Under the pieces are notes generated by a model, which made no database searches, had not been told where the DNA came from, and saw only the letters and a program-made list of their open reading frames with translations. A stretch of 64,000 nucleotides of DNA from Blasia pusilla (lineage: Eukaryota). This document shows positions 1 to 64,000 of the stretch, in pieces; the stretch's first letter is position 1; the number at the start of each line of letters is the position of its first letter. The position numbers and the translations under genes are program-made. The stretch covers positions 47,368,001 to 47,432,000 of the forward strand of contig CM114271.1 in assembly GCA_050084515.1 (NCBI GenBank). The letters are read 5' to 3'.

Positions 1-2248
1 ACGTGCAGAGGCACCCAGAGAGCGGCCGTGTTCGTAGACGGTAGAAGCGGTTGGCGTTATGCACACAGCAGAACACCGCCAGCTTTGATTCTCCACAACC
101 TAACTCCCCTCCTCTCGCCTCGCTCTTCCACCACCGCACCGAATGTTTCTCTCACGCTCACAGCATTCCCCTCCCCACTCCTCCCCTCGCGTTTCGACTG
201 CTACGTCCTCCTCTCGGGGGTTGCGCGCGACGCGATGCAATGTTCTGCGAACTCCGCACTGGATCGATTGAAAGCAGGGCATTCGTGCTCCGCTCGCTCA
301 GAGTAACCAAAGCCCATAGCTGTCTAACGGTCGAATTTCATGACGATGGGCGCTTCAACGGACCGGAGCCAGGAAAAGGCACTCGAGAGGCCGGAATCCT
401 GGCATGCACGTTTGAATCAAAGGCGGTCCGCTCTCGGGTCCTCGGTAGTATTCCTCGCATGGGCGACCTGACCGTTACATGTCAGGCATGGCCTTTCCAG
501 TCCAAGGGCGGAATGCCCAGACTGGCTTCCCATGCAGGTGAGGGCCGCGCTCTGTCGCAAGCGCCGGACGGCTTCGGACCGTTCCCTGTCCCGGAAGGAG
601 TCGTTAGGAGTCTAGTACGAGACGGGGGGTCGAGTAACCCGCTCACCGCGCACTGGTAGTTTGTCAGGATCTTGGTAATCGCTATATCCCTAGCTAACTA
701 TAGCGCCAGATAGCTCTTCATATAGTGGTTCTCGAATGAACTAATTATCCCACATATTTTCGCAATGAAACACTAGTTACTTGTGCGAAAATGATTTTTT
801 CATATTTTAGAAATCTTTTTCCTTTCAAAATTTAAATATATTTTATAAATTTTTAAATTTTAAAAAAAAAAAAAAAAGTCACAATAATTATTTTTCCCCT
901 TTATTTTTTCCCCAATAATTAAATTTTTAGTTAATTTTAATTAATTAAATCATTTCTTTTTTCCATTCAAATTCATTCTTTCACCCAAATTTTTTCACAA
1001 GAAACAAAAATGTTTGAAGAGTTTTTGTTAGTGAGGGCATTAATGATGTTGCACACCCTAAACTTTCTGCCCATAACATGTGAAACATTTTTTTTTCCGA
1101 TTATCACATGTCAAAAAGGATTTTAAAAAATATGTCAATAATAGTTTTTTAATTTATATTTCAAATTTTCAAATTTTATTTAATTTTAAATTTTAAAGAT
1201 AATTTCCACTTTTTAAATCTTAAAAGAGTAAGAAAATTTCACCTTTAAATAACACCCATCTCCCCTAAATAATTTCAATCCTCCGTTAAAGCTCAAACAA
1301 TGACTATTCTTCCCCTTCCACTCTTCCCACCAAAATAACATTCACCAACCAAAATTTTAGCTAATTTTAGTTTCAAAAATCCATTTTCTTTCCCAAAATA
1401 TCATACGTGAATTAATAAGATTTTTTTAATTATTATATTATTTATTCCAAATTTTAAATATGATTTCTATTTTCTAAAATCTTAGAAGAGTAATAACATT
1501 TCACTTTTCTTCATAATTACAATCCTCCATTCAAATTTAAAACATTTTTGTCCCAAAACACTAAGTAATTTTATCTTTCCATAAAATTTAAACAAAATTA
1601 ATCCTCTATTAAATTTTTATTTCTTTTTTCCATCAAATATGAATTGAGGTAAAAAATTCTAAAATTTTGGTTATTTATCAGATTTATTTTATTTTTGTAA
1701 TATTTCTAATCACCCATTATGATATTAAATTAATTATTAATTGATTAATATTTATTCGGCTCAAATTCCTATTATCCCTTTGTTCGATTTCTAACCATCT
1801 AACGAGGCTAAGGAAACAAAATGCAAGGATGTTGCCTATTTTGTCTTATTCTCCCGCTATCTTGTTGTATTATACATATGTGGTCACCAATTATTTTATA
1901 TATATATAGTGGAAAATAAAACTATAACATATTTTCATCGTATATTTTATAATTTTAAATATATAGGTATTGTACCTTCTTCTTCCAATTTCAAAATTAA
2001 GTTTTTAATATAAAATTAATTTACATTATTATTATTTGTATTACCTCTTCTCTATGGTAAATTCTAGATGGTTTCCGAATGTTCTTTGATACACATTTTT
2101 TTCTCTTTGCTTATGAACTCATAAGATTTCCATTTAAAACTTTTCCATGTGCCAAATATTTCCATGTGTCAAACTTTTCCATGTGTCACATATGGGTGTA
2201 TGTGATTGGGACTTTGGGAGTCCCAATCACATACACGCATAGAATAGT

Positions 2249-3698
2249 TGTCGTGCTCACACAAATCATTACACAATCCACATCGCCGTTCACGTCCATT
2301 CAACACCAATCTTCCCAACACACGAGTAGATCCACGCACATATTTAAATGAACTCATGCATTTTCACCAAGACCACACAACACAATCAAAGTAAAAAAAA
2401 CTCAAAGAGTTAATTCCACATGCAGACGTTATCGGGTGATCCCTAACTTGGTCAACAGGTCACTTGGCCAAAAATAGCAAAAGAGGAAAATTGTAGAAAA
2501 TGAGGCTCACGACACGGTGGACCTGTCAACCTCATCTAACACCTCAAGACAAAGTTACACCCAAACAACCGACTAACCCTCTATGGCGTCGACACACGTA
2601 GAATGACATACCTAGCCATTGGCTAACTAAGATGTGACAATTATAGTGCACATACACATCGCTACATGATCCACATCGCTGGTCATATCCACACAACACA
2701 CAATAGCAATCTTCCAACACACAGGTAGATCCACATACATATAAAAATGAATTGCATTGAAAAGAGGGGCTAAACACTAAATATGCCACCCTCTAGAACA
2801 ACCATCACACACCAACCTACACCTCACGCCTATAGGTACCACTGCCAAGCTCTTATCTACTATTGCGTCCATGTTCGAAAGATGACATGCTCCACAGTTG
2901 CACACATCATTCTTCTAAACCATAACATCCCATCCCTCCCACATAAGAACTCTAATTGGTAACACCTTGCACACATGCAAAATCGTGTGTCTTGTAGTGA
3001 CATCTATCGTCATGAATGCCGCTTGCTCTTAGTACAAAAATCTCTAGGATGGAACCTCCTAATCTGTAAACAATAACCTCCTCCAAAAATTTTCGTGTAT
3101 CTTAATGTATCCATATATTGAGAAATAGCTAAGTTCTCAAATGCCATGGTCATAACTCTACAAAAAATCTCTGTCATCTTAGAACATACTTGCACCATAT
3201 TCACGTCATCAAGATCCAACACCTCCACCACATCATGCTAAATAGTTGCAAGTAAGTTCAGCTCTATCCCATACAGAAAAACGGATGATGACAATGACGC
3301 CAAGAATGCTTGCCAATTGAAGCAATACCTCGTAGCCAACCATGGCAACTATAGGCCGGTTCCACTCCCTCAAATGTCCACGCTGCAAGCAATGCTTAGG
3401 TAACCCTCTCTTCACCATTTGTAATACTCTCTCCACGAACCCATCGGCCTCATGATAATCTCAAGATGTATTGTAGTGATCTATAAATGCCTAATCAAAC
3501 ATGGCCTAATACTCTTCCATGAACTCAATACCCTGGTCAATCAACACCTCCATTAGTGCCAGACTCAAGGATAAATCATTCCAATTCAAACCACCTCTCG
3601 AAGGTACAAGAATGACTAAATATAAGATCTAGAAATGCAGAAGCTGCTCCCTCACTCGCCTTGTTTGATAGTGCCACCAACTCTATCCACTTGGAAAA
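2249..3698 (-). mobile_element. Degenerate 3' part (integrase, truncated C-terminus, putative LTR 2249-2639) of the DNMT/PHD Ty3/gypsy family (copy 1)
   Basis: ORF fragments 3233-3436 (ERVLQMVKRGL) and 3010-3231 (MAFENLAISQYMDTLRY...IRRFH) align by eye with integrase 31700-32110 (ERVVQTVKRAL; TAFENLAIAQHRDTLPY...IRRFH). Terminal segment reads TGTCAC...CACGACA on the minus strand. Confidence 0.8.
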
Positions 3699-3960
3699 GT
3701 GATGCCACGACTATCTCGCACTATTCTAAGAGTGCGAGATATTTTACCTTCAAAAGTCCTCATTTTAGAGGATCATGATGGTACTATTTGGAAAAATCAT
3801 ATGTGTAATTATGCGCCATATCATCTTCAGAACGATGATGGGAGTATTGATCCGAGCTTGGCAGTTGTTCCTACAAGCTTGAGATGCATGTTGTGTGGAT
3901 CTATCAAAAGATCAGCGTGGATGCTAGTATGTGATGGGTGTTCTCGAGGATGGCATATGT
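3699..3960 (+). pseudogene. Integrase C-terminus and first half of PHD finger of the same family (copy 2, left part; continues at 35516)
   Basis: RTILRVRDIL...LRCMLCGSIKRSAWMLVCDGCSRGWHM matches 32165-32410. It is cut by an LTR starting TGTCGCGACC at 3961. Confidence 0.85.
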
Positions 3961-4038
3961 TGTCGCGACCCTCATAATGAAACAAACTCCAAGCGGACTA
4001 AACGTGAACCAAGACTTGAGATGAGTTGAGTCTAGCAA

Positions 4039-4964
4039 TGTCGCGCCCCTACTCTCCTTGAACGTTAGTCTTTATTGTTGCGGAAGCGTACGTTCAGTAG
4101 GACACGATCTCATCGCCGATCTGCACCCAAACACGCACTCTCGTTAGTCGGGTCTGGGCCAACCAGCATTCCAACCCACCGAGTTCTCAACTCGGCGTCT
4201 CATCAAGCTCAACCCACCTTCAATACTTGGAACAAACTTCCTGATTAGTCTAGGAACCTAAAATGGCACTTGCGCGCCTAACGATCCCAATTGTTCAACG
4301 GACCTCGTGTGAGTTCCAAACCGAGACCCAAGTAATTGAGTTGTGGGGTGAAATCCAAGAGGGATGTCTAAAATCGCCTCTATAGACTTGGTTCAGGTTT
4401 TCCAACCCAACCCCAAACTCTCGGTCCATTCCATGCCCTTGAACCGCCTCGTGGCGCCCAAAGTGGGGTTCGAGTTCCAAGCACTCTCAAGATCTTCTGG
4501 GTTTCTCCAATAACCCCCCTCCCCCTTTTGGCAAAGGAGGGTCAGGCCCTTCGTTGTGGCCCTTCGACTCTACTCGTTTCGGTTGTTTTCCATAGAGATC
4601 TTTAATGCGTTTGAACTGTCTTTCCATAAGTCTTCCAACGCATCCTTGTTCGATCCAAACATATCTTGGCGCTAAAAGTTATGGCCATAAATACATTCAG
4701 AAACTCTCAAAAGCTAGAGGCGTTCCAAATCCGGATTCTTCCTTTGGCAACCCACTTCCTAGACTCAACTCCTTTCAAGTCTTGTTCCGCGTTTGGTCCA
4801 GGTTTCTCAGTCGCGACCATAACATCTGAAACGCGAAGCCTTGCTTGCGTCTAGTCTCTTGTCTCTTCTTCGAGACCACTCCAACACGCAAACCATCTAA
4901 GCGTGAGCCCGCTAATGTTCCGATGTTCCGCTTTGGCACTCGTTTGGTCATGAGGGTCGCGACA
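4039..4964 (-). repeat. Full-length inverted copy of the chromovirus LTR ('LTR-A')
   Basis: Reverse complement of the reconstructed 3' LTR (10078-10531 + 11710-11838 + 24321-24715). Ends TGTCGCGCCCC...GGTCGCGACA. Confidence 0.9.
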
Positions 4965-5140
4965 CTCAGCTTGATGAGACGCCGAGTTGAGAACTTGGTG
5001 GGTTGGAACGCTGGTTGGCCAAGACCTGACTAACGAGAGTGCGTGTTTGGTTGCAGATCGACGATGAGATCGTGTCCTACTGAACGTACGCTTCCGCAAC
5101 AATAAAGACTGACGTTTAAGGAGAGTAGGGGCGCGACAAG

Positions 5141-5152
5141 TGGTATCAGAGC
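5141..5152 (+). promoter_or_regulatory. Primer-binding site (tRNA-iMet type); second copy at 5445-5456
   Basis: TGGTATCAGAGC two bases after the LTR-terminal CA at both positions. Confidence 0.9.
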
Positions 5153-5559
5153 TAATCCTTGGTGAGCGATAACTTGGGGTTTTGTGAAACCGGACTCTTG
5201 GGAAAACTCAAGGTAGCGGCTAGACTCATACGCTCCAGGAGAGACGCAAGAAACGAGGAGGAGATGTGAGTGAGTTGGCTTGAAAATGGCGATTGAGGGA
5301 GAACAACCCAAGAAGCATCGAATCAAGCGACATGAATCAAGAGTGCGTGTTTGGGTGTAGATTGGTGATGAGATCATGTCCTAGTGAACGTACACTTCCG
5401 CAACAATAAAGACTGATGTTCAAGGAGAGTAGGGGCGCGACAAGTGGTATCAGAGCAGATGTCCTAGCAAAGCAAGCAGATCGCAGAGTTAGAGGCCACT
5501 CGAACTCTGGGTGCGGGCAAAAAGCTCTGCAAGACAAACCTGCCCACGCCATTCACTCG

Positions 5560-8500
5560 AGTGGGGCGCTCGCGGAAAGTGAAGGATTTTCTTACGGAAC
5601 TGGAACTATACTCCGAGGCGCAGAGGGAAGTTGAGCAAGACAAGTGTACGGTAGCCGTTACTTTCCTGAAAGATCATGCGCTACAATGGTGGACAGCTCA
5701 ATGAGAGGAATATCTGGCCGGCGAGTCACCTCAGAGTTGGGAGGAGTTTAAGGTGTTGATTGGTGATCGATTCACTCCAGAGTACCAAGGGTTGCGCGAC
5801 ACGGTGGAATGCGTGCGGATGCAGCAAAGTGGTTCCTTATGCGCATATGTGAGGGAGTTTAGTGCAAAACGGAGTTCTCTTCCAAAGATGGATGAGCACG
5901 CAAAGATGGCTATCTTCATTAGTGGACTCAAGCCAAGCGCTGAAAAGGCCCTTTACCGAATGTCGACGTTGCCAGATACCTGCGCGGATCTTCTGAAGCT
6001 AGCGGAGCGGATTGGGGATGATGAAGTCCAAACCCAGAAACCCTTTGAGGCAAAAGGTTTTTCGAAGAGGTCAAAAAATAAGGAGACATTCAAAAGAGTT
6101 TGGAGTGGAGGCCTGCACGATCCAAGAGAGTCGTCTCCCCCGACAGCAAAACGAGTGGAACTTCATGCAAAGCCGAGAGGAGGACAACACTCGAAGTCAG
6201 GGAACGGCAAAGTCATATGCTACAATTGTGGCTAACCCGGGCACCTGGCAAAAGTGTGTTTGAAACCGAAGGTTAGTAATGGGAGTATGATTGCATTTGC
6301 TGCTAAGCATCTGTTGGCGGGTGATCTCGAGACGTCCCTTCAGGTCACCAAGAGGACGCACAATTTGGTGTACCTAAGATCCAAGATTGTTGATCGTGAT
6401 GTATTGTTGCTCGTGGATACAGGTGCTTTGCACTCCTTCCTAAGCCCTAGAATTGTGAAGGAACTGGGGTTGTCTACCTCTAAGGCGGATGAACCCATTC
6501 AAGTAGGATTTGCAGGAGGCAAGTCTCATCGGACTTCTGAGTTGGTCTTGGGGTTGACCGTAGGATACGGGGTATTCGAGTTGAAGGAGAATTTCACTGT
6601 GTGCGAAATGGATGGCATTGACGGAGTCTTGGGGAATACATTCCTAGATGCGTATGAGGTGGAGTTAAGACGTAGACCCTTGAGGTTGAGCGTCTTGCTA
6701 AAAGGCAAACGGTTGCAGGTGGGGTTGGTCCTTGAGGTTCCGACGAAAAAGGAGTTAGTGAACTCGATTACATGGAGAAGCATGACCGAGTTGGAGAATG
6801 GGTTTCTCTCCTTGTTGAGACAAGTGGAGGAGGCTACAAGCAGAATACGCAGAGATCAAGACATTGCTTCAAGGGGAATCCCACAACCACTCCAAGAAGT
6901 GGTCAAGGAGTTTGAGGATGTCTTGGCAAATGAGCTTCCGACTGAGTTGCCGCCACATAGAGCCGTCAACCATAAGATAGAGATCATACTTGGTTCCCAA
7001 CCACCTTCAAAAGCACCATATAGGTTGAATCAGGAGGAACTTCTTGAGTTGAAAAGGCAGTTAAGTGAGCTCTTGGAAAAGGGTTACATTAGGACTAGCA
7101 AGTCACCTTATGGAGCACCAGTTCTTTTTGTGAAGAAGAAGGATGGAAAGATGAGGCTATGTGTTGATTACCGTGCGCTAAATAAAGTGACGGTTCGGAA
7201 CAATTATCCTCTTCCGAGGATAGATGATCTCTTTGATAGGTTGGCAGGCGCGAGATATTTCAATTGGATTGACTTGAAGTCAGGATATTACCAGATCCGG
7301 ATTGCCGAGGCAGATGTGGAGAAGACTACGTGAAGGACAAGATACGGTTCCTTTGAGTTTGTAGTGATGCCTTTCGGCCTGTGTAATGCGCCTCCGACGT
7401 TCACCACATTGATGAACTCCATTTTTCACAAGGAAATGGATGAGTATGTTATTATCTATATTGATGACATACTTATCTATTCGAAGTTCCGAGAGGAGCA
7501 CGTTCGACATGTGAGAGCGGTTTTGTCAAAGCTAAGGGCGAATCAGCTGTATGCGAATGTAGAGAAGAGTGAATTCGGGTTGAGCAAGATCAAATTCTTG
7601 GGTCACGTGGTTAGCGCAAATGGCATCATTCCGGACATAGAGAAGGTGAAAGAGATTTTTTTCGAGTGGGAACCCCCATCCACCATAAAGGGGATGAGGA
7701 GGTTCATAGGTGCGGTGCAATTCTATCGCACTTATGTGAAAAACTTTTCGGGAATTATGAGACCTCTCATGCATTGGACAACAAAGTTTGCCAACACGAC
7801 TTGGACCCAGGAAGTTAATGAGGCATTCAACCGAGTGAAGCAAATTCTATCGCAGGAACCAGTATTGAAGCTGCCGGAGTTTGACAAACCTTTCGAAGTG
7901 CATACCGATGCTAGTGATTTCGCGGTTGCAGGAATGTTGGTGAAGGGAGACCTATAGCATACGAGAGCAAGAAGCTTAGCAATAATGAAAGGAGATGGCC
8001 CACTCACGAGAAAGAGTTGTTCGCGGTGGTCCATTGCTTGAGGAAGTGGCGGCATTATTTAGGGCTCCATAGGACTCGAGTATTCACCGATAATATGTCA
8101 CTCAAGTATTTTGAGACCCAGGATCGAGTGACACCAAAACAATTGCGATGGCATGATACCTTGGCGGAGATGGATGTTGAGTTGATTCACAAGCCAGGTA
8201 AAGATAATGTGATTCCAGATGCGTTGAGTCGCAAGGAGGAACACATACCATCGATGACACAGGTCTTGAGAGCAATGTTCCCTAAAGAAACAGACCTGGA
8301 AAGAAGGATTCGTGAAGGATATATGAAGGACGCTCACGCAGGGGAGTACCTCAGGAAGTTGAAGCAAGGTGAGAAAGTGGCCAACATAAGTTTGAGGCAC
8401 GGTTTACTAAGGTTCAAGCAGAGTAGGATCTATGTGGGGCAAGGCAGGATGCAAACCAAAGTGTTAGCAAAGTGTCACGACGGACCCTTGGCAGGACATA

Positions 8501-9388
8501 AAGGAGAGAAATCTACGCTGGCTGTTCTGTCGAAGTGTTTTTTTTGGCCCAACATGAAAGAGGATGTTGCTCAATATGTGAAGATCTGTGTGACCTACCA
8601 AGCAAACAGAGTTTCTTATGATAAGAAACAAGGCTTGCTGCATCCCTTTCCGATCCCAAAAGGACCCTTGCAAAGTGTGAGTATGGATTTCATCACGAGT
8701 CTTCCGGAATCTGAGGGATACAACGCTATACTTGTGGTTGTTGATCGGTTTAGCAAGTTGGCGAGATTCGTGCCGACGGTGGATTCCGCAACGGCTTATA
8801 CGACATCGCAATTGTTTTGGATAATTGGTGGCGTGCTCACGGTTTTCCGAGGAGCATTGTTTCAGATTGGGATCCAAAGTTTACCAGTGCTTTCTGGAAG
8901 CACTTGTTTAGGAGGTTTAAGACCAAGCTGAGTTTGAGTACAGCTTTCCACCCACAGACTGATGGACAGACTGAAAAGGTAAACTCAATCATGAATCAAG
9001 TTTAAGGAATTATGTCGGTCTTTGATCAACGAGATTGGGTCAAGTGGCTAAGCATGGCGGAGTACTGCTACAACTCGACCAAGCATTCTGCAACTGGAGA
9101 ATCTTTGTTTCTCCTGGAAAATGGACGAGAGCCAGAAGGGCCTCTTGACCTAGCCCTTTGGAGCGGAGACAGGTGGTGAGACCGCACCCGGTGATCATAA
9201 ATGAAGAGCCGGAGTTTGAGGTGGAGACCATCTTACGTTCGAGGCGTCGGGCCAACAAGTACAAATACTTGGTTAAATGGAAGGGCTACCATGTGAAGGA
9301 GGGGACTTGGATTACGGAGGCGGATTTGAAACACGCGCAAGTGTTGTTGCAATACTTCAAGCGAACGCAAGCAAAGCACATAAGTTAG
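5560..9388 (+). pseudogene. Chromovirus gag-pol with premature stops and frameshifts
   Basis: Gag (FLKDHALQWW; knuckle [13 protein letters not shown]), protease LVDTGA, RT ([18 protein letters not shown]), RNase H (VHTDASDFAV), integrase ([30 protein letters not shown]) and chromodomain (EFEVETIL...YLVKWKGY...TW, 9158-9388). Confidence 0.93.
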
Positions 9389-10531
9389 TATGAGGAGAAG
9401 CTAGAGACATGACTTGTACCCATTGGAATCTTCAGCCAAAGGCCGTTGTAACTAGAATATGCTAGTGTTGCAATAAAGGAGTGTATGGATTTGGAGATTC
9501 GATGCCAGAGTTGATTGCAATTTGTATGTGGTAGTGCATGGCTAAGAGTCGTTCATCATAAGCTTAGGATGTAAGTCAAGAGGACAGACAAGGAGTATTT
9601 GAGGTGAGAGCTCGTATGTGGATAAGCACCTACAACAGGACCTTGTGTTGGATTACAATCAGGCTCGCCCTAGCGTCGGCCGGGTAGATGAATCTGTCTT
9701 GGGGCTTGGGGTGATCTTACTTGTGGCTACATAAGTAAACTTAGTGACGCACCTAAGTCGAATGCGAGAGCGACCCAATAATAGTACGATTTGTAGACCA
9801 GGTAAACAAGTGTGATGTTTACAAGAGTGAGCCAGAAGAGTCTAAGGTTGCACACTTAGTTAGCTTATTTGATAGGTTAGTTCTTTGGAACCAGTCTAGG
9901 CTTATCAAAGAGGAGAGGCTAATAATTCTAAGTGGTGCTAAGCGACAACTATAGACTAAGAGGAATTGCGGGTTGGCCATCAGAATGCAATTCAATGTCT
10001 AGGGGTAGGCTGCCCAAGAGACTTGACATAACAAAGGTTTGTGTTGATGAGGGCATCAACCTCTAAAGAGGGGTGACTATCGCGACCCTCATGACCAAAC
10101 GAGTGCCAAAGCGGAACATCGGAACATTAGCGGACTCACGCTAAGATGGTTTGCGCGTTGGAGTGGTCTCGAAGAGAGACAAGAGACTAGCCGCAAGCGA
10201 GGCTTCACGTTTCGGATGTTATGGTCGCGATTGGGAATCCTGGACCAAACGCGGAACAAGACTTGAAAGGAGTTGAGTCTAGGAAGTGGGTTGCCAAAGG
10301 AAGAATCCGGATTTGGAATGCCTCTAGCTTTTGAGAGTTTTTGAATGTATTTATGGCCATAACTTTTAGCGCCAAGATATGTTTGGATTGAACAAGGATG
10401 CGTTGGAAGACTTATGGAAAGACCGTTCAAATGCACTAAAGATCTCTGCAAACGCATAAGCAGCGGCTGAGAAACAACCCGGAAACGACTATAAGTAGAG
10501 TCTAGTTGAGGGCCACAACGAAGGGCCCGAC

Positions 10532-11704
10532 TGTCCGGGGATAGTAAACAGAGTTCTTGCAAACCACAGCGGAAAACACAAAACACCAAAAACTTCAAAT
10601 GCGCGGGTGGGGATTTTCTCTTATCCTACGTCTGGTCGAGGTTTCCTGCAATCCCACGTTTGGTCTAGGTTTTGCAATCCCACGTGTGGTCTAGGTTTCC
10701 TGCACTCCACCGCGACGCCACTAATCCTGCTGATTAGCTCCGGCGTTCCTTCACTCCAATCTCTCTCTGTCCAGCTGGTAAATCCAATGGGGCTCAGTCT
10801 TCCTGTTGGGAAGTGGAACCCACGACTCAGCTGTGTCACCAAACTCAATGCCGACCCCAAGACTCAACTCATGCTCTCTCTCGATCCTGACTCGCACTGA
10901 AACACGGACACGAACTTAACTCGAAACTCGACACTCTTCCCAGACCCCCTCTGCTTCCGATCAGAACGCTGGGAGCTCCAATTGAGCTCTGCAAGCCTGC
11001 AACCACACACCAAAAGCGTCTGCTTCTCTAGATTCTAACGCAACTGAGATCTCCCTAAACGCCCTGCGTTTGGTACCTCATATTGCCTTTATAGTGACTC
11101 AGACTACGGCTCAACCCTAGGCCGCGTCGCGGCGTTCCGGCTCCTCACGCTCGGACGTGCAATCCATTTCTCGTGTTTGGGTACGGCTAGTACTGGCGAC
11201 GTTTCAGCTGCCTGGTCCGTGATCCGCACGGCGTCTCTTGGGGTTTCCGTGTTTCGTGACTCGACTACTTGGATCTAGGTTTGCCGCAGCCTTTGGCGGC
11301 GTTTCCGGTGGCGGGGTGAGTTAGCGCCTTGCTAACTCATTTTGGGCCGTCGCTAACTCGAGTTAGCGACGATTCTCCCAACTAATTCTGAAACTTCTCA
11401 GACTCGAGTTTCTCCCCTAGACTCACCACGGCTAGTCCTCAACTCTGATTTCTCACCAGGTTCCCTTCCAACCTAGACCTTTGGTGACTCGAAACCTGGA
11501 TCACTGTCTCGTCTAAACCTGGACCTGTGTCTTGTCTAAACCTGGACCTTTGGCGACTCATGTTTGGTGAGTGCTGGTGTTCACTTGGGGTTTCCTCCTG
11601 TCGTCATAGCCCGACTCTCAGTTACGAAGTTACTTGGCGCGCGCGCCTCGCGCATGTTTGACGTTTGGGTGGCGTTTGGCGATTCTCCAGAATCTCCGGC
11701 TACA
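10532..11704. mobile_element. Solo LTR of an unrelated family inserted in LTR-A
   Basis: Starts TGT, ends ACA, flanked by CCGAC (10527-10531 and 11705-11709). The uninterrupted site is visible in the inverted LTR at ~4535-4560. Confidence 0.85.
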
Positions 11705-12876
11705 CCGACCCTCCTTTGCCAAAAGGGGGGAGGGGGGTTTATTGGAGAACCCCAGAAGTACTAGTAAGAGGGAAGGTCTCCGAGAGTGCTTGGAACTCGA
11801 ATCCCACTTTGGGCGCCACGGGGCGGCTCAAGGGCATGCACTAGAAGAAATCCCTGGTTTTATGACTAGGTTATATGACTCATATGAGTCATATTTTACA
11901 TACCACGACTAACAATGACTAACGACTACTTTAGACACAAAAGCCAAGTCATATTTGTTTGGCGACTAGGCTAACTAGGATGGTTAGCTTAGGTGGAGGT
12001 TGGTATATGACTAGAGGGTGTAGTCATGAGGCCATGACTAACACGTCACTCAGATGACGTGGAATAATGACACATCATCAATGACATGGACTATTTAGTG
12101 TGATGTGTCACTGATGACATGGACTATTGCTGTGACATGTCACTCATGATGTGGACTTGAGTACGACTCGTCTAGTCATATGTGTATATTTTTCTAGTTA
12201 CCACCAACGACTCCTTTAGTCATGGTTGGTGTGCAAAATTTCAGGATATCCTATCAAAATGCACCAAGTATACTCCATTGAGTTATAATTGGCAACTCAT
12301 GTAGTCATTTTATTTTATTGAAATGTTGGTATGGACTCATGTAGTCATGTACTATGACTAGAAGAATAGAGTTACATGACTACTATAAAAGAGGACACAA
12401 TTGGTTTAGTCGTGAAGATATGACTATATGAGTAGCGGAAATTATATAGCCATTGCAACAGAACTGCATGAGTCATACAATTATGACTAGAGAGAACTTG
12501 AAGCTTACTACTTTAGTTTTTGAAGAATACTGTGCAAGTTATATTGATATGACTAGTGGGAATATAAATTTTTGATATTTTGGAATATTTATTATGCCTT
12601 TTGAACGGTGCAAGAATGAATGGATCTGAATTATTGAAATCCTCTTTTGAAAACAGATTTTGAGGGGTGGAATGTCACTTAAGAGTAGCTTCCATACACC
12701 AAATTACAAAATTAATCATTATTACATAGGGTTATCATTCAAAAATAGATAAAAATACAAATATAAAATATAATAGGGTTTATGATCTCATCTTGAAAGA
12801 GCAAGAGAGATTATGTCATCCATGAAAACAAAGTTATTGCACCTTAGATAGTTGGGTGCCAAAAGAAAAGACTACT

Positions 12877-15800
12877 CTATTGAATCACCTTTCTCATATG
12901 CATCTCTGGCCAGAGCATGCTTGAACCAAGAGCATCACCAAATGTTTCCTGTGCAAGTTCGTCTATCAAATTCGGCATCCACAAAGCATGTTCTGGTTCG
13001 AACACCTCGTTTAGATCAACCCTCACCACGCCTAAGGGGATGTCTTTGGCATGGAACTTGTCTCTCCCACCAAAACCTGATATAACTCCTAACCCAAGCA
13101 CCATCCTACTCAACTTTGGCTTGGTGAGTAATACATGATCACCAATTCGTAGCTAAAAAAATACACAAGCATTTAGTTAGTACCAATTCAAATTCTTTCC
13201 ACATGCATTTGCATCATTAATCTGAAAATAAAAAACTGCTATGATATACCTGTTTGAAAGACCATCCCCATTTCGAAAGATGACGTGAAAAGTTCACAAG
13301 TCCTAGACGACCATTTGACTGTCCACAACAAGAATTATCAGTGTCATCATATAAACCTTGAATAGAAGAGGCCATTATAGATGAGATAAATTACCTTAGT
13401 TATTTTCTTAGACGGGCGTGATCTGATTTCACTTTCCTGCTCATTCAAACCATCAGATTGTAGCCTAGACTTCTGTCTTTTGGATGGTGATGATTTGGCT
13501 TGGCTATCCATACTTACGTTTTGTGCACATTATGCACGACAAAGTCCATTGAAGGTTGTTTCATGGATAGTTTGAAAACTATGCCACAGATAAATTCATT
13601 ATGCCAAGGATGACATACTTACGAGTGATTCGAGTATCACCATCTGCACTTTCTGTGGAAATTCTCCTCTTGTTGCTCCGTTCTGGCACTTCAACAAACA
13701 ACCCAAGTATTGAGAAATGAATTGTAAAACCAGATTCTTCACTTCAACAAGTAATTATATTATAAGACCCCACATGTACTAAAGCTAAACTCTCTACTTA
13801 CCACCAGATTGTGTAGTTGCCATTGCCTCTTTTTGTGTGGAGATCTTCCTCTTCCCTAATTGTCCGGCTGTAGACGTTGGTATAGGTTCAACATTGACTG
13901 TAAGTTACTCAAAACAAAGAAAGTCAGTTGTGAAATGCTCATGCTGGAAAGGACAAGTAGTTATAACCATTGAAAACCAAGGGCGGAAGAATGAGAATGG
14001 GCTACCTGATGTGAGCTTCTCATCTGTTGTTGCATATGGTTGAGAATTGGATGGCGGGGAACTAGAAATCTGGTGTGGTGTTGAAGACACATCCTTTGAA
14101 GTAAGTTTGGACACCATTTCCATGAGTACACTTAATGCCTTGTTCTGCCGTTCCATCTGCAACTTCACATCATCCAAATCTGCGCTCCACTTCTTTTCCA
14201 CTTCTTCCAATTGAATAGTGACTCTAGATTCCACACTCTGCATATATAATCCAACGATCAATTAGGTACCAAAAAAATATGGTTTTGCAATTACACACTT
14301 AGATACAATCATGATACTAACACCATAATTCAACATGATTAAGGATATGATATCAACTCCATGACCCAATCAGATGAAGGTCATAATACTAGCTATGTCA
14401 AGCCAACGGGTAAGAAAAGAGTTAAGCATTTACATTTACCGATGAACTCAATTGTGTGAAACCTGGTTGCTTAGGCAACTCGCTACTCTCCGTATATTCT
14501 AGCCCCGTGCCCAAGGACTCCTTTGAGGTACGTTGTTGCACCTGCACATGCTCCTTAAATACATAAATTATGAAATTCATGCATGTGAAAGGATTCATTG
14601 CAAATATGGAAATGAAGCAATAATGGAAGTTTTCTACCATTATATAACTTTAGCAAGAAAACTAGGGAATGCCAAGATGACTTACATCAAGTCCATCTAA
14701 ACATGCACGGCCGGAGAAATTTAAAGTCTGGACCTTGGCCCTTGCTCGAGCCATCTTTTCTGCCTTCATTTTGCCTTCCTCGGAGAGCCAATAATCTACT
14801 AATCGATTCCATGACTCCTCATTGGTATCGTGGTGACATGGGGACTGCTCGATGAGCCCCATGTAATGTCTAATAGTTCTTGACATTGGATCGCTTTCGG
14901 TTTTCAATAGTTGTGCTATTTTTTTCTTCATGAAATCAAGCGAAAGAGATGATGCACCCACATATGTGTATGCCTCAAGGATGTGATCGAGCAAGACCAT
15001 CTTTGATAGAATTGTTTACCAATCTCAATGCATGATAAGTCCAAGTACCTCATCACCCATACCTTCAATTCATTTAGCCAAGGCTCATCACCAGGAACTC
15101 TAGGCGACGGAATACCATTTGGCATGAGCTCACATCTAGGTTTTAAGTTTTGCTCCTTCCTAATGGAGACATCACGAGTCCACAAATCACGCTTTGTGCG
15201 ACTCTGCCGCTCTCCTACAAATATACCACCATCCCAATTCTCAGATATAAAAAATGTAGGGCCGACAATTATAAACTCACCAAATCATAATTATGTTGAA
15301 CTATATTAACTATAAGACCAACTTATACTATTAACAGTTTCACACCTTTCATAATACAACAACCTATTTTAGTATAAATTTGCAAACTCGGAACCAAGTG
15401 AGAAGTCAACTTTAGATGCACCTGCTTGCGGGGTCAAATTTTCTGATGGGCTTGGTGTTGTGCAAGATTGAGACCTACTTGGATGTTCATGGATGATTGA
15501 GCTCCATTGGTCCATGGTGGCTGAAATTGACTTCCACAACCCATCGGTGATTGCATCATCATTGGTACCCACCACGGCATCTGGCTCTGTGCCCATGGGG
15601 GTGGATGAGGGGGATATGCTTGCGAAGGCATTATGGGTTGTGATGGAGTTCCATCCATGGGCTGCACATGCAAGTAAATGGGTGAATAAACTAAACTAGA
15701 GACCATTTGATGAGCAAAGATTAGTGAAGTCATAATGACAGGCTTCTACCACTCAATTTATTACATACCAATCATACATATAGAGATAGTTGAATATTCC

Positions 15801-16500
15801 TCCATGTCTACAATTACATTACCGCATCGTTTGTATTGGTGGAATTTCGTACACTTCCTTGTTTGGATGGTTCGATTGGACGCTCCTTCAAAACAGACAT
15901 TTCGTTGTGAGTTAACATAGTCGTCATAATTCTGAAATCTGAAGAGAGTAGCAAAACAACAAGATGTGAAGAGAAAGTACCTCCCATACTCCAAACCCAC
16001 AAGTCGTCATCCTCTTCAGTCCCCAAGAAGTCCATCTCAAGGAGTGGATTATAATAGGGGTCTTTGGAATCACTATCTGAACAATCTTTTCGAATCTCCT
16101 CGGGGATTACACTTTGGTTAGTGGCCTTCTCCTCCAACCGTAAGCTGCGTCTTTGTGGAAGGGAAGGATTCCAAAATGGCAAAGGCTTGCGCTCCTTCAC
16201 AACCCTTGGAGCAACAAACCTTCAAAATATGATCACACAAATTTTGTCATATTTTCTAATGTACAACCACTATATGAACATGATACACTTGACCAAATAA
16301 AGCAAAAGAAAAAGATTATCCAAGATCATACTTACCAATCCTTCAACCCACCAAACAACTCCGCCTCTTTGGCCTTTCTCTCTTTCACTCTACGATTCCT
16401 TTCTTCTTCGTATGGATTAGGACTTTGTTGAACATTATCTATACCATCCCAAGATGAACTCTGATTGGATTCCACGTTCTCTTCAGTCATATCGGTACAC
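12877..16500 (-). pseudogene. Multi-exon TnpA-like second gene of the CACTA element; exon boundaries not resolved
   Basis: WNRLVDYWLSEEGKMKAEKMARARAK (14662-15000) resembles the Ptta/En/Spm family motif. Last exon ...VVRVDLNEVF...TFGDALGSSMLWP (12877-13113) resembles the TNP1-like C-terminal domain. Confidence 0.6.
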
Positions 16501-16720
16501 CGTTCCAAGCGCCTCCCTCCCTCCGGTAGACGACAAGTTAGCAAGAATAACACCTAACTTGACGGCAATTCGAGATTTCTACTTGTTGCCGTAGAGTTTC
16601 ATTCCATTATGCCCAACAACACCAGAATTCACTTACATCCTCGTAACAAAAGTCAATTATTTGAATCATACCAAAAAAAAAACACAATGATGAGTACCAA
16701 AGAAACAACTATGAATTAAT

Positions 16721-19700
16721 CTAATCTGATTCTGAGTTATTAGAGTCTGAATCAACATCTTCTATCATATCGCATACATGGATTATTGGCACATGTTGCA
16801 CATCCACTCTAGCAGTTTCCATCTCTGCATCACTTAGGACTCTAGCTCCTAAGGTACTTGCATCTGGTAGATTCCCTGGTTCCATGCATGTGGCATGGAA
16901 GGTGGGCAAAACATTACAAGCTCCATCTAGCGACTCTAAGTCATCAAAATAAACTCTCCGAGCTCTAGCTTCCTTCCTCATTACCACTTTCCATCCTCCA
17001 CCCTCATCGGCATCTCCATAAAACACTTGTTGCACTTGTGATGGGAAAACAAATGGTTGGTGATCTAATGGCTCGCATGACCTCAAGTTGGCCAACAGAA
17101 AACCCTCCTTATCTAATTTCATGGATCCTACTCTTGAATCCCAATCTGCTTTAACCCACCGCCCTCGCATTAGTATTATGGGTTGTTCTACAACCCCATA
17201 ATCAAGTAAGAGAATATCAACCAACACCCCAACGTATGAGTATAGACAATTCTGGTTGGAACTTTTTTCATCAACAAATACTGCACCTATTCCACTATCA
17301 TAAGTGGAGAAGGGTGTCGCACCACTTGGCCCTTCTACCCTGAAGTGGTTTCCGTAGGCTTTCATACTCTTGAATGACAATGCCCTACTATTAGGAGGTA
17401 TAGCTAACGATAGTAGGTGAGCATCAGGATCTTTTGAGTTGTCAATTGCATCCTGTGTAATGGTAAGGCCAATCCACTTTTCGAAAGGAATGTCTCTCGA
17501 ACATGACTGATATTTCCTGTTCAATAACAATGTTAATGGTATTAGTACATTCTTTTGTATTTAATGTGTCAATACCAAAATAATATACACTTTGAGAGTC
17601 CGAACCGTAATTCACATGACTATAACCTTGAAAAGCATATATTGGAGAGTTTTACCTTTGCCAATCAACCATGATCTCTGTATTATGCAACACATAATGA
17701 TGTGCTAAGTTGATCATTTCTCGCGAAAGTCGAACTGGAGTGCCCGCACCTTCTAGCTCCTCACCAACGACCCCCTCTTCCTCCCCATCATCCCACACTC
17801 GCGTCCGCACGTCTTCAAACCTTTTCATATACTCAGTCACAAACCCTAATGCCTCGTCCTTCACATACCCTTCTGCCATACACCCCTCTGGTCTAGCTTT
17901 AGACCGTACATATTTCTTCATGTACCCCATATATCGCTCCATTGGATACATCCATCGACATGCTACTGGCCCACACATGTCCAATTCTTCTACGACATGA
18001 ATCAATAAATGTGTCATCACGTCGAAGAAAGATGGAGGGAAATGCATTTCAAATAGACAAAGGGTTATGGCAGTCTCTTCCAAGAGTTTGTCAATTAAAG
18101 CTGGATCATATACCTTTGTACACACCATTCTAAAAATGCCGGATAATTTAATAACCACCATTCTCACGTGGTCCTTCAGAAGACCACGGATGCAATAAGG
18201 AAGGACTTGTTGAATGAAGACATGGTAATCATGTGATTTCATATTGCCCAATTTTTGATTAACCACATGCTTGGAGAGTTCTCCACAATATCCAGATGGC
18301 ACTTTCAAGTTTTGAATCCTCGAAAGGAAAGTGTTCAAGTCACGGGGAGATAGACAATAATCGGAAACTGGTTTAAGCAAAACTTGGGGTTTACTAGGAT
18401 GGGGTTGCAACCACAAATGGGATCGAATTCCACGGGCCTCCAGATCTCTCCTTACTTTCACAGTATCTTTCACTCCAAATAAGGTCTTGACTAGATTCTC
18501 AACGATATTCTTCTCAACGTGCATTACATCTAACGTATGGCGTATAAGCAAATTCTGATTGTATCGTCAAGGAAGCATGGACATCTCACAAGTTCAACAT
18601 GATAGCTAATATCCACAATCAAATCAAACAAAAGCTATCCTCCTCTATAGCCACTATTTCATAACATAAAGAATGGATAATACAGAGAAGGAGCAGGATA
18701 CTCGCCAATATGGCAACGAATATAGTATACTCAGCCTTTTCACCCCAGTTCTCTTGTAGGGATCAGTAGGGCCGTCTTCTCGACCCCCACCCTCATCATA
18801 TGCATGTTTTTCATTTGCCCATCCAATAATCTCTCTAGAAAGTAGTCTAGGCACGCGTGGTCTAAGTTCTGCACTCCCGTTGAAGTGAGATCCATACCTG
18901 CGGGTCCTCCATGGATGGCTCAATGGGAGATATCGACGATGACAACCGTATATGGGCTTGCCACAAGACTTTGAAAATCAGAATCCACTCGAGGCCCGCA
19001 TATAGTACATCCTAATTTTCCACCATGGCTCTGCCCACTATAGTTCCGTATGCCGGGTAATCATTTATGGTCCATAGTAAGGTAGCCTGAACATGAAGTT
19101 CCAACTTCCGCCTACCTTCCGGACGTCATGAAATTGAACCCTTTCCACATTTCTTGGAACTCTTCCACTAGAGGAAGCAAGTATGTGTATATGTTTTTCC
19201 CATTTACACTTTCCTTTCCTGGTATGATCAAAGAGAGCATCACAAAGAATTTTTTTGTCTGGAGCCAGGGAGGCAAGTTATAATTAACAAGAAGCACGGG
19301 CCATGTTGACCACGAACTCGACTTGTCTGAAAATGGATTCACTCCGTCCAAAGCTAGCCCAAACCTGCAATTCCTCTTCTTCTCGGCAAAGTCCGGATAT
19401 AAGTTGTCCATGTGGCACCATGACTTGCAATCATTTGTATGTCTTACTAAGCCATCCTTGCTCGATTCAAGGGGCCAGGTTAACAATTGATAACGTCTTG
19501 CATCTAAACATACGTCTCATCCGAGGTATGACAGGAAAATGCCTTAATACCTTACATGGTACCAACGTTCTACCCACTTTCCGGAACCTTGGTTTCCCAC
19601 ATAATGGACAGATCTCAGCTTCAGCCAAATCACCCCGGAATAAAACACATCCAGCTAGACACGCATGGATACTGTTGTAACCTAAGCCTAGTTTACCAAT

Positions 19701-20534
19701 GAGTTTTTTTGCTACATAATAACTCGGTGGCACCAAGTTCCCTGCTGGTAGGACCAACTTACAAAGGAGTTTCAGAAATTGGTCAATAGCTACATTTGGG
19801 ACGCCATGGGTGGTTTGAATGTTAAATAGTAACATGACAAAAGCCAAAACAGATGTTTTTGCTATAGGAAACAAGGGTTTGCAAGCTTCAGCAAGCTCCT
19901 CATATTCATCTCCATGATTGAATGGTGGTTCTTCGTTTGATATTCCCGGTTCTGGTAATTCATCAGATGAGAGAGATGTCTCTTCAGTTTCATCCTCGTG
20001 TATATGGTCGTATTTCTGGAAAGTATCATTGAGCATTTTATGAACGTCAATGTGCTCATCTATATCTGCCATGGAAGATCTCTCCCTTCCATCCACATGG
20101 AAGGTGGGGGCTGACTCCATTGTCTTATCCTCTTGGCTTCTTTTTTCAGCAAGATCATGCATAAGCCACTCCTCATCTGAAGAGTCCCATCCATCCCTAG
20201 ATTTCGGCACTCGACAAAGCGCCGAGCGTCCATTTTTTCTCAAATGTGCTTCCACCTTGCCGATGGACAACGTAGACCCACCCTTACAATCATTGCACGG
20301 ACACCGCAATCTTTTACAACCCAATACACTAGCACGTGTGCTTTCCCGTTGCCACAACTTGGAATCATGTGCCTTTACTCTAACTGGGTGGTTCAAATCC
20401 ATTCTAAGGGGATTGAAGTAGATTCCAAAGCGTGAATGAAACATTCCAAACACATCCAAAACCATGACATCTTGCCTCAATAACGAATTCCATAAACCAC
20501 GGCTGGCTGAGCTATCATCTGAATGCATACTCAC
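16721..20534 (-). pseudogene. CACTA Tnp2/TnpD transposase, spliced and frameshifted
   Basis: RCPCNDC; IHACLAGCVLF...CPLCGKPRF; GLALDGVNPF...STWPVLLVNYNLPPW; HTLDVMHVEKN; MKSHDYHV; FPPSFFDVMTHL...RWMYPMERYM; QPFVFPSQVQQVFY. Confidence 0.92.
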
Positions 20535-21459
20535 GTGAAGTCAAGACAAGTATGATAAGGCACGTATACCTAACCTGGTTCTTATCTCGATAGAGATCTC
20601 AATCATCACTAACAATCCTCACCGATGCGGTCCAATGCTTCCAACGACATTCGTGAATGACAATTGTAACACACCCAACTTTAGATAATGACTCAGTCCT
20701 TTGATATGTACACTTCATCATGGCCCTCGTCTAATAAATGTTTCCAGCGAAGATCTAGACAAACAAACTATAAATCTAATCTGCTGTGAGTGACCATAGT
20801 ATTTTACCTTACACTCACATCAAATCAATGATCAGTCAGTAGGAAAATCAGTCAGTCAATAGGAAAAGAAACCCAAGACGAGTGAGGAACACATCAGAAA
20901 GCTGAAGCTTCTCGTCAACTTAGTTCTAGAATTTGGAGCGAGCAATCATTGAGAAGTAGAGGTTAGAGATACAGACGCACATTCAAGAGTCAATATCTGG
21001 TCTCAATATGTCTCCATGCAATTTAAAGTAATTCCTAGCATCTCCTTTATGACTATGTAATGCAGCAAACACAAGTATGTACTTTTAGGGAAACCGATGT
21101 GATGCACAAGCTTACCGTAAGGTTCTCTCTGATTGATTGTTGCAGAGGAGATGCGGTCAGTGTGGTCTTGAGAGAAGAAGTGGACATACACTTCTCCTCG
21201 GAAAAGGCATTGTCCAGAAAACAAGAACTTCCTAAACCTTCTCTTGATACTAAAAAATTAGCGGCCAAACGAGGCACTCTGGTGCTTGTAGGTAACCAAC
21301 ACCATCAGATGGTGTGGGGTCTTCTAACATGGTATTGCTATATTGCTTGCACGCTGTTCACTCATTATAAGCTACCCAGGAGCAGTGCTTTAGAACATGT
21401 CGTCCCAACATACCAGGCCTGTCGGGACTTGTAGTTTAGGAGTTTAAACCCAACCAGGC

Positions 21460-21660
<201 letters not shown>

Positions 21661-22344
21661 ACTCACCTGGTGTTGTATCAACAATGTGTATCAGGTTTCA
21701 GCAATGCCGTGTTTGCACTAGAGTTAGCATCCTGTATCCGAGCCTTCCTTTGTCCAAAAAAATATTTCCAATCTCCCAAAAACGCACCAAATCATACTTT
21801 CTCCCATAAACGAAGCCTCCTTCCCCCTCGCATTGCCTGCCTCATCATCTTTTAACTTCCTTCCCTCAATCGTCTCGCCCACTATTAGTAGGGTGCAGGA
21901 GCTTGCAAACGCGGGAATGTGCAAAGCCTTCAAAACCGAATCGCATCGCACCAAAAAACAGAGCCAAAGCCTAGGTCCTTGCCACGGCACACTCAACATG
22001 TCAAATAAGCCTACAACCCAGCTTGAATGCCACGTTGGCATAGAAAACAAAATGTGATACTCTAGGTGCCCATTCACATGGTGCTAAATTGTTGTCCATT
22101 CTTTTAGCATCCATAAAAATTTGGTGGAGAGACAGCCTAAAAATTTTGACCACATTGAGTTGGTTATAATTCCAAGTAGTAAATACCTACCCGTTTGCTT
22201 TGCTACATTAAGCATATGAAAAAAATTTACACAAAATCCAAACATGCGCATGCCCGTGATATAAGTAAGAAGGCCCAAACAAGTCTTGAAGATTAGAGGG
22301 TGGAGGTCACATCGTCAACAAAAACCCCAAGAAATCTCACTCGA

Positions 22345-24070
22345 GAAAAATGGAAGGAGCACTAGGAACATTACTTGTAAGTTACTCCTCTTCCACTTTC
22401 TTGTTCATTTGATGTTCCTTATCCTCCAAAACAAGCCCATAAATCATGAAACTTGATCACACCATGCCCTTCACGTTAGGACCCAAGGGGGAAAAAAAAT
22501 AAAACCTCAAATGCTTCTTGGGGTTTGGGAGTTAAAAATCAAAAACCCTTAGCTCAGGTCTTCATTTTTTAATGCAGCATGGAGAATTCTATATAAGATC
22601 TACACCGTCCAAGTTCAAGAGGGGCATAACCACCCACAAATTTCCAGGTTTAAGCTCCATCCAATAGTGGCATCAAATGATGAGTGGCAAAAAAGGTGAA
22701 AAATGGAAGGAGGACTAGGAAAATGACTTGTAAGTCACTCCTCTTCCACTTTCTCCTTCATTTGATGTTCCTTCTCCTCCAAAACAAGCCCATAAATCAT
22801 GAAACTTGATCACACCATGCCCTTCATGGTCAGGGCCCCAAGGAAAAAAATAAAACCCCAAATGCTCCCAGAGTTTGGGAGTTAAAAAGTCCTCCTCCTC
22901 CTTCTTCATCTATCATTTTCTCCCCTCCCCATCAATCGTGAGTCCAAAAATCATGAATTTTTTTCCAAAGGGGCACCTCAACCCCAGGAACACAGGGGAA
23001 AAGAAAAAACTACAAATTACCACTCACACATGGAATTAAAAACCTTAAATCCTAACTAAGGATTTTTATTTTTCATTTTAGCATCAAGGCGTAAATGGCA
23101 AATCTAAACCGTTGAAGATGTGGAGAAATTTAATAAAAGTGCTATGGAAAAGATTCATTACCATCCAATGGTGGGAAGAAAAATTATCACCATGTTAACA
23201 TGAAAGTGACTCTTTTTCGACCCTTGCCCCTCAACGAGGGTTCCGAAAACCAAGGAAATTTTCCTAAACCCTAAACCCCAACCCCAGGAACACAAGGCAA
23301 AAGAAAAAACTTCAAATGACCATTACACATTGAATTAAAAATCGTAAACCCTAAATAAGGACTTTGATTTTTGGTACTAGCATGGAAGCTTAAGGGACAG
23401 ATTTGAACCGTTGAGCGTGTGGAAGAATTTAATGGCAAGGCTTGTGCCAAGTTTCACCACCATCCAATGGTTGGAAGAAGAGTAAAAACTATAATAACAT
23501 GAAATTGCAACAATGACTTGAGACAATTCTACTCAATGCCATCATCCACTTGCATGACACCTCTTTTTCTACCCTCCCCCCTCAACCAGGAGTTGAAAAA
23601 ACAAGAAACGGTTCCTAGATAGCCACCCCAACCCCAACCCCACGAACACAAGGAAGAAGAAAAAACTTCAAATGATCACTCACACATTGAATAAAAAATC
23701 GTTATCCCTAAATAAGGACTTTGATTTTTGGTACTAGCATAGAGGGCTATGGGATAGATCCAAACCGTTGCAATTGTGTAAGCATTAAATAGCAAAGCAT
23801 GTGCCAACTTTCAAGACCATCCAATGGTTGGAAGAAGAGTCAACACCATAATAACATGAAATTGCAACAAGGATTCGAAACAATCCTACTTAATGCCCTC
23901 CTCCCCCATCATGACACCTCTTTTTCGACCCTCCCACTTCAACGAGGGGTCAAAGAATGAGAGAATTAATGCAAAGTCTTGTGCTTACTTTTATCACCAT
24001 CTTATGGTTGGATGAAAAGATATCTCCATGTTAACATGAAAATGACACAAGGACTCTGAATAATCCTACT
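22345..24070. repeat. Degenerate tandem repeats (~300-360 bp spacing) in the CACTA 5' region
   Basis: Recurring AAAATGGAAGGAG...CTCCAAAACAAGCCCATAAATCATGAAACTTGATCACACCATGCC (2x) and ACCCCAGGAACACA...CATCCAATGG...AACATGAAA (3-4x). Confidence 0.8.
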
Positions 24071-27000
24071 CAAAATGGGAGCATGAAATCATTTAAACAT
24101 ATGAGTCGTTGCTTATGACTCATCTTTACTAGGCAAGTGAAACAAGTCTGACTCGTCGTGACTAGTGGGTATTGAAAACTTCTTTAGTCATAAGGAGATG
24201 ACTCAATGAGTTGTACGACCCTAAATTTTATGACTAAACCATTTAAGTACTAATTTGAGTATTCTTTTGGTGAGTCATTTAAAGTCTAGTCATAAAAACC
24301 ACCCATTTCTTCTAGTGATGGAATGGACCGAGAGTTTGGGGTTGGGTTGGAAAACCTGAACCAAGTCTATGGAGGAGATTTTAGACATCCCTCTTGGATT
24401 TCACCCCACGACTGAAATCTTACTTGGGTCTCGGTTTGGAACTCACACAAGGTCCGTTGAACAGTTGGGATCGCTAGGCGCGCAAGTGCCGTTTTAGGTT
24501 CCTGGACTAATCAAGAAGTCTGTTCCAAGTCTTGAAGGTGGGTTGAGCTTGATGAGACGCCGAGTTGAGAACTCGGTGGGTTGAACGCTGGTTGGCCCAG
24601 ACCCGACTAACGAGAGTGCGTGTTTGGGTGCAGATCGGCGATGAGATCGTGTCCTACTGAACGTACGCTTCCGCAACAATAAAGACTAACGTTCAAGGAG
24701 AGTAGGGGTGCGACATTGCTAGACTCAACTCATCTCAAGTCTTGGTTCACGTTTAGTCCGCTTGGAGTTTGTTTCATTATGAGGGTCGCGACAACATATG
24801 CCATCCTCGAGAACACCCATCCTTCGAGGCAACTTGTGGTAGCTCGGGGCGAGTGGGCGTGAGAGGGGGAGTAAGGAGCAAGGAGCAAGCAAGCAAGCTT
24901 GCTTGCTTGGGCGTTAGGCAGTTTTTGTAGGATTTGTGATTTGAGTGTTGTATAACTGGTCACCCATCTTTGGGCTATTCTGCATGGAGGACGCTTGACT
25001 ACTGAGTTCTTAACTATGCCAGTGTACACACTGGTGTAGCTCATTTGGTGCTGTTCGGAGATGTGTTAGGCGCTTTATGCATCTCAGGTTTTTGGTTGAT
25101 GTACCTCTAGCACATAGTACGGTGTAGCCTCTCCATGCAGGTGATATTTTCAGGTGCTGCGAGTCCGACTAGCACGTCATCAACCCCGGCGGAGTAGCTT
25201 TTGCGTTAGAATTGTGTGGTGGGTTCTGTGGATTCAGGGGGCGTCACGTTTGGTGGATTGTGTTACCTTGATTTCCATTTGCGATTGGAGGATTGTCATT
25301 GGACTTCCTGTGTTTGGATCCCCTCCATCATTGCTTCTTGCTTGCGCGCCCATTGTTAGGATTGACGCTGATTTCCAGAGTAGTGTTACTCCTGTGTGCT
25401 ACCGATAGTGAGGTTGGAGTGATGACGAGTAGACCGTGGGAGGCTTCTTGTGGTGATGACACGTTAGGTTGCCTACACCCATAGCTAGTAGAGCTAGAAT
25501 AGTATAGCAACATCGACGTCACTTGGTTACTTAGTGGTGATAATTTGGTGGTGGTGCGGCATCGGCGTTGGTCATCACGGAGCTGTCGGGTGGTCTGGTT
25601 GGGGACCGTGGTGCGGACAGTGGTGGTTTCACACAGAGTGGATTTAGGAATCGGCTACCTTTTCCACTTCTGACGGTTGATGAAGAGGAGGACGAGGGTG
25701 TTCCAAACACCAAGTCTTCTACGTTGTTATCGAGTGTTGCAACTCCATTGATTTGGGACATGGACGGGATATATGGGGCCATGAAGGGTCCACGACGATA
25801 CTCGAGTGCAGTGGGCACCATTGAGTTGGAGGACTTCATGCAGGAGTTTGATACGTGGTGTGATATGCAGATGTTGCGGAATGTTCAGAACCACCATCGT
25901 TTAGCCCAGTTGCAGAGTTCTTCAAGAGGTTGAAGAAGAACTATTAGGGAGTGAAGACAGAGAAGTTGAGGAGTCTTCAAGAATTTGAGCAAAAGACTGG
26001 TGAGAGTCTTTGTGAGGCATACACTCGTATGCGATGCTTGATTTCAGTTACCTAGGGTGTGAGTGAGGCTCAGGCAGTCCAGTTTTGGTATGGAATCTTG
26101 GACAGAGAGTTGCGCCGCAGGGTACGTGATGCTACTCTTATGAGTGATGATTCACCCACATTGACCCATGTGTTTGCTCTATCTGAGAAGATTGAGCTTA
26201 ACATGATGAAGGAGAGAGTGGTGACATCCGCATTCAGTAGGGATTCAACTACTATTTCTCGTGTTCAGCAGCCCACCTCACAGTCTCGTAGTAGTGGTGG
26301 TGGTCGTAGTAGTGGAAGTCGTGGGGGGTACACACGACCTCAGTCAGGTCCTAGAGGGACACTTGCGCAGAGACCATTGCCTTCATTTGCTGCCCCGCAG
26401 CAAGGACAATCATGTTGGACATGTGGAGGTGATCATGTTAGGAAGTTTTGTGCCCAAGAGGATGGGAGACGGACTTTGGAGGATGGGCCTCAGTTGGCCC
26501 CAACTCACTGTGATCATTGCGGGAGACCAGGTCATCCTCGAGAGCGTTGCTTTGATCTTCATCCAAAGTTGAGATCAGGCCGCGGCCGTGGTGGAGTACC
26601 TCCGAGAGGCCGAGGTGGTAGAGGTGGACCAATGGTTGGAGAGCCTACGGTGGCCACCCCTACCACTACGACAGAGTCAGCTATGGCTGCCAGGATTGAG
26701 CAGTTGGAGCAGAAGTTGGCTACTATGGCTGGTATCCAGCATAGATCAGGTTCGGGAGCAGGGGCTTCCATCTCTTATGGAGGGGATCATCTCTCTTATA
26801 TCGTGAGTGCAAGACCTGAGTTGAGGCATCAAGCTGCGATTCGAGAGGAGCCACTCGGCGTCGAGCCATGTGGTGCTCTTGTGGAGTTGGACCCCTGAGA
26901 GGATGAGGCGGGGAGGCGAGGCTAGGCTTCCCGAGTCATTCTTGTTGTCTGAGGTGCTAAGGACTCCATCCATGGTTCCTACGTAGCCTATTGAGCCGCA

Positions 27001-28156
27001 GTGGGGGGACCGAGGCATCTACATTGCGTGTAGTAGACACGGATGCAAAGCATCGAAGGCAAGATGTGCGGATGGCAACCGGTGTTGGGATCCCCATTGT
27101 TTTCGGCCACGAGGCGATGGCTTTAGGAGTTGACTTAGTTCTTGTATTTCAGCTAGCGACCCGCGTTGTGTGAACGTGGGGTGTATTCTTGCTACACGTC
27201 TTTGAGGTGGATGAGGGTGTTGCGGTGGAGCGACCCTCTATGTCGGTGTAGCATTGAGTACTTGTGCTACTTAGCGGCAAAGCGGCGAAGATGGATGCAT
27301 TACCAGCCCAGCCAACCATTGATCGTGAGAGGCTTACACCTTGTGTATGTATGTTGGACAACCGGAGTGGGATATTCCGATTGGTGAGTCCTACATGACA
27401 TGTGTATAGACCAAATAGAGTCTTGTTAGACTCTGGTGCCCAACCTTTGATGTTGGGAAAGGCGGCATGTATTGGTTTGGGTATTTGGAGGTCAGAGCTT
27501 GAGCCTTGCCCATTCCAGATTCAAACATCACTTGGAGGAGCCAATGATAGGTCTCAATTTATGACACGGGAGAAGTTTTCTGTACAGTTGAGACCAGATC
27601 ATGCGACTGATAGCTCTTGATTGGGAGTATCTGCGGTAGTCACATCAGCCGAGTCGTATGATGTACTAGTTGGAGGAGCAACATTGTACCCGATGGGTTT
27701 TGGATGGATTCTTGGGTCGAGGCGGCGTCTTATAGACCTGGTTGGCAGTCCGGGGATGGACGTATGAGCCAAGTTCTTGTGAGATTTATTTATGGGGCTC
27801 GACCAGGAGGGTCTTCCCCAACGGTGTTAGCATCTGTGGCTGGTTATAGTGGAGTAGTCACTTGGCCAGGAGACTTTTTGGAGGGTAATGTTTTTGCTAT
27901 GGATTCTCGTGTGCATGAGGAGGTAGAGGAGGTCCCTATTTTTGCAGCAGTGGCATCCTCATCGTTGGATGTGCCACTTTGGAGTTCAGGCGGTGCACTA
28001 CGGCAAGAGGCTGATCGCCTAGTGCAGGAGGCTTGGTGTGAGGTTGTTATACCTCACGAGGAAGAGGAGGCCCCACGGCGGAATCCTACTTCTGGTCCAA
28101 TTGGATTATCCCCTTTGGATTCTGCACCCATTGTATGGCAGTATCCGCCGGAGGGC

Positions 28157-29100
28157 ATTTGTGTGTTAGATCTCTTTGGTGGGATTAGCACTGGTTTGGC
28201 TGCAGTGTTGCAGGCCGGTATTCCTGTGCGGAGATATGTGTATGTGGAGCAAGATGAGACGGCCTAGAGAGTCTCATCCCGACATATTGGTCAGTTGATG
28301 CGGAGATATCCTGAGTTGTTGCCGCCATCAACTATTCGTGAGTACCAGCGTGCTTTGCCGTCACACATTGCATTGTTGGGGGCGCAGGACCTTGAGAGGG
28401 TTGGTCCTGTGGATTTGGTGATTTCTGGATGGCCATGTCAGGATCATACACGTGCTGGTCGTGGTGAGGGATTACACGACCCTAGGTCTCGATTGGTTTG
28501 GGAGATGTTATGGGTGTTATGACATCTTCAGGTTCATCAGGCACATGCTCTAGCTTACATTCTGGAGAATGTTCCATTGTTGGGTGACACTCGGACCCGG
28601 ATGATGGCGAGTGTTCATGAGGTGCGGTCTTGGATTGGACCAGCGGTGTTGTTGGATGCAGCGCGAGTTGGCTCGCGTGCACATCGTCCACGCTTGTGGT
28701 GGACAAACTTGTTGCCTAGGGAGGCTCTACGTCGAGCATATGATGCAGTGCAGCGGGATCCTTGCGTTACAGTGGATAGTATCTTAGATACTGGGCGACT
28801 TTCTCAGGTGGTGAGGGTTATTGATCGATCACCCATGGCAGTGGTGAACCGTGTGGGCCAGCCTAGGATGGCACTACCCACATTTGTGAGTTTTCCCTCG
28901 TCACATGCCTACAGGGAAGGTGGTCCCGGGCTTGTATGGGATTCTCATGTGTGCGGCGATTGGTGGAGCCTAACGCTGATGAGAGAGAGCGTGCGATGGG
29001 ATTTGCTACTGGCGTGACAGAGGTTGCTTCCATTTCTGAGGCTTCACGACGTCATGTGTTGGGTAGGCCATGGACCTGAATTTTTTGACTTGGATTTTGA
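28157..29100 (+). pseudogene. DNMT3-like DNA (cytosine-5) methyltransferase domain inside the polyprotein
   Basis: Motif I LDLFGGI (28166-28186), motif II YVYVE, motif IV DLVISGWPCQ (PC 28433-28438), motif VI LENV (ENV 28565-28573), motif VIII AHRPRLWWTNL (RxR 28685-28693), motif IX ERERAMGFATGVT (from 28981), motif X SRRHVLG. Confidence 0.9.
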
Positions 29101-32100
29101 GTCTTGGTATGGCCGAGCAGCGTCGACTTTGGACTAGGTCTGTGGGTCTTCCACCCCTTGTAATGAGCTCGATGGCTATCGGGACGGTAGAGGCATCGGC
29201 TGGGGGCGAGGAGAGTAGTATTTTGCATCCTTGGAGTAAATGGGATGTAATGGCTAGGCATGTGGAGTTGGTTGCTCATGCTGGTGGAGGAGTTATTTGC
29301 TCAGATGATGGTGTAGCTAAGGGTGTACCATCTTGTGAGGGGATTGCATAGTAGCCAATGGCATCGTCCTCTCCCTCTAGTGTGCCAGTGGAGGAGACTT
29401 GGGAGCCATTACTTGGGCCCAAGCTTACGGGAGGTGAGAAACGACGCTTGACACAGTTCCTACGTGCTTATAGGAGTTGTTTTGCCTTTCGCATGAAGGA
29501 GTTGGGTTCTCTGGTTGGACCCGGTATACGGATTGATTTGGCTAGTGATACGCCAATCTTCTGTCGTCTCTACCGATATAGTGATATGGAGAGGGACCTG
29601 ATTCAGAGTAGAACGTTGGACCTTTTGGAGGCTGGATTAGTGGAGTTGTCGCATGGAGAGTATGCATGAGCCACTGTCATGCCTGCTAAAAAGGATATGC
29701 ATGGCAACTACACGGATACGCGGATGTGTGGAGATTACCGTCCTATCAATCGGCAAACCAAGGCCGATAGGTATGCCATGCCTACACCTGAGGAGATCTT
29801 TGATGTGGTGGGACAGGAAAAGATTTTCAGTACTTTGGATCTTCGGGCAGGATACCATCAATTGCCGATTCGGGAGAGTGACAAGGCCAAGACAGCATTT
29901 TGGGGTGTCAACTCTCATGGCAAGGATTGTTTGTACGAGTGGAAATTCTTACCCTTTGGGTTGAAGAATGCACTTGCCGAGTTTCAGAGAGTGAGGGACA
30001 GGATCCTAGCAAGGTTGGATTTTGTTCGGTGTTACATTGATGATATCTTGGTGTTCAGTAACACGGTGGAGGAGCATCGGATACATTTGCAGATGGTGTT
30101 TGAGTGGTTGAAAGCTTATGGTCTACGTTTGCATCCAGGAAAGTGTAAGTTCTTCCATGAGGATGTTGAGTACTTGGGTCATGTGATCTATCCAGGTGGT
30201 TTGGGAGTGCAACAAGCAAAGGTGGAGGCTATTGCACTTATTCCGCGTCCGGTAGATGTGAGTAGAGTTCGAGCATTCATGGGATTGGCGAACTACTATC
30301 GGAGGTATGTGAAGGGATTTAGTGCTATGGCAAAGCCTTTGAACCAATTTCTGAAATCAGATCAAGAGTGGCACTGGGGAGATGATCAGGAGAGAGCTTT
30401 TGTGGAGCTTAAGGCCCAGTTGGCGGCGGCGCCTATCTTGAGGAGACCTATCAGAGGGCGCCCATTTCAGTTACACACTGATTGGAGTAGGTTGGGACTT
30501 GGAGCGGTGTTGACACTACATGATGATGAGCACATGGAGTTTGTGGTGGCCTATGCAAGTCATTCAAATAATGCAGCGGAGTCGCGCTATAGTTCATATG
30601 AGGGAGAGTGCTTGGCAGTAGTGTGGGCTGTGACACACTTTAGATGTTACTTGTTTGGCACACAAATTACCCTTGTTACTGATCACCAACCGCTCAAGTG
30701 GTTGATGGAGTCTGACAAGCTTACAGGGAAGCTAGCACGGTGGGCTCTTATCTTACAGGAGTATGACTTCCAGGTGGTACATAGATCTGGAGTTGCCAAC
30801 CTTGATGCTGATGGGTTGAGTAGGAATCCATGTACTAGCCAAGAGGATACAACTGGGGCTAGATGGCATGGCGAGGTTGATTAGGAGATGGTGCAAGGTT
30901 GGCATGCATCCGCCTTTTTATGTTGGTTAGGGGTGGACTCTAGTATGGAGGACCACATGACATCTTACTCTAGTCAGAGGGTAGATGGCCAACCTTCAGA
31001 TTCTAAGGTTGGAGATGGTGGAACAGATCAGCGTGATATTCATGATGATGCGTTGGTGTTGGAGTTCCTACGGAGCAGTAGGGTGCCAGGCATAGTGAGT
31101 GCCAAGGAGCAAGACCGTGTTCTTCAACGTGCTAAGAGGTATCGATTGGAGGGAACACATATTCTCCGTGTGTGGGAGGATGGTAGAATACGAGTAGTGC
31201 CGGATTTGGCTCAGAGAGAGTGCATTGTGCGACATGCCCATGAGGAGTTGGGACATTTTGGGGTAAAGCGTACGTATAGCTTACTCCTTGGTCAGTATTG
31301 GTGGCGAGGCATGCATACTCAGGTGCAGCAGTTGGTGTCACGTTGTATGGTTTGTGACCGGGTGAGGGCATCATTCAATGCCCCTATACCACAGTTATAC
31401 CCCTTGCCTATTATGGGGTTGGATTACCGTTGGAGTGTGGACTTTGCGGGACCGTTACCGTTGACTGTACGAAATCATGGATATGTGTTGGTGATGGTGG
31501 AGCACTTCTACAAGTGGATTGAGTTGGTGCCATTACCTGACAAGGCAAGTGAGGGAACGGCGTATGCGTTTCTTGATAGAGTGCTTAGTCATTTTGGTGC
31601 ACCAGCTGAAGTGCTGACCGACCAGGGTACAGAGTTTCAGGATGAGTTTCATGTCTTGTGTGACAAGGCGTTGATTGATCATCAGACCATGTCTCGAGAT
31701 CATCCAGAGGCGGATGGTTTGGCTGAGCGTGTGGTTCAGACGGTGAAGAGGGCATTGCGCAAGTATGGCCTCTGAAGGGCATCTTGAGACCAGGATATTC
31801 AGTTGCCATGGTAAGCCATGGGGTATAGGTTCAGTCGCCAAGCATCCTTGGCTTCCTTCTCACCTTATTTTCTGTTATACGGCTAAGATCCAAACTTGCC
31901 AGAAGCAATTCGTTGGGCGTCTAGTGAGGTGGTGAACCTTGATGACCCAGAGATGTGGATGAGAGTCTGTTCTCAGCGGGCAGAGCTCTGGCGGAGAGTT
32001 TTGCCAACAGCCTTTGAGAATCTTGCCATTGCTCAACACAGGGATACGTTGCCGTATGCAACCATTCGGGGTGGAGGTTATCGACCATCGATTCGTAGGT

Positions 32101-32333
32101 TCCATGTGGGGGACTATGTCTATTTGCAGCGGATTGCACCAACAACGTTGGATGTGACGGCAGGCCGCACTATTTTACGAGTGCGCGAGGTGTTAGCTTA
32201 TGGAGTTCTCATGTTGGAGGGTCGTGATGGAGTTGTTTGGAAGGACCATATGCGTAATTGTGCGCCATGTCATCTTCCAAATGTGGATGTTACTGTTGAC
32301 CCAAGCTTAGCCATGATACGTGCTAGCTTGAGG

Positions 32334-32468
32334 TGCATGTTGTGTGGGTCTGCTGGTAACGCAGCCCGTATGTTGGTGTGTGATCGATGTTCTAGGGGTT
32401 GGCACATGATGTCTTTGACTCCACATATGGATGTTGTTCCTACTGGAAGGTGGGTTTGTCCTCGATGT
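32334..32468 (+). other. PHD zinc finger at the integrase C-terminus
   Basis: CMLC...MLVCDRCSRGWHMMSL...GRWVCPRC fits C4-H-C3 spacing. One Cys is lost here but present in copy 2 (HMLCL). Confidence 0.88.
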
Positions 32469-33211
32469 ACTTAGGAGGGGTAGATTACTTGATCTTTGCA
32501 TGATATGGATTACAGATGTGCGACTAACGATGGGGCAACCTAGCACCCGGCCTTCTGATTCGTGCACCCAAGAAGGTGTATAGCATGTAGTAGATGTATA
32601 GGGCTACCTGGGAGTTAGAGGGACCTAACCGCCAGTTAGGGGGGCGAATTGTGGTACACTTGTGTTTGTGGATGCTCTCGTCTATGTTATGTATGTATGT
32701 GAGTATGGTATGTCAGCGATGTATATTGTATGATGATGTGGATTCGCACGACAGCTGTCATGACCTTACGGATTATGTCGTAGAGTATAGTGTGCTAGTA
32801 GAGGCCATACCTTATGTAGAGCCATAGTGTCTAGGTAGAGATGCGATTTCATACATAGGGTTGGGGGTTACTCAGTTGAGGGTGACTTTTCCAATAGGGC
32901 CCGCTCTTAGGTTGGAGGATATAAGGTGCAATGCACTCAAAGTTGAGCCTGTTGCGTTGGGAGTTAGCCTTGGTAGTGAGTAGAGCTCTTGGCTATGATG
33001 TTTCTGGCAAGCTTCGACCTAGATTCTCCCATTGTGGAGTGGGTTTGGCTCGATTGTATGTGATTCTATACGTATTTTATGACAGTAGGTCTTTCACGGA
33101 TTTCAATTGTGGTACACTTGTGTTTGTGGATGCTCTCGTCTATGTTATGTATGTATGTGATTATGGTATGTCAGCGATGTATGTTGTATGACGATGTGGA
33201 TTCGCACGACA

Positions 33212-33340
33212 GCTGGTTGGCCCAGACCCGACTAACGAGAGTGTGTGTTTGGATGCAGATCGGCCATGAGATCGTGTCCTACTGAACGTACGCTTCCGCA
33301 ACAATAAAGACTGACGTTCAAGGAGAGTAGGGGCGCGACA
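33212..33340 (+). repeat. 3' (U5) end of LTR-A
   Basis: Near-identical to 24587-24715. Followed by AGCAA, which also lies at 4034-4038. Confidence 0.88.
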
Positions 33341-33750
33341 AGCAAGGTTGGTTGCCAAAGAGATGAGAACCAGGTTTGGAACGCGACTAGCATTTGGGGT
33401 TTTGACTATATTTTGGACCATAACATTTAGTTATGAGATTCATTTGGGAAAAATAAGATAGCGTTAGAAATCTTATGCAAATTCACTTCCAATGCACCAA
33501 AGATCTTAGCAAACTCAAAAGCAAAGGCTGAGATATTTGCCAAAAACAACTATATGATGAGTTTAGTTGAGGGCAAAAATGAGGGGCTTAATTGTAAATT
33601 TTTTGTGCGCCTACTCTCCTTGAACGTAAATCTTAAGTGTTGCGAAAGCGTGTGTTTAGTAGGAAATGCTCTCATAACTTATCAATACCCAAACAAGCAT
33701 TCACGTTAGTCAGGTCTACGTCAAACAGCTCAAGTACTCGACTCGGACTC

Positions 33751-35738
33751 GTTAGGTCCCTCTAGCTCTACATAGTCTACAAAACAAGTCTAAATGTTTT
33801 GCATCTTTTCTGTGCTAAGATCATAGGTTCAAGTGCTATGTCGTCTCATCGTTAGTCACCCTCCTGGAATCCATAACATCAAGAGTCATCTTGTTATCTA
33901 CTTATCACTCCTACGTGCATCTGGGACAAAGCCAACGTCCCCGAGGAACCAAGTCAAGAGGTGGCATCAAACACAACATATGTCATGTGTCTACTCTCAC
34001 TGAACGTAAACCTTTAGTGTCATGGAAGCGTGCGTTCTGTAGGGCACGCTTTCAATGCTAATCTGCACCCAAACACGCACTCATGTTAGTCAGGTCTGGG
34101 TCAATCAACGCTCTAACTCTCCGAGTTCTTGACTCGGCCTCTCATCAAGCTCAACCTTCCTAGTTTACAACACAACCAAGTCTTTTAAGACTTGGGAAAA
34201 ACTTTTTGGTCGGTTAAGGAACCTCAAATCGCGTTTGCAGGCTTGGCGGTCCCAACTGTCCAATGGACATCCAATGAGTCCCTAACCAAAACTCACAAAA
34301 GTGAGTCGCAGGTTGGCATCCAAGTGTGGCTTAAGAAATCCACTTCCTTGGATGAAGTTTGGGTTTCAAGTCCCAACGCCAAACTTCCGTTCCATCCCGT
34401 TCCCTTGAGCCGTGGTTTGGCGTCCAAAGTGGGGTTTGGGTTCCAAGAATCCTTGGAGATACTCCCCCTTACTAGTATTCCTACCACTAACTTTGGAGAA
34501 AGAGAGTTGGGCCCCTCATTTTGGCCCTCAATCCAACTCCTCTTACATTCATTTACGGAAAATATCTCAACCTCTACTTAAGCGGTTTCTGAGATCTTTA
34601 ATGCGTTGTAATTGCCTTTGCAAAAGATTTCCAACACCACCTTACTTGTCCCAAACACATCTTGGGACAAAATGTTATGGTCCGAAACACTCTCAAAATC
34701 CCCAAACGCTAGTCATGTTCCAAATCTTGTTCTCACTGCTTTGGCAACCAGCCTTCCTAGACTCAACTCATCTCAAGACTTGGTTCACGTTTGGTCCACG
34801 TTTCCTAGTCGCGACCATAAACGCATGAAACGCACAAACTCTATTGCGCATTTCTTCTCTTGGACTTTTCCAAGAGACCTCTCCAAAGGGCAACCATCCT
34901 AGCATGAGCTTGCTAAAGTTTTGATGTTCTGCTTGGCGTTTGTTTGGTTATGAGGATCATGACACTTTTCCCCAAAATTAGGGGGACGGCGGAGATCCTA
35001 TGTAGTACTAGTAAGGGAGAGTGTCTCCAAGGATTCTTGGGACCCAAACCCCACTTTGGGTGCCAAAGGGCGGCTCAAGGGCACGAGATGGAACAGGAGT
35101 TTGGCATTGGGACTTGAAACCCAAACCTGATCCAAGGGAGTGGATTTCAAAAGCCACACTTGGATTCTTACCCGCAACTTATTTTTGTAAGTCTCGATTA
35201 GAGAGTCATTGGAGGTCCATTTGATAGTTGGGACCGCTAGGCGTGCAAACCTCGTTTGAGGTTCTTGAATGGATCATAAAGTTTGTCCCAAGTCTTGAGA
35301 GACTTGCCTATGTTGTAAATGAAGAAACTAGGAAAGTTGAGTTTGATGAGAGGCCGAGTCAAGAACTCGGAGAGTTAGAGCATTGATTGACCCAAACCCG
35401 ACTAATGTGAGTGTGTGTTTGGGTGCAGATCAGCATTGATAGCGTGTCCTAATAAACGCACGCTTCCACAACACTAAAGATTTACGTTCAAGGAGAGTAG
35501 GCACATGACATATGTTGTGTTTGACGCCACCGCTTGACTTGGTTCCTTAGGGACGTTGGCTTTGTCCCAGATGCACGTAGGAGTGATAAGTAGATAACAA
35601 GATGACTCTTGATGTTATGGATTCCAGGAAGGTGAAACGATGGGATAACATAGCACTTGACCCTTTGATCTTAGCACCGAAAATATGCCTAGCATTAAGA
35701 ATTGTTTTGTAGACTATCTAGGTTTAGAGGGACCTAAC
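33751..35738. repeat. Long inverted repeat (arms ~33751-34500 and ~34965-35738) including a full inverted LTR-B at 33981-34964
   Basis: For example GTTAGGTCCCTCTA (33751) vs TAGAGGGACCTAAC (to 35738), and CCTGGAATCCATAACATCAAGAGTCATCTTGTTATCTACTTATCACTCCTACGTGCATCTGGGACAAAGCCAACGTCC is mirrored at ~35550-35630. Confidence 0.9.
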
Positions 35739-36585
35739 CACCATCTAGGTTGGGGTTGTCTTGTCGTTCATGTTTAGATATGTTAGGATTCATAGTTAGG
35801 TGGATCTTAGACTTGTGTGCATGATAGCTAATGTATGTTAGCAGCAATGTCTATTTGTACGACAATTGTCATGGTAGATGAGACATAGGGCGAGATAGTA
35901 TCGAGGACTTAGAGGTATTTTGTACTTCCCTATTTTGAGAGGTCATATGTGACGTACTTGTAGGAGGCAACCTACCAATGTAAGTCACCTTTCCTTTATG
36001 AGGAATGATAACCTTGGAGAGGTTGACCCTCCCATCCTTTGTGTGGAGCCACTTGGATCTATAGGGTTGAGGATTAGTTAGTTGGTAGTTGGTCTCATGA
36101 GAGGATCACATGTGTAGTTGTTAGGGATTTAGTACCTTGTGTACTCCAAGCCGTTAGTGATGTCCTAGGAGGAGGTTACCCGTGTGTACATGTCACCCAT
36201 GGAGGTGCCCAAGGGGGTTATACTTTGGATGAAGCTCATTCAGATCTCACTTCCTTGGATCATACCCATGTTGGGATATGTGATATAGTACAGCTTGCAT
36301 GTACTAAGCGTAAACTCTCTCTAGAGTGGGCTAGGATTGATCGGAGATCACCCACATTGAGAGTATATTGCAGACTTTCTCTTATTGTTGCCGTAGTATT
36401 CATAATTAAGTGGATATTTGAAAGTTGATTGCAGGTTTCATCAGATTTCACATTCCACATCAACTTTGTATTGGGGTTTTCGAGTTGTTCATGTGTAGAT
36501 ATGTTAGGATTCATAATTGGATAGATCTTAGACTTCTGTGCATGACAGTCAATGCATGTTGGCAACAATGTCTATTTGCATGACA
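35516..36585 (+). mobile_element. Right part of copy 2 of the DNMT/PHD family: PHD end, 3' UTR and putative LTR 35867-36585
   Basis: CLTPPLDLVP*GRWLCPRCT*; TAGAGGGACCTAACC shared with copy 3; terminal inverted repeat TGTCATG...CATGACA. Confidence 0.78.
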
Positions 36586-37120
36586 TCTTCTTGCTCAATT
36601 TCAGCCTTAACATTTCATTATATTACATTCAAATACAAATTATTATTTTAGCTTATTGTCATATTACCATTTGAATTATTGCATATACATATTCGTATAA
36701 ACTGATTTTTCAATGTTTCTTCCAAATGTGCATTTTTTCAACCAAAGCACTTCTGGTAAATCACATCAACAAGGCTACTAATACATCACATTTTCCATCA
36801 CCTCACATCCCATTCATTACTACTACCTGCCCTCACATTACACACCATCCCCATTTGTACGCGTTATGCATTGCAAGCGCTCACATTGCTCCAATCGTGA
36901 CTCGGAGTATTGTTATCATTATAACATTTAGAATACAATCTCAGAACATTAGTAGCAAAATACATACTCTTCCAACATCATCACTTTTACATGAATTAAT
37001 CCAATTATTTGCAATAATACCACACCTTTTCTTACTTGCCTCTAAGTATACCACACCTCTTACTTACCTCTAAGTAGACCACCCTTCTAAACTATGCAGC
37101 CTACATACTACATCTACATT

Positions 37121-37560
37121 ATTATGGGAGAGTGCCATCTTGATTTGCAAACACCTCTGTGTTTGACACATGGCAACTGAGCAGTAAGAAAATATTTTAC
37201 GTGCTACGAGCAACAAGAAAAACATTTGAATTTATTTAGAGCATCATTAATCTCTTCCCTTCACGGGCTATACACTAGCTCTTCAAACATTTTTTTATTT
37301 CCCTTGCATCACATGGGCACCTTATTTATATTATTATGGGAGAGTATCTTCTTGATTTACAAACACCTCTCTGCTTGACAGGTGGAACCTAGGTAGCAAG
37401 AGAATGTTTCACATGTTACGGGCAATAAGAAAATAATTTGAATTTATACGCATCATCATTAATCTCTTCCTTTCCGGAGCTTTCCACTAACTCCTCAAAC
37501 ACTTCTTTAGGGCTATACCTAGCTCCTGAAACACTTCTTTATTTCTCGTGCATGGCACGG
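37121..37560. repeat. Two diverged tandem copies of a ~213-bp unit
   Basis: ATTATGGGAGAGT...TCTTGATTT.CAAACACCTCT...TTTGAATTTAT...CATCATTAATCTCTTCC occurs twice. Confidence 0.75.
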
Positions 37561-39381
37561 ACGCCTTACCAGTATATGTTAGAACATATTTCAACTTTCT
37601 CCCACTTACTTTTCTTATTGCACATTAATTTTTATTATATTGACCGGATATATGTCATCCATACAAGTCTATATCCGTATTCTTATTGGACAATTTAAGT
37701 CAATATGACCTCATTTTTAGTAAGAAAACTATCTAAAGTTAATTTAGAAGACACTTATGGGAGGTAAAGTACACTTAAACCCAAAAAACCCTCCACCAAT
37801 ATGGTACTCCTCGAGCTCGCCCACTAGAGCGACCACTCCTCATGAGCATCCAAACAAAACAATGGTCTTAATCTTCACACTAAATGCCGTTGTGCGGACT
37901 GTCAGGGCCGACGGCACACACCTGACCACTACAGACAGCTCAGGAGTTCCGGAATCCGCATTTCATGTTCCGGCCTCCAGGCTCCCTAAACTCTACAGCG
38001 TCTCGGTGTGACCGTGAGGGGAGATTAATGAGAGACCTGGGCTCCAGACGCGCTCGCCTCGAGATGGCGCCTGTGTAATTCAATCGCTTTGCAACTGTCC
38101 CGAAGTCCCCGCCGTGGATCGCAACGTATGCAAGGACAAGAAACCACGGATGGGTTCGGATTTCGACTCGATGCCGAAAGAAAAATGGGTTCGGCTTAGA
38201 ACTTTGACGGGAATTCAGTCACGAACTAACGGCTGTGGTGCTTTGCTTGCTTCTCGTCGGCTATCGAAGGGAATGAAACTTGGCGTCGGTGCTTGGAGGC
38301 AAGTTAGAGGGATCCTCTTAGGCTTTTCGGGATATCTACTCTCGAATGCCTACTCTCACGGGGCGCGTGAGCCAACAATGTGTGCATGTCTGATCGGTAA
38401 TCCGCATGTCATGTGATCCTTGGAACTGATTTAGTGACCAGCTTGGAATTGTAGTGATACTAGAAAGATTGGAGATAGCTGCGCGTTTTACAGACTGGAG
38501 TTTGGGTCCAAACCCCAGAATCCTCAGAGCAACCAATAATCTGGTGAAAGTAGTGGTGTGTCTTCATAACAGATAAGATTTGCAGCGGTTTGCTCACCGC
38601 GCAAATACTGCACAGCAAACCAACCCTTCCACGGGAAAAGAAATTGCTACCACTAATGGGATGAGCATGAGGTCATGAACAGGTGACCCGACGCCGAGAG
38701 AGAAGACCAAATGCTGCGATTTCGTTTCATTTCAAAGCTGACGACGTACATGAGCTCCAAGCCCACTAAGGCATCCCCGCCAATCCCAGTAGATCAGTTT
38801 ATCACGAGCTGACTGAGGTAGCGTTTGTTTGCAGCACTGTTCCGCTCATCGCGGACCTTCGTCCTTGCAATGAATCGATGGACAGAGAGCCCCCACCAAT
38901 AAGGTCTTCGATCGCGATGAAATAACAAATGAACAGGGGCTCACTATTTCCCGGCCAGACGTCGCCCAGATTCATGCCGGTTTGGATCCGAAGATGATGA
39001 TGACGATATGGTCTCTCCCCGTGCTTCACTCCGCATGTCAGTGCATTTGAGACGGAGGATTCGTGCAGCGAGAGCAAGGCACCTCTACTGCAGCGCGCGA
39101 GTGCGCATGTAGCTGACGTGGGCGAAGAACGTTCTCGGATTCTTATGTTCTCAGGAGACGTGGCTTCTCGTGGTGCCGAGGGAAGGTTGCTCCAAATCTG
39201 TAATATCCGCTGGGATTTGGGAAACAGAAAATCCATTTTCGATCCACCGGAATCACTCTCCGTCTTCACCGTGCATTCCCGAACTCGCCACTGCGGGAAA
39301 GCAGTGGACAGGACCTGCGCGATTTTCGAGCTAGTAAGCTCCGAACCACTCGCTGCAAATTTCCGCAGTGGCGGTAAGACG

Positions 39382-40263
39382 ATGCATTCGCGAGGCATCG
39401 GATGCGTGCAAGGGCAACGGCAAGTGCCTCGGAGTTCCTCGTCCTGGAATCCTGGGAGCGAGGATGGTGGCAGCGGCTGTGCGCGCTCCAGTAGAGCTAG
39501 AGAGAGCGTGGCAATGGCAGCGCCTCACTGCTCGAATTCGCCGAGCAGAGGGGGAGAACTGACCCGGCAAGTGCTGAGCAACGAAGGCAGAACGAAGCTC
39601 AACACCTTCTCGGACCGCAGCTTCTACTCCTCCCCGAGGTTCGTCACCCATGTGGACGACAAATTCCTCTCCACCCTCACCGCTCTGTATCGTGAGCGCG
39701 TTCCCCAGGATGCAGAGATCTTGGATCTGATGAGCTCGTGGGTCAGCCATCTGCCAGCGGATGCCAAGTACAAGCGCGTCGTGGGTCACGGGTTGAACGC
39801 AGCAGAACTCAACCGCAACCATAGACTGGATCACTTCTTCGTGAAGGACTTGAATGAAGATACTAAGCTGGAGGCTGCGGATTGTAGCTTCGACGCAGTG
39901 CTGTGCACCGTGAGCGTGCAATACTTGCAGCAACCTGAGAAGGTGTTCGCTGAAATCTACAGGGTTCTGAGGCCCGGGGGTGTGTGCATCGTGAGCTTCA
40001 GCAACCGCATGTTCTACGAAAAGGCCGTGGCGTCCTGGCGCGATGGGAGCCCTTACGGAAGAACACGATTGGTAGTGCAGTACTTCCAGTGCGTTGTAGG
40101 ATTCACGGAGCCGCAAGTAGTGCGGAAACTTTCAGGGCAATCCGACTCTTCCAAAGCGTCTTCTGGAAACCCTCTCCTCTCTTGGTTCGGCCGACTGTTT
40201 GATGCCCAGGGCTCCGACCCTTTCTACGCCGTCATTGCGTATCGCAACTTCAAACCTCTATGA
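39382..40263 (+). CDS. Class I SAM-dependent methyltransferase (Methyltransf_11-like), probably plastid-targeted, single exon
   Basis: Intact ORF with FYSSPRFVTHVDD, ILDLMSSWVSHLP, VVGHGLN, SFDAVLCTVSVQYL, EIYRVLRPGG and SFSNRMF, typical of a plant/cyanobacterial family. Ser/Arg-rich N-terminus. Start codon uncertain (39382 or 39514). Confidence 0.88.
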   Translation: MHSRGIGCVQGQRQVPRSSSSWNPGSEDGGSGCARSSRARESVAMAAPHCSNSPSRGGELTRQVLSNEGRTKLNTFSDRSFYSSPRFVTHVDDKFLSTLTALYRERVPQDAEILDLMSSWVSHLPADAKYKRVVGHGLNAAELNRNHRLDHFFVKDLNEDTKLEAADCSFDAVLCTVSVQYLQQPEKVFAEIYRVLRPGGVCIVSFSNRMFYEKAVASWRDGSPYGRTRLVVQYFQCVVGFTEPQVVRKLSGQSDSSKASSGNPLLSWFGRLFDAQGSDPFYAVIAYRNFKPL

Positions 40264-43200
40264 ATCCACCGTCGTCGCTTCTTCTCTCTACAGCGCTCGG
40301 CATGAATACAATGCGCACATAGTCATCGGAGGAAGACCGGCGTTCCACAGCGGAAGGGTCCATCCATCCAGCTTTCCTCAATCGATTGGTAGCAAGTCTC
40401 AGAGTCGGTAGTGTACGCTGTCCATGTCGGGGGACAACACGGATGTATCAGCGAGCTCTGTCAAACACCTCGTCATATTTGTAAAGATGCATCAGAGAAT
40501 AAATGCGATTCAAGTTGAGAGCAAAGAATGGATGCGAGCAGCCCCACCGTGGAAACAAAAGCCAAGACGAATCGTACGATCGCTCATGCCCGAGTTGCTT
40601 TCTGACAGACAGGCCAGCGCCGGACGTGGTAGTGCAATACATGAGTAACATGACCTTCGACATCCAGAGGCCATCTAATAACGCGAATACGCAAGAGGTC
40701 GTCTGATAATACGAATACACACGGAGAAGACCTGAACTCAGATCCCCGTGAAAATTTGATTCGGATGCGCAGTTTGGTGTGCTTGACAAGTTATGACACA
40801 TCTGAAATTCCGATGTTTTCCTTCGTTTCCACTCTCAACCTTCACTTGGGAAGCCACGAAAGACATCAACTCTTTACACGCCTGGAACCGATTTCAGTCG
40901 GGACTGAAGATGGAGCAGTCCGCAGTCGGCGGTCCGGCTTTCGTAAGAGTAGCCCATTTGTGCATTGTCCGCTTGCAAACGCCCGCAACACCCTCAACTG
41001 CAAACCGACCCTCCCAGTGTTGGAAAATCCAAGCTCTGAATGAAGGCCTCCTAATAGTGTCGGAAAATTCCAATCGTACTGACCTGTCAATGAACGCCAC
41101 CTCATGAACACTGTACGGTTTCTGTTTATCCGCAAAGTAGAATGATTCATGAGTTTTAGTAATTACATTATCTCATTCTTTATTTTCATTTTTAAAAATA
41201 TTTTCAATTTTTAAGTATGCTGATATTTCAAATTTGATAAGTATGAATTTTTAATTTCATTTCAAAAATAAAAATGGAGAAAATTTCCCAATCTTCACTT
41301 AATCTTCGTAAGGCTCCCTCACGTTCATTTTCTTAATCTAAAATTATTTTTAATGGGTTAAAATTTTCCAAAATTTTAATTTCCAAGTTATTTTTGGAAG
41401 AAAATTGAGAGATGGGGATCTAAAAACTAACTTAATTTTCCCAATTAACAAGGAAAAAAATATGAAATTTTTTTTCCACATTAGAAAAGTCACCAAGAAG
41501 AATATATATACTAATTCGAGGATGCAATTTTGTGAAGCTGCTCTTGTCTTTGACACGTTTCACTGAACTTCTCTCAGAGATACTTTTTTCGCCTTAATGA
41601 GGTCTGAAAATTTGTGAAGAGAGCAAAGTTATTAATCAATTGCTGCAGTTATTAACGAGGGGCCGTGCATCGCATGATCGCTCATGGGTCGTAACTAGTT
41701 TTGTGATATTGTATTTTGAAAAGAATGAAATTTGTCATTATAAGATAGCTTCTTGATAGCCATTATAATCGAATCTAGGTGCCATACGAACTCTATAGTT
41801 CTATTACCCAAACCATTGTGCGGCCTCTACGACGCGTAGAGAATAGATTAATTAACACATACGTGCATGGGACACGTGGATAGTCTAGATGGCCAAAAAA
41901 AACGACGAGCACTTGTAGAGGCCGTAACGAGTACTACAATGTTGTCTCCATCTTTTTAGACAGTTATTTTTCTATCTAAACTTTAGATACAAAATACAAA
42001 AGAACACACTTGTTTTTCTTGTGGGGGAAATAATTTTTCCCCCACAAGAAAAAATCTCTACGTCCTCACATGAAAACATTTCTATAAGCAATTCTTGTTT
42101 TGGGTTCTATTCAAACATAGAACCGTGGATTCCATTCACCATATCTTCTCCTATGAAAGGAGCTCATGCACTAGTTTATAATTTTAGCCTCTATCTACTC
42201 TTAACCCCAATTCTCCAAAGGACCTTGGCATGAAACGTTCGCCCCGTCATTTCCTTTCTCTACCCCATTTATAAGCTTACCTTTTCTTTTCCACCCCCCA
42301 TTTCATCTCCACCAAGAACACGGATGGCAAGTCTCTTTTCCACTCTTTCGTGGAAGAAACTTCCTCTCTTATTCTATTGGGGAAGTGTACTCCTCCCATA
42401 CGCGATACCACGTGGACGTACGGGGACTTGATATATTTAAGGCCATACTAGTTTTGGAAAACCGGTGACATCATTTAACTTTGACTGGAAGAAACGGCCT
42501 GTGACATGGGTAACGGGAGAGAGGCTCGAGAACCCTACACTGTAAACTGCCTACTCTGCTCTACAAGAACACAATGATTTATTTCGACCGTCCTTCGGTT
42601 TCTCATACGATTGGTTCTAAAAAAGGGAGATTTACATTACATGAAAATAAGATGAGTATCCAAATATTCAGATACTTAATACTTTGGAGTAAAACATCAC
42701 AAGAAAATTTAATTTGTTTCCAATAATGAATTCATTCAATTCTCTCTCATTGTTTGTTTATGTTGTATTGGATTATAAATATTTTATAATCCAATACAAA
42801 TATTTTATAAAAAAATTACTAGTTTGTTCCCCATGTTATGAAGGGAAAAATGTGTGGGCACGTTCTTGTCTCTCTCTATTAAATTGACATGTGTCAATAT
42901 TAGAAGATCTCTCAAGGGATAGGTATTATCACTAGGAGGAGGGTTTTTTTTAATCTCGTCATCTCTTTAGTAATATAGATTACATGAAATTTTGAACGAA
43001 AAATTAAGTAAATAGAATTTTTCATTTTGGCACCTTAAAAAGACTCGTGTCTAGATAAACTTCCAACATTGATGATCTATATATTAATGGCAGGATTGAA
43101 TGTGTTTATGTTCACACTTGATTTCACACAGTTTTGCAAGGGTGGCCCATGTAGGTGTGGAAAAATACTTGGAACTCATTACAAGAGATCATGCAGAGAA

Positions 43201-46200
43201 ATATGAAAGAAGATGGATAGATAAATAAAGGGATAGAAACTAAATGAAAAATGGTGAGTGCAAGATTACAAAGTATGTGTTGGAAAATTTATGCCCATAT
43301 TTTGGGTGGACTAGCCTACAAGCAATATATTCCAATTTTCCCATGTAATGCACACGCCCTCTACAAACTACTTTTGCTCGACCCGCTTTCTTAATTTATT
43401 GTTTCAATATATTTTTTAGAGTTTATTCCCATGGGATGAGGCACTCATTAAGGCATTCCGCCGCGCTACGTCATCACAGTTGTAAATTCTTGGATCATTT
43501 TTAAATGGGAAAGATGTTCGGTTCTAGGATATTGCTTCCAATATGCGACGACTAGTGAATGTGTATTCAGGCCAATGATTGTCCTTCGTGGTTGCATGCT
43601 TGGCCAAAAAGGATTTTTCACTAGACTGAACATCTTTCACACTCATCCCCATGTTCACCCACCATCCAGAGTACATCCACTATTACATTCGGAGCAACTT
43701 TGTGAGTCATGGGAGTCATTGTGTAGTCGCAAGACAATCGTATTGGAGTCATAAATTTACAAGTCCCAAGCTCAAAAAATTTCATTGTAATGAGGCTCAA
43801 AAAAAAATTTCTTACACTCACAAGTTAGTCACGCCTCAATGGCAAAATGCTCATATGGTACTCGCATTTGACTTGTAGCTTTGTGAGTGTGGATGGTCGC
43901 AAAAAAGACCAGCAAATCACTTATGAAATAGTCCCACAATAGTGAGGTGAAGTAGTGGTTTTCTGTGGGTCCAAGAGGTAGTTTGGGACTCACAACACAC
44001 TTGCAAAGGACTCGTATGGTACCGGTTTTCTACACTCACAAGGTAATTGTTTTATGCTCCCTTTTTCTCATGTTGGACTAATTTTTAGGTATATAAAACA
44101 TCTTCTCAGGGGGATTTGATTCCTTCTAATTTTCCTTAGGGATGTCTTTGCTTCTTTATTTCTCATTTATTTCTTATAGTACGTTTGGAGTGAATAATTT
44201 TGGATAAAAAAACTTGTAATACTCGAAAATTCACTCATCTACATGTTCTTCAACATTTAAAAAAAAATCCACCAAAAAAATTTCAAGATCTAGCTTTGCT
44301 ACAAAAAGAAACTCGTTGGAAGGTGTTGAGAGGAGTCTTGGAAAGCTAGGAGGAGAAATGAAAACATAGTAGTTTGGACGCAAAAGGGGAGTTTATGGCC
44401 AAGGTTTTAATTTCGGAACTCGCTAGTAGTCTTTTGTGTGTCCCAAAAGCCCCTATTTTGAGTACAACTCACAAGCACAGAGAGGAGTCTTGGAAAGTTG
44501 GGAAGAAAAGCTATCACATCTTAGTTTGTTAGCTAGTATTTCTATTTGCATCTTTTGCTATTTTGGGCCAAGTGACTCATTGAGTGAGTTAATGGTCATG
44601 TGGTAACTTGTGTGTGTAGGTTACATGTGTAGGGCTATTTTGGGGGACGAGCCTTTTGGCTCTTTCTAGGGGTACATAAGCTGAGAGAGGTGGCTTTCAC
44701 AAGCTATCTTTCTCATGTTGAGCACTAAAGTCTACATGCCCTCGTGGTGGATATGGCTTGATATGCCAAAGTAGATCCAAAAGTGTATTCGGTCGTGTGT
44801 GCCACTTTTACTTTCATTTTACATAATGCCAGGGGGCAAGGGAGAATTCATCAAGGTTGCACACGGACAAAGTCCGTGTCCGTCCCTAGCTAGGACAAAC
44901 ATATTTGTGTGGGCTCGGGTACCCACGGCGTGCACCCAAGCCCACCCTTGAGCAAATCAAACCCGTAGGGTAGTCCCAGGCTGGTCTAGCCCGCACCGGT
45001 TTTGTGGCCCGTGGCTACTGCACAAGTTTTTGTCATTTTTCCATTTGGAAGTCTGTGCACAGAAGCGTTGCTCATTTTTCATCAAATTTTGCGAGAAGCA
45101 TACTAACGTTTAGCAATAGCAAAGTGATGGGAAAAATCATTCAAGTATAGCCCACATGTAGCATCGTCAAGAGAGCAATACAAATCACGAAACATGGTGA
45201 GAAAGAAAAAAAAAAAGAGGTTACAGCTAACCCTAGCTATAGGGGGTGCTCAAGTCATCAGATCCAACAATTGTGGAGTAGTTGTTTTGTGAATGCCTTG
45301 GATAGGATCATGAGGATGTGTCGCAAGTCATAGCCACTTTAGCACGTACAATTGGCATGTGAGTATATGTGCAATTGGAACTAACGTAGAAGAGTTAGAG
45401 TGGCGAAAGGAAAACATGCACCTAGTTGTCCTATGTGTATAGGCGTGTGGAGTGCCTATGGTGTACAACTCAACCTTCAGAAGAGAGGAAGTTACTAAAG
45501 TGGACCTCTAGGGAACCATCTTCCTCATAATATAACGTCCCCCTAGAAACTTGTGTTGCTTGTCATGCCCCCATACCTACCCTAGCCAATTGCCTTAATA
45601 TGTGGAACTTGACAAACCAATTGCAACTATATTCTAGTAAGGATGATGAATTGAACCAACTTCAATTACAAGTTTGGTCTTTTTATGCAATAAGTGATTA
45701 AATTGTGGGAAAATTGTGGTTGGCAAGAATCTTCACCCTTTAAATGGGAGGGGAAATCAGTTCTCTAGCTAAGAGCAAGGGTGTTGGGCTAGATGAAAAT
45801 CTCACAAATCTTGCCCCACCATGTTCGGTGGAACTGGTGGTTAAATACAATTTTGGGAACTTGGTGGCTATATGCAATGGGAAGGATATGGTGGCAATAT
45901 ACACTTAGGTGGTGCTAGTGGCTCCAATACATCTTGGTGAAGCTAGAGGTTAAATTAGGTTCTTTTGAGTTTGTACTAAGCAAAGCATAGTGCAAGCCAT
46001 GTTGCAAAGGCAAGGAAGGATGCATGTGTCCAAGTTGGCTAACTTGTACTTGGAATGGGCTGCCAATTCGGAATTCTGTCCCATAGGGATGAAGTCAAGG
46101 GTATTGCAAGTGCCTTCAAATAAAGCTATATAGACAATATATATACCCGACTTGCACTTTCATATGGAAGAATCCCATCAACAGAAATGTAGAGCTACGA

Positions 46201-47123
46201 ATGAGAAATTGAGGAGCTAGTGATTATGTCTGTGGCGAGTATGGATCAATCCCAAAGTGGATGGTTTTTTGCAATTAATTGAAAATGATGTGGTTGATTA
46301 CATACTATTGAGTGTTCACAAATACATTTTCTAGCAAGGTGGCGATGTTTTTATGGGGATGTCAACATCAACGTTTGAGAGCTTGACATTTATATTCTAG
46401 CAAGTCTCTCATATAGAAATAAAATTGAAAGGAGCATGGATGTTTCTTGTGGAGCATAGATGAGGATGTGGAGAAAGCATCGTTCATACCTCCTGTCGAA
46501 ATGTATTACCACCAATGTCATCACTTCTACTTGTCGTGAATATTAACCACACTAGGCTAGAAAGGAGGCAACAATTGAAGATGTCACTTATCCTCTTAGA
46601 GAAAGCCATATTAGTGAAGGTTCTTTAGGAGCCTTGCATGTTATACTTTGTTCTCCCAAACTACATGCTGAGGAGTTGCAAGATGTTCTAGATGAAATTG
46701 GAGGTAATTTGAAAAGTATGCGGGCGAGACTTGAAGATGTTCATACTTGACTCCTTACCTCCCAAGTGGTTGATATGAGATTGATACCTTCCGTGAAGGA
46801 AGCTCTTCATGTGGAGAGGAACTTGACTCAGAAGGACTAAAATGTCCATAGTTTGGAAGATATGGTCAAGGTAGAGGGTCAAGTTGTATGTCCTCTTGGA
46901 GGGGGGAGTACTTGTATTTTTTTGGTGATATCTTTAGTATGGAAATAAAGCGATCTATTTTTCCTAAAAATACATATTCTATATATTGAAACTTGGCTTT
47001 GCTACATGCCACATGTTGGGAACTATTTTTGGATACTATTGGTGACTAATTTGCATTGGTTAGTAAATTTAATATGGTTGATCACTTGGTTGCTAAACTA
47101 GAAATAAGCATTGTGAGTCCAAC

Positions 47124-47410
47124 TTCCATAAATTACTTGGGAGGTTGGTAAAACGATTCCCATAACTAGCTAGATAGTGGTCGGTTGCTAATCGTGACAA
47201 CCCATGGGATTTGGTTGCTTGTTGTGACAATAGCCAGTAGTGTAGCAAAAGTAAAAATTGGCATTCCATAAATTACTTGGGAGGTTGGTAAAAAAATTCC
47301 CACTACTAGCTTGAGAGTGGTCGGTTGCTAACTCTGAGAACCCATGGGATTTGGTTGCTTGTTGTGACAATAGCCACTAGGATAACAAAAATAAAAATTG
47401 GCATTCCATA
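47124..47410. repeat. Two tandem copies of a ~140-bp unit
   Basis: TTCCATAAATTACTTGGGAGGTTGGTAAAA...AACCCATGGGATTTGGTTGCTTGTTGTGACAATAGCCA...AAAAATTGGCATTCCATA occurs twice. Confidence 0.88.
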
Positions 47411-49799
47411 AAAGCAGAAAATATAGAAAAAGGCCAAAAGAGCTTACCAAATTAACTTTGAGAGTATGAATTGTTGTTGTATCTTCTTTTCCTCCACTAC
47501 CACTCGAAAACACCTCTAATCCATGCATTGTCTTTGCTAGTTCCCCCCACCTACATCAACTTCAGATGCCCTCAAATGATCTAAACGTATGGGTGTTCTC
47601 CTCCTCCAAGTTGCGTGACTACAATTTTTTCTTATACCTGAGATTGTATAGTCAACACTCACACCCATCAACGCATGAATTATGTTCAATACTCATCACT
47701 AAGGAAAAGTGGTCTCTGAGTGACAATATCCACACCAAATTCTTCACCATAATTAGAAAATATGCCTTCTGTCTAGATGAATGAATGAATGAATGAATGA
47801 ACTATGGTAGGAGTAAAATCTATTTGGAATTTTTGATCAATGAAGTAAACACAATATGTTTGGAAATTGTGACTTACGAGTTAGACTTCCTCATATTGAC
47901 ATCCTCGGGTGACAAACTATCGCCCACCAAACCAATAACAAAAATCCACATGCACCTACTGATCCACTAAGAGAATCGAGTTGGTTTGGCATATTCGATT
48001 CACCAATTGCTTTTAGTATGTCTAATAACCACGGGTGATCAAAAAGTGCTCCAAAGTTTGCATGCCTCGATCCATCATGAAGGATTTTTTGGGTTGTTAG
48101 ACAATCCCTATCTATGATCATCCTCTCCGTGGTTTGGAAATCTTGAGCCACCAAAATACTTGTTACCTTCAATGTGGAAGTAGTAGCAACTTATGGAAGT
48201 ACTTGGTCAAATAGGTTGCCTACTACATGGAATGCTTTCTTTGAAAATTATTTTTTAAGATGATGATAATAATAATACTAAAAATCATTGAAAAAATCTT
48301 ATTTTAAAGGGGATTAGTTAAGTAAAGCAACAACCATAGGCATGTTGGTTTGATATTCTTGTAAAACTTAAAGGGATCCCGTCAAAGTAGTACGTCGTAT
48401 AAAAGATTTCGTATAAAATCTTTATTTCTTTTTGGAAAAAAAAAGAAAACAAACGAGATCTCATGGAATTTCAGCTCGTAGGCTTTCCCAAGACATGATT
48501 CTTTGCCATAGGCCCGTTCCTTCCTAGCCGGTGCATCATTGATGTTAAGGTTGGTCTCTATCATCCCGTTGTCGATATCTTAGCGATCTCAAGCTGTCAT
48601 CTAATTTGGGATGGCTAACGTCCTTGCCACAATCTATTTGTGCAGATACTACCATGGCTTTAATTTTGCCACACACAACCTTCAACACCATCGACTTTGC
48701 CATTGTTGTACCATACCGCTTATGACCACAACATATTATTGAGGATAATCGAGGTGCGTCAATATCAAGGAGTACGTGCACTTGATTAGATGACTAGAGA
48801 AGTTTGGTCTTACAACAAGTTAGGGTCGAGTTACAATTTCCAAGGAGAGACATCGATATTTTGTTTCAAGTTATCCATTCTAGGCCCTTGTCCTACAATT
48901 GTGAAGGATTTCGAGTGTTAGGTTTTTGTTATAGATTTTGGTTTGAGGGTATGCTGTGAGCTTCATTGATGTATGAGAGTAGGGGACATAGACCTAAAAG
49001 GGATGCTCAGAGTGATATTATTTTCCTTTGTTGACTAGGGGATAGGCCAACATAAATTATTTCCTACCCACACCGCTTGTTGCTATGCCATCCACATCTA
49101 AGAGTGAAGGAGTGTAGGTTTGAGTCCCACACATTTGTAGTTTCAAGTGATTGAGAGTTTACTCGTGAGGGTAATAGTGATCGTGTGAAAGGTGCATAAG
49201 TATCACCACAGGTTTCGTGGTTCTGAGAGGTGACCTGTCAAGAATAGCAATGGCAAGGAGGGTTTACACAAAGTGGTATGAGGTATCGAGGAGGGATCGA
49301 CTTGAATTCCCTCTAAGTCATCCTCAAACGGAGGAGAGACTTCAGAGGAGTTCCCTACTACTTCACCCTAGGCATTGAGTGGTTCCAACATGTGGGCCTA
49401 AAAGATGGATGACCAGGGTAGAGGACCACATAGGTTTCTAAGAGCCGTGGGAATCATCGAGTTGTACAACTTTATTTTACAGTTTCAAAGTAAGTGCGAC
49501 TCCCAGAGGGTGAGGAACTCCCGAGAGTTCAACCTTTTCGCAACATGAAACGACATGTTTCAACTTTTGGAGGGATGGCCGACGGATGACTAGCATGAAT
49601 TCTTGAGTAGGTTTTTAGCGTAGATTGAGGCCAAAAAAATTTACTACGATCCACGCTTTGTGTCATGGATAGAGTCATTTGCAAATGAGGAGGAGATGGG
49701 AAAAGCTACCTCCTCCACTACTAGCGAGGCCTAAGGAGGGGTGACTCATTGAAGAATTATTGTATTGTCTAGTCAAGTTAGTCCAAGGTTCAACCTTGT

Positions 49800-52700
49800 G
49801 GTTGAGTTCTTTGCGAACTTGAAGAGGAACTACTAGGAAGTACAAACCAAGCAGATGAAGAGATTCCATGAAATCCAATCAACGGATTAGAGAAAGTTTG
49901 CACAAGGCGCTCACATGCTTGTTGTGGAAAAAGTGCTAAGCAAGCATAACTGGTGGAAAATGGCTCACACACACCACCACCACCACCACCATGGAGAACA
50001 AAATTTGCAATGAGAGAATGAGTGGAGGCTGGTCCCTTTCTCAATTTTATAGGGTATGTACAAGCAACCCTAACCCTAACCTTAGTCTCAAGCTAGACTA
50101 ACTGTGATTAACTAACCATGGTTAAGATAATCGCGCTTAACTGCCTAACCAAGATTAAGCTTCCCCTACTTTGAATGAGTACCAAATATAGCAGTTCAAG
50201 TGTCTCATGAGCTTGACTGTAACTCAACCTTCAATACTCCCCCTCAAGCTCATATTGATATCTCTAACACCTAAATCATTTCTAAACACCCCAAACTTAT
50301 CTCTCGACAATGCTTTTGTAAACATGTCAGCGATTTGCTGATCTGTACCTATATACACAAGATCTATTTCTCTTGCAAGTACTTTCTCTCTGATAAAATG
50401 ATAGTGCACCTCAACATGCTTTGTACGAGCATGAAACACATGGTTATTAGCAAGCTTGATGCTACTAATATTGTCTGTATATATTACACTAGGTCCTAAG
50501 TTACTAACACCAATCTCAACAAGTAATCGATGAAGCCATAGTGCCTCATATGCTGCATTGGTTGCTCCTCTGTACTCAGCCTCTGTTGAAGATAATTGTA
50601 GGTTGCTTCTTTGAAGCCCAACTTATAGCTGCGCTTCCCAAAGTTAATGAATAACCAGATGTGGAGTGTCGATTAGACACGCTTCTTGCCCAATCAGCAT
50701 ATGTGAATCCTTGTAATTGAAAACTCGGAGAAGGTTCAAACTGAAGCCCGAATTGAATAGAGAATTTCACATACCGCATAATCCTCCTCACAGCATCAAG
50801 GTGAGATTTTCGAGAAGCTTGCATAAACTGGCTCACTAGGCCAACAACATAGCTCAAATCTAGTCTGATTAAAGTTAAATAGATCAAACTTCCAATCAGG
50901 CCCCTCTACATATTAGAATCTGCAAGCAACTCTCCTTCATCCACTCTTAGCTTCAAGCTCTAGTCCAACGGTGTAGAGATTGGCTTACAAGTCGTTATAC
51001 CATATTTTGAAAGCATATGAAGAGTTTATTGTCATTGTAGTAACTACATGCTTTCTCCAACTTTGATAAACTCAATACCAAGGAAGTACTTGAGTTCTTC
51101 CAAGTCCTTCATATCAAATTCTGCTTGTAACTTAAGCTTGACTTGTTGTACCATTTCTTCAGTACTCCCAATAATCAGGAGGTCGTCAACATACAACACA
51201 ATGAGAACCGTATGATCTTGTCCTCTCAAGACATATAACGAGGAGTTAGAATCACATACCCTAAAACCCAACTCTTGTAGGACGTATGTAATCTTGCCAT
51301 ACCAAGCTCTTGGAGCTTGTTTGAGCCCATATAGAGCTTTCTTCAACATGCATATGTAAAATGGAAACTTGGGATGCTCGTATCCAAGTGGTTAAGTCAT
51401 ATATATCTCCTCGTATAGATCTCCATTCAAGAAGGCATTCTTGACGTCCATGTGATGTAATCTCCACTTCTTACTTATTGCAAGTGCAACCACTGTTCTC
51501 GTAGTCGCCATCTTTGCAACGAGGCTAAATTTTTCCTCATAATCGATACCATATTGTTGTGCACAGCCCTTAGCCATCAATGTCGCTTTGTATCTATTAA
51601 TTGTACCATCTTGATTGCGCTTGATTTTGTAAACCCATTTGCAACCAATATCTTCCTTATCGAAAGGTATATCAACCAGCTCCCATGTTTGTTGATGTCT
51701 AAATGCAGCAAGCTCTTCCTCCATAGCTTCAATCCATTCGACTTTACTTGCAGCTTCTTCAAAACAACTCGGCTTATGTTCTTGAAGGGTAGTTATCATA
51801 TATGCATGATGTGTTGCAAGAAAACCTTCATTTATGAATCTATGAACTGGATGTGTAACTCTACTTGATCTACGAAGTTATTGTTCAGAAGTAGATGCCT
51901 TTGGCACCTGACTCAAGCTTTGACTAGTGTCAACAGACTGAATACGTATTCTTCCCGTCCATGGACCCACATATTTAATTGATGAATCCAGGACCTTTCC
52001 TAATCTTGCACTAGTACTTGGGGAAGTTGAAGACAACGTTTGTTGGTTTACAGTCATATTCTCCCCCTCAACAGACAAGTTTAGAGGTGGAATAGGCTCA
52101 GACAGAGCATACCATGACTTAAGCTCATCAAAGACAACATCCCGACTAATAATAAGCTGCCTAGAGGATGGAATATAGCACTTATACCTCTTAGTTCCAT
52201 CAGCATAACCAATGAAGATACATCTTTCAGACTTAGGGTCTAATTTTTGACGTCTCTCAAAAGGAACATGAGCATAACAAATACACCCAAATACTTTCAA
52301 GAAGGAAAATCAGATTTATTTCCTATGAAGACTTCAAAAGGTGTTTTATCATGAACTCCTGCTGTTGGAGTTCGATTGGAGCTACAGCCTCTGCCCAATA
52401 GACCTTAGGCATGTTCTTATCATTCAACATAGCTCGTGCCCCTTCAGCAATATGTCGATTCTTCCTCTCAGCCACTCCATTTTGTTGTGGAGTGTAACGG
52501 CAAGTCACTTGACGTTGGATGCCATTCTGACGTAAATAGTCATCAAATTCTGTTGAAAGATACTCTCCTCCTCCATCACAATGTAATTTCAGAACGTGTT
52601 CTCCAATCTGCTTCTCTAGTAGAACTCTGAATGTTTGGAACACTAAGAATACCTCTAACTTGGCTTTCAGAAAGTATACCCATATATACCTAGATCATTC

Positions 52701-54725
52701 ATCAATAAATGAAACAAAGTAGTGGCAACCACTAAGGCTATATTGTGATGCTGTCCACACATCACTGTGGACAACATCACAACATAGCCTCCAGGATATC
52801 CAATATCCTGGATGCTCTTCTACTTTGCTTTGGAAAAGGAAATCTAGTTTGTTTTCCAAATTGGCAAGCAGGACATGCCTCTAACGTAGCAGGACTCGCT
52901 AATTTAGGGAGTCCTATTACTATATTAGGTGATGAAATACTTTGTAATCTTTGAAGATTCATATGTCCAATTCTTTTATGCCACACATTTAGATCTGTGA
53001 CTTGTTGGCCGGTTTGACCATATATTGCCGTTTGAATCTCTGGCATAGAAACATCTAATTTGAACATTCTGCAAGATCTAGTTCCTTTGGCTATTTTAGT
53101 CTGATCATCCATTGTTTTAATGAAACAATCATCTGCGTTAAACTTCACCTGATAACCCTGTTCTACTATCTGTCCTACAGAGATCACGTTTCTTTCAATG
53201 GTAGGAACATAGAAAACATTTCCAAGAGCACAAAGACCATCTGATGCTATCGGAACTTTACCGGTATACGTAATATGATGTTGAGTGTCATCTCTTGTGA
53301 GCACAATTTCAGGATCTTTCACCGGCTCCAAACTATTGAACCATTTAGCTTTTGAGGTCATGTGATTCGATGTACCAGAGTCAATGTACCAATCTACTGT
53401 CGAGTCTTTCTTGACCATTGCTCCCATATGATGAGTCATGACCAAGAGATGCTCCGTTTGTGAATCTTGTTCTTCTTGGTACTGCTCTTGGTCTTGTTGC
53501 TCCACATATTTTTTTTGCTATAAGGCTCATGTTCTCATATTTGCCTTCTTCTTGAAGCAAAAATTTGCATAATGACCCTTTATCCCACAGTAATTGCAAG
53601 ATCAAGGGAACTTCTGCTGATGACCTCGACCCCAACGGTTTCCACCATCATCACCTTGTGATTGTGTGTGGTACTGGTTTGTAGTTCATTGTGCAACGTT
53701 ATATTGAGTGCCTCTTCCTCCATATGCTTGATATCCACCACAACCACGGAAGTTTCTGCCACGATCTATGCCTGTGTTTGATCCATAACCTGCAAATAGC
53801 GCACTCTCTTGCAGACTAGACGAGTTACCGCTGCCTACTAGACGCATCTCTTCATTGATTAACAGAGGAACTAAATCTTGAAAGTTTGGATACTTGTCTC
53901 TCACAGAGATAGAGGTCTCAAAGGACTTGTATTCCTTTGGAAGGCCTTGAAGAGCGAATAAAATCAGATCATCATCTTCTCATGTCACTCCAATGCTATT
54001 CAACTGATCAAGAATATGTTTGATACTCAAAATATAATCATTGATGCTCTGCGATTCTTTCCTCGCTTCGTTCAATTGTTGTTTCAATTGAAGCTTTCTG
54101 GCCTTTGTAGATGTTTGGAACAACTTTTCCAATGCATCCCAGGCCTCCTTCGGAATATGAATATCTTGAATATGACCTATCATTGGCGAAGTGATCGTTA
54201 TTGAAATGTAGTGGATTACTTGCCTTGCATGTTTGTTCCAGGCACGAACATTCAAGTCTGTTGAGTGACCTTCTGGCTTGGCCTCATCACCTGTGACAAG
54301 CTCCCATAGTTCTTGGCCCATGAGAAATTATTTCATGCGAAACTTCCAAACATTATAATTTTTCTTATCTAGCTTCTCGCTTGTGATTGCTGCTGAGGAA
54401 TACTCCATGATGAACGATTTCACTCACAAAAACATAATTTCAAGCTTTCTACTGCTCCAATTGAAGCATAGACCACTCCTACACAGAAATCGACCTGAAA
54501 TTTGCCAAAATTGATCAACTGTATGAAAGAACTAGTTCAAATTGGCCTATAGAGAGCAAACTGCACAACTTTTCTTCACTACGTTAGACCCTAAACCCTA
54601 ACTAACCCTATTTAAGATAATCACGCTTAAGTGACTAACCAAGATTAAGCTTCCCTACTTCGTCTGAGTACCAAATGTAGCAGTTCAGGTCTCTCATGAG
54701 CTTGACTGCAACTCAATCTTCAATA
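49800..54725 (-). mobile_element. Ty1/copia retrotransposon with internally deleted 5' LTR
   Basis: Direct repeat ~50115-50236 vs ~54600-54725, minus-strand polypurine tract AGGGGGAG next to 50236, copia domain order. Left boundary and TSD (CTTGT/CTTGC) are tentative. Confidence 0.82.
50224..54408 (-). pseudogene. Copia gag-pol with stops and frameshifts
   Basis: EKLDKKNYNVWKFRMK; WYIDSGTSNHM; WHKRIGH; DGGGEY...YTPQQNGVAERKNR; CKWVYKIK; MDVKNAFL; LKKALYGLKQAPRAW; YVDD; ADWA; HARTKHVEVHYHFIRE. Confidence 0.93.
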
Positions 54726-57700
54726 CTTGCAAGCATTGATTAGTGTCTCTTAAGGAGTGATTGAGGTCCACGTTGTCCAAGCAAGTAACAAAACACTAGA
54801 ATGTGATTTGAGGAGAAGAGTGAGGGTTGCAACTTTTCTTTTATCACACCTTAGCTATTTTGAGAGATATTTTTGAGGTGGTTGGGCGTATTAAGGGAAA
54901 AATGGCAGAGGAGAGTGTAATGGCCTTGAGCTACCTGAGAGAGATGTCGTGAGGAATGACCACTCCACAAATGTAGTAGCGTCCAGCTAGAGAGTGAAGT
55001 GTGCCATCTAGGGTGCTTGGAGGTTAGTAAGAGCCCATGAGGCTGAGGCATATGCCATCATATGTGGGCCAACAACAGCCGAGAGTGACTTTTTGGGCAT
55101 GTGGTGGGGCCCATCATCAACAAGATTGCAAGTGCCAAGGGAGTGGACATGCCTTTCTAGCCTTATGACCAAGTCGACCTCCATCCAAAACCTTCCATTG
55201 TGACCAATGTGAACGGTGTGATCACACCCGTGAGAGGTGCTTTGCGCACCTCACACCCTTAGTTACAACTTCATAGAGAACGTAAGAGGGTGCAAAAGAG
55301 AGTTGGAAGACCGAGTGCAACTAGAGGGTGCGGAACAAGAGGACCAACAAGTGGTCCCATGGGAGGACAAGGTGGTAGACATGCTTGTAGAGATGGGCAA
55401 GGCCCGCCATCTAGACGAGTCGAGGGAGGTCCCACTTCTGAGGCTGGGATAGGGCCTAGATTGAGCAAATTTAGCAACAGATTGCAGCAATGACGTTCAG
55501 GTTACTAGATTTGAGATCAATGGCATCAACCTCTTATGGAGCAGGTAGGGATTCAGAGGCTCTCGTGTGGATGTGCAGGTCTCCACAGATGGAGGCAATC
55601 ATCGTGGTTACACGTGGAGCAGCAACATAGTTGGATCCATAGAGACGCAAAGCCAAGAAGCAAACCGGGCTCCATTTGTTACTCAAATTGTTTGAGGTGA
55701 GGAGGACTCCTCCATGGGACCTATTTAGAGTTCTTGGAGAATAGATGGTGGTGTTGGAGTGTTGATATCACAAGTAATAGGTAGAATGAGAGCGACCATG
55801 TCTATTTCCAAGGCTCAAGAGGAGCCCATACCAAGTTCCATGCTAGGGGAAACCATAACATTATACAGCACCCTATTATTTTGTGCTTCTGATGTTATAG
55901 CGTTGGGAGGTACGTCTATCAACATGTTTCGATTGGCCGCCACCATATGTGAGCATGGAGGTGATTTTTATGCCTCATTATTAGAGGTCATTGTAGAGGA
56001 GTTGGTGGAATTTCCCTCGGAGCTAATGCTCAGGATATTCACCATTGGTTCATATCAAGGTGCGGTTGCTCGATTGGTGGAGTTGCCAACTAGACCCGCT
56101 ATAGGGCGTGCTATGGTTTCACCCGGAGTGGTATCGTTGGACAACCAGAGTGAAATCTTTTACTTGGTTAGTCATATAGGTTTAGTTTATTGTCCCCAAC
56201 GTGCCTTGTTGGATTCGGGAGCACAACCTTTGATGTTGAGAAAAGGAAATTTTAGGGGCTTAGGATTGACTCATGCTAATATGGAGCGATGTCCATTACG
56301 CATTCAGATGTCATTGGGAGGAGCTAGTATGACCCAATTCATCACCCGCTAGAAGATTACAACGAGGCTCATGCTAGAGCATCCGAACTGATGAGTCCGT
56401 GGTGCGTGCCAAGGTGATAGTGACCAATGCCAAGTCCTACGATGGCTTGGTTGGTGGAGAATTGAAATATTATACCCAATGGCGTTTGCCCTAGATTATT
56501 GGGAGGAGTCGACCTTTCATAGACCAGGATGGAAGTTCAGTGATGGATGTATAAGCTTGTTGCCACTTTGGCTTATTGGCAGTGTGATCGGCAATGACTA
56601 GGAGATCGAGGTGGCAACCTTAGCTGCATTCAATCGTGCCATCACCTAGCCATGAGATTTTGTTGGATGTAGCAAGTGTTGGATCACGTGGGCATCATTT
56701 GAAACTTTGGTGGACAAATTTGGTGCCGCATGAGATGATGCAGAGGGATTATGTTAGTGTGGATTGACCCTCTTTTTTGTTGGTGGATTTGACCTTGGAT
56801 CCTGGGCGTTGATTGCAGGCACTGAGGCATCGTAATCAATCTCCGTTAAGTTTGGTGAATCAAGTAGGCATACCTAGGGCAACACTTCCCACACTAGTGA
56901 GTTTTCCCGCCCCCCACGTCTTTAATGAGGGTAGCCCAACAATTAGTGGAGCCCAATGTTGATGAGTAAGTGCATACGATGGGGTTTCCAACAAGAGTGA
57001 CGGTAGTATTGTCATTGACAAAGGTGCTTGACACCATGTGCTTGGCTAGGTTATGAACCTAAATTTTATTACATGGATTATCATCCTAAGATTAGCTAAA
57101 TAGCGTCATATGCAATTGAGGCACATCACCTCTGAATCCTTAATAAGCCCTTAGACGGTACATGCCTTGGCTAGGGCCGATGTGGGAGAAGACCTAGAGG
57201 TCACAAGTGATCGTGGGAGATATCTTTGGAGATCGTGGGATGTGATGCAGGTAGACCTAAACATGGCAACCATAACACTTGATGTTGGCTAGGGCATTGA
57301 TCGTCAAGGAGTGTCGAGAGTAGAGAGATCTAAATTGGCTGCATGAGAGTATATCAATATATAGCAATGGTATTGACGAGGTTGCACAATAGCAACCAAA
57401 CCCCATGTTAGAGAGTCCAACCATCACGTTGGAAACTTGTGAGCTAGACATCATGCCCAAGTTGATAGGAGGACAATGACGCCACATACATAAATTTGTG
57501 AGGAGTCACAAGAGCTACTTTACATTTAGGGTGTAAGATTTGGGTACACTAAAGGGTCCAAGGATCCACATCAAATTGTCTCGTGCGATGCTTTGGTAGA
57601 GACCAAAGGTTTAGTCAAGTAGGTCATAGATGACCTAATGGGAAGTAGGGTAACCTACTAGAATATGTTTCCCCTTTGTGTGGACCCACTTGGAGGTCAT

Positions 57701-58550
57701 ATAAGAAATTTAATATTTAGAGTAAGTTCCCAATTTTATGAGCTTTGACTTTCTATGGTTGTAACGACTTGCCTCCAGTTGATTTTTTCAAGGCCCTTGG
57801 GAGGCTACATCCTTGCCGAGTGGTTTGGCATTCCAACTTTTGTGAATGACTTCCATCCTTACACAATTTGTTTGTCAAGATGCCTCCCTCTTTGCACCAG
57901 CACTTGGATGATCTCTCTCTTTGCACGAGCACTTAGATGATCTATGTGACTTTCTTATGGTGGTTTGTCATGCTTGGTGTGTGAAGAACTTCGAGATTCT
58001 TTGCCCCGGGCTATGGTGTTGTGGACTCCATGAAGCCCCCCCTCTTACTTCCCATGGTATCTCCGGTCTTATTCTTATTGATGCATAGCCTCTATTTTCT
58101 CTAGAAAACTTGCCTAGGGGAACGCGTCGAGGAATCTAATCCGAAACGTCGCCAGTCGAAGGACAGGCTGAAACCCGGCCCGCTCTCTTCCAAGCTCCCT
58201 CCTGCTTGCGTGGGGTGACTTGGACCCGAAAGCCCGCGTCGCACAAGGGAGGACGATGCTCCACTCTTCTCCTCCTGTCGTTCGGCCTCCCTCTCCAGCT
58301 CTCCGCGCCAGCGCTACTCGTTCGTCAAGCGATCGGTTTGTGTCGCGAGCTGCCATCGGAGGGAGCGGACTTGGACTTTCATGATTTGCTTGGCGTCTTG
58401 CAGATCTTCCGTCTGTGTTTCTGTGGCGGTTTCCGCTCGTGCGTTGTGCTCGGGCGAGCTCTGCTCTGTCTGCTGTGCTGCGAGAGATCCACGGACTCAG
58501 TGTCAGGTGTGGTGCGAGAGATATAGGAACTGATTGTGAGGAGAAAAAAA

Positions 58551-60464
58551 ATGGCGTCTGCTCGCACGGCCGCTGCTCTAGCGAAGAGGATCAATTCCTC
58601 TCGCGCTTTCGTGGCTCCGTCTGCTGTTGTGCGGTCGGTCTCGTCAACGCCGCAGTTGCTGGAGAAGGCGCCGGAGGCCTCGTCGAGCGCCGGGAAGACC
58701 AAGGCCTCGAAGTTTAAGAAATTCGCGATATATCGATGGAATCCGGATCAGAACAGGAAGCCGACGCTGCAGACGTACAGCATCAACACCAGTGAGTGCG
58801 GCCCCATGGTTTTGGATGCGCTGCTGAAGATCAAGAATGAGCAGGACACCGGATTGAGTTTCAGGCGGTCATGTAGAGAGGGAATTTGTGGCTCTTGTGC
58901 TATGAACATGGATGGGAAGAATGGACTTGCATGTCTGACGAAGATCGACTCGGAGTCCACGAAGGAGACTCTCATCACTCCGCTGCCGCATATGTTCGTC
59001 ATCAAGGATCTGGTGGTGGATATGACCAATTTCTACAATCAATACAAGAGCATCGAGCCGTGGCTGAAGAGGAAGACGCCCGTCGAAAGTCCTGGGAGGG
59101 AGGTTTTGCAGAGCAAGAAGGACCGGGAAAAGCTGGACGGGATGTACGAATGTATATTGTGCGCTTGTTGTAGCACATCTTGCCCTAGTTACTGGTGGAA
59201 CCCCGAGAAGTATCTCGGACCTGCTGCTCTGCTACACGCCCACAGGTACGAAGTTGTCAGATCTACATATTTCTCCGTAGAAAATTATGTCGTTACCCGC
59301 TCGCGTTGGTATTCGGTTTTTCCTTCCGCAGTTCCTAGTTCAGTTCATTAGGTTTCTTCTTCGCGTGATTTCTCGCTTTGAATATGCCTGAAATCTCCCA
59401 ACTTCGAATAGTTTTGTAAGTCTCCAGAGTCAATTTCAAGTGTGTTGTAACAGCGGCTCAGCAGACGAAGAAGTCGTCCTCCTTGCGCTTTGCAGTACAA
59501 GCCCTCGTAAAGTACATCAAGCGAAGTCTTTTGACTTCAATTAGTTTCGAAAATATTGAGGACCAATTTGTAGTGCCAGAAAAAAAATCCTACCGTAGCA
59601 CAATCTGTGGCGTACACCCATCGTGGTTGGTTGTTCTCATGCTAATGTCAAGCCATGCTAACCAATTCCTCTTGATGTAACAAAAGCACATGACATGTAG
59701 ACCACAATTTTCGAAGTGAAAGTTGGAAGTGGTCCAATAGATTTGATGGTCCCTTGGAGGACCCAGAGAAAAAACATGCTTAAATTAAAATTGATACCTT
59801 TGGGGGAATACCGATGGATGTCTTTGCATAGTGGCATGAGAAATTCTATGAGTAGCAACATTGACGGAGCCACTGGTTGTTGCCATAGTGTTTGCCGTAG
59901 GGAACCTCCTCGTTTGCTGTTCAGGTATTTTCTGGTTTATCGTGTAACAGAAGAGACAGAAAAACTGGGAGCATTTTACAAGTTGATATCGTGGTTTGAG
60001 AGAAAGTCTATCAAGTCAACCATCGAATGGTTTTGCTGTGATAATGCCTAAGCAGCTGACATAATTAGGATTTTTGGAAATTTTTTTCTCCGGATCGTGC
60101 AACATTCTCATTTGTGTGTAGATCAAATCTGATGGTAGAGAGCAAATCACAATTACTACTGAGATAGCCAGAGCAGGCCAAGAGGCATAAAGGATGCTAC
60201 AAAGCCCGGTAATTCAAAATCATGTACATCCCTGTCCTATGTCAGAATTCCAATTCCATCAGTTAACACAACCAAGCGCAATGTGTTTGCAGGTGGATAG
60301 CTGACAGCAGAGACGAATTTACAAAGGAGAGATTGGAGTCTATTGACGATGAATTCAAGCTATATCGGTGCCACACTATCATGAATTGTGCTAATGCGTG
60401 TCCAAAGGGATTGAATCCCGGTATGCAGATTCAGAAGATCAAGCAGTTGCAGGTCAGCCGGTGA
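58551..60464 (+). CDS. SDH2: Mitochondrial succinate dehydrogenase iron-sulfur subunit; exons 58551-59245 and 60293-60464
   Basis: Presequence, then [19 protein letters not shown] and [22 protein letters not shown] intron joins to R-WIADSRDE...[18 protein letters not shown]...VSR*. Confidence 0.96.
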
Positions 60465-62131
60465 TTGACTCCAAACAACTCAGTATATATATATATATAT
60501 ATATACATAGAAATGCCGTCCCTTGAAATAGTGATACCCCTTCATTTGTGTTGCGTTGCACCGTTTTTGGTCAAGGAACAGTTCCCGGATTTTCGATGGT
60601 GACCTCTTCTGAGGAAGTAGGAAAGGTCATAATAACGGGAGTGAAATCCATAAATGCTCATGGACTAGTGCGCTGCAGGCCCTGGGTGATTTGAGAAAAC
60701 ATGACAATGGTAAGGAAAAACTAGCCTCAGCTTCAAGACGTTGTTAGTTAAATGTCAATGCCGACGATGTTCTTGGCAATCAAGCAAGGAAGGCATTACA
60801 TTGTGAGGGTCTTGATCCACTGGACTGAGAATCTGAAGACTGACTGTTACGGATAGAGCAGATCATATGCAATGAACAGTTTGCACAGCTTAAATCCAGA
60901 CTTTTCCATATGTATATAAAGTGGATAAAAAAATCTGCCCAGTTCATTTATTTCAACTTGTCAAATTTGCGAATCGGAACTGAAAGGTTTTGGCTTTTGT
61001 ACCTATTTGTCTTAGTCAATTTGAAGATGCAGTATGTTATGGTCTAACTTACCGTCTAGCATTCGCTCATGTACTATATGTTCGATGTCATTGAGGAAAT
61101 GTTCGAAATACTGTCACTTAAAAGACTGTTTCAGACACAGCTAAATGACACTAAAAGTCTGACCACTAAATGACACTACAGTATTACTCCAAGATCAATG
61201 AACCCCGTGGAGTAGTTCAATGTGAAATTTTCACCAGGTGAAATCCTTGGAGTGTGGTATTGAATCGGATCGGTCTGCCCAGTCAGGCATCTTAGTCCCA
61301 GGATGCCAATGAGTTGGGTGCATGCCTGGTTTTCAAGTATGTCCACCCACCAACCACCCGGTGGCTATCAGTATGTAGCTTTCTATCTTTCCAATTTGTG
61401 GGCCTGTATGCTCGGAGATGACAAATGGCACTGAAGCACTGTGTACTAGGTACAAATCCAGGTAATGTAGACTGTGACAGGATGAATTTCTTAACTTACC
61501 CTACAAGTCCAGTAAGTTGATAACTTTACCCAACTGACCAAATAAAATCTGAAGCAAGTTGATCTCAAAACATTGAAGTGTCGAGTGGCATATCCACACA
61601 CAAAGAATGAGGTTGGCAATGCCACTCCTATACTCGAAGCTGGGACTGGGACAAAGCATCGTCCATGCACACAAAAATTTGGGTTTCCAGAAAACCTCCC
61701 CAGCTTCGGCAGGCAAGCATTTACTCCTTCTATATCCATGCCATAAATGTGCCCAAGAACCTCCCTCAAATTTGTGCACAAGTGGTTAACAGTGCAAAAC
61801 TGCTCAGAATGTAAAATAACGAGGTAATTGCTATCATATTACAAAGGCTCGTCACTGCCACCCACAGTGAAAACTCTCGGGGTCAATTTGAGTAGAGGTG
61901 ATATCAGCCAAGTGTAATCAAGTACTTTTCAACTCTGTGACTACGTACATTTCTATTGGCATATCTACACCATGAACATACATGTCAGCACGGGTTCGAC
62001 TTTCAGATTGACTACTTTGGAAGCTAGATCCACCACCAGCATTAAGTTACTGAAAGTTTTGGATGAACTAGTCAGGAAGAGCTATGCACAAGAAGAGGCA
62101 TGAGATGTCATTCCTATCTTACCCCAAAGAA

Positions 62132-64000
62132 TCAACCCATGGCATTATCTCCTACTGCAGGTCGCTGAACTACTCTAATTCCTGCCTTCTTATCCCATTC
62201 CTCTGCCTTCAAGGTCTCTGCCATAGCTTCCTGTCCTCGCCACAAAATCTGCACAAGGCTGCATGTTATTAAAAAGGCATCTATACAGGAAGATTCAATG
62301 AGATGCACTCTATAATATCCAAAATACCAAGTCTAATTTGTTTCAGATACAACAAGCTCATTGCAGTAAAGGACTCATCACTGGGAGTATAGACACAATT
62401 ATCATTGAACTAAGAATCCCACAAGCAAATATAAACAGTGCTTTTGGATAGTCATTAGTACCTTATCTGCAACACCAAACTCCACTGCTTTGACAGGATT
62501 CATGTAGAAAGGTCTCTCCATTACTTTCGCCACCTTCTCGAAAGACTGCAGACAACATCCAGTGAGGATAGTGAAAGTGGCCTCAGCATATAAGCTCCAG
62601 GAATTCAAAGCATCACATTCACCTTATCTTAAACCACTTTCACAAGTCCCACCATCAGAAGACACTCACATTTCCAGTGTGCTTGGCCAAAAGTTTTACA
62701 AGCATGTCCCTGTTGTTGACAACCTGCACCACACCAGAGAATATTGGTGAATGTTCAACCTTTCGGCTTTTGATGACTGGCTTCCTGACCATCTCTTTCA
62801 TAGACTGCGACCGAATGCCCTGAAGGTGGCAGCTTTGGATAGATCTGATGAAACTGCATGAAATACGGATAGGAACTTGTAGAAAAAATGGCAGCAGCTT
62901 TGAGGAACCCACACATACCCAACAGATGAGAACCGACACCCAATAGAGTACAGTGTAACCATATCCTGGGTATGCATAATGAATAAAATAAAATAACATT
63001 GGGCAAAAGCTTGCAAAATAAAGTCAGAATTTTTTTCACCTCTTTAGCTCTAATGTGCACATCAATTGCAGACATTTGCCCAGTTGATGGTAGTCGGGGT
63101 TGTTGAATCATAGCTGCAGTAAGTTCACAATAATCAGTCCTACTCAAGCCAAAACTCTAGGGGACCATATGGTAGGGCAGAAGAACAGAAGACAATCCAA
63201 ACCCAATGGAGTAGGTGGACAGGAGGCAGGAAAGTTTTGGATACACACAACAAACCATATAAATCAGGGATGTGTATCAAACCTGTGGCATGTGGAAGCA
63301 TATACCGTCTTCCACGCTCACCCGCGGCAAGAAGCAAGCATGCTTGTCCTATTGCTGCACCTACACCGACTGTTTGGATCTGCGTACAAGTTGAGAAAAA
63401 ATATTTTTTACGACACGGCATAAGTCAGACAACAAATCTAGTCTAGTTTAGTAGTCAGTTTTATTAGAAATCCGTGTGATCTTCCCACCTAAAAGCGTGA
63501 GATCATTCATAGCAAATCTGGTCCAAGGGCATATTGCAATTTTAGTGAAGAGAAAGGAATATAGCAACATGTCTGTTGGTGAAATACAGAGTTGACCAAG
63601 AAAGAAGACCTCATTCTTCACTTGCATCATGGTATCGTAGATTGCGAAACCTTCTGTCTCCATACCAACCTGTTACCAAGGGTCAAAACGTGCCATTGTT
63701 AAAACACAGGCCGATTCTCCAGATAACAGACAGAAATATTTAGTTTGCAAGGGTATGCTAGCAATAAGTAAACAGCTAACATCCAGAAGTGGCTCTCTGG
63801 AACAAGAAGGAATATCTAGGGTAAGGGTAATTCACTTCATCCAGCAGCCATTTAAAATCCAGCAAAGAGGTAACTTTACCGTTTCACCATCGGCACGGGA
63901 AGTTCCTGTTGAGTTAAGATAGACATATGAAGGCTGTCTTGGGTCCAGCCACTGTAGGTACAAGAGCTCTGCAATCACTAGCTCGGTCACGGCTGGGACA
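62132..64000 (-). CDS. CLPR3: Plastid Clp protease non-catalytic subunit, ClpR3-like; last seven exons, 5' part outside the window
   Basis: Spliced fragments VPAVTELVIAELLYLQWLDP...DGET / VGMETEGFAIYDTMMQVKNE / IQTVGVGAAIGQACLLLAAG...PHAT / AMIQQPRLPSTG...IRAKE / VVNNRDMLVKLLAKHTGN / SFEKVAKVMERPFYM...GVADK / ILWRGQE...EWDKKAGIRVV...MG*. Confidence 0.88.

Follow-up and report, generated by a model that had tools for sequence, protein, structure and literature searches.

Cytosine methyltransferases borne by retrotransposons are known from one charophyte alga and from dinoflagellates. The closest described system is KnitGypsy-Dnmt3 of the charophyte Klebsormidium nitens, which the accessible sections of de Mendoza et al. 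(2018, PMC5890265) present as a Gypsy element with a DNMT3 in its Pol, Ka/Ks values below 0.2 and DIRS-like repeats. The kind has since been named 'streptophyte Gypsy-DNMT3' in the available portions of later sources (bioRxiv 10.64898/2026.05.21.726589; PMC12344493). Here we analyse a 64,000-nucleotide stretch of Blasia pusilla DNA (assembly GCA_050084515.1, contig CM114271.1, positions 47,368,001 to 47,432,000, forward strand; hereafter the window), in which the original prediction had placed a Ty3/gypsy retrotransposon with a DNMT3-like methyltransferase between its protease and reverse transcriptase (RT). That identity is borne out by all three tests that might have overturned it: the domain matches the C5-methyltransferase profile, other copies carry it at the same place, and no separate insertion surrounds it.

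We file the element with the Gypsy-DNMT3 elements of K. nitens, a likening made by description rather than by sequence, and consider its identity and its membership of that family very probable; our verdict is that a known kind of element gains a new member, from a land plant. As far as the accessible text of PMC5890265 allows comparison, both carry, within a Gypsy Pol ORF, a DNMT3-like domain that is intronless and non-permuted, both show purifying selection on that domain (Ka/Ks below 0.2 in KnitGypsy-Dnmt3, 0.16-0.22 in the window family), and both end in DIRS-type terminal repeats instead of plain long terminal repeats (LTRs; Fig 4 legend of that paper). They differ in host, a charophyte alga there and a bryophyte-grade land plant here, with relatives in Marchantia and Sphagnum, and in copy number, which is described as few in K. 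nitens but is very high in the window family. Among the named matches of the family there were no K. nitens proteins. The earlier remark that no land-plant family has been well described agrees with our literature search, which found no description of a land-plant Gypsy-DNMT3 family, although the supplements of PMC5890265 and PMC12344493 may list bryophyte copies; the family nonetheless goes unnoticed among gene models of Marchantia and Sphagnum.

The window copy occupies about 25.5-33.2 kb and is a dead, 5'-truncated Ty3/gypsy-type retrotransposon, whose domains follow a single Gag-Pol order of gag, protease, DNMT3-like methyltransferase, RT, RNase H, integrase and PHD finger:

25528 to 26919, plus strand: degenerate gag, frameshifted at about 25885 and within 26820-26919 (tblastn with residues 1-470 of Marchantia P0162)
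27009 to 27701, plus strand: aspartic protease region, with LLDSGAQ at 27423-27443 and a frameshift at about 27690 (ORF list, tblastn)
27683 to 28156, plus strand: family-conserved linker joining protease to methyltransferase, without a Pfam family
28157 to 29100, plus strand: DNMT3-like C5 cytosine methyltransferase domain (PF00145, PDB matches, motif alignment with intact relatives)
29355 to 30881, plus strand: RT and RNase H, interrupted in frame by a stop codon at 29667-29669 (Pfam)
30885 to 31772, plus strand: integrase, comprising an H2C2 zinc finger and the rve core, with a stop at 30882-30884 just upstream (Pfam)
31887 to 32471, plus strand: integrase C-terminal extension, with a PHD finger at its end (32334-32468; PF00628, E 1.8e-8)

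The Pol order of protease, RT, RNase H and integrase is that of Ty3/gypsy elements, and is read from strong Pfam matches to RVT_1 (E 7.8e-31) and RT_RNaseH (E 1.3e-34) within 29670-30881, Integrase_H2C2 (E 7.7e-16) and rve (E 1.2e-11). The flanks of the methyltransferase are as first claimed, with the protease motif upstream and RT/RNase H downstream. The protease is 51-56% identical to Marchantia P0165 and P0162 by tblastn and 54% identical at the amino-acid level to a second, diverged element in the window (copy B, below). The gag ORF contains no Pfam families, and nucleotide homology to the related loci L009 and L033 begins at 25528. By comparison, a gypsy element of ordinary type at 5705-8931 of the window has about 160 amino acids from protease to RT and no methyltransferase, which makes the extra ~690 amino acids specific to the methyltransferase family. 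The PHD finger lies about 1000 residues downstream of the methyltransferase, and its nearest solved counterparts are those of KMT2C, CHD4, DPF2/3, ATXR5, KDM5 and PHF21A. A PHD finger is likewise accessory to the Gypsy Gag-Pol of Gypsy-7a_cRei from Chlamydomonas, although the accessible part of that preprint (bioRxiv 10.1101/2022.06.16.496473) gives the order as RT-RH-PHD-INT and mentions no methyltransferase. The Chlamyvir clade was dropped as a further parallel, since chromodomains are described there.

The motifs listed in the original prediction can be read directly in the sequence, as a complete I-X set in linear, non-permuted order on the plus strand between protease and RT, together with the two stops and two frameshifts it had noted:

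28169 to 28192 (approximate), plus strand: motif I, LDLFGGIS
28265 to 28267, plus strand: in-frame stop TAG (ORF end)
28436 to 28438, plus strand: Cys codon of motif IV, GWPCQ
28520 to 28522, plus strand: in-frame stop TGA (ORF end)
28565 to 28573, plus strand: ENV motif
28679 to 28708 (approximate), plus strand: AHRPRLWWTN motif
28945 to 29067, plus strand, frame 1: ERERAMGF..T motif
immediately 5' of 29067, plus strand: RRHVLG motif

Alignment by tblastn with intact Marchantia relatives locates the frameshifts at about 28948 (frame 2 to frame 1, within 28945-28951) and about 29062 (frame 1 to frame 3, within 29058-29067), leaving motifs IX and X in shifted frames. Outside the domain, at places that the original prediction had not noted, the gag/protease region is broken by frameshifts at about 25885, in 26820-26919 and at about 27690, and in-frame stops fall at 29667, 30882 and 31773. 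With at least five in-frame stops and at least five frameshifts over the whole element, the window copy is dead and its production of the protein impossible.

A read-through translation of the methyltransferase (P0001, 452 residues from linker to domain, with X at stops) gives a significant score of 28.4 bits against PF00145 (gathering cut-off 22, E 1.5e-6), and a single uninterrupted piece reaches 22.9 bits against the same cut-off. The proposal that the enzyme resembles DNMT3, and not MET1, CMT or DRM, gains support from the phmmer, profile and Foldseek rankings alike. Among solved structures, phmmer ranked DNMT3A best for P0001 (E 3.7e-11), followed by DRM (6e-4) and M.HaeIII (0.08). A family profile built from 30 sequences and compared with the PDB gave DNMT3A at 3e-24, then DNMT3C/3B at 4e-22 to 2e-20, with DRM (3.5e-16 to 1e-13), M.HhaI (4e-9) and DNMT2 (2.5e-3) at lower ranks and no DNMT1, MET1 or CMT chains at E<=0.01. 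An AlphaFold model of the methyltransferase of the intact relative L009 (pLDDT 88.7, pTM 0.88) returned DNMT3A, 3B or 3C catalytic domains for all of its best 50 Foldseek matches (E down to 4.9e-18, TM 0.65-0.72, 305-311 aligned columns), and the whole predicted fold, including the motif VIII-IX region, aligns with DNA-bound DNMT3A/B structures. On sequence, profile and predicted-fold ranking, DNMT3 enzymes thus appear to be the closest characterised methyltransferases; the same ranking, taken with the shared anatomy, is the basis for a candidate place in the DNMT3 clade and a putative acquisition in common with Klebsormidium.

Animal DNMT3A, 3B and 3C provide the best sequence, profile and fold matches, and have linear motifs and a similar motif VIII-IX layout. 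Their catalytic domains are nevertheless only 21-24% identical to the L009 model, and animal DNMT3 enzymes have PWWP/ADD domains (land-plant ones a DUF) next to the catalytic domain whereas the window copy has neither, its domain being embedded in a retrotransposon polyprotein. By Pfam, P0001 contains no PWWP, ADD or other domain beside PF00145, some 160 upstream residues included. Motif IV also differs, reading PCQ in the window family, as in bacterial enzymes, and PCN in DNMT3A. Within the family, alignments of 11-30 sequences with mean column identities of 22-32% leave two residues invariant throughout the three alignments, the Glu of ENV and the second RxR Arg; the first RxR Arg is invariant in two and more than 90% conserved in the remaining one. 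The catalytic Cys is invariant in alignment A3 and above 90% in A1 and A4, and for the motif I glycines conservation is complete or above 90%. A search of 1.84 billion representative proteins returned 2228 relatives of P0001 at E<=1e-3, 171 of them at E<=1e-30, and the best 150 of the 2228 all fall in a retrotransposon clade. The nearest ESM Atlas clusters are generic PF00145, mostly viral, and add nothing beyond family membership.

In this family the methyltransferase is an integral module under selection, not a secondary insertion. Other copies keep it at the same place, beginning with copy B, in which it again lies between protease and RT:

49420 to 49878, plus strand: N-terminal part of gag (tblastn, P0162 residues 9-164), interrupted by a nested Ty1/copia element
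54739 to 57581, plus strand: continuation of copy B, with gag, protease (56185-56382), methyltransferase (56624-57250) and the start of RT (57432-57581)

Copy B is truncated after the RT start (57581) and has lost the N-terminal half of its methyltransferase, including motifs I-IV, leaving only the C-terminal half. In a metagenome scan, made with a profile from alignment A3 as A1 was too diverse, the methyltransferase was followed by RT on the same strand in 27 of 39 loci of at least 4 kb, some of which are one element assembled twice. A methyltransferase of this family occurs in at least 15 gene models of Marchantia polymorpha and in one of Sphagnum fallax, several of the Marchantia models having it at the same place as in the window; the order is DNMT-RT-RNase H in P0165 and P0168 and gag-protease-DNMT in P0162. 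These models are filed as 'hypothetical protein', with one labelled 'DNA (cytosine-5...' in one source. A separate insertion around the domain is ruled out by P0031, one 2188-residue ORF encoding CCHC, protease, DNMT, RT, RNase H and integrase, and by the 1369-residue gag-protease-DNMT ORF of L036. Intact methyltransferase ORFs are found in L009, L012, L025, L036 and L044.

A second arrangement is seen in environmental and green-algal gypsy polyproteins, such as Chromochloris zofingiensis Cz02g39130 and L044, which belong to the same DNMT clade (35-41% identity) and share the integrase-PHD tail, but place the methyltransferase between RNase H and integrase whereas the window family has it between protease and RT. 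In a DNMT tree of 105 rows, a single branch (SH-aLRT 98) divides 74 rows with the RNase H-DNMT-integrase order from 27 with the window order; one change is enough to account for the two orders, a result matched by none of 500 label shuffles.

Selection on the domain bears on whether the stretch might simply be a host DNMT3 pseudogene, or a private nested insertion, caught between retrotransposon fragments by chance. The stops and frameshifts, and a neighbourhood that is a mosaic of nested repeats, are what such an accident would leave behind. Against it, the domain has the same position and spacing in copy B, the 27 metagenome loci, Marchantia and the long ORFs, self-comparison of the window found no repeats bounding it, and the ordinary gypsy element lacks the additional residues. 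Furthermore, dN/dS falls far short of 1 and resembles that of RT: the window methyltransferase compared with L001, L009 and L012 gives dN 0.12-0.15 and dS 0.70-0.78, a ratio of 0.16-0.22 over 261-263 codons, the window RT compared with L001, L002 and L013 gives 0.12-0.13, and deeper methyltransferase pairs give 0.12-0.21. Conserved position, dN/dS and the lack of bounding repeats refute the chance explanation, whose probability we put at practically nil. Close degenerate copies have a median ratio of 0.65 for the methyltransferase (89 pairs), near neutral decay, and 0.57 for RT; most relatives are degenerate, with only three of 14 single-frame methyltransferase regions examined free of stops.

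The family is high-copy and sense-transcribed in its source organism, whose host genes find their closest named matches in liverworts. DNA word depth is 15,000-129,000 over 24601-33408 and 1,500 immediately after, and over the same interval stranded RNA reads per bin are 5.6-186 deep in sense and 0-11 in antisense, with a sense depth of 42-64 over the methyltransferase. Few of these reads match the window copy at 99% or more (55 of 4283 and 50 of 4216), so the transcripts come from other copies. Additionally, a read joint from 30996 to 32000, seen in RNA only, lies inside the element.

In intact copies, the methyltransferase would be made within Gag-Pol and would enter the particle together with RT and integrase. 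It might then add 5-methylcytosine de novo to the element's own double-stranded cDNA or to the freshly integrated copy, while the integrase-linked PHD finger could steer insertion toward a particular histone-H3 state. The same hypothesis, of release by the protease followed by methylation of cDNA or insertion site, is set out in the accessible part of de Mendoza et al. (2018, PMC5890265). We favour methylation of the element's own DNA as the main role of the enzyme only tentatively, giving it somewhat under an even chance. The enzyme could instead act on host chromatin, either at the target site and its flanks after PHD-guided integration or at loci in trans, altering the methylome. A PHD finger at the integrase C-terminus that resembles histone-H3-tail readers fits such an activity, as does a high-copy, transcribed family whose enzyme could be plentiful, and accidental activity on the genome is raised in the accessible sections of PMC5890265. 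According to those same sections, however, the K. nitens methylome is land-plant-like despite such elements. CpG depletion around the window element is also not distinctive: at 0.62, the observed/expected ratio is no outlier among the values of 0.45-0.76 elsewhere in the window and so provides no special methylation mark, a finding for which we also dropped CpG depletion as a trace of self-methylation. We regard a main role on host chromatin as unlikely.

Less likely again is that the domain no longer methylates DNA, having become an RNA methyltransferase or a non-catalytic module by which the polyprotein binds DNA or RT. Its position directly N-terminal to RT would suit such a module; the K. 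nitens domain produced no DNA methylation in yeast, in a test its authors call inconclusive (PMC5890265, section 10, in the accessible text), and the same authors suggest RNA methylation for a LINE-borne enzyme. Against this stand the conserved catalytic Cys, ENV Glu, RxR arginines and motif I glycines, the alignment of the whole fold with DNA-bound DNMT3A/B structures and the far weaker match to DNMT2.

A broader reading, which we consider doubtful, is that an old gypsy lineage combining a DNMT3-like enzyme, an integrase-PHD and split repeats with 4-bp duplications made by the integrase is alive in bryophytes, where the enzyme would pre-mark cDNA and feed the host methylome and where liverwort DNMT3-like genes would be transposon genes. 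If the enzyme is active, a family this abundant and transcribed would also contribute to the host methylome. The accessible part of the liverwort methyltransferase inventory of Schmid (2018) lists no DNMT3, and if the cDNA-marking lineage exists, DNMT3-like genes annotated in liverwort genomes would belong to transposons. Transposon-derived Marchantia and Sphagnum models can, in any event, add surplus or confusing entries to the DNMT3 inventories used in comparative epigenetics. Should such elements prove abundant and transcribed in bryophytes, the question of retrotransposons bearing their host's own silencing enzyme would shift into land plants, to hosts (Marchantia polymorpha/Sphagnum) of which one already has mutants, methylomes and transformation.

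The ends of the element also depart from the usual gypsy pattern. No long terminal repeats flank the window element in self-comparisons, which found only 129-nt and 111-nt repeats, lying among the following features:

24318 to 24821, plus strand: 5'-side repeat, a candidate leader or an unrelated repeat, with a 96% copy at 3933-4434 on the minus strand
32647 to 32755, plus strand: split direct repeat B1, ending ...CGACA and homologous to B of L033
32756 to 33104, plus strand: split direct repeat A2, starting TGTCATGACC, an internal copy of the family's 5' terminus
33105 to 33211, plus strand: split direct repeat B2, closing the element at its 3' end (...CGACA)
33212 to 33340, plus strand: 129-nt unit, the same in kind as 24587-24715

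DNA word depth and sense RNA reads climb from about 24600, and DNA word depth and RNA reads drop past the bin 33042-33408. The core of the 5'-side repeat (24587-24715) recurs at 33212-33340, and the two sides of the element have these 129 nt in common and nothing more. The unit occurs six times in the window, every copy ending ...GCGCGACA, and is found in none of 64 metagenome loci. At 4968-5138 a copy is followed directly by AG and then TGGTATCAGAGC, which we take to be a tRNA-iMet-type primer binding site. The unit probably represents flank, or the LTR end of another family, outside the element; it had been entertained as a mini-LTR, an idea dropped since the true ends are shown by relatives.

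Full-length relatives have A1 ... B1-A2-B2 in place of LTRs, with no B beside A1, and split direct repeats are present in L033, L009 and the window 3' end. In the window, B1 is 97% identical to 33105-33215 by self-comparison, and the B1|A2 junction, ...CGACA-GC-TGTCATG..., is common to L033 and the window; A2 is missing from many genomic copies, as a read joint from 32715 to 33177 shows. The window lacks the family's 5' terminal repeat A1 (TGTCATGACC...), and neither the 5' terminal motif nor the leader motif is found on the 5' side of the element. The copy therefore has its ...CA 3' end but no 5' end, which makes its own target duplication unreadable. Split direct repeats in the order A1-ORFs-B1-A2-B2 are a feature of PAT-like and Ngaro elements of the DIRS order. 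The window family has the same layout, and its internal B1|A2 junction resembles joined ends, but it differs from those elements in having a DDE integrase with an H2C2 finger and no tyrosine recombinase, as well as 4-bp target duplications and TG...CA ends. This combination of split direct repeats, DDE integrase and 4-bp duplications is a replication anatomy that merits separate study. The TG...CA ends with their 4-bp target duplications were read in three independent relatives, L033 (AAGG), L024 (TACA) and L026 (CACA).

The methyltransferase lies inside the coding region of a Ty3/gypsy-type element, in the following arrangement:

27423-27443, + strand: aspartic protease (LLDSGAQ), 5' of the methyltransferase
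28157-29100, + strand: ordered set of C5 cytosine methyltransferase motifs
29670-30881, + strand: reverse transcriptase (RT, RVT_1) and RNase H, 3' of the methyltransferase
30885-31772, + strand: integrase, 3' of RNase H
32334-32468, + strand: PHD finger at the integrase end
32647-32755, + strand: end repeat B1, by homology to relatives' ends
32756-33104, + strand: end repeat A2, by homology to relatives' ends
33105-33211, + strand: end repeat B2, by homology to relatives' ends

The original prediction described a motif set broken by two stops and two frameshifts, and all of these are confirmed. ORF boundaries place the stops at 28265-28267 (TAG) and 28520-28522 (TGA), while in tblastn with intact relatives as queries the match leaves frame 2 for frame 1 at 28945-28951, then continues in frame 3 beyond 29058-29067. 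The read-through translation (P0001, with X at stops) scores 28.4 bits against Pfam PF00145, above the cut-off of 22, and aligns to DNMT3A catalytic domains with an E value of 3.7e-11. Additional frameshifts (~25885, ~26820-26919, ~27690) and in-frame stops (29667, 30882, 31773) lie outside the methyltransferase, and this copy of the element is dead.

A resemblance to DNMT3 rather than MET1, CMT or DRM had also been proposed, and both profile ranking and structural comparison agree with it. A profile built from 30 family sequences and run against solved proteins gave E values of 3e-24 for DNMT3A, 4e-22 to 2e-20 for DNMT3C and 3B, 3.5e-16 to 1e-13 for plant DRM, 4e-9 for M.HhaI and 2.5e-3 for DNMT2; no DNMT1, MET1 or CMT chain appeared in this search at E<=0.01. 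For an intact relative from a metagenome contig (L009:10475-11386), an AlphaFold model (mean pLDDT 88.7, pTM 0.88) was compared by Foldseek; the rows listed, down to rank 50, were all DNMT3A, 3B or 3C catalytic domains in full-length alignment (E down to 4.9e-18, TM 0.65-0.72). In the alignment, motif IV reads PCQ in the window family, whereas DNMT3A has PCN, and a Pfam search found neither the PWWP nor the ADD domain of DNMT3 with the window methyltransferase. We use 'DNMT3-like' as a provisional label that rests on the ranking of matches.

The domain is kept in other copies. Copy B (49420-57581), a second element in the window, is far more diverged, and its gag is interrupted by a nested element. 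It retains, in order, protease (56185-56382), a methyltransferase reduced to its C-terminal half (56624-57250; the half that bears motifs I-IV is missing) and the start of RT (57432-57581). Copy B is truncated at most ~1 kb from the succinate dehydrogenase gene, the first of two host genes listed here.

50224-54327, - strand: Ty1/copia element nested in copy B gag (RVT_2, rve, gag_pre-integrs, Pol_BBD)
58551-59348, + strand: succinate dehydrogenase iron-sulfur subunit, host gene (Fer2_3)
62402-63421, - strand: Clp protease subunit exons, host gene

Among named matches of the succinate dehydrogenase subunit, three liverworts rank best: Marchantia paleacea and Calypogeia fissa at 75% and Riccia fluitans at 73%. 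Of the 120 matches listed, nearly all the remaining named ones are from land plants, with one nematode; this makes a liverwort-like land plant the very probable host.

An ordinary gypsy element at 5705-8931 of the window has ~160 residues from protease to RT and no methyltransferase. Among 1.84 billion representatives searched, P0001 has 2228 relatives at E<=1e-3 and 171 at E<=1e-30, many of them 1000-3200 residues long and matching mid-protein; one (P0031) is a single 2188-aa ORF comprising CCHC knuckle, protease, DNA_methylase, RVT_1, RNase H and integrase. A longer-protein word-indexed search gave 17 matches: 15 Marchantia polymorpha models labelled 'hypothetical protein' (62-75% identity), one Sphagnum fallax protein (47%) and one JGI protein. 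By Pfam and tblastn, one Marchantia model (P0162) is gag-protease-methyltransferase and two (P0165, P0168) are methyltransferase-RT-RNase H. Profile searching added Cz02g39130 of Chromochloris zofingiensis. A scan of metagenome contigs yielded 64 loci, and domain order was read in the 39 of at least 4 kb. Methyltransferase then RT, on the same strand and at near-constant spacing, was seen in 27; one (L044) has an intact 2092-aa ORF with the methyltransferase between RNase H and integrase, one is internally deleted, six are cut by the contig edge, and four are weak and unrelated-looking. The number of independent loci is lower, since L030/L033, L021/L026, L015/L016 and L019/L020 are the same elements in different assemblies.

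Three family alignments, with mean column identity of 22-32%, all show an unvarying ENV glutamate and second RxR arginine. Two of them also have the first RxR arginine without exception, the third at above 90%; for the catalytic cysteine, one alignment shows no variation and the other two exceed 90% conservation. Over its frame-2 part only (261-263 codons), the window methyltransferase compared with three relatives gives Nei-Gojobori dN of 0.12-0.15 and dS of 0.70-0.78 (ratio 0.16-0.22); the RT ratio is 0.12-0.13, and deeper methyltransferase pairs give 0.12-0.21. Close copies, most of them degenerate, have median ratios of 0.65 (methyltransferase, 89 of 91 pairs with dS>0.05) and 0.57 (RT, 28 of 36 pairs), values that fit neutral decay after insertion. 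Only three single-frame methyltransferase regions, out of 14 examined, lack stops.

In 105 long proteins the domain stands between RNase H and integrase (74), between protease and RT (26) or alone (5). In a rapid maximum-likelihood tree built from 322 columns of the domain in 105 rows, one branch separates the two orders (SH-aLRT 98), and a single state change explains both, a result matched in none of 500 label shuffles. Because the tree is unrooted, which order came first cannot be read from it. The RNase H/integrase order is that of most environmental relatives (for example P0014, P0038, P0074, P0299-P0303 and L044), with the green alga C. zofingiensis as one named host. The window copy, 12 Marchantia rows, the Sphagnum row and three others make up a group of 17 rows with full support. 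Inside that group, the window methyltransferase is placed with a metagenome locus and the S. fallax protein (support 81) and not with the Marchantia rows, in contrast to the liverwort-like host gene. Ancient subfamilies could account for this, as could transfer between bryophytes; the branch support is too weak to choose.

Reads were mapped to 23500-34500 of the window. DNA word depth was 15,000-129,000 per bin across 24601-33408 and 1,500 in the following bin. In two stranded RNA runs under the same species label, first mates on the minus strand gave depths of 5.6-186 per bin, against 0-11 on the plus strand; in the read-mapping tool's convention the former is sense RNA of the element. Depth over the methyltransferase was 42-64. 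RNA reads at least 99% like the window copy number just 55 of 4283 and 50 of 4216; other copies are therefore the source of the transcripts. Contigs under a second organism label show 97% identity over the methyltransferase. A joint at 30996->32000 occurs in RNA (16 reads in one run and 30 in the second), where one run shows 7 additional letters between the two sides; the DNA joints listed do not include it. It leaves out 1003 nt, the greater part of the integrase among them, and might represent processed RNA or transcription from a deletion variant.

The methyltransferase is part of Pol, is conserved like RT, is transcribed with the element and, in intact relatives, retains the catalytic residues. 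It would be translated within Gag-Pol and carried into the particle, where it might methylate double-stranded cDNA, or later the fresh insertion; methylation of the element's own DNA is a tentative proposal that we hold with less than even confidence. The PHD finger is nearest to those of KMT2C, CHD4, DPF2/3, ATXR5, KDM5 and PHF21A, most of which bind the unmodified H3 tail, and this would bias insertion to H3K4-unmethylated chromatin. Action of the enzyme on host chromatin instead seems unlikely. An RNA-directed or non-catalytic role, to be set against the retained catalytic residues, is more improbable still. The one published assay of a domain of the Gypsy-DNMT3 kind (PMC5890265) obtained no methylation, a negative that its authors regard as not decisive, and the element's CpG depletion (0.62) does not stand out; both restrain any strong claim on enzyme function.

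The identity as a methyltransferase-bearing gypsy element is upheld by domains, family copies, selection and ranking. Compared by published description with Klebsormidium nitens, this is very probably a new Gypsy-DNMT3 from a land plant, the kind itself being already known. The original prediction knew of no well-described land-plant family; in the literature searched, we found no description of such elements in liverworts or mosses and no mention of the Marchantia gene identifiers. Excerpts of PMC5784723 list five M. polymorpha methyltransferases, DNMT3 not among them, and those of a liverwort transposon paper (PMC9985172) mention no methyltransferase. 'Streptophyte' Gypsy-DNMT3 is named in excerpts of PMC12344493 and bioRxiv 10.64898/2026.05.21.726589, wording which suggests that the authors may know of wider occurrence; PMC6317226, PMC3350952 and PMC6453930 are relevant too.

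Within-window comparison found no LTR pair around the element. In a related metagenome locus (L033), the 342-nt repeat A occurs ~1.5 kb 5' of gag (1676-2017) and again 3' of the PHD region (10350-10691), with the 113-nt repeat B on both sides of the second A (10238-10350, 10693-10805). The split direct repeats of DIRS-order elements have this A1...B1-A2-B2 layout. Repeat A lies 5' of gag in 13 loci; L009 ends in B1-A2, and L011, L013 and L024 in a single B, matching a joint 32715->33177 present in many source-organism DNA contigs. One B without A2 is a common variant of relatives' ends. In independent copies homology begins TGTCATGACC and stops ...CGACA; target duplications of 4 bp (AAGG, TACA, CACA) flank three independent elements, and the inner B1|A2 junction (...CGACA-GC-TGTCATG...) resembles joined ends. 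Relatives (L033:1676-10805, L024, L026, L009) combine split direct repeats, TG...CA ends and 4-bp duplications with a DDE integrase. The window copy has B1, A2 and B2, and A1 was not found in the window, so it is 5'-truncated or rearranged. The K. nitens element KnitGypsy-Dnmt3 has DIRS-like terminal repeats according to the Fig. 4 legend of PMC5890265.

A 129-nt unit 3' of B2 (33212-33340) is the same as 24587-24715; it has six copies in the window and none in the 64 metagenome loci, and is taken as the LTR end of another family. The sequence after the unit at 5138 is presumably a tRNA-iMet-type primer binding site; it lies at ~5141 in the methyltransferase-less gypsy region (4432-11838), which encodes CCHC-knuckle gag, protease, RT, RNase H and integrase at 5705-8931 and is flanked by inverted repeats (4594-4968 and 10074-10447, 95%; 4432-4543 and 11707-11838). 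Integrase and PHD fragments of related elements, on both strands at 2732-3965, adjoin 3933-4434, a 96% inverted copy of repeat 24318-24821. A large inverted duplication 3' of the element (33751-34477 and 35006-35738, 86%, 736 nt), within 33344-35738, contains more 129-170-nt unit copies and short PHD-like coding remnants. A perfect tandem repeat with a 6-nt period spans ~200 nt at 21462-21659.

Follow-up and report, generated by a model that had tools for sequence, protein, structure and literature searches.

The 64,000-nt stretch of the Blasia pusilla genome analyzed here (the window) contains two copies of a Ty3/Gypsy retrotransposon with a predicted Dnmt3-type cytosine methyltransferase in its polyprotein. 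The first, copy A, serves as the reference, and its features are the following.

24586..33340 (ends approximate), plus strand: copy A, a full-length but broken Ty3/Gypsy-DNMT3 element (direct repeats, read depth)
28094..29162, plus strand: predicted Dnmt3-type C5 methyltransferase of copy A (three-frame reading; 2 stops, 2 frameshifts)
29349..29354, plus strand: stop of copy A between the methyltransferase tail and the pre-RT segment, TAG TAG, at the family stop position
29670..32474, plus strand: RT, RNase H, integrase and C-terminal PHD finger of copy A (Pfam)

Copy A carries about 11 stops in 1970 codons, a broken state that, like the pseudogene state of copy B described below, is absent from the first-pass annotation. 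It is bounded by a 129-nt direct repeat (24587-24715 and 33212-33340, 96% alike) and extends by another 44 nt (24716-24759 and 34754-34797), the 3′ copy being split by a nested 1.4-kb element whose ends are inverted. Another pair of repeats, 32647-32757 and 33105-33215 (97% alike), lies just before the 3′ repeat, and nested insertions blur the layout. Homology among copies reaches upstream of the repeat, to 24318, and no target-site duplication of copy A was found. Reads on copy A include ‘goes back’ joints.

The pol domains of copy A follow the Ty3/Gypsy order, with Pfam matches to RVT_1 (E 7.8e-31), RT_RNaseH (1.3e-34), Integrase_H2C2 (7.7e-16), rve (1.2e-11) and PHD (1.8e-8). In a test for chromovirus affinity, no chromodomain was detected in the C-terminal region at E up to 0.01, the PHD finger being found there instead. 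The same order is seen in a related locus, L044, where one stop separates two clean ORFs (1369 aa and 1047 aa) and no terminal repeats occur within the contig.

The methyltransferase domain of copy A contains motifs I (DLFGGISTG), IV (GWPCQ), VI (ENV), VIII (GSRAHRPRLWW), IX (ERERAMGF) and X (LG-AMD). When read through with X at the stops, it matches Pfam PF00145 (E 5.8e-7, 29.7 bits, cut-off 22), and single ORF pieces of the domain give no Pfam match at E 0.01. The best PDB matches are DNMT3A (7.5e-12) and DNMT3B (5.7e-11), which together span 7.5e-12 to 7e-11, and DNMT3C (9e-9), followed by the weaker plant DRM (2e-4 to 0.07), M.HaeIII (0.03) and DNMT2 (0.3). Judged from its sequence, the domain is a Dnmt3-type C5 cytosine methyltransferase, nearer to Dnmt3 than to Dnmt1, Dnmt2, DRM or bacterial enzymes. 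As in host Dnmt3 (human DNMT3A and DNMT3B), the motifs follow the non-rearranged order I-IV-VI-VIII-IX-X, and motif VIII has the form SxAHRxR-x-WW; unlike the host enzymes, the domain in copy A and its family lacks PWWP, ADD and introns and is embedded in the Gypsy Gag-protease polyprotein. Motifs I, IV and VI occur in order and are (nearly) invariant across alignments of 14 and 16 family members, the catalytic motifs being kept in the 16 aligned members, and residues 880-1200 of a Marchantia family protein are placed by the ESM Atlas in ‘C-5 methylase’ clusters of streptophyte and phage proteins.

Copy B lies downstream and consists of the following parts, interrupted by an unrelated insertion.

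49405..49878, plus strand: 5′ part of the copy B gag, upstream of the nested Copia element (tblastn and weak tblastx)
50109..54727, minus strand: Ty1/Copia element inside the copy B gag, separate from the Gypsy-DNMT element (direct repeats and Pfam domains)
54727..55243, plus strand: remaining gag of copy B with a CCHC knuckle remnant (tblastx to A)
56059..56328, plus strand: aspartic protease of copy B, LLDSGAQPLML (52% over 90 aa to A 27276-27545)
56387..56556, plus strand: post-protease linker of copy B in two frames, one frameshift (tblastx to A 27606-27769, 41-50%)
56557..56602, plus strand: deletion junction, 46 nt vs 822 nt in A (27770-28591), from tblastx segment ends
56603..56938, plus strand: motif VIII and target-recognition region of copy B, 3 stops (45% over 112 aa to A 28592-28927)
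56937..57065, plus strand: motif IX of copy B (EPNVDE*VHTMGF), reached via a frameshift, 3 stops (47% over 43 aa to A 28954-29082)
57041..57250, plus strand: motif X and post-domain tail of copy B, via another frameshift (tblastx of 57041-57145 to A 29058-29162)
57390..57398, plus strand: remnant of the stop context of copy B, TAG CAA CCA, read in the pre-RT frame
57432..57581, plus strand: pre-RT segment and end of copy B (46% over 50 aa to A 29394-29543)

The main part of copy B, 54727-57581, is collinear in translation with 26029-29543 of copy A. A tblastx comparison of 53000-58200 with 24000-34000 yields nine collinear plus/plus segments (sum E 2.7e-78), which cover gag, the CCHC knuckle, protease, two linker pieces, three methyltransferase-region pieces and the pre-RT segment, together with four off-frame echoes, whereas blastn recovers just three short matches (56-113 nt, 72-75% identical). 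The observation made in the first-pass annotation is confirmed. The gag of copy B is 50% identical to A 26029-26142, its knuckle piece aligns with A 26506-26553 (HCDQCERCDHTRERCF vs HCDHCGRPGHPRERCF, tblastx), and family proteins align over 54739-55723. The 5′ gag part matches residues 4-180 of Marchantia gag-PR-DNMT proteins (29-35% identity, E down to 8e-21, tblastn) and shows weak collinear tblastx segments to A 25784-25989. Between the two gag parts, the nested Copia element is delimited by 130-nt direct repeats (50109-50238 and 54599-54727, 88% alike), and its minus-strand ORFs match Retrotran_gag_2, gag_pre-integrs, rve, SH3_retrovirus and RVT_2; its ends show no resolvable target-site duplication.

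The four peptide pairs on which the first-pass annotation relied are indeed present, at 56660-57085 in copy B and 28640-29100 in copy A. Three of the peptides, LLDVASVGSRGHHLKLWWTNL, LVNQVGIPRATLPTLVSFP and HHVLG*VMNLNFITWI, are read in frame 1, and LVEPNVDE*VHTMGFPTRVT, from 56937, lies one frame away. As had also been noted, the remnant is again located between protease and pre-RT segment, with motifs I-VI deleted. The tblastx segments stop at A 27769 and restart at A 28592, and family proteins aligned to copy B skip about 240 residues at this junction; because copy B crosses the gap in 46 nt, motifs I (DLFGG), IV (PCQ) and VI (ENV) are missing along with the rest of the linker. In what is left of motif VIII, both arginines of the family HRxR are replaced (GHHLK), H-R-x-R-x-x-W being invariant in family alignments, and motif X (LG*VMNLNF vs family LGQAMDLN) is interrupted by a stop. 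Across 56603-57250 there are nine stops and two frameshifts, so that motifs VIII-X are recognizable with no single open frame. Searched alone against the PDB (E up to 10), the 112-residue piece has no match, and it aligns to a 14-sequence family profile at E 6.9e-24 and 46% identity (hhalign); the identification as a methyltransferase remnant accordingly comes from the family and not from the piece. Copy B is therefore a methyltransferase remnant and, given the deletion of motifs I, IV and VI, contains no enzyme gene.

The protease of copy B is 90 codons without a stop, and the copy as a whole has 16 stops in 482 codons, of which one is the conserved stop discussed below and about 15 are stray (about 3% of codons); at least two frameshifts fall in the methyltransferase part. 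Downstream of 57581 no RT, RNase H, integrase or PHD finger was detected in a search of 47000-58200 for RT_RH, INT and C-terminal matches. Copy B, which thus retains gag, protease, linker, motifs VIII-X and the pre-RT segment, is a dead, 3′-truncated pseudogene split by the nested Copia element and, taken alone, an ordinary relic without function now.

The stop between the methyltransferase tail and the pre-RT segment is conserved in the family. It is found at the identical codon in all 30 sequences compared (29 close loci and copy A), 25 of which read TAG CAA CCC ATG; the general context is TAG/TAA-CAA-CCC, and the distance from the stop to the pre-RT segment is 42 nt in copy B and 45 nt in copy A. 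With this conserved in-frame UAG behind it, the predicted enzyme falls on the Gag-protease side of the polyprotein, and its conservation, which is the basis of this proposal, suggests that the stop is read through.

The gag-PR-DNMT-RT order is present in 18 annotated proteins of Marchantia polymorpha, two of Calypogeia and two of Sphagnum, as well as in those metagenome loci, among 80 collected in a scan seeded on motifs I and IV, that reach far enough. In B. pusilla, DNA reads of the host species cover the body of copy A at about 1000-1300x vs 22-50x for the flanks; the depth of A-type copies exceeds that of the flanks by a factor of at least about 20-50 and does not drop over the methyltransferase. 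The deeply covered bins begin with 24302-24735 and end with 32982-33415. Three RNA runs cover the A-type family from gag through the C-terminal region and also show a variant with a 1-kb internal replacement at 30996-32000. When 55900-59300 was compared with indexed sequencing runs, no RNA run was among the matches listed. The A-type family in B. pusilla is hence high-copy, retains the domain and is transcribed.

At the amino acid level, copy B is 46.5% identical to copy A, 46.3% to Marchantia and 45.5% to Calypogeia (45-47% when Sphagnum-type copies are included), whereas A, Marchantia, Calypogeia and Sphagnum-type copies are 63-75% alike mutually (A to Marchantia, 72%; A to Calypogeia, 66%). 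Since copy B is equidistant from these crown members, it is predicted to represent a separate, older lineage and not a decayed sister of A. A FastTree phylogeny joins it to the crown clade as the sister group (SH-like support 0.95 and 0.97); the long branch of copy B could have been drawn basally by decay, so the equidistance argues against a close sister of A without fixing the exact split. The match between the two copies includes the non-enzymatic linkers and the TAG-CAA-CC stop context, which indicates that they share ancestry as whole elements. The suggestion that the methyltransferase was inherited in distinct subfamilies and was not a one-off capture thus holds: the domain occupies the same place in Marchantia, Calypogeia and Sphagnum elements and in the separate B lineage, and the analysis confirms the enzyme as a component that the element has retained for a long time.

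Past purifying selection, which the first-pass annotation had surmised, is visible in the substitution patterns. Over 383 codons the A-B comparison gives pN 0.35, pS 0.675 and pN/pS 0.52, with differences of 0.38, 0.31 and 0.59 at codon positions 1, 2 and 3; as pS is high and dS near saturation, the ratio is rough. Nevertheless, it lies below all 40 neutral simulations (mean 0.87, range 0.73-0.97), which were passed through the same tblastx selection as the actual pair. Because the simulated sequences were also detected by tblastx, such detection alone does not demonstrate selection. Within the family, comparison of copy A with 50 close loci gives dN/dS of 0.21 (median) for the methyltransferase, 0.16 for RT/RNase H, 0.19 for the integrase, 0.15 for the protease, 0.35 for gag and 0.34-0.42 for the linkers (pairwise Nei-Gojobori values from codon alignments anchored on protein similarity and non-independent loci). 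For L044 and L045, two loci whose domains are free of stops, 294 methyltransferase codons yield a dN/dS of 0.10. Among metagenome copies that are closely related, dN/dS is 0.36-0.79 over all domains (461 pairs) and 0.6-0.95 for the methyltransferase, the value expected of dead copies; only 3 of 47 metagenome copies have a stop-free domain. These copies being mostly dead, close-pair ratios do not separate the domains, and the deeper comparisons were used.

Taken together, we consider it highly probable that copy B (about 49.4-50.1 kb plus 54.7-57.6 kb) stems from an ancient insertion, now dead, of a Ty3/Gypsy-DNMT3 element of bryophytes that belonged to an older lineage. The alternative that copy B belongs to the subfamily of A and owes its low identity purely to neutral decay is improbable. 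It would account for the stops that now make up about 3% of the codons, the second-position difference of 0.31 is by our estimate largely explicable by neutral decay of B plus A, and neutral simulations at equal overall distance are still found by tblastx; it leaves unexplained why the Marchantia and Calypogeia copies are about as similar to copy B as A is, why third positions differ at 0.59 vs 0.31 for second positions, and why pN/pS falls below every neutral simulation. Defective derivatives are frequent among LTR elements, and copy B might instead be a replicating, non-autonomous deletion derivative in which a domain reduced to motifs VIII-X is a subfamily feature, possibly a non-catalytic, Dnmt3L-like partner. 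The junction, clean at the scale examined (46 nt for 822 nt, both sides in register with the family), and the 1-kb replacement variant among RNA reads of the A-type family would fit such a scenario, which nonetheless seems even less probable, given that no second copy with this junction is known (the metagenome scan was seeded on motifs I and IV, which copy B lacks), the remainder of copy B is full of stops and frameshifts, and both motif VIII arginines are lost.

There is hardly any likelihood that the resemblance between B and A reflects chance, low complexity or an independent capture of a host Dnmt3 by a second element. The failure of the B fragment alone to match PDB at E up to 10 is compatible with such an origin, whereas chance is contradicted by the sum E over nine collinear segments and by the E of 6.9e-24 to the family profile, and a second capture would not reproduce the homology seen in the element-specific linkers that flank the domain and in the stop context.

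Under the favored explanation, the element would encode in one frame Gag, protease and the Dnmt3-type methyltransferase, followed by the conserved UAG and then by RT, RNase H, integrase and PHD finger. The B lineage would have separated from that of A earlier than the radiation to which the Marchantia, Calypogeia and Sphagnum-type copies belong. Once inserted, copy B would have decayed neutrally, losing about 0.8 kb (motifs I-VI) and everything from RT onward and gaining the Copia element in gag. Copy B would thus attest to an unchanged location of the methyltransferase in another, older lineage. In the living family, the enzyme may be synthesized as the C-terminal portion of Gag-PR-DNMT and, should readthrough of the UAG be just occasional, would be more abundant than RT; it might be cut out by the protease of the element. 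It could then methylate the DNA copy of the element, or the DNA near a new insertion, de novo, and the PHD finger behind the integrase may help to choose chromatin for integration. A bolder version holds that a Ty3/Gypsy lineage of land plants, which predates the moss-liverwort crown radiation and remains high-copy and transcribed in B. pusilla, encodes a working de novo Dnmt3. As the last domain of the Gag-protease frame, ahead of a conserved and leaky UAG, the enzyme would be produced at the Gag level, be packaged in the particle and methylate the cDNA of the element before or at integration; the PHD finger would steer insertion, and in green algae the module would have been relocated within pol. 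This version is tentative and, as a whole, rather unlikely. If it is true, transposon-borne Dnmt3 would be a widespread, ancient feature of green plants and a possible source of bryophyte ‘host’ methylation patterns.

An element of this kind is already known. KnitGypsy-Dnmt3 of Klebsormidium nitens is, according to the available text of de Mendoza et al. (2018; PMC5890265), a Ty3/Gypsy LTR element with a DIRS-like repeat layout and an intronless, non-rearranged Dnmt3-type domain in its polyprotein, in which key residues are kept and Ka/Ks is below 0.2; the domain produced no methylation in yeast, a result that the authors regard as inconclusive. The family described here shares with it the in-frame intronless Dnmt3 domain, a dN/dS of about 0.2 (0.10 for the intact pair) and a streptophyte host, and differs in that the hosts are land plants (liverworts and mosses); neither Marchantia nor liverworts are mentioned in the available text of that paper. 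In streptophytes, Gypsy-Dnmt3 has so far been documented solely for that alga. No protein named Klebsormidium is among the 62 matches listed in a profile search of longer family proteins, and cluster look-ups returned Scenedesmus, Closterium and Mesostigma.

Gypsy elements of green algae (Scenedesmus ‘pol’, Chlamydomonas eustigma, Monoraphidium and many metagenome contigs) resemble copy A in their Dnmt3-like domain (32-40% identical, E down to 1e-51), Gypsy RT, integrase and C-terminal PHD finger. Unlike in A, their order is RT-RNaseH-DNMT-integrase-PHD, the methyltransferase lying between RNase H and integrase in 87 of 193 proteins; in the same set it lies between protease and RT in 39, and 67 contain the domain only. 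A literature search found no paper that describes either Gypsy-DNMT architecture by name, and in the full text searched, supplements and figures lying outside it, no description of a bryophyte Gypsy-DNMT element was found.

Cytosine methyltransferases are borne by other retrotransposons as well. In the dinoflagellate Symbiodinium, the carriers are a LINE and a DIRS element with tyrosine recombinase, vs Ty3/Gypsy in bryophytes here; in the available text, SymbioDIRS-Dnmt3 domains are reported to methylate CG de novo in yeast, self-methylation of cDNA is proposed, and SymbioDIRS-Dnmt3 and SymbioLINE-Dnmt are found to be under purifying selection and judged to be independent acquisitions (PMC5890265). 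The EpiLTRs of Cymbomonas and Euglena are likewise LTR elements that combine a cytosine methyltransferase with a chromatin reader; they differ, as far as the accessible text indicates, in that the DNMT is sister to DNMT4 and located at the 3′ end of pol, together with a Dam-like adenine methyltransferase and a chromodomain (bioRxiv 10.64898/2026.05.21.726589).

The same kind of element as in Klebsormidium is thus present in liverworts, where the enzyme has been kept through at least two old lineages, the older of which is witnessed by copy B, and the family is abundant and transcribed in B. pusilla. Cytosine methylation is the main route by which plants silence transposons, and a transposon family with its own de novo methyltransferase is therefore a paradox. 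Concrete leads are the conserved UAG, which puts the enzyme on the Gag side, and the occurrence of the domain at either of two positions in green-plant Gypsy elements. Marchantia polymorpha is a genetic model with methylome data and mutants, and the relatives of the element in this species would make it directly testable in a land plant what a transposon gains by methylating DNA.

The methyltransferase (DNMT) domain carried by copy A, the broken full-length Ty3/Gypsy element at about 24.6-33.3 kb, is shown by the comparisons below to be an inherited and selected part of the element. Copy A encodes gag with a CCHC knuckle, protease, a domain of ~330 residues, reverse transcriptase (RT) with RNase H, integrase and a PHD finger. 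The domain passes Pfam PF00145 and contains, in unrearranged order, motifs I (DLFGGISTG), IV (GWPCQ), VI (ENV), VIII (GSRAHRPRLWW), IX (ERERAMGF) and X; its closest solved structures are human DNMT3A/3B/3C (E 7.5e-12 to 9e-9), the matches to plant DRM, DNMT2 and bacterial enzymes being far weaker. Copy A is itself damaged: its 1970 codons include about 11 stops, and the frame is shifted in several places. Its 3′ terminal repeat is split by a 1.4-kb insertion (33341-34758) with inverted ends (33341-33403 versus 34696-34758, 83% complementary), and inverted LTR-like copies lie within this insertion and nearby, to about 35.7 kb. A tandem array of units about 355 nt long occupies 22345-23957, just 5′ of copy A; given the DNA depth of about 22-27x over this array, the flanks of copy A are not single-copy.

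The decayed relative, copy B (about 49.4-50.1 and 54.7-57.6 kb, gag to the pre-RT segment), encodes the peptides that the first-pass annotation had paired with copy A: frame 1 of 56660-57085 reads LLDVASVGSRGHHLKLWWTNL, LVNQVGIPRATLPTLVSFP and HHVLG*VMNLNFITWI in that order, LVEPNVDE*VHTMGFPTRVT starts at 56937 in a neighbouring frame, and the counterparts are located within copy A (24-33 kb). The translated alignment of 53000-58200 with 24000-34000 (tblastx) is highly significant (sum E 2.7e-78), with nine collinear plus/plus segments, which correspond to gag and its CCHC knuckle, the protease, two pieces of linker, methyltransferase motifs VIII-X and pre-RT, besides four off-frame echoes; the nucleotide match (blastn) consists of three pieces only, 56-113 nt long and 72-75% identical. 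The 112-residue methyltransferase piece of copy B has no match in the PDB at E up to 10 when searched alone and matches a 14-member family profile with E 6.9e-24. The proposed deletion of motifs I-VI is likewise evident: 46 nt in copy B bridge positions 27769 and 28592 of copy A, and the 822 nt absent hold motifs I, IV and VI in copy A, which is why copy B lacks them.

Copy B is a dead relic, with 16 stops in 482 codons, at least two frameshifts within the methyltransferase part and both arginines of motif VIII substituted; no RT, integrase or PHD finger was found downstream of 57581. The features of copy B and its surroundings, together with the stop codon discussed below, are as follows.

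Features of copy B, its surroundings and the conserved stop
49405-49878: 5′ gag part of copy B
50109-54727, minus strand: Ty1/Copia element nested in the gag of copy B, with 130-nt terminal repeats and Copia domain matches
58551-60464: gene for the iron-sulfur subunit of succinate dehydrogenase (one or more introns)
29349-29354 (copy A), 57390-57398 (remnant in copy B): conserved stop, also present among metagenome loci L002-L048

The nested element matches Copia gag, pre-integrase, integrase and RVT_2; its terminal repeats (about 130 nt) are 88% alike, and the ORFs are fragmented, with nine or more pieces. The start codon of the succinate dehydrogenase gene (exon 1 from 58551 to about 59250, a later exon at about 60290-60460) lies about 1 kb 3′ of the end of copy B, and its best matches come from Marchantia paleacea and Calypogeia (75% each) and Riccia (73%), all of them liverworts, which places the host in this group.

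If copy B were a decayed sister of copy A, it should be closer to A than to other members of the family, and no such closeness is seen. Over the about 400 columns that have copy B residues, this copy shares 46.5% of them with A, 46.3% with Marchantia (n=7), 45.5% with Calypogeia (n=2) and 46.5% with Sphagnum-type copies (n=22); the respective values for copy A are 72%, 66% and 75%. In the FastTree phylogeny, copy B is the sister group to the crown formed by all these copies (SH-like support: crown alone, 0.95; crown plus B, 0.97), a position subject to the caveat of long-branch attraction. The earlier proposal that the methyltransferase was inherited in distinct subfamilies is thus upheld.

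Past purifying selection, also suggested in the first-pass annotation, is apparent. Across 383 aligned codons of A and B, pN is 0.348 and pS 0.675, with non-overlapping bootstrap intervals, and the differences at codon positions 1, 2 and 3 are 0.38, 0.31 and 0.59. Because tblastx selects similar stretches, neutral evolution of the segment of copy A was simulated to an equal overall distance; such simulations also produce tblastx matches, so that detection alone is no proof. Their pN/pS averages 0.87 over 40 replicates (0.73-0.97), all of which exceed the 0.52 found between A and B. Between copy A and 50 close loci, the median dN/dS is 0.21 for the methyltransferase (0.18 for motifs I-VI and 0.25 for VIII-X), 0.16 for RT/RNase H, 0.19 for integrase, 0.15 for protease, 0.35 for gag and 0.34-0.42 for the linkers. 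The pattern that the first-pass annotation named as a refutation, a methyltransferase ratio near 1 with RT constrained, is not seen in these pairwise values. Two loci with stop-free methyltransferase domains yield dN/dS 0.10 over 294 codons. In dead copies, stops are equally frequent in the methyltransferase (153/14609 codons) and RT (113/10855), as expected once copies are dead.

In sequencing runs with the same species label as those that contain the stretch, DNA depth (about 1% of one run) is about 1000-1300x over the body of copy A versus 22-50x on the flanks, themselves repeats, with no dip over the methyltransferase in this sample; most reads are 90-99% similar to copy A. At the frameshift places 28948 and 29064 of the domain, 59% and 79% of the DNA reads disagree with A, as do 38-91% of those from RNA, so that the damage in copy A is largely specific to that copy. 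In three RNA runs, coverage of 10-180x extends from gag to the C-terminal region, and the first mate lies mostly on the minus strand; given libraries of the customary stranded type, this would mean sense transcripts. RNA reads in all three runs (16, 30 and 46) jump from 30996 to 32000 with an insert of 7 different nucleotides, a joint not seen in the 1% DNA sample. With ends CA..GT, it may represent an expressed, internally deleted variant without most of the integrase rather than a canonical intron.

A domain search with copy A retrieved 34 longer proteins (36-75% identity), namely 18 from Marchantia polymorpha, two from Calypogeia fissa, two from Sphagnum and 12 others, and those of sufficient length have the layout gag-protease-DNMT or protease-DNMT-RT-RNase H. 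Similarly, among 432 metagenome contig stretches encoding relatives, the 80 retained show, where long enough, the protease-DNMT-RT order of the window. A HMMER scan of 1.84 billion representatives gave 2465 matches at E <= 1e-3 and 161 at E <= 1e-30. In 193 domain-bearing proteins that were retrieved, DNMT follows gag/protease or precedes RT in 39, follows RNase H or precedes integrase in 87, and is the only visible domain in 67. In chlorophyte and many metagenomic Gypsy elements (proteins P0047, P0069, P0092 and others), RNase H and integrase flank the Dnmt3-like domain, in place of protease and RT; Scenedesmus, Chlamydomonas eustigma and Monoraphidium have this layout, together with a PHD finger at the C-terminus. 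The domain is present also in Closterium and Mesostigma. Either the DNMT module was relocated within pol or it was captured more than once.

The window contains further fragments of the copy A/B family at 2694-4434 and 4958-5545: integrase and C-terminal region on the minus strand (47-70% amino acid identity to copy A), an adjoining stretch with 90-98% translated identity to 24318-24822 of copy A, and LTR-like pieces at 5.0-5.5 kb. A large internal deletion removed the methyltransferase from this 2.7-5.5 kb copy. The Gypsy element at 7019-8805 is unrelated, with only 31-38% identity to copy A in RT, RNase H and integrase, and has no methyltransferase match.

An in-frame stop occupies the same codon between the methyltransferase tail and pre-RT in 30 of 30 close copies (29 loci and A), 25 of which read TAG CAA CCC ATG; copy B retains GCA CAA TAG CAA CCA at the collinear place. 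Among the other 16 loci examined, L045 and L066 carry, at a distance of a few codons, a stop with Gln after it, and the remainder, including the 12 most distant, have no stop there. In locus L044, a single stop divides two clean ORFs that share a frame: the first, 1369 aa long, encodes protease and DNMT, and the second, 1047 aa long, encodes RT, RNase H, integrase and PHD. Since the stop follows the methyltransferase tail, the enzyme is part of the frame that encodes Gag and protease. Conservation of the stop, together with the L044 ORFs, suggests that stop-codon readthrough could be the gag/pol switch; UAG-CAA is similar to the leaky stop context of tobamoviruses.

The protease of the element would release the DNMT domain from Gag-protease-DNMT, and the freed domain might act as a de novo methyltransferase on the cDNA or on the site of insertion. 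Such methylation has been proposed for SymbioDIRS-Dnmt3, the domains of which methylate CG in yeast; the same source already describes Gypsy-Dnmt3 in Klebsormidium, the domain of which gave no methylation signal in yeast, a result its authors consider inconclusive (PMC5890265). A 2026 preprint cites "streptophytes (Gypsy-DNMT3)" (bioRxiv 10.64898/2026.05.21.726589). No report of a bryophyte Gypsy-DNMT was found in the literature text, and figures or supplements may list such copies. What may be added to the knowledge of Gypsy-Dnmt3 elements is the location of the enzyme on the Gag side, the conserved in-frame stop and the existence of two placements of the domain.
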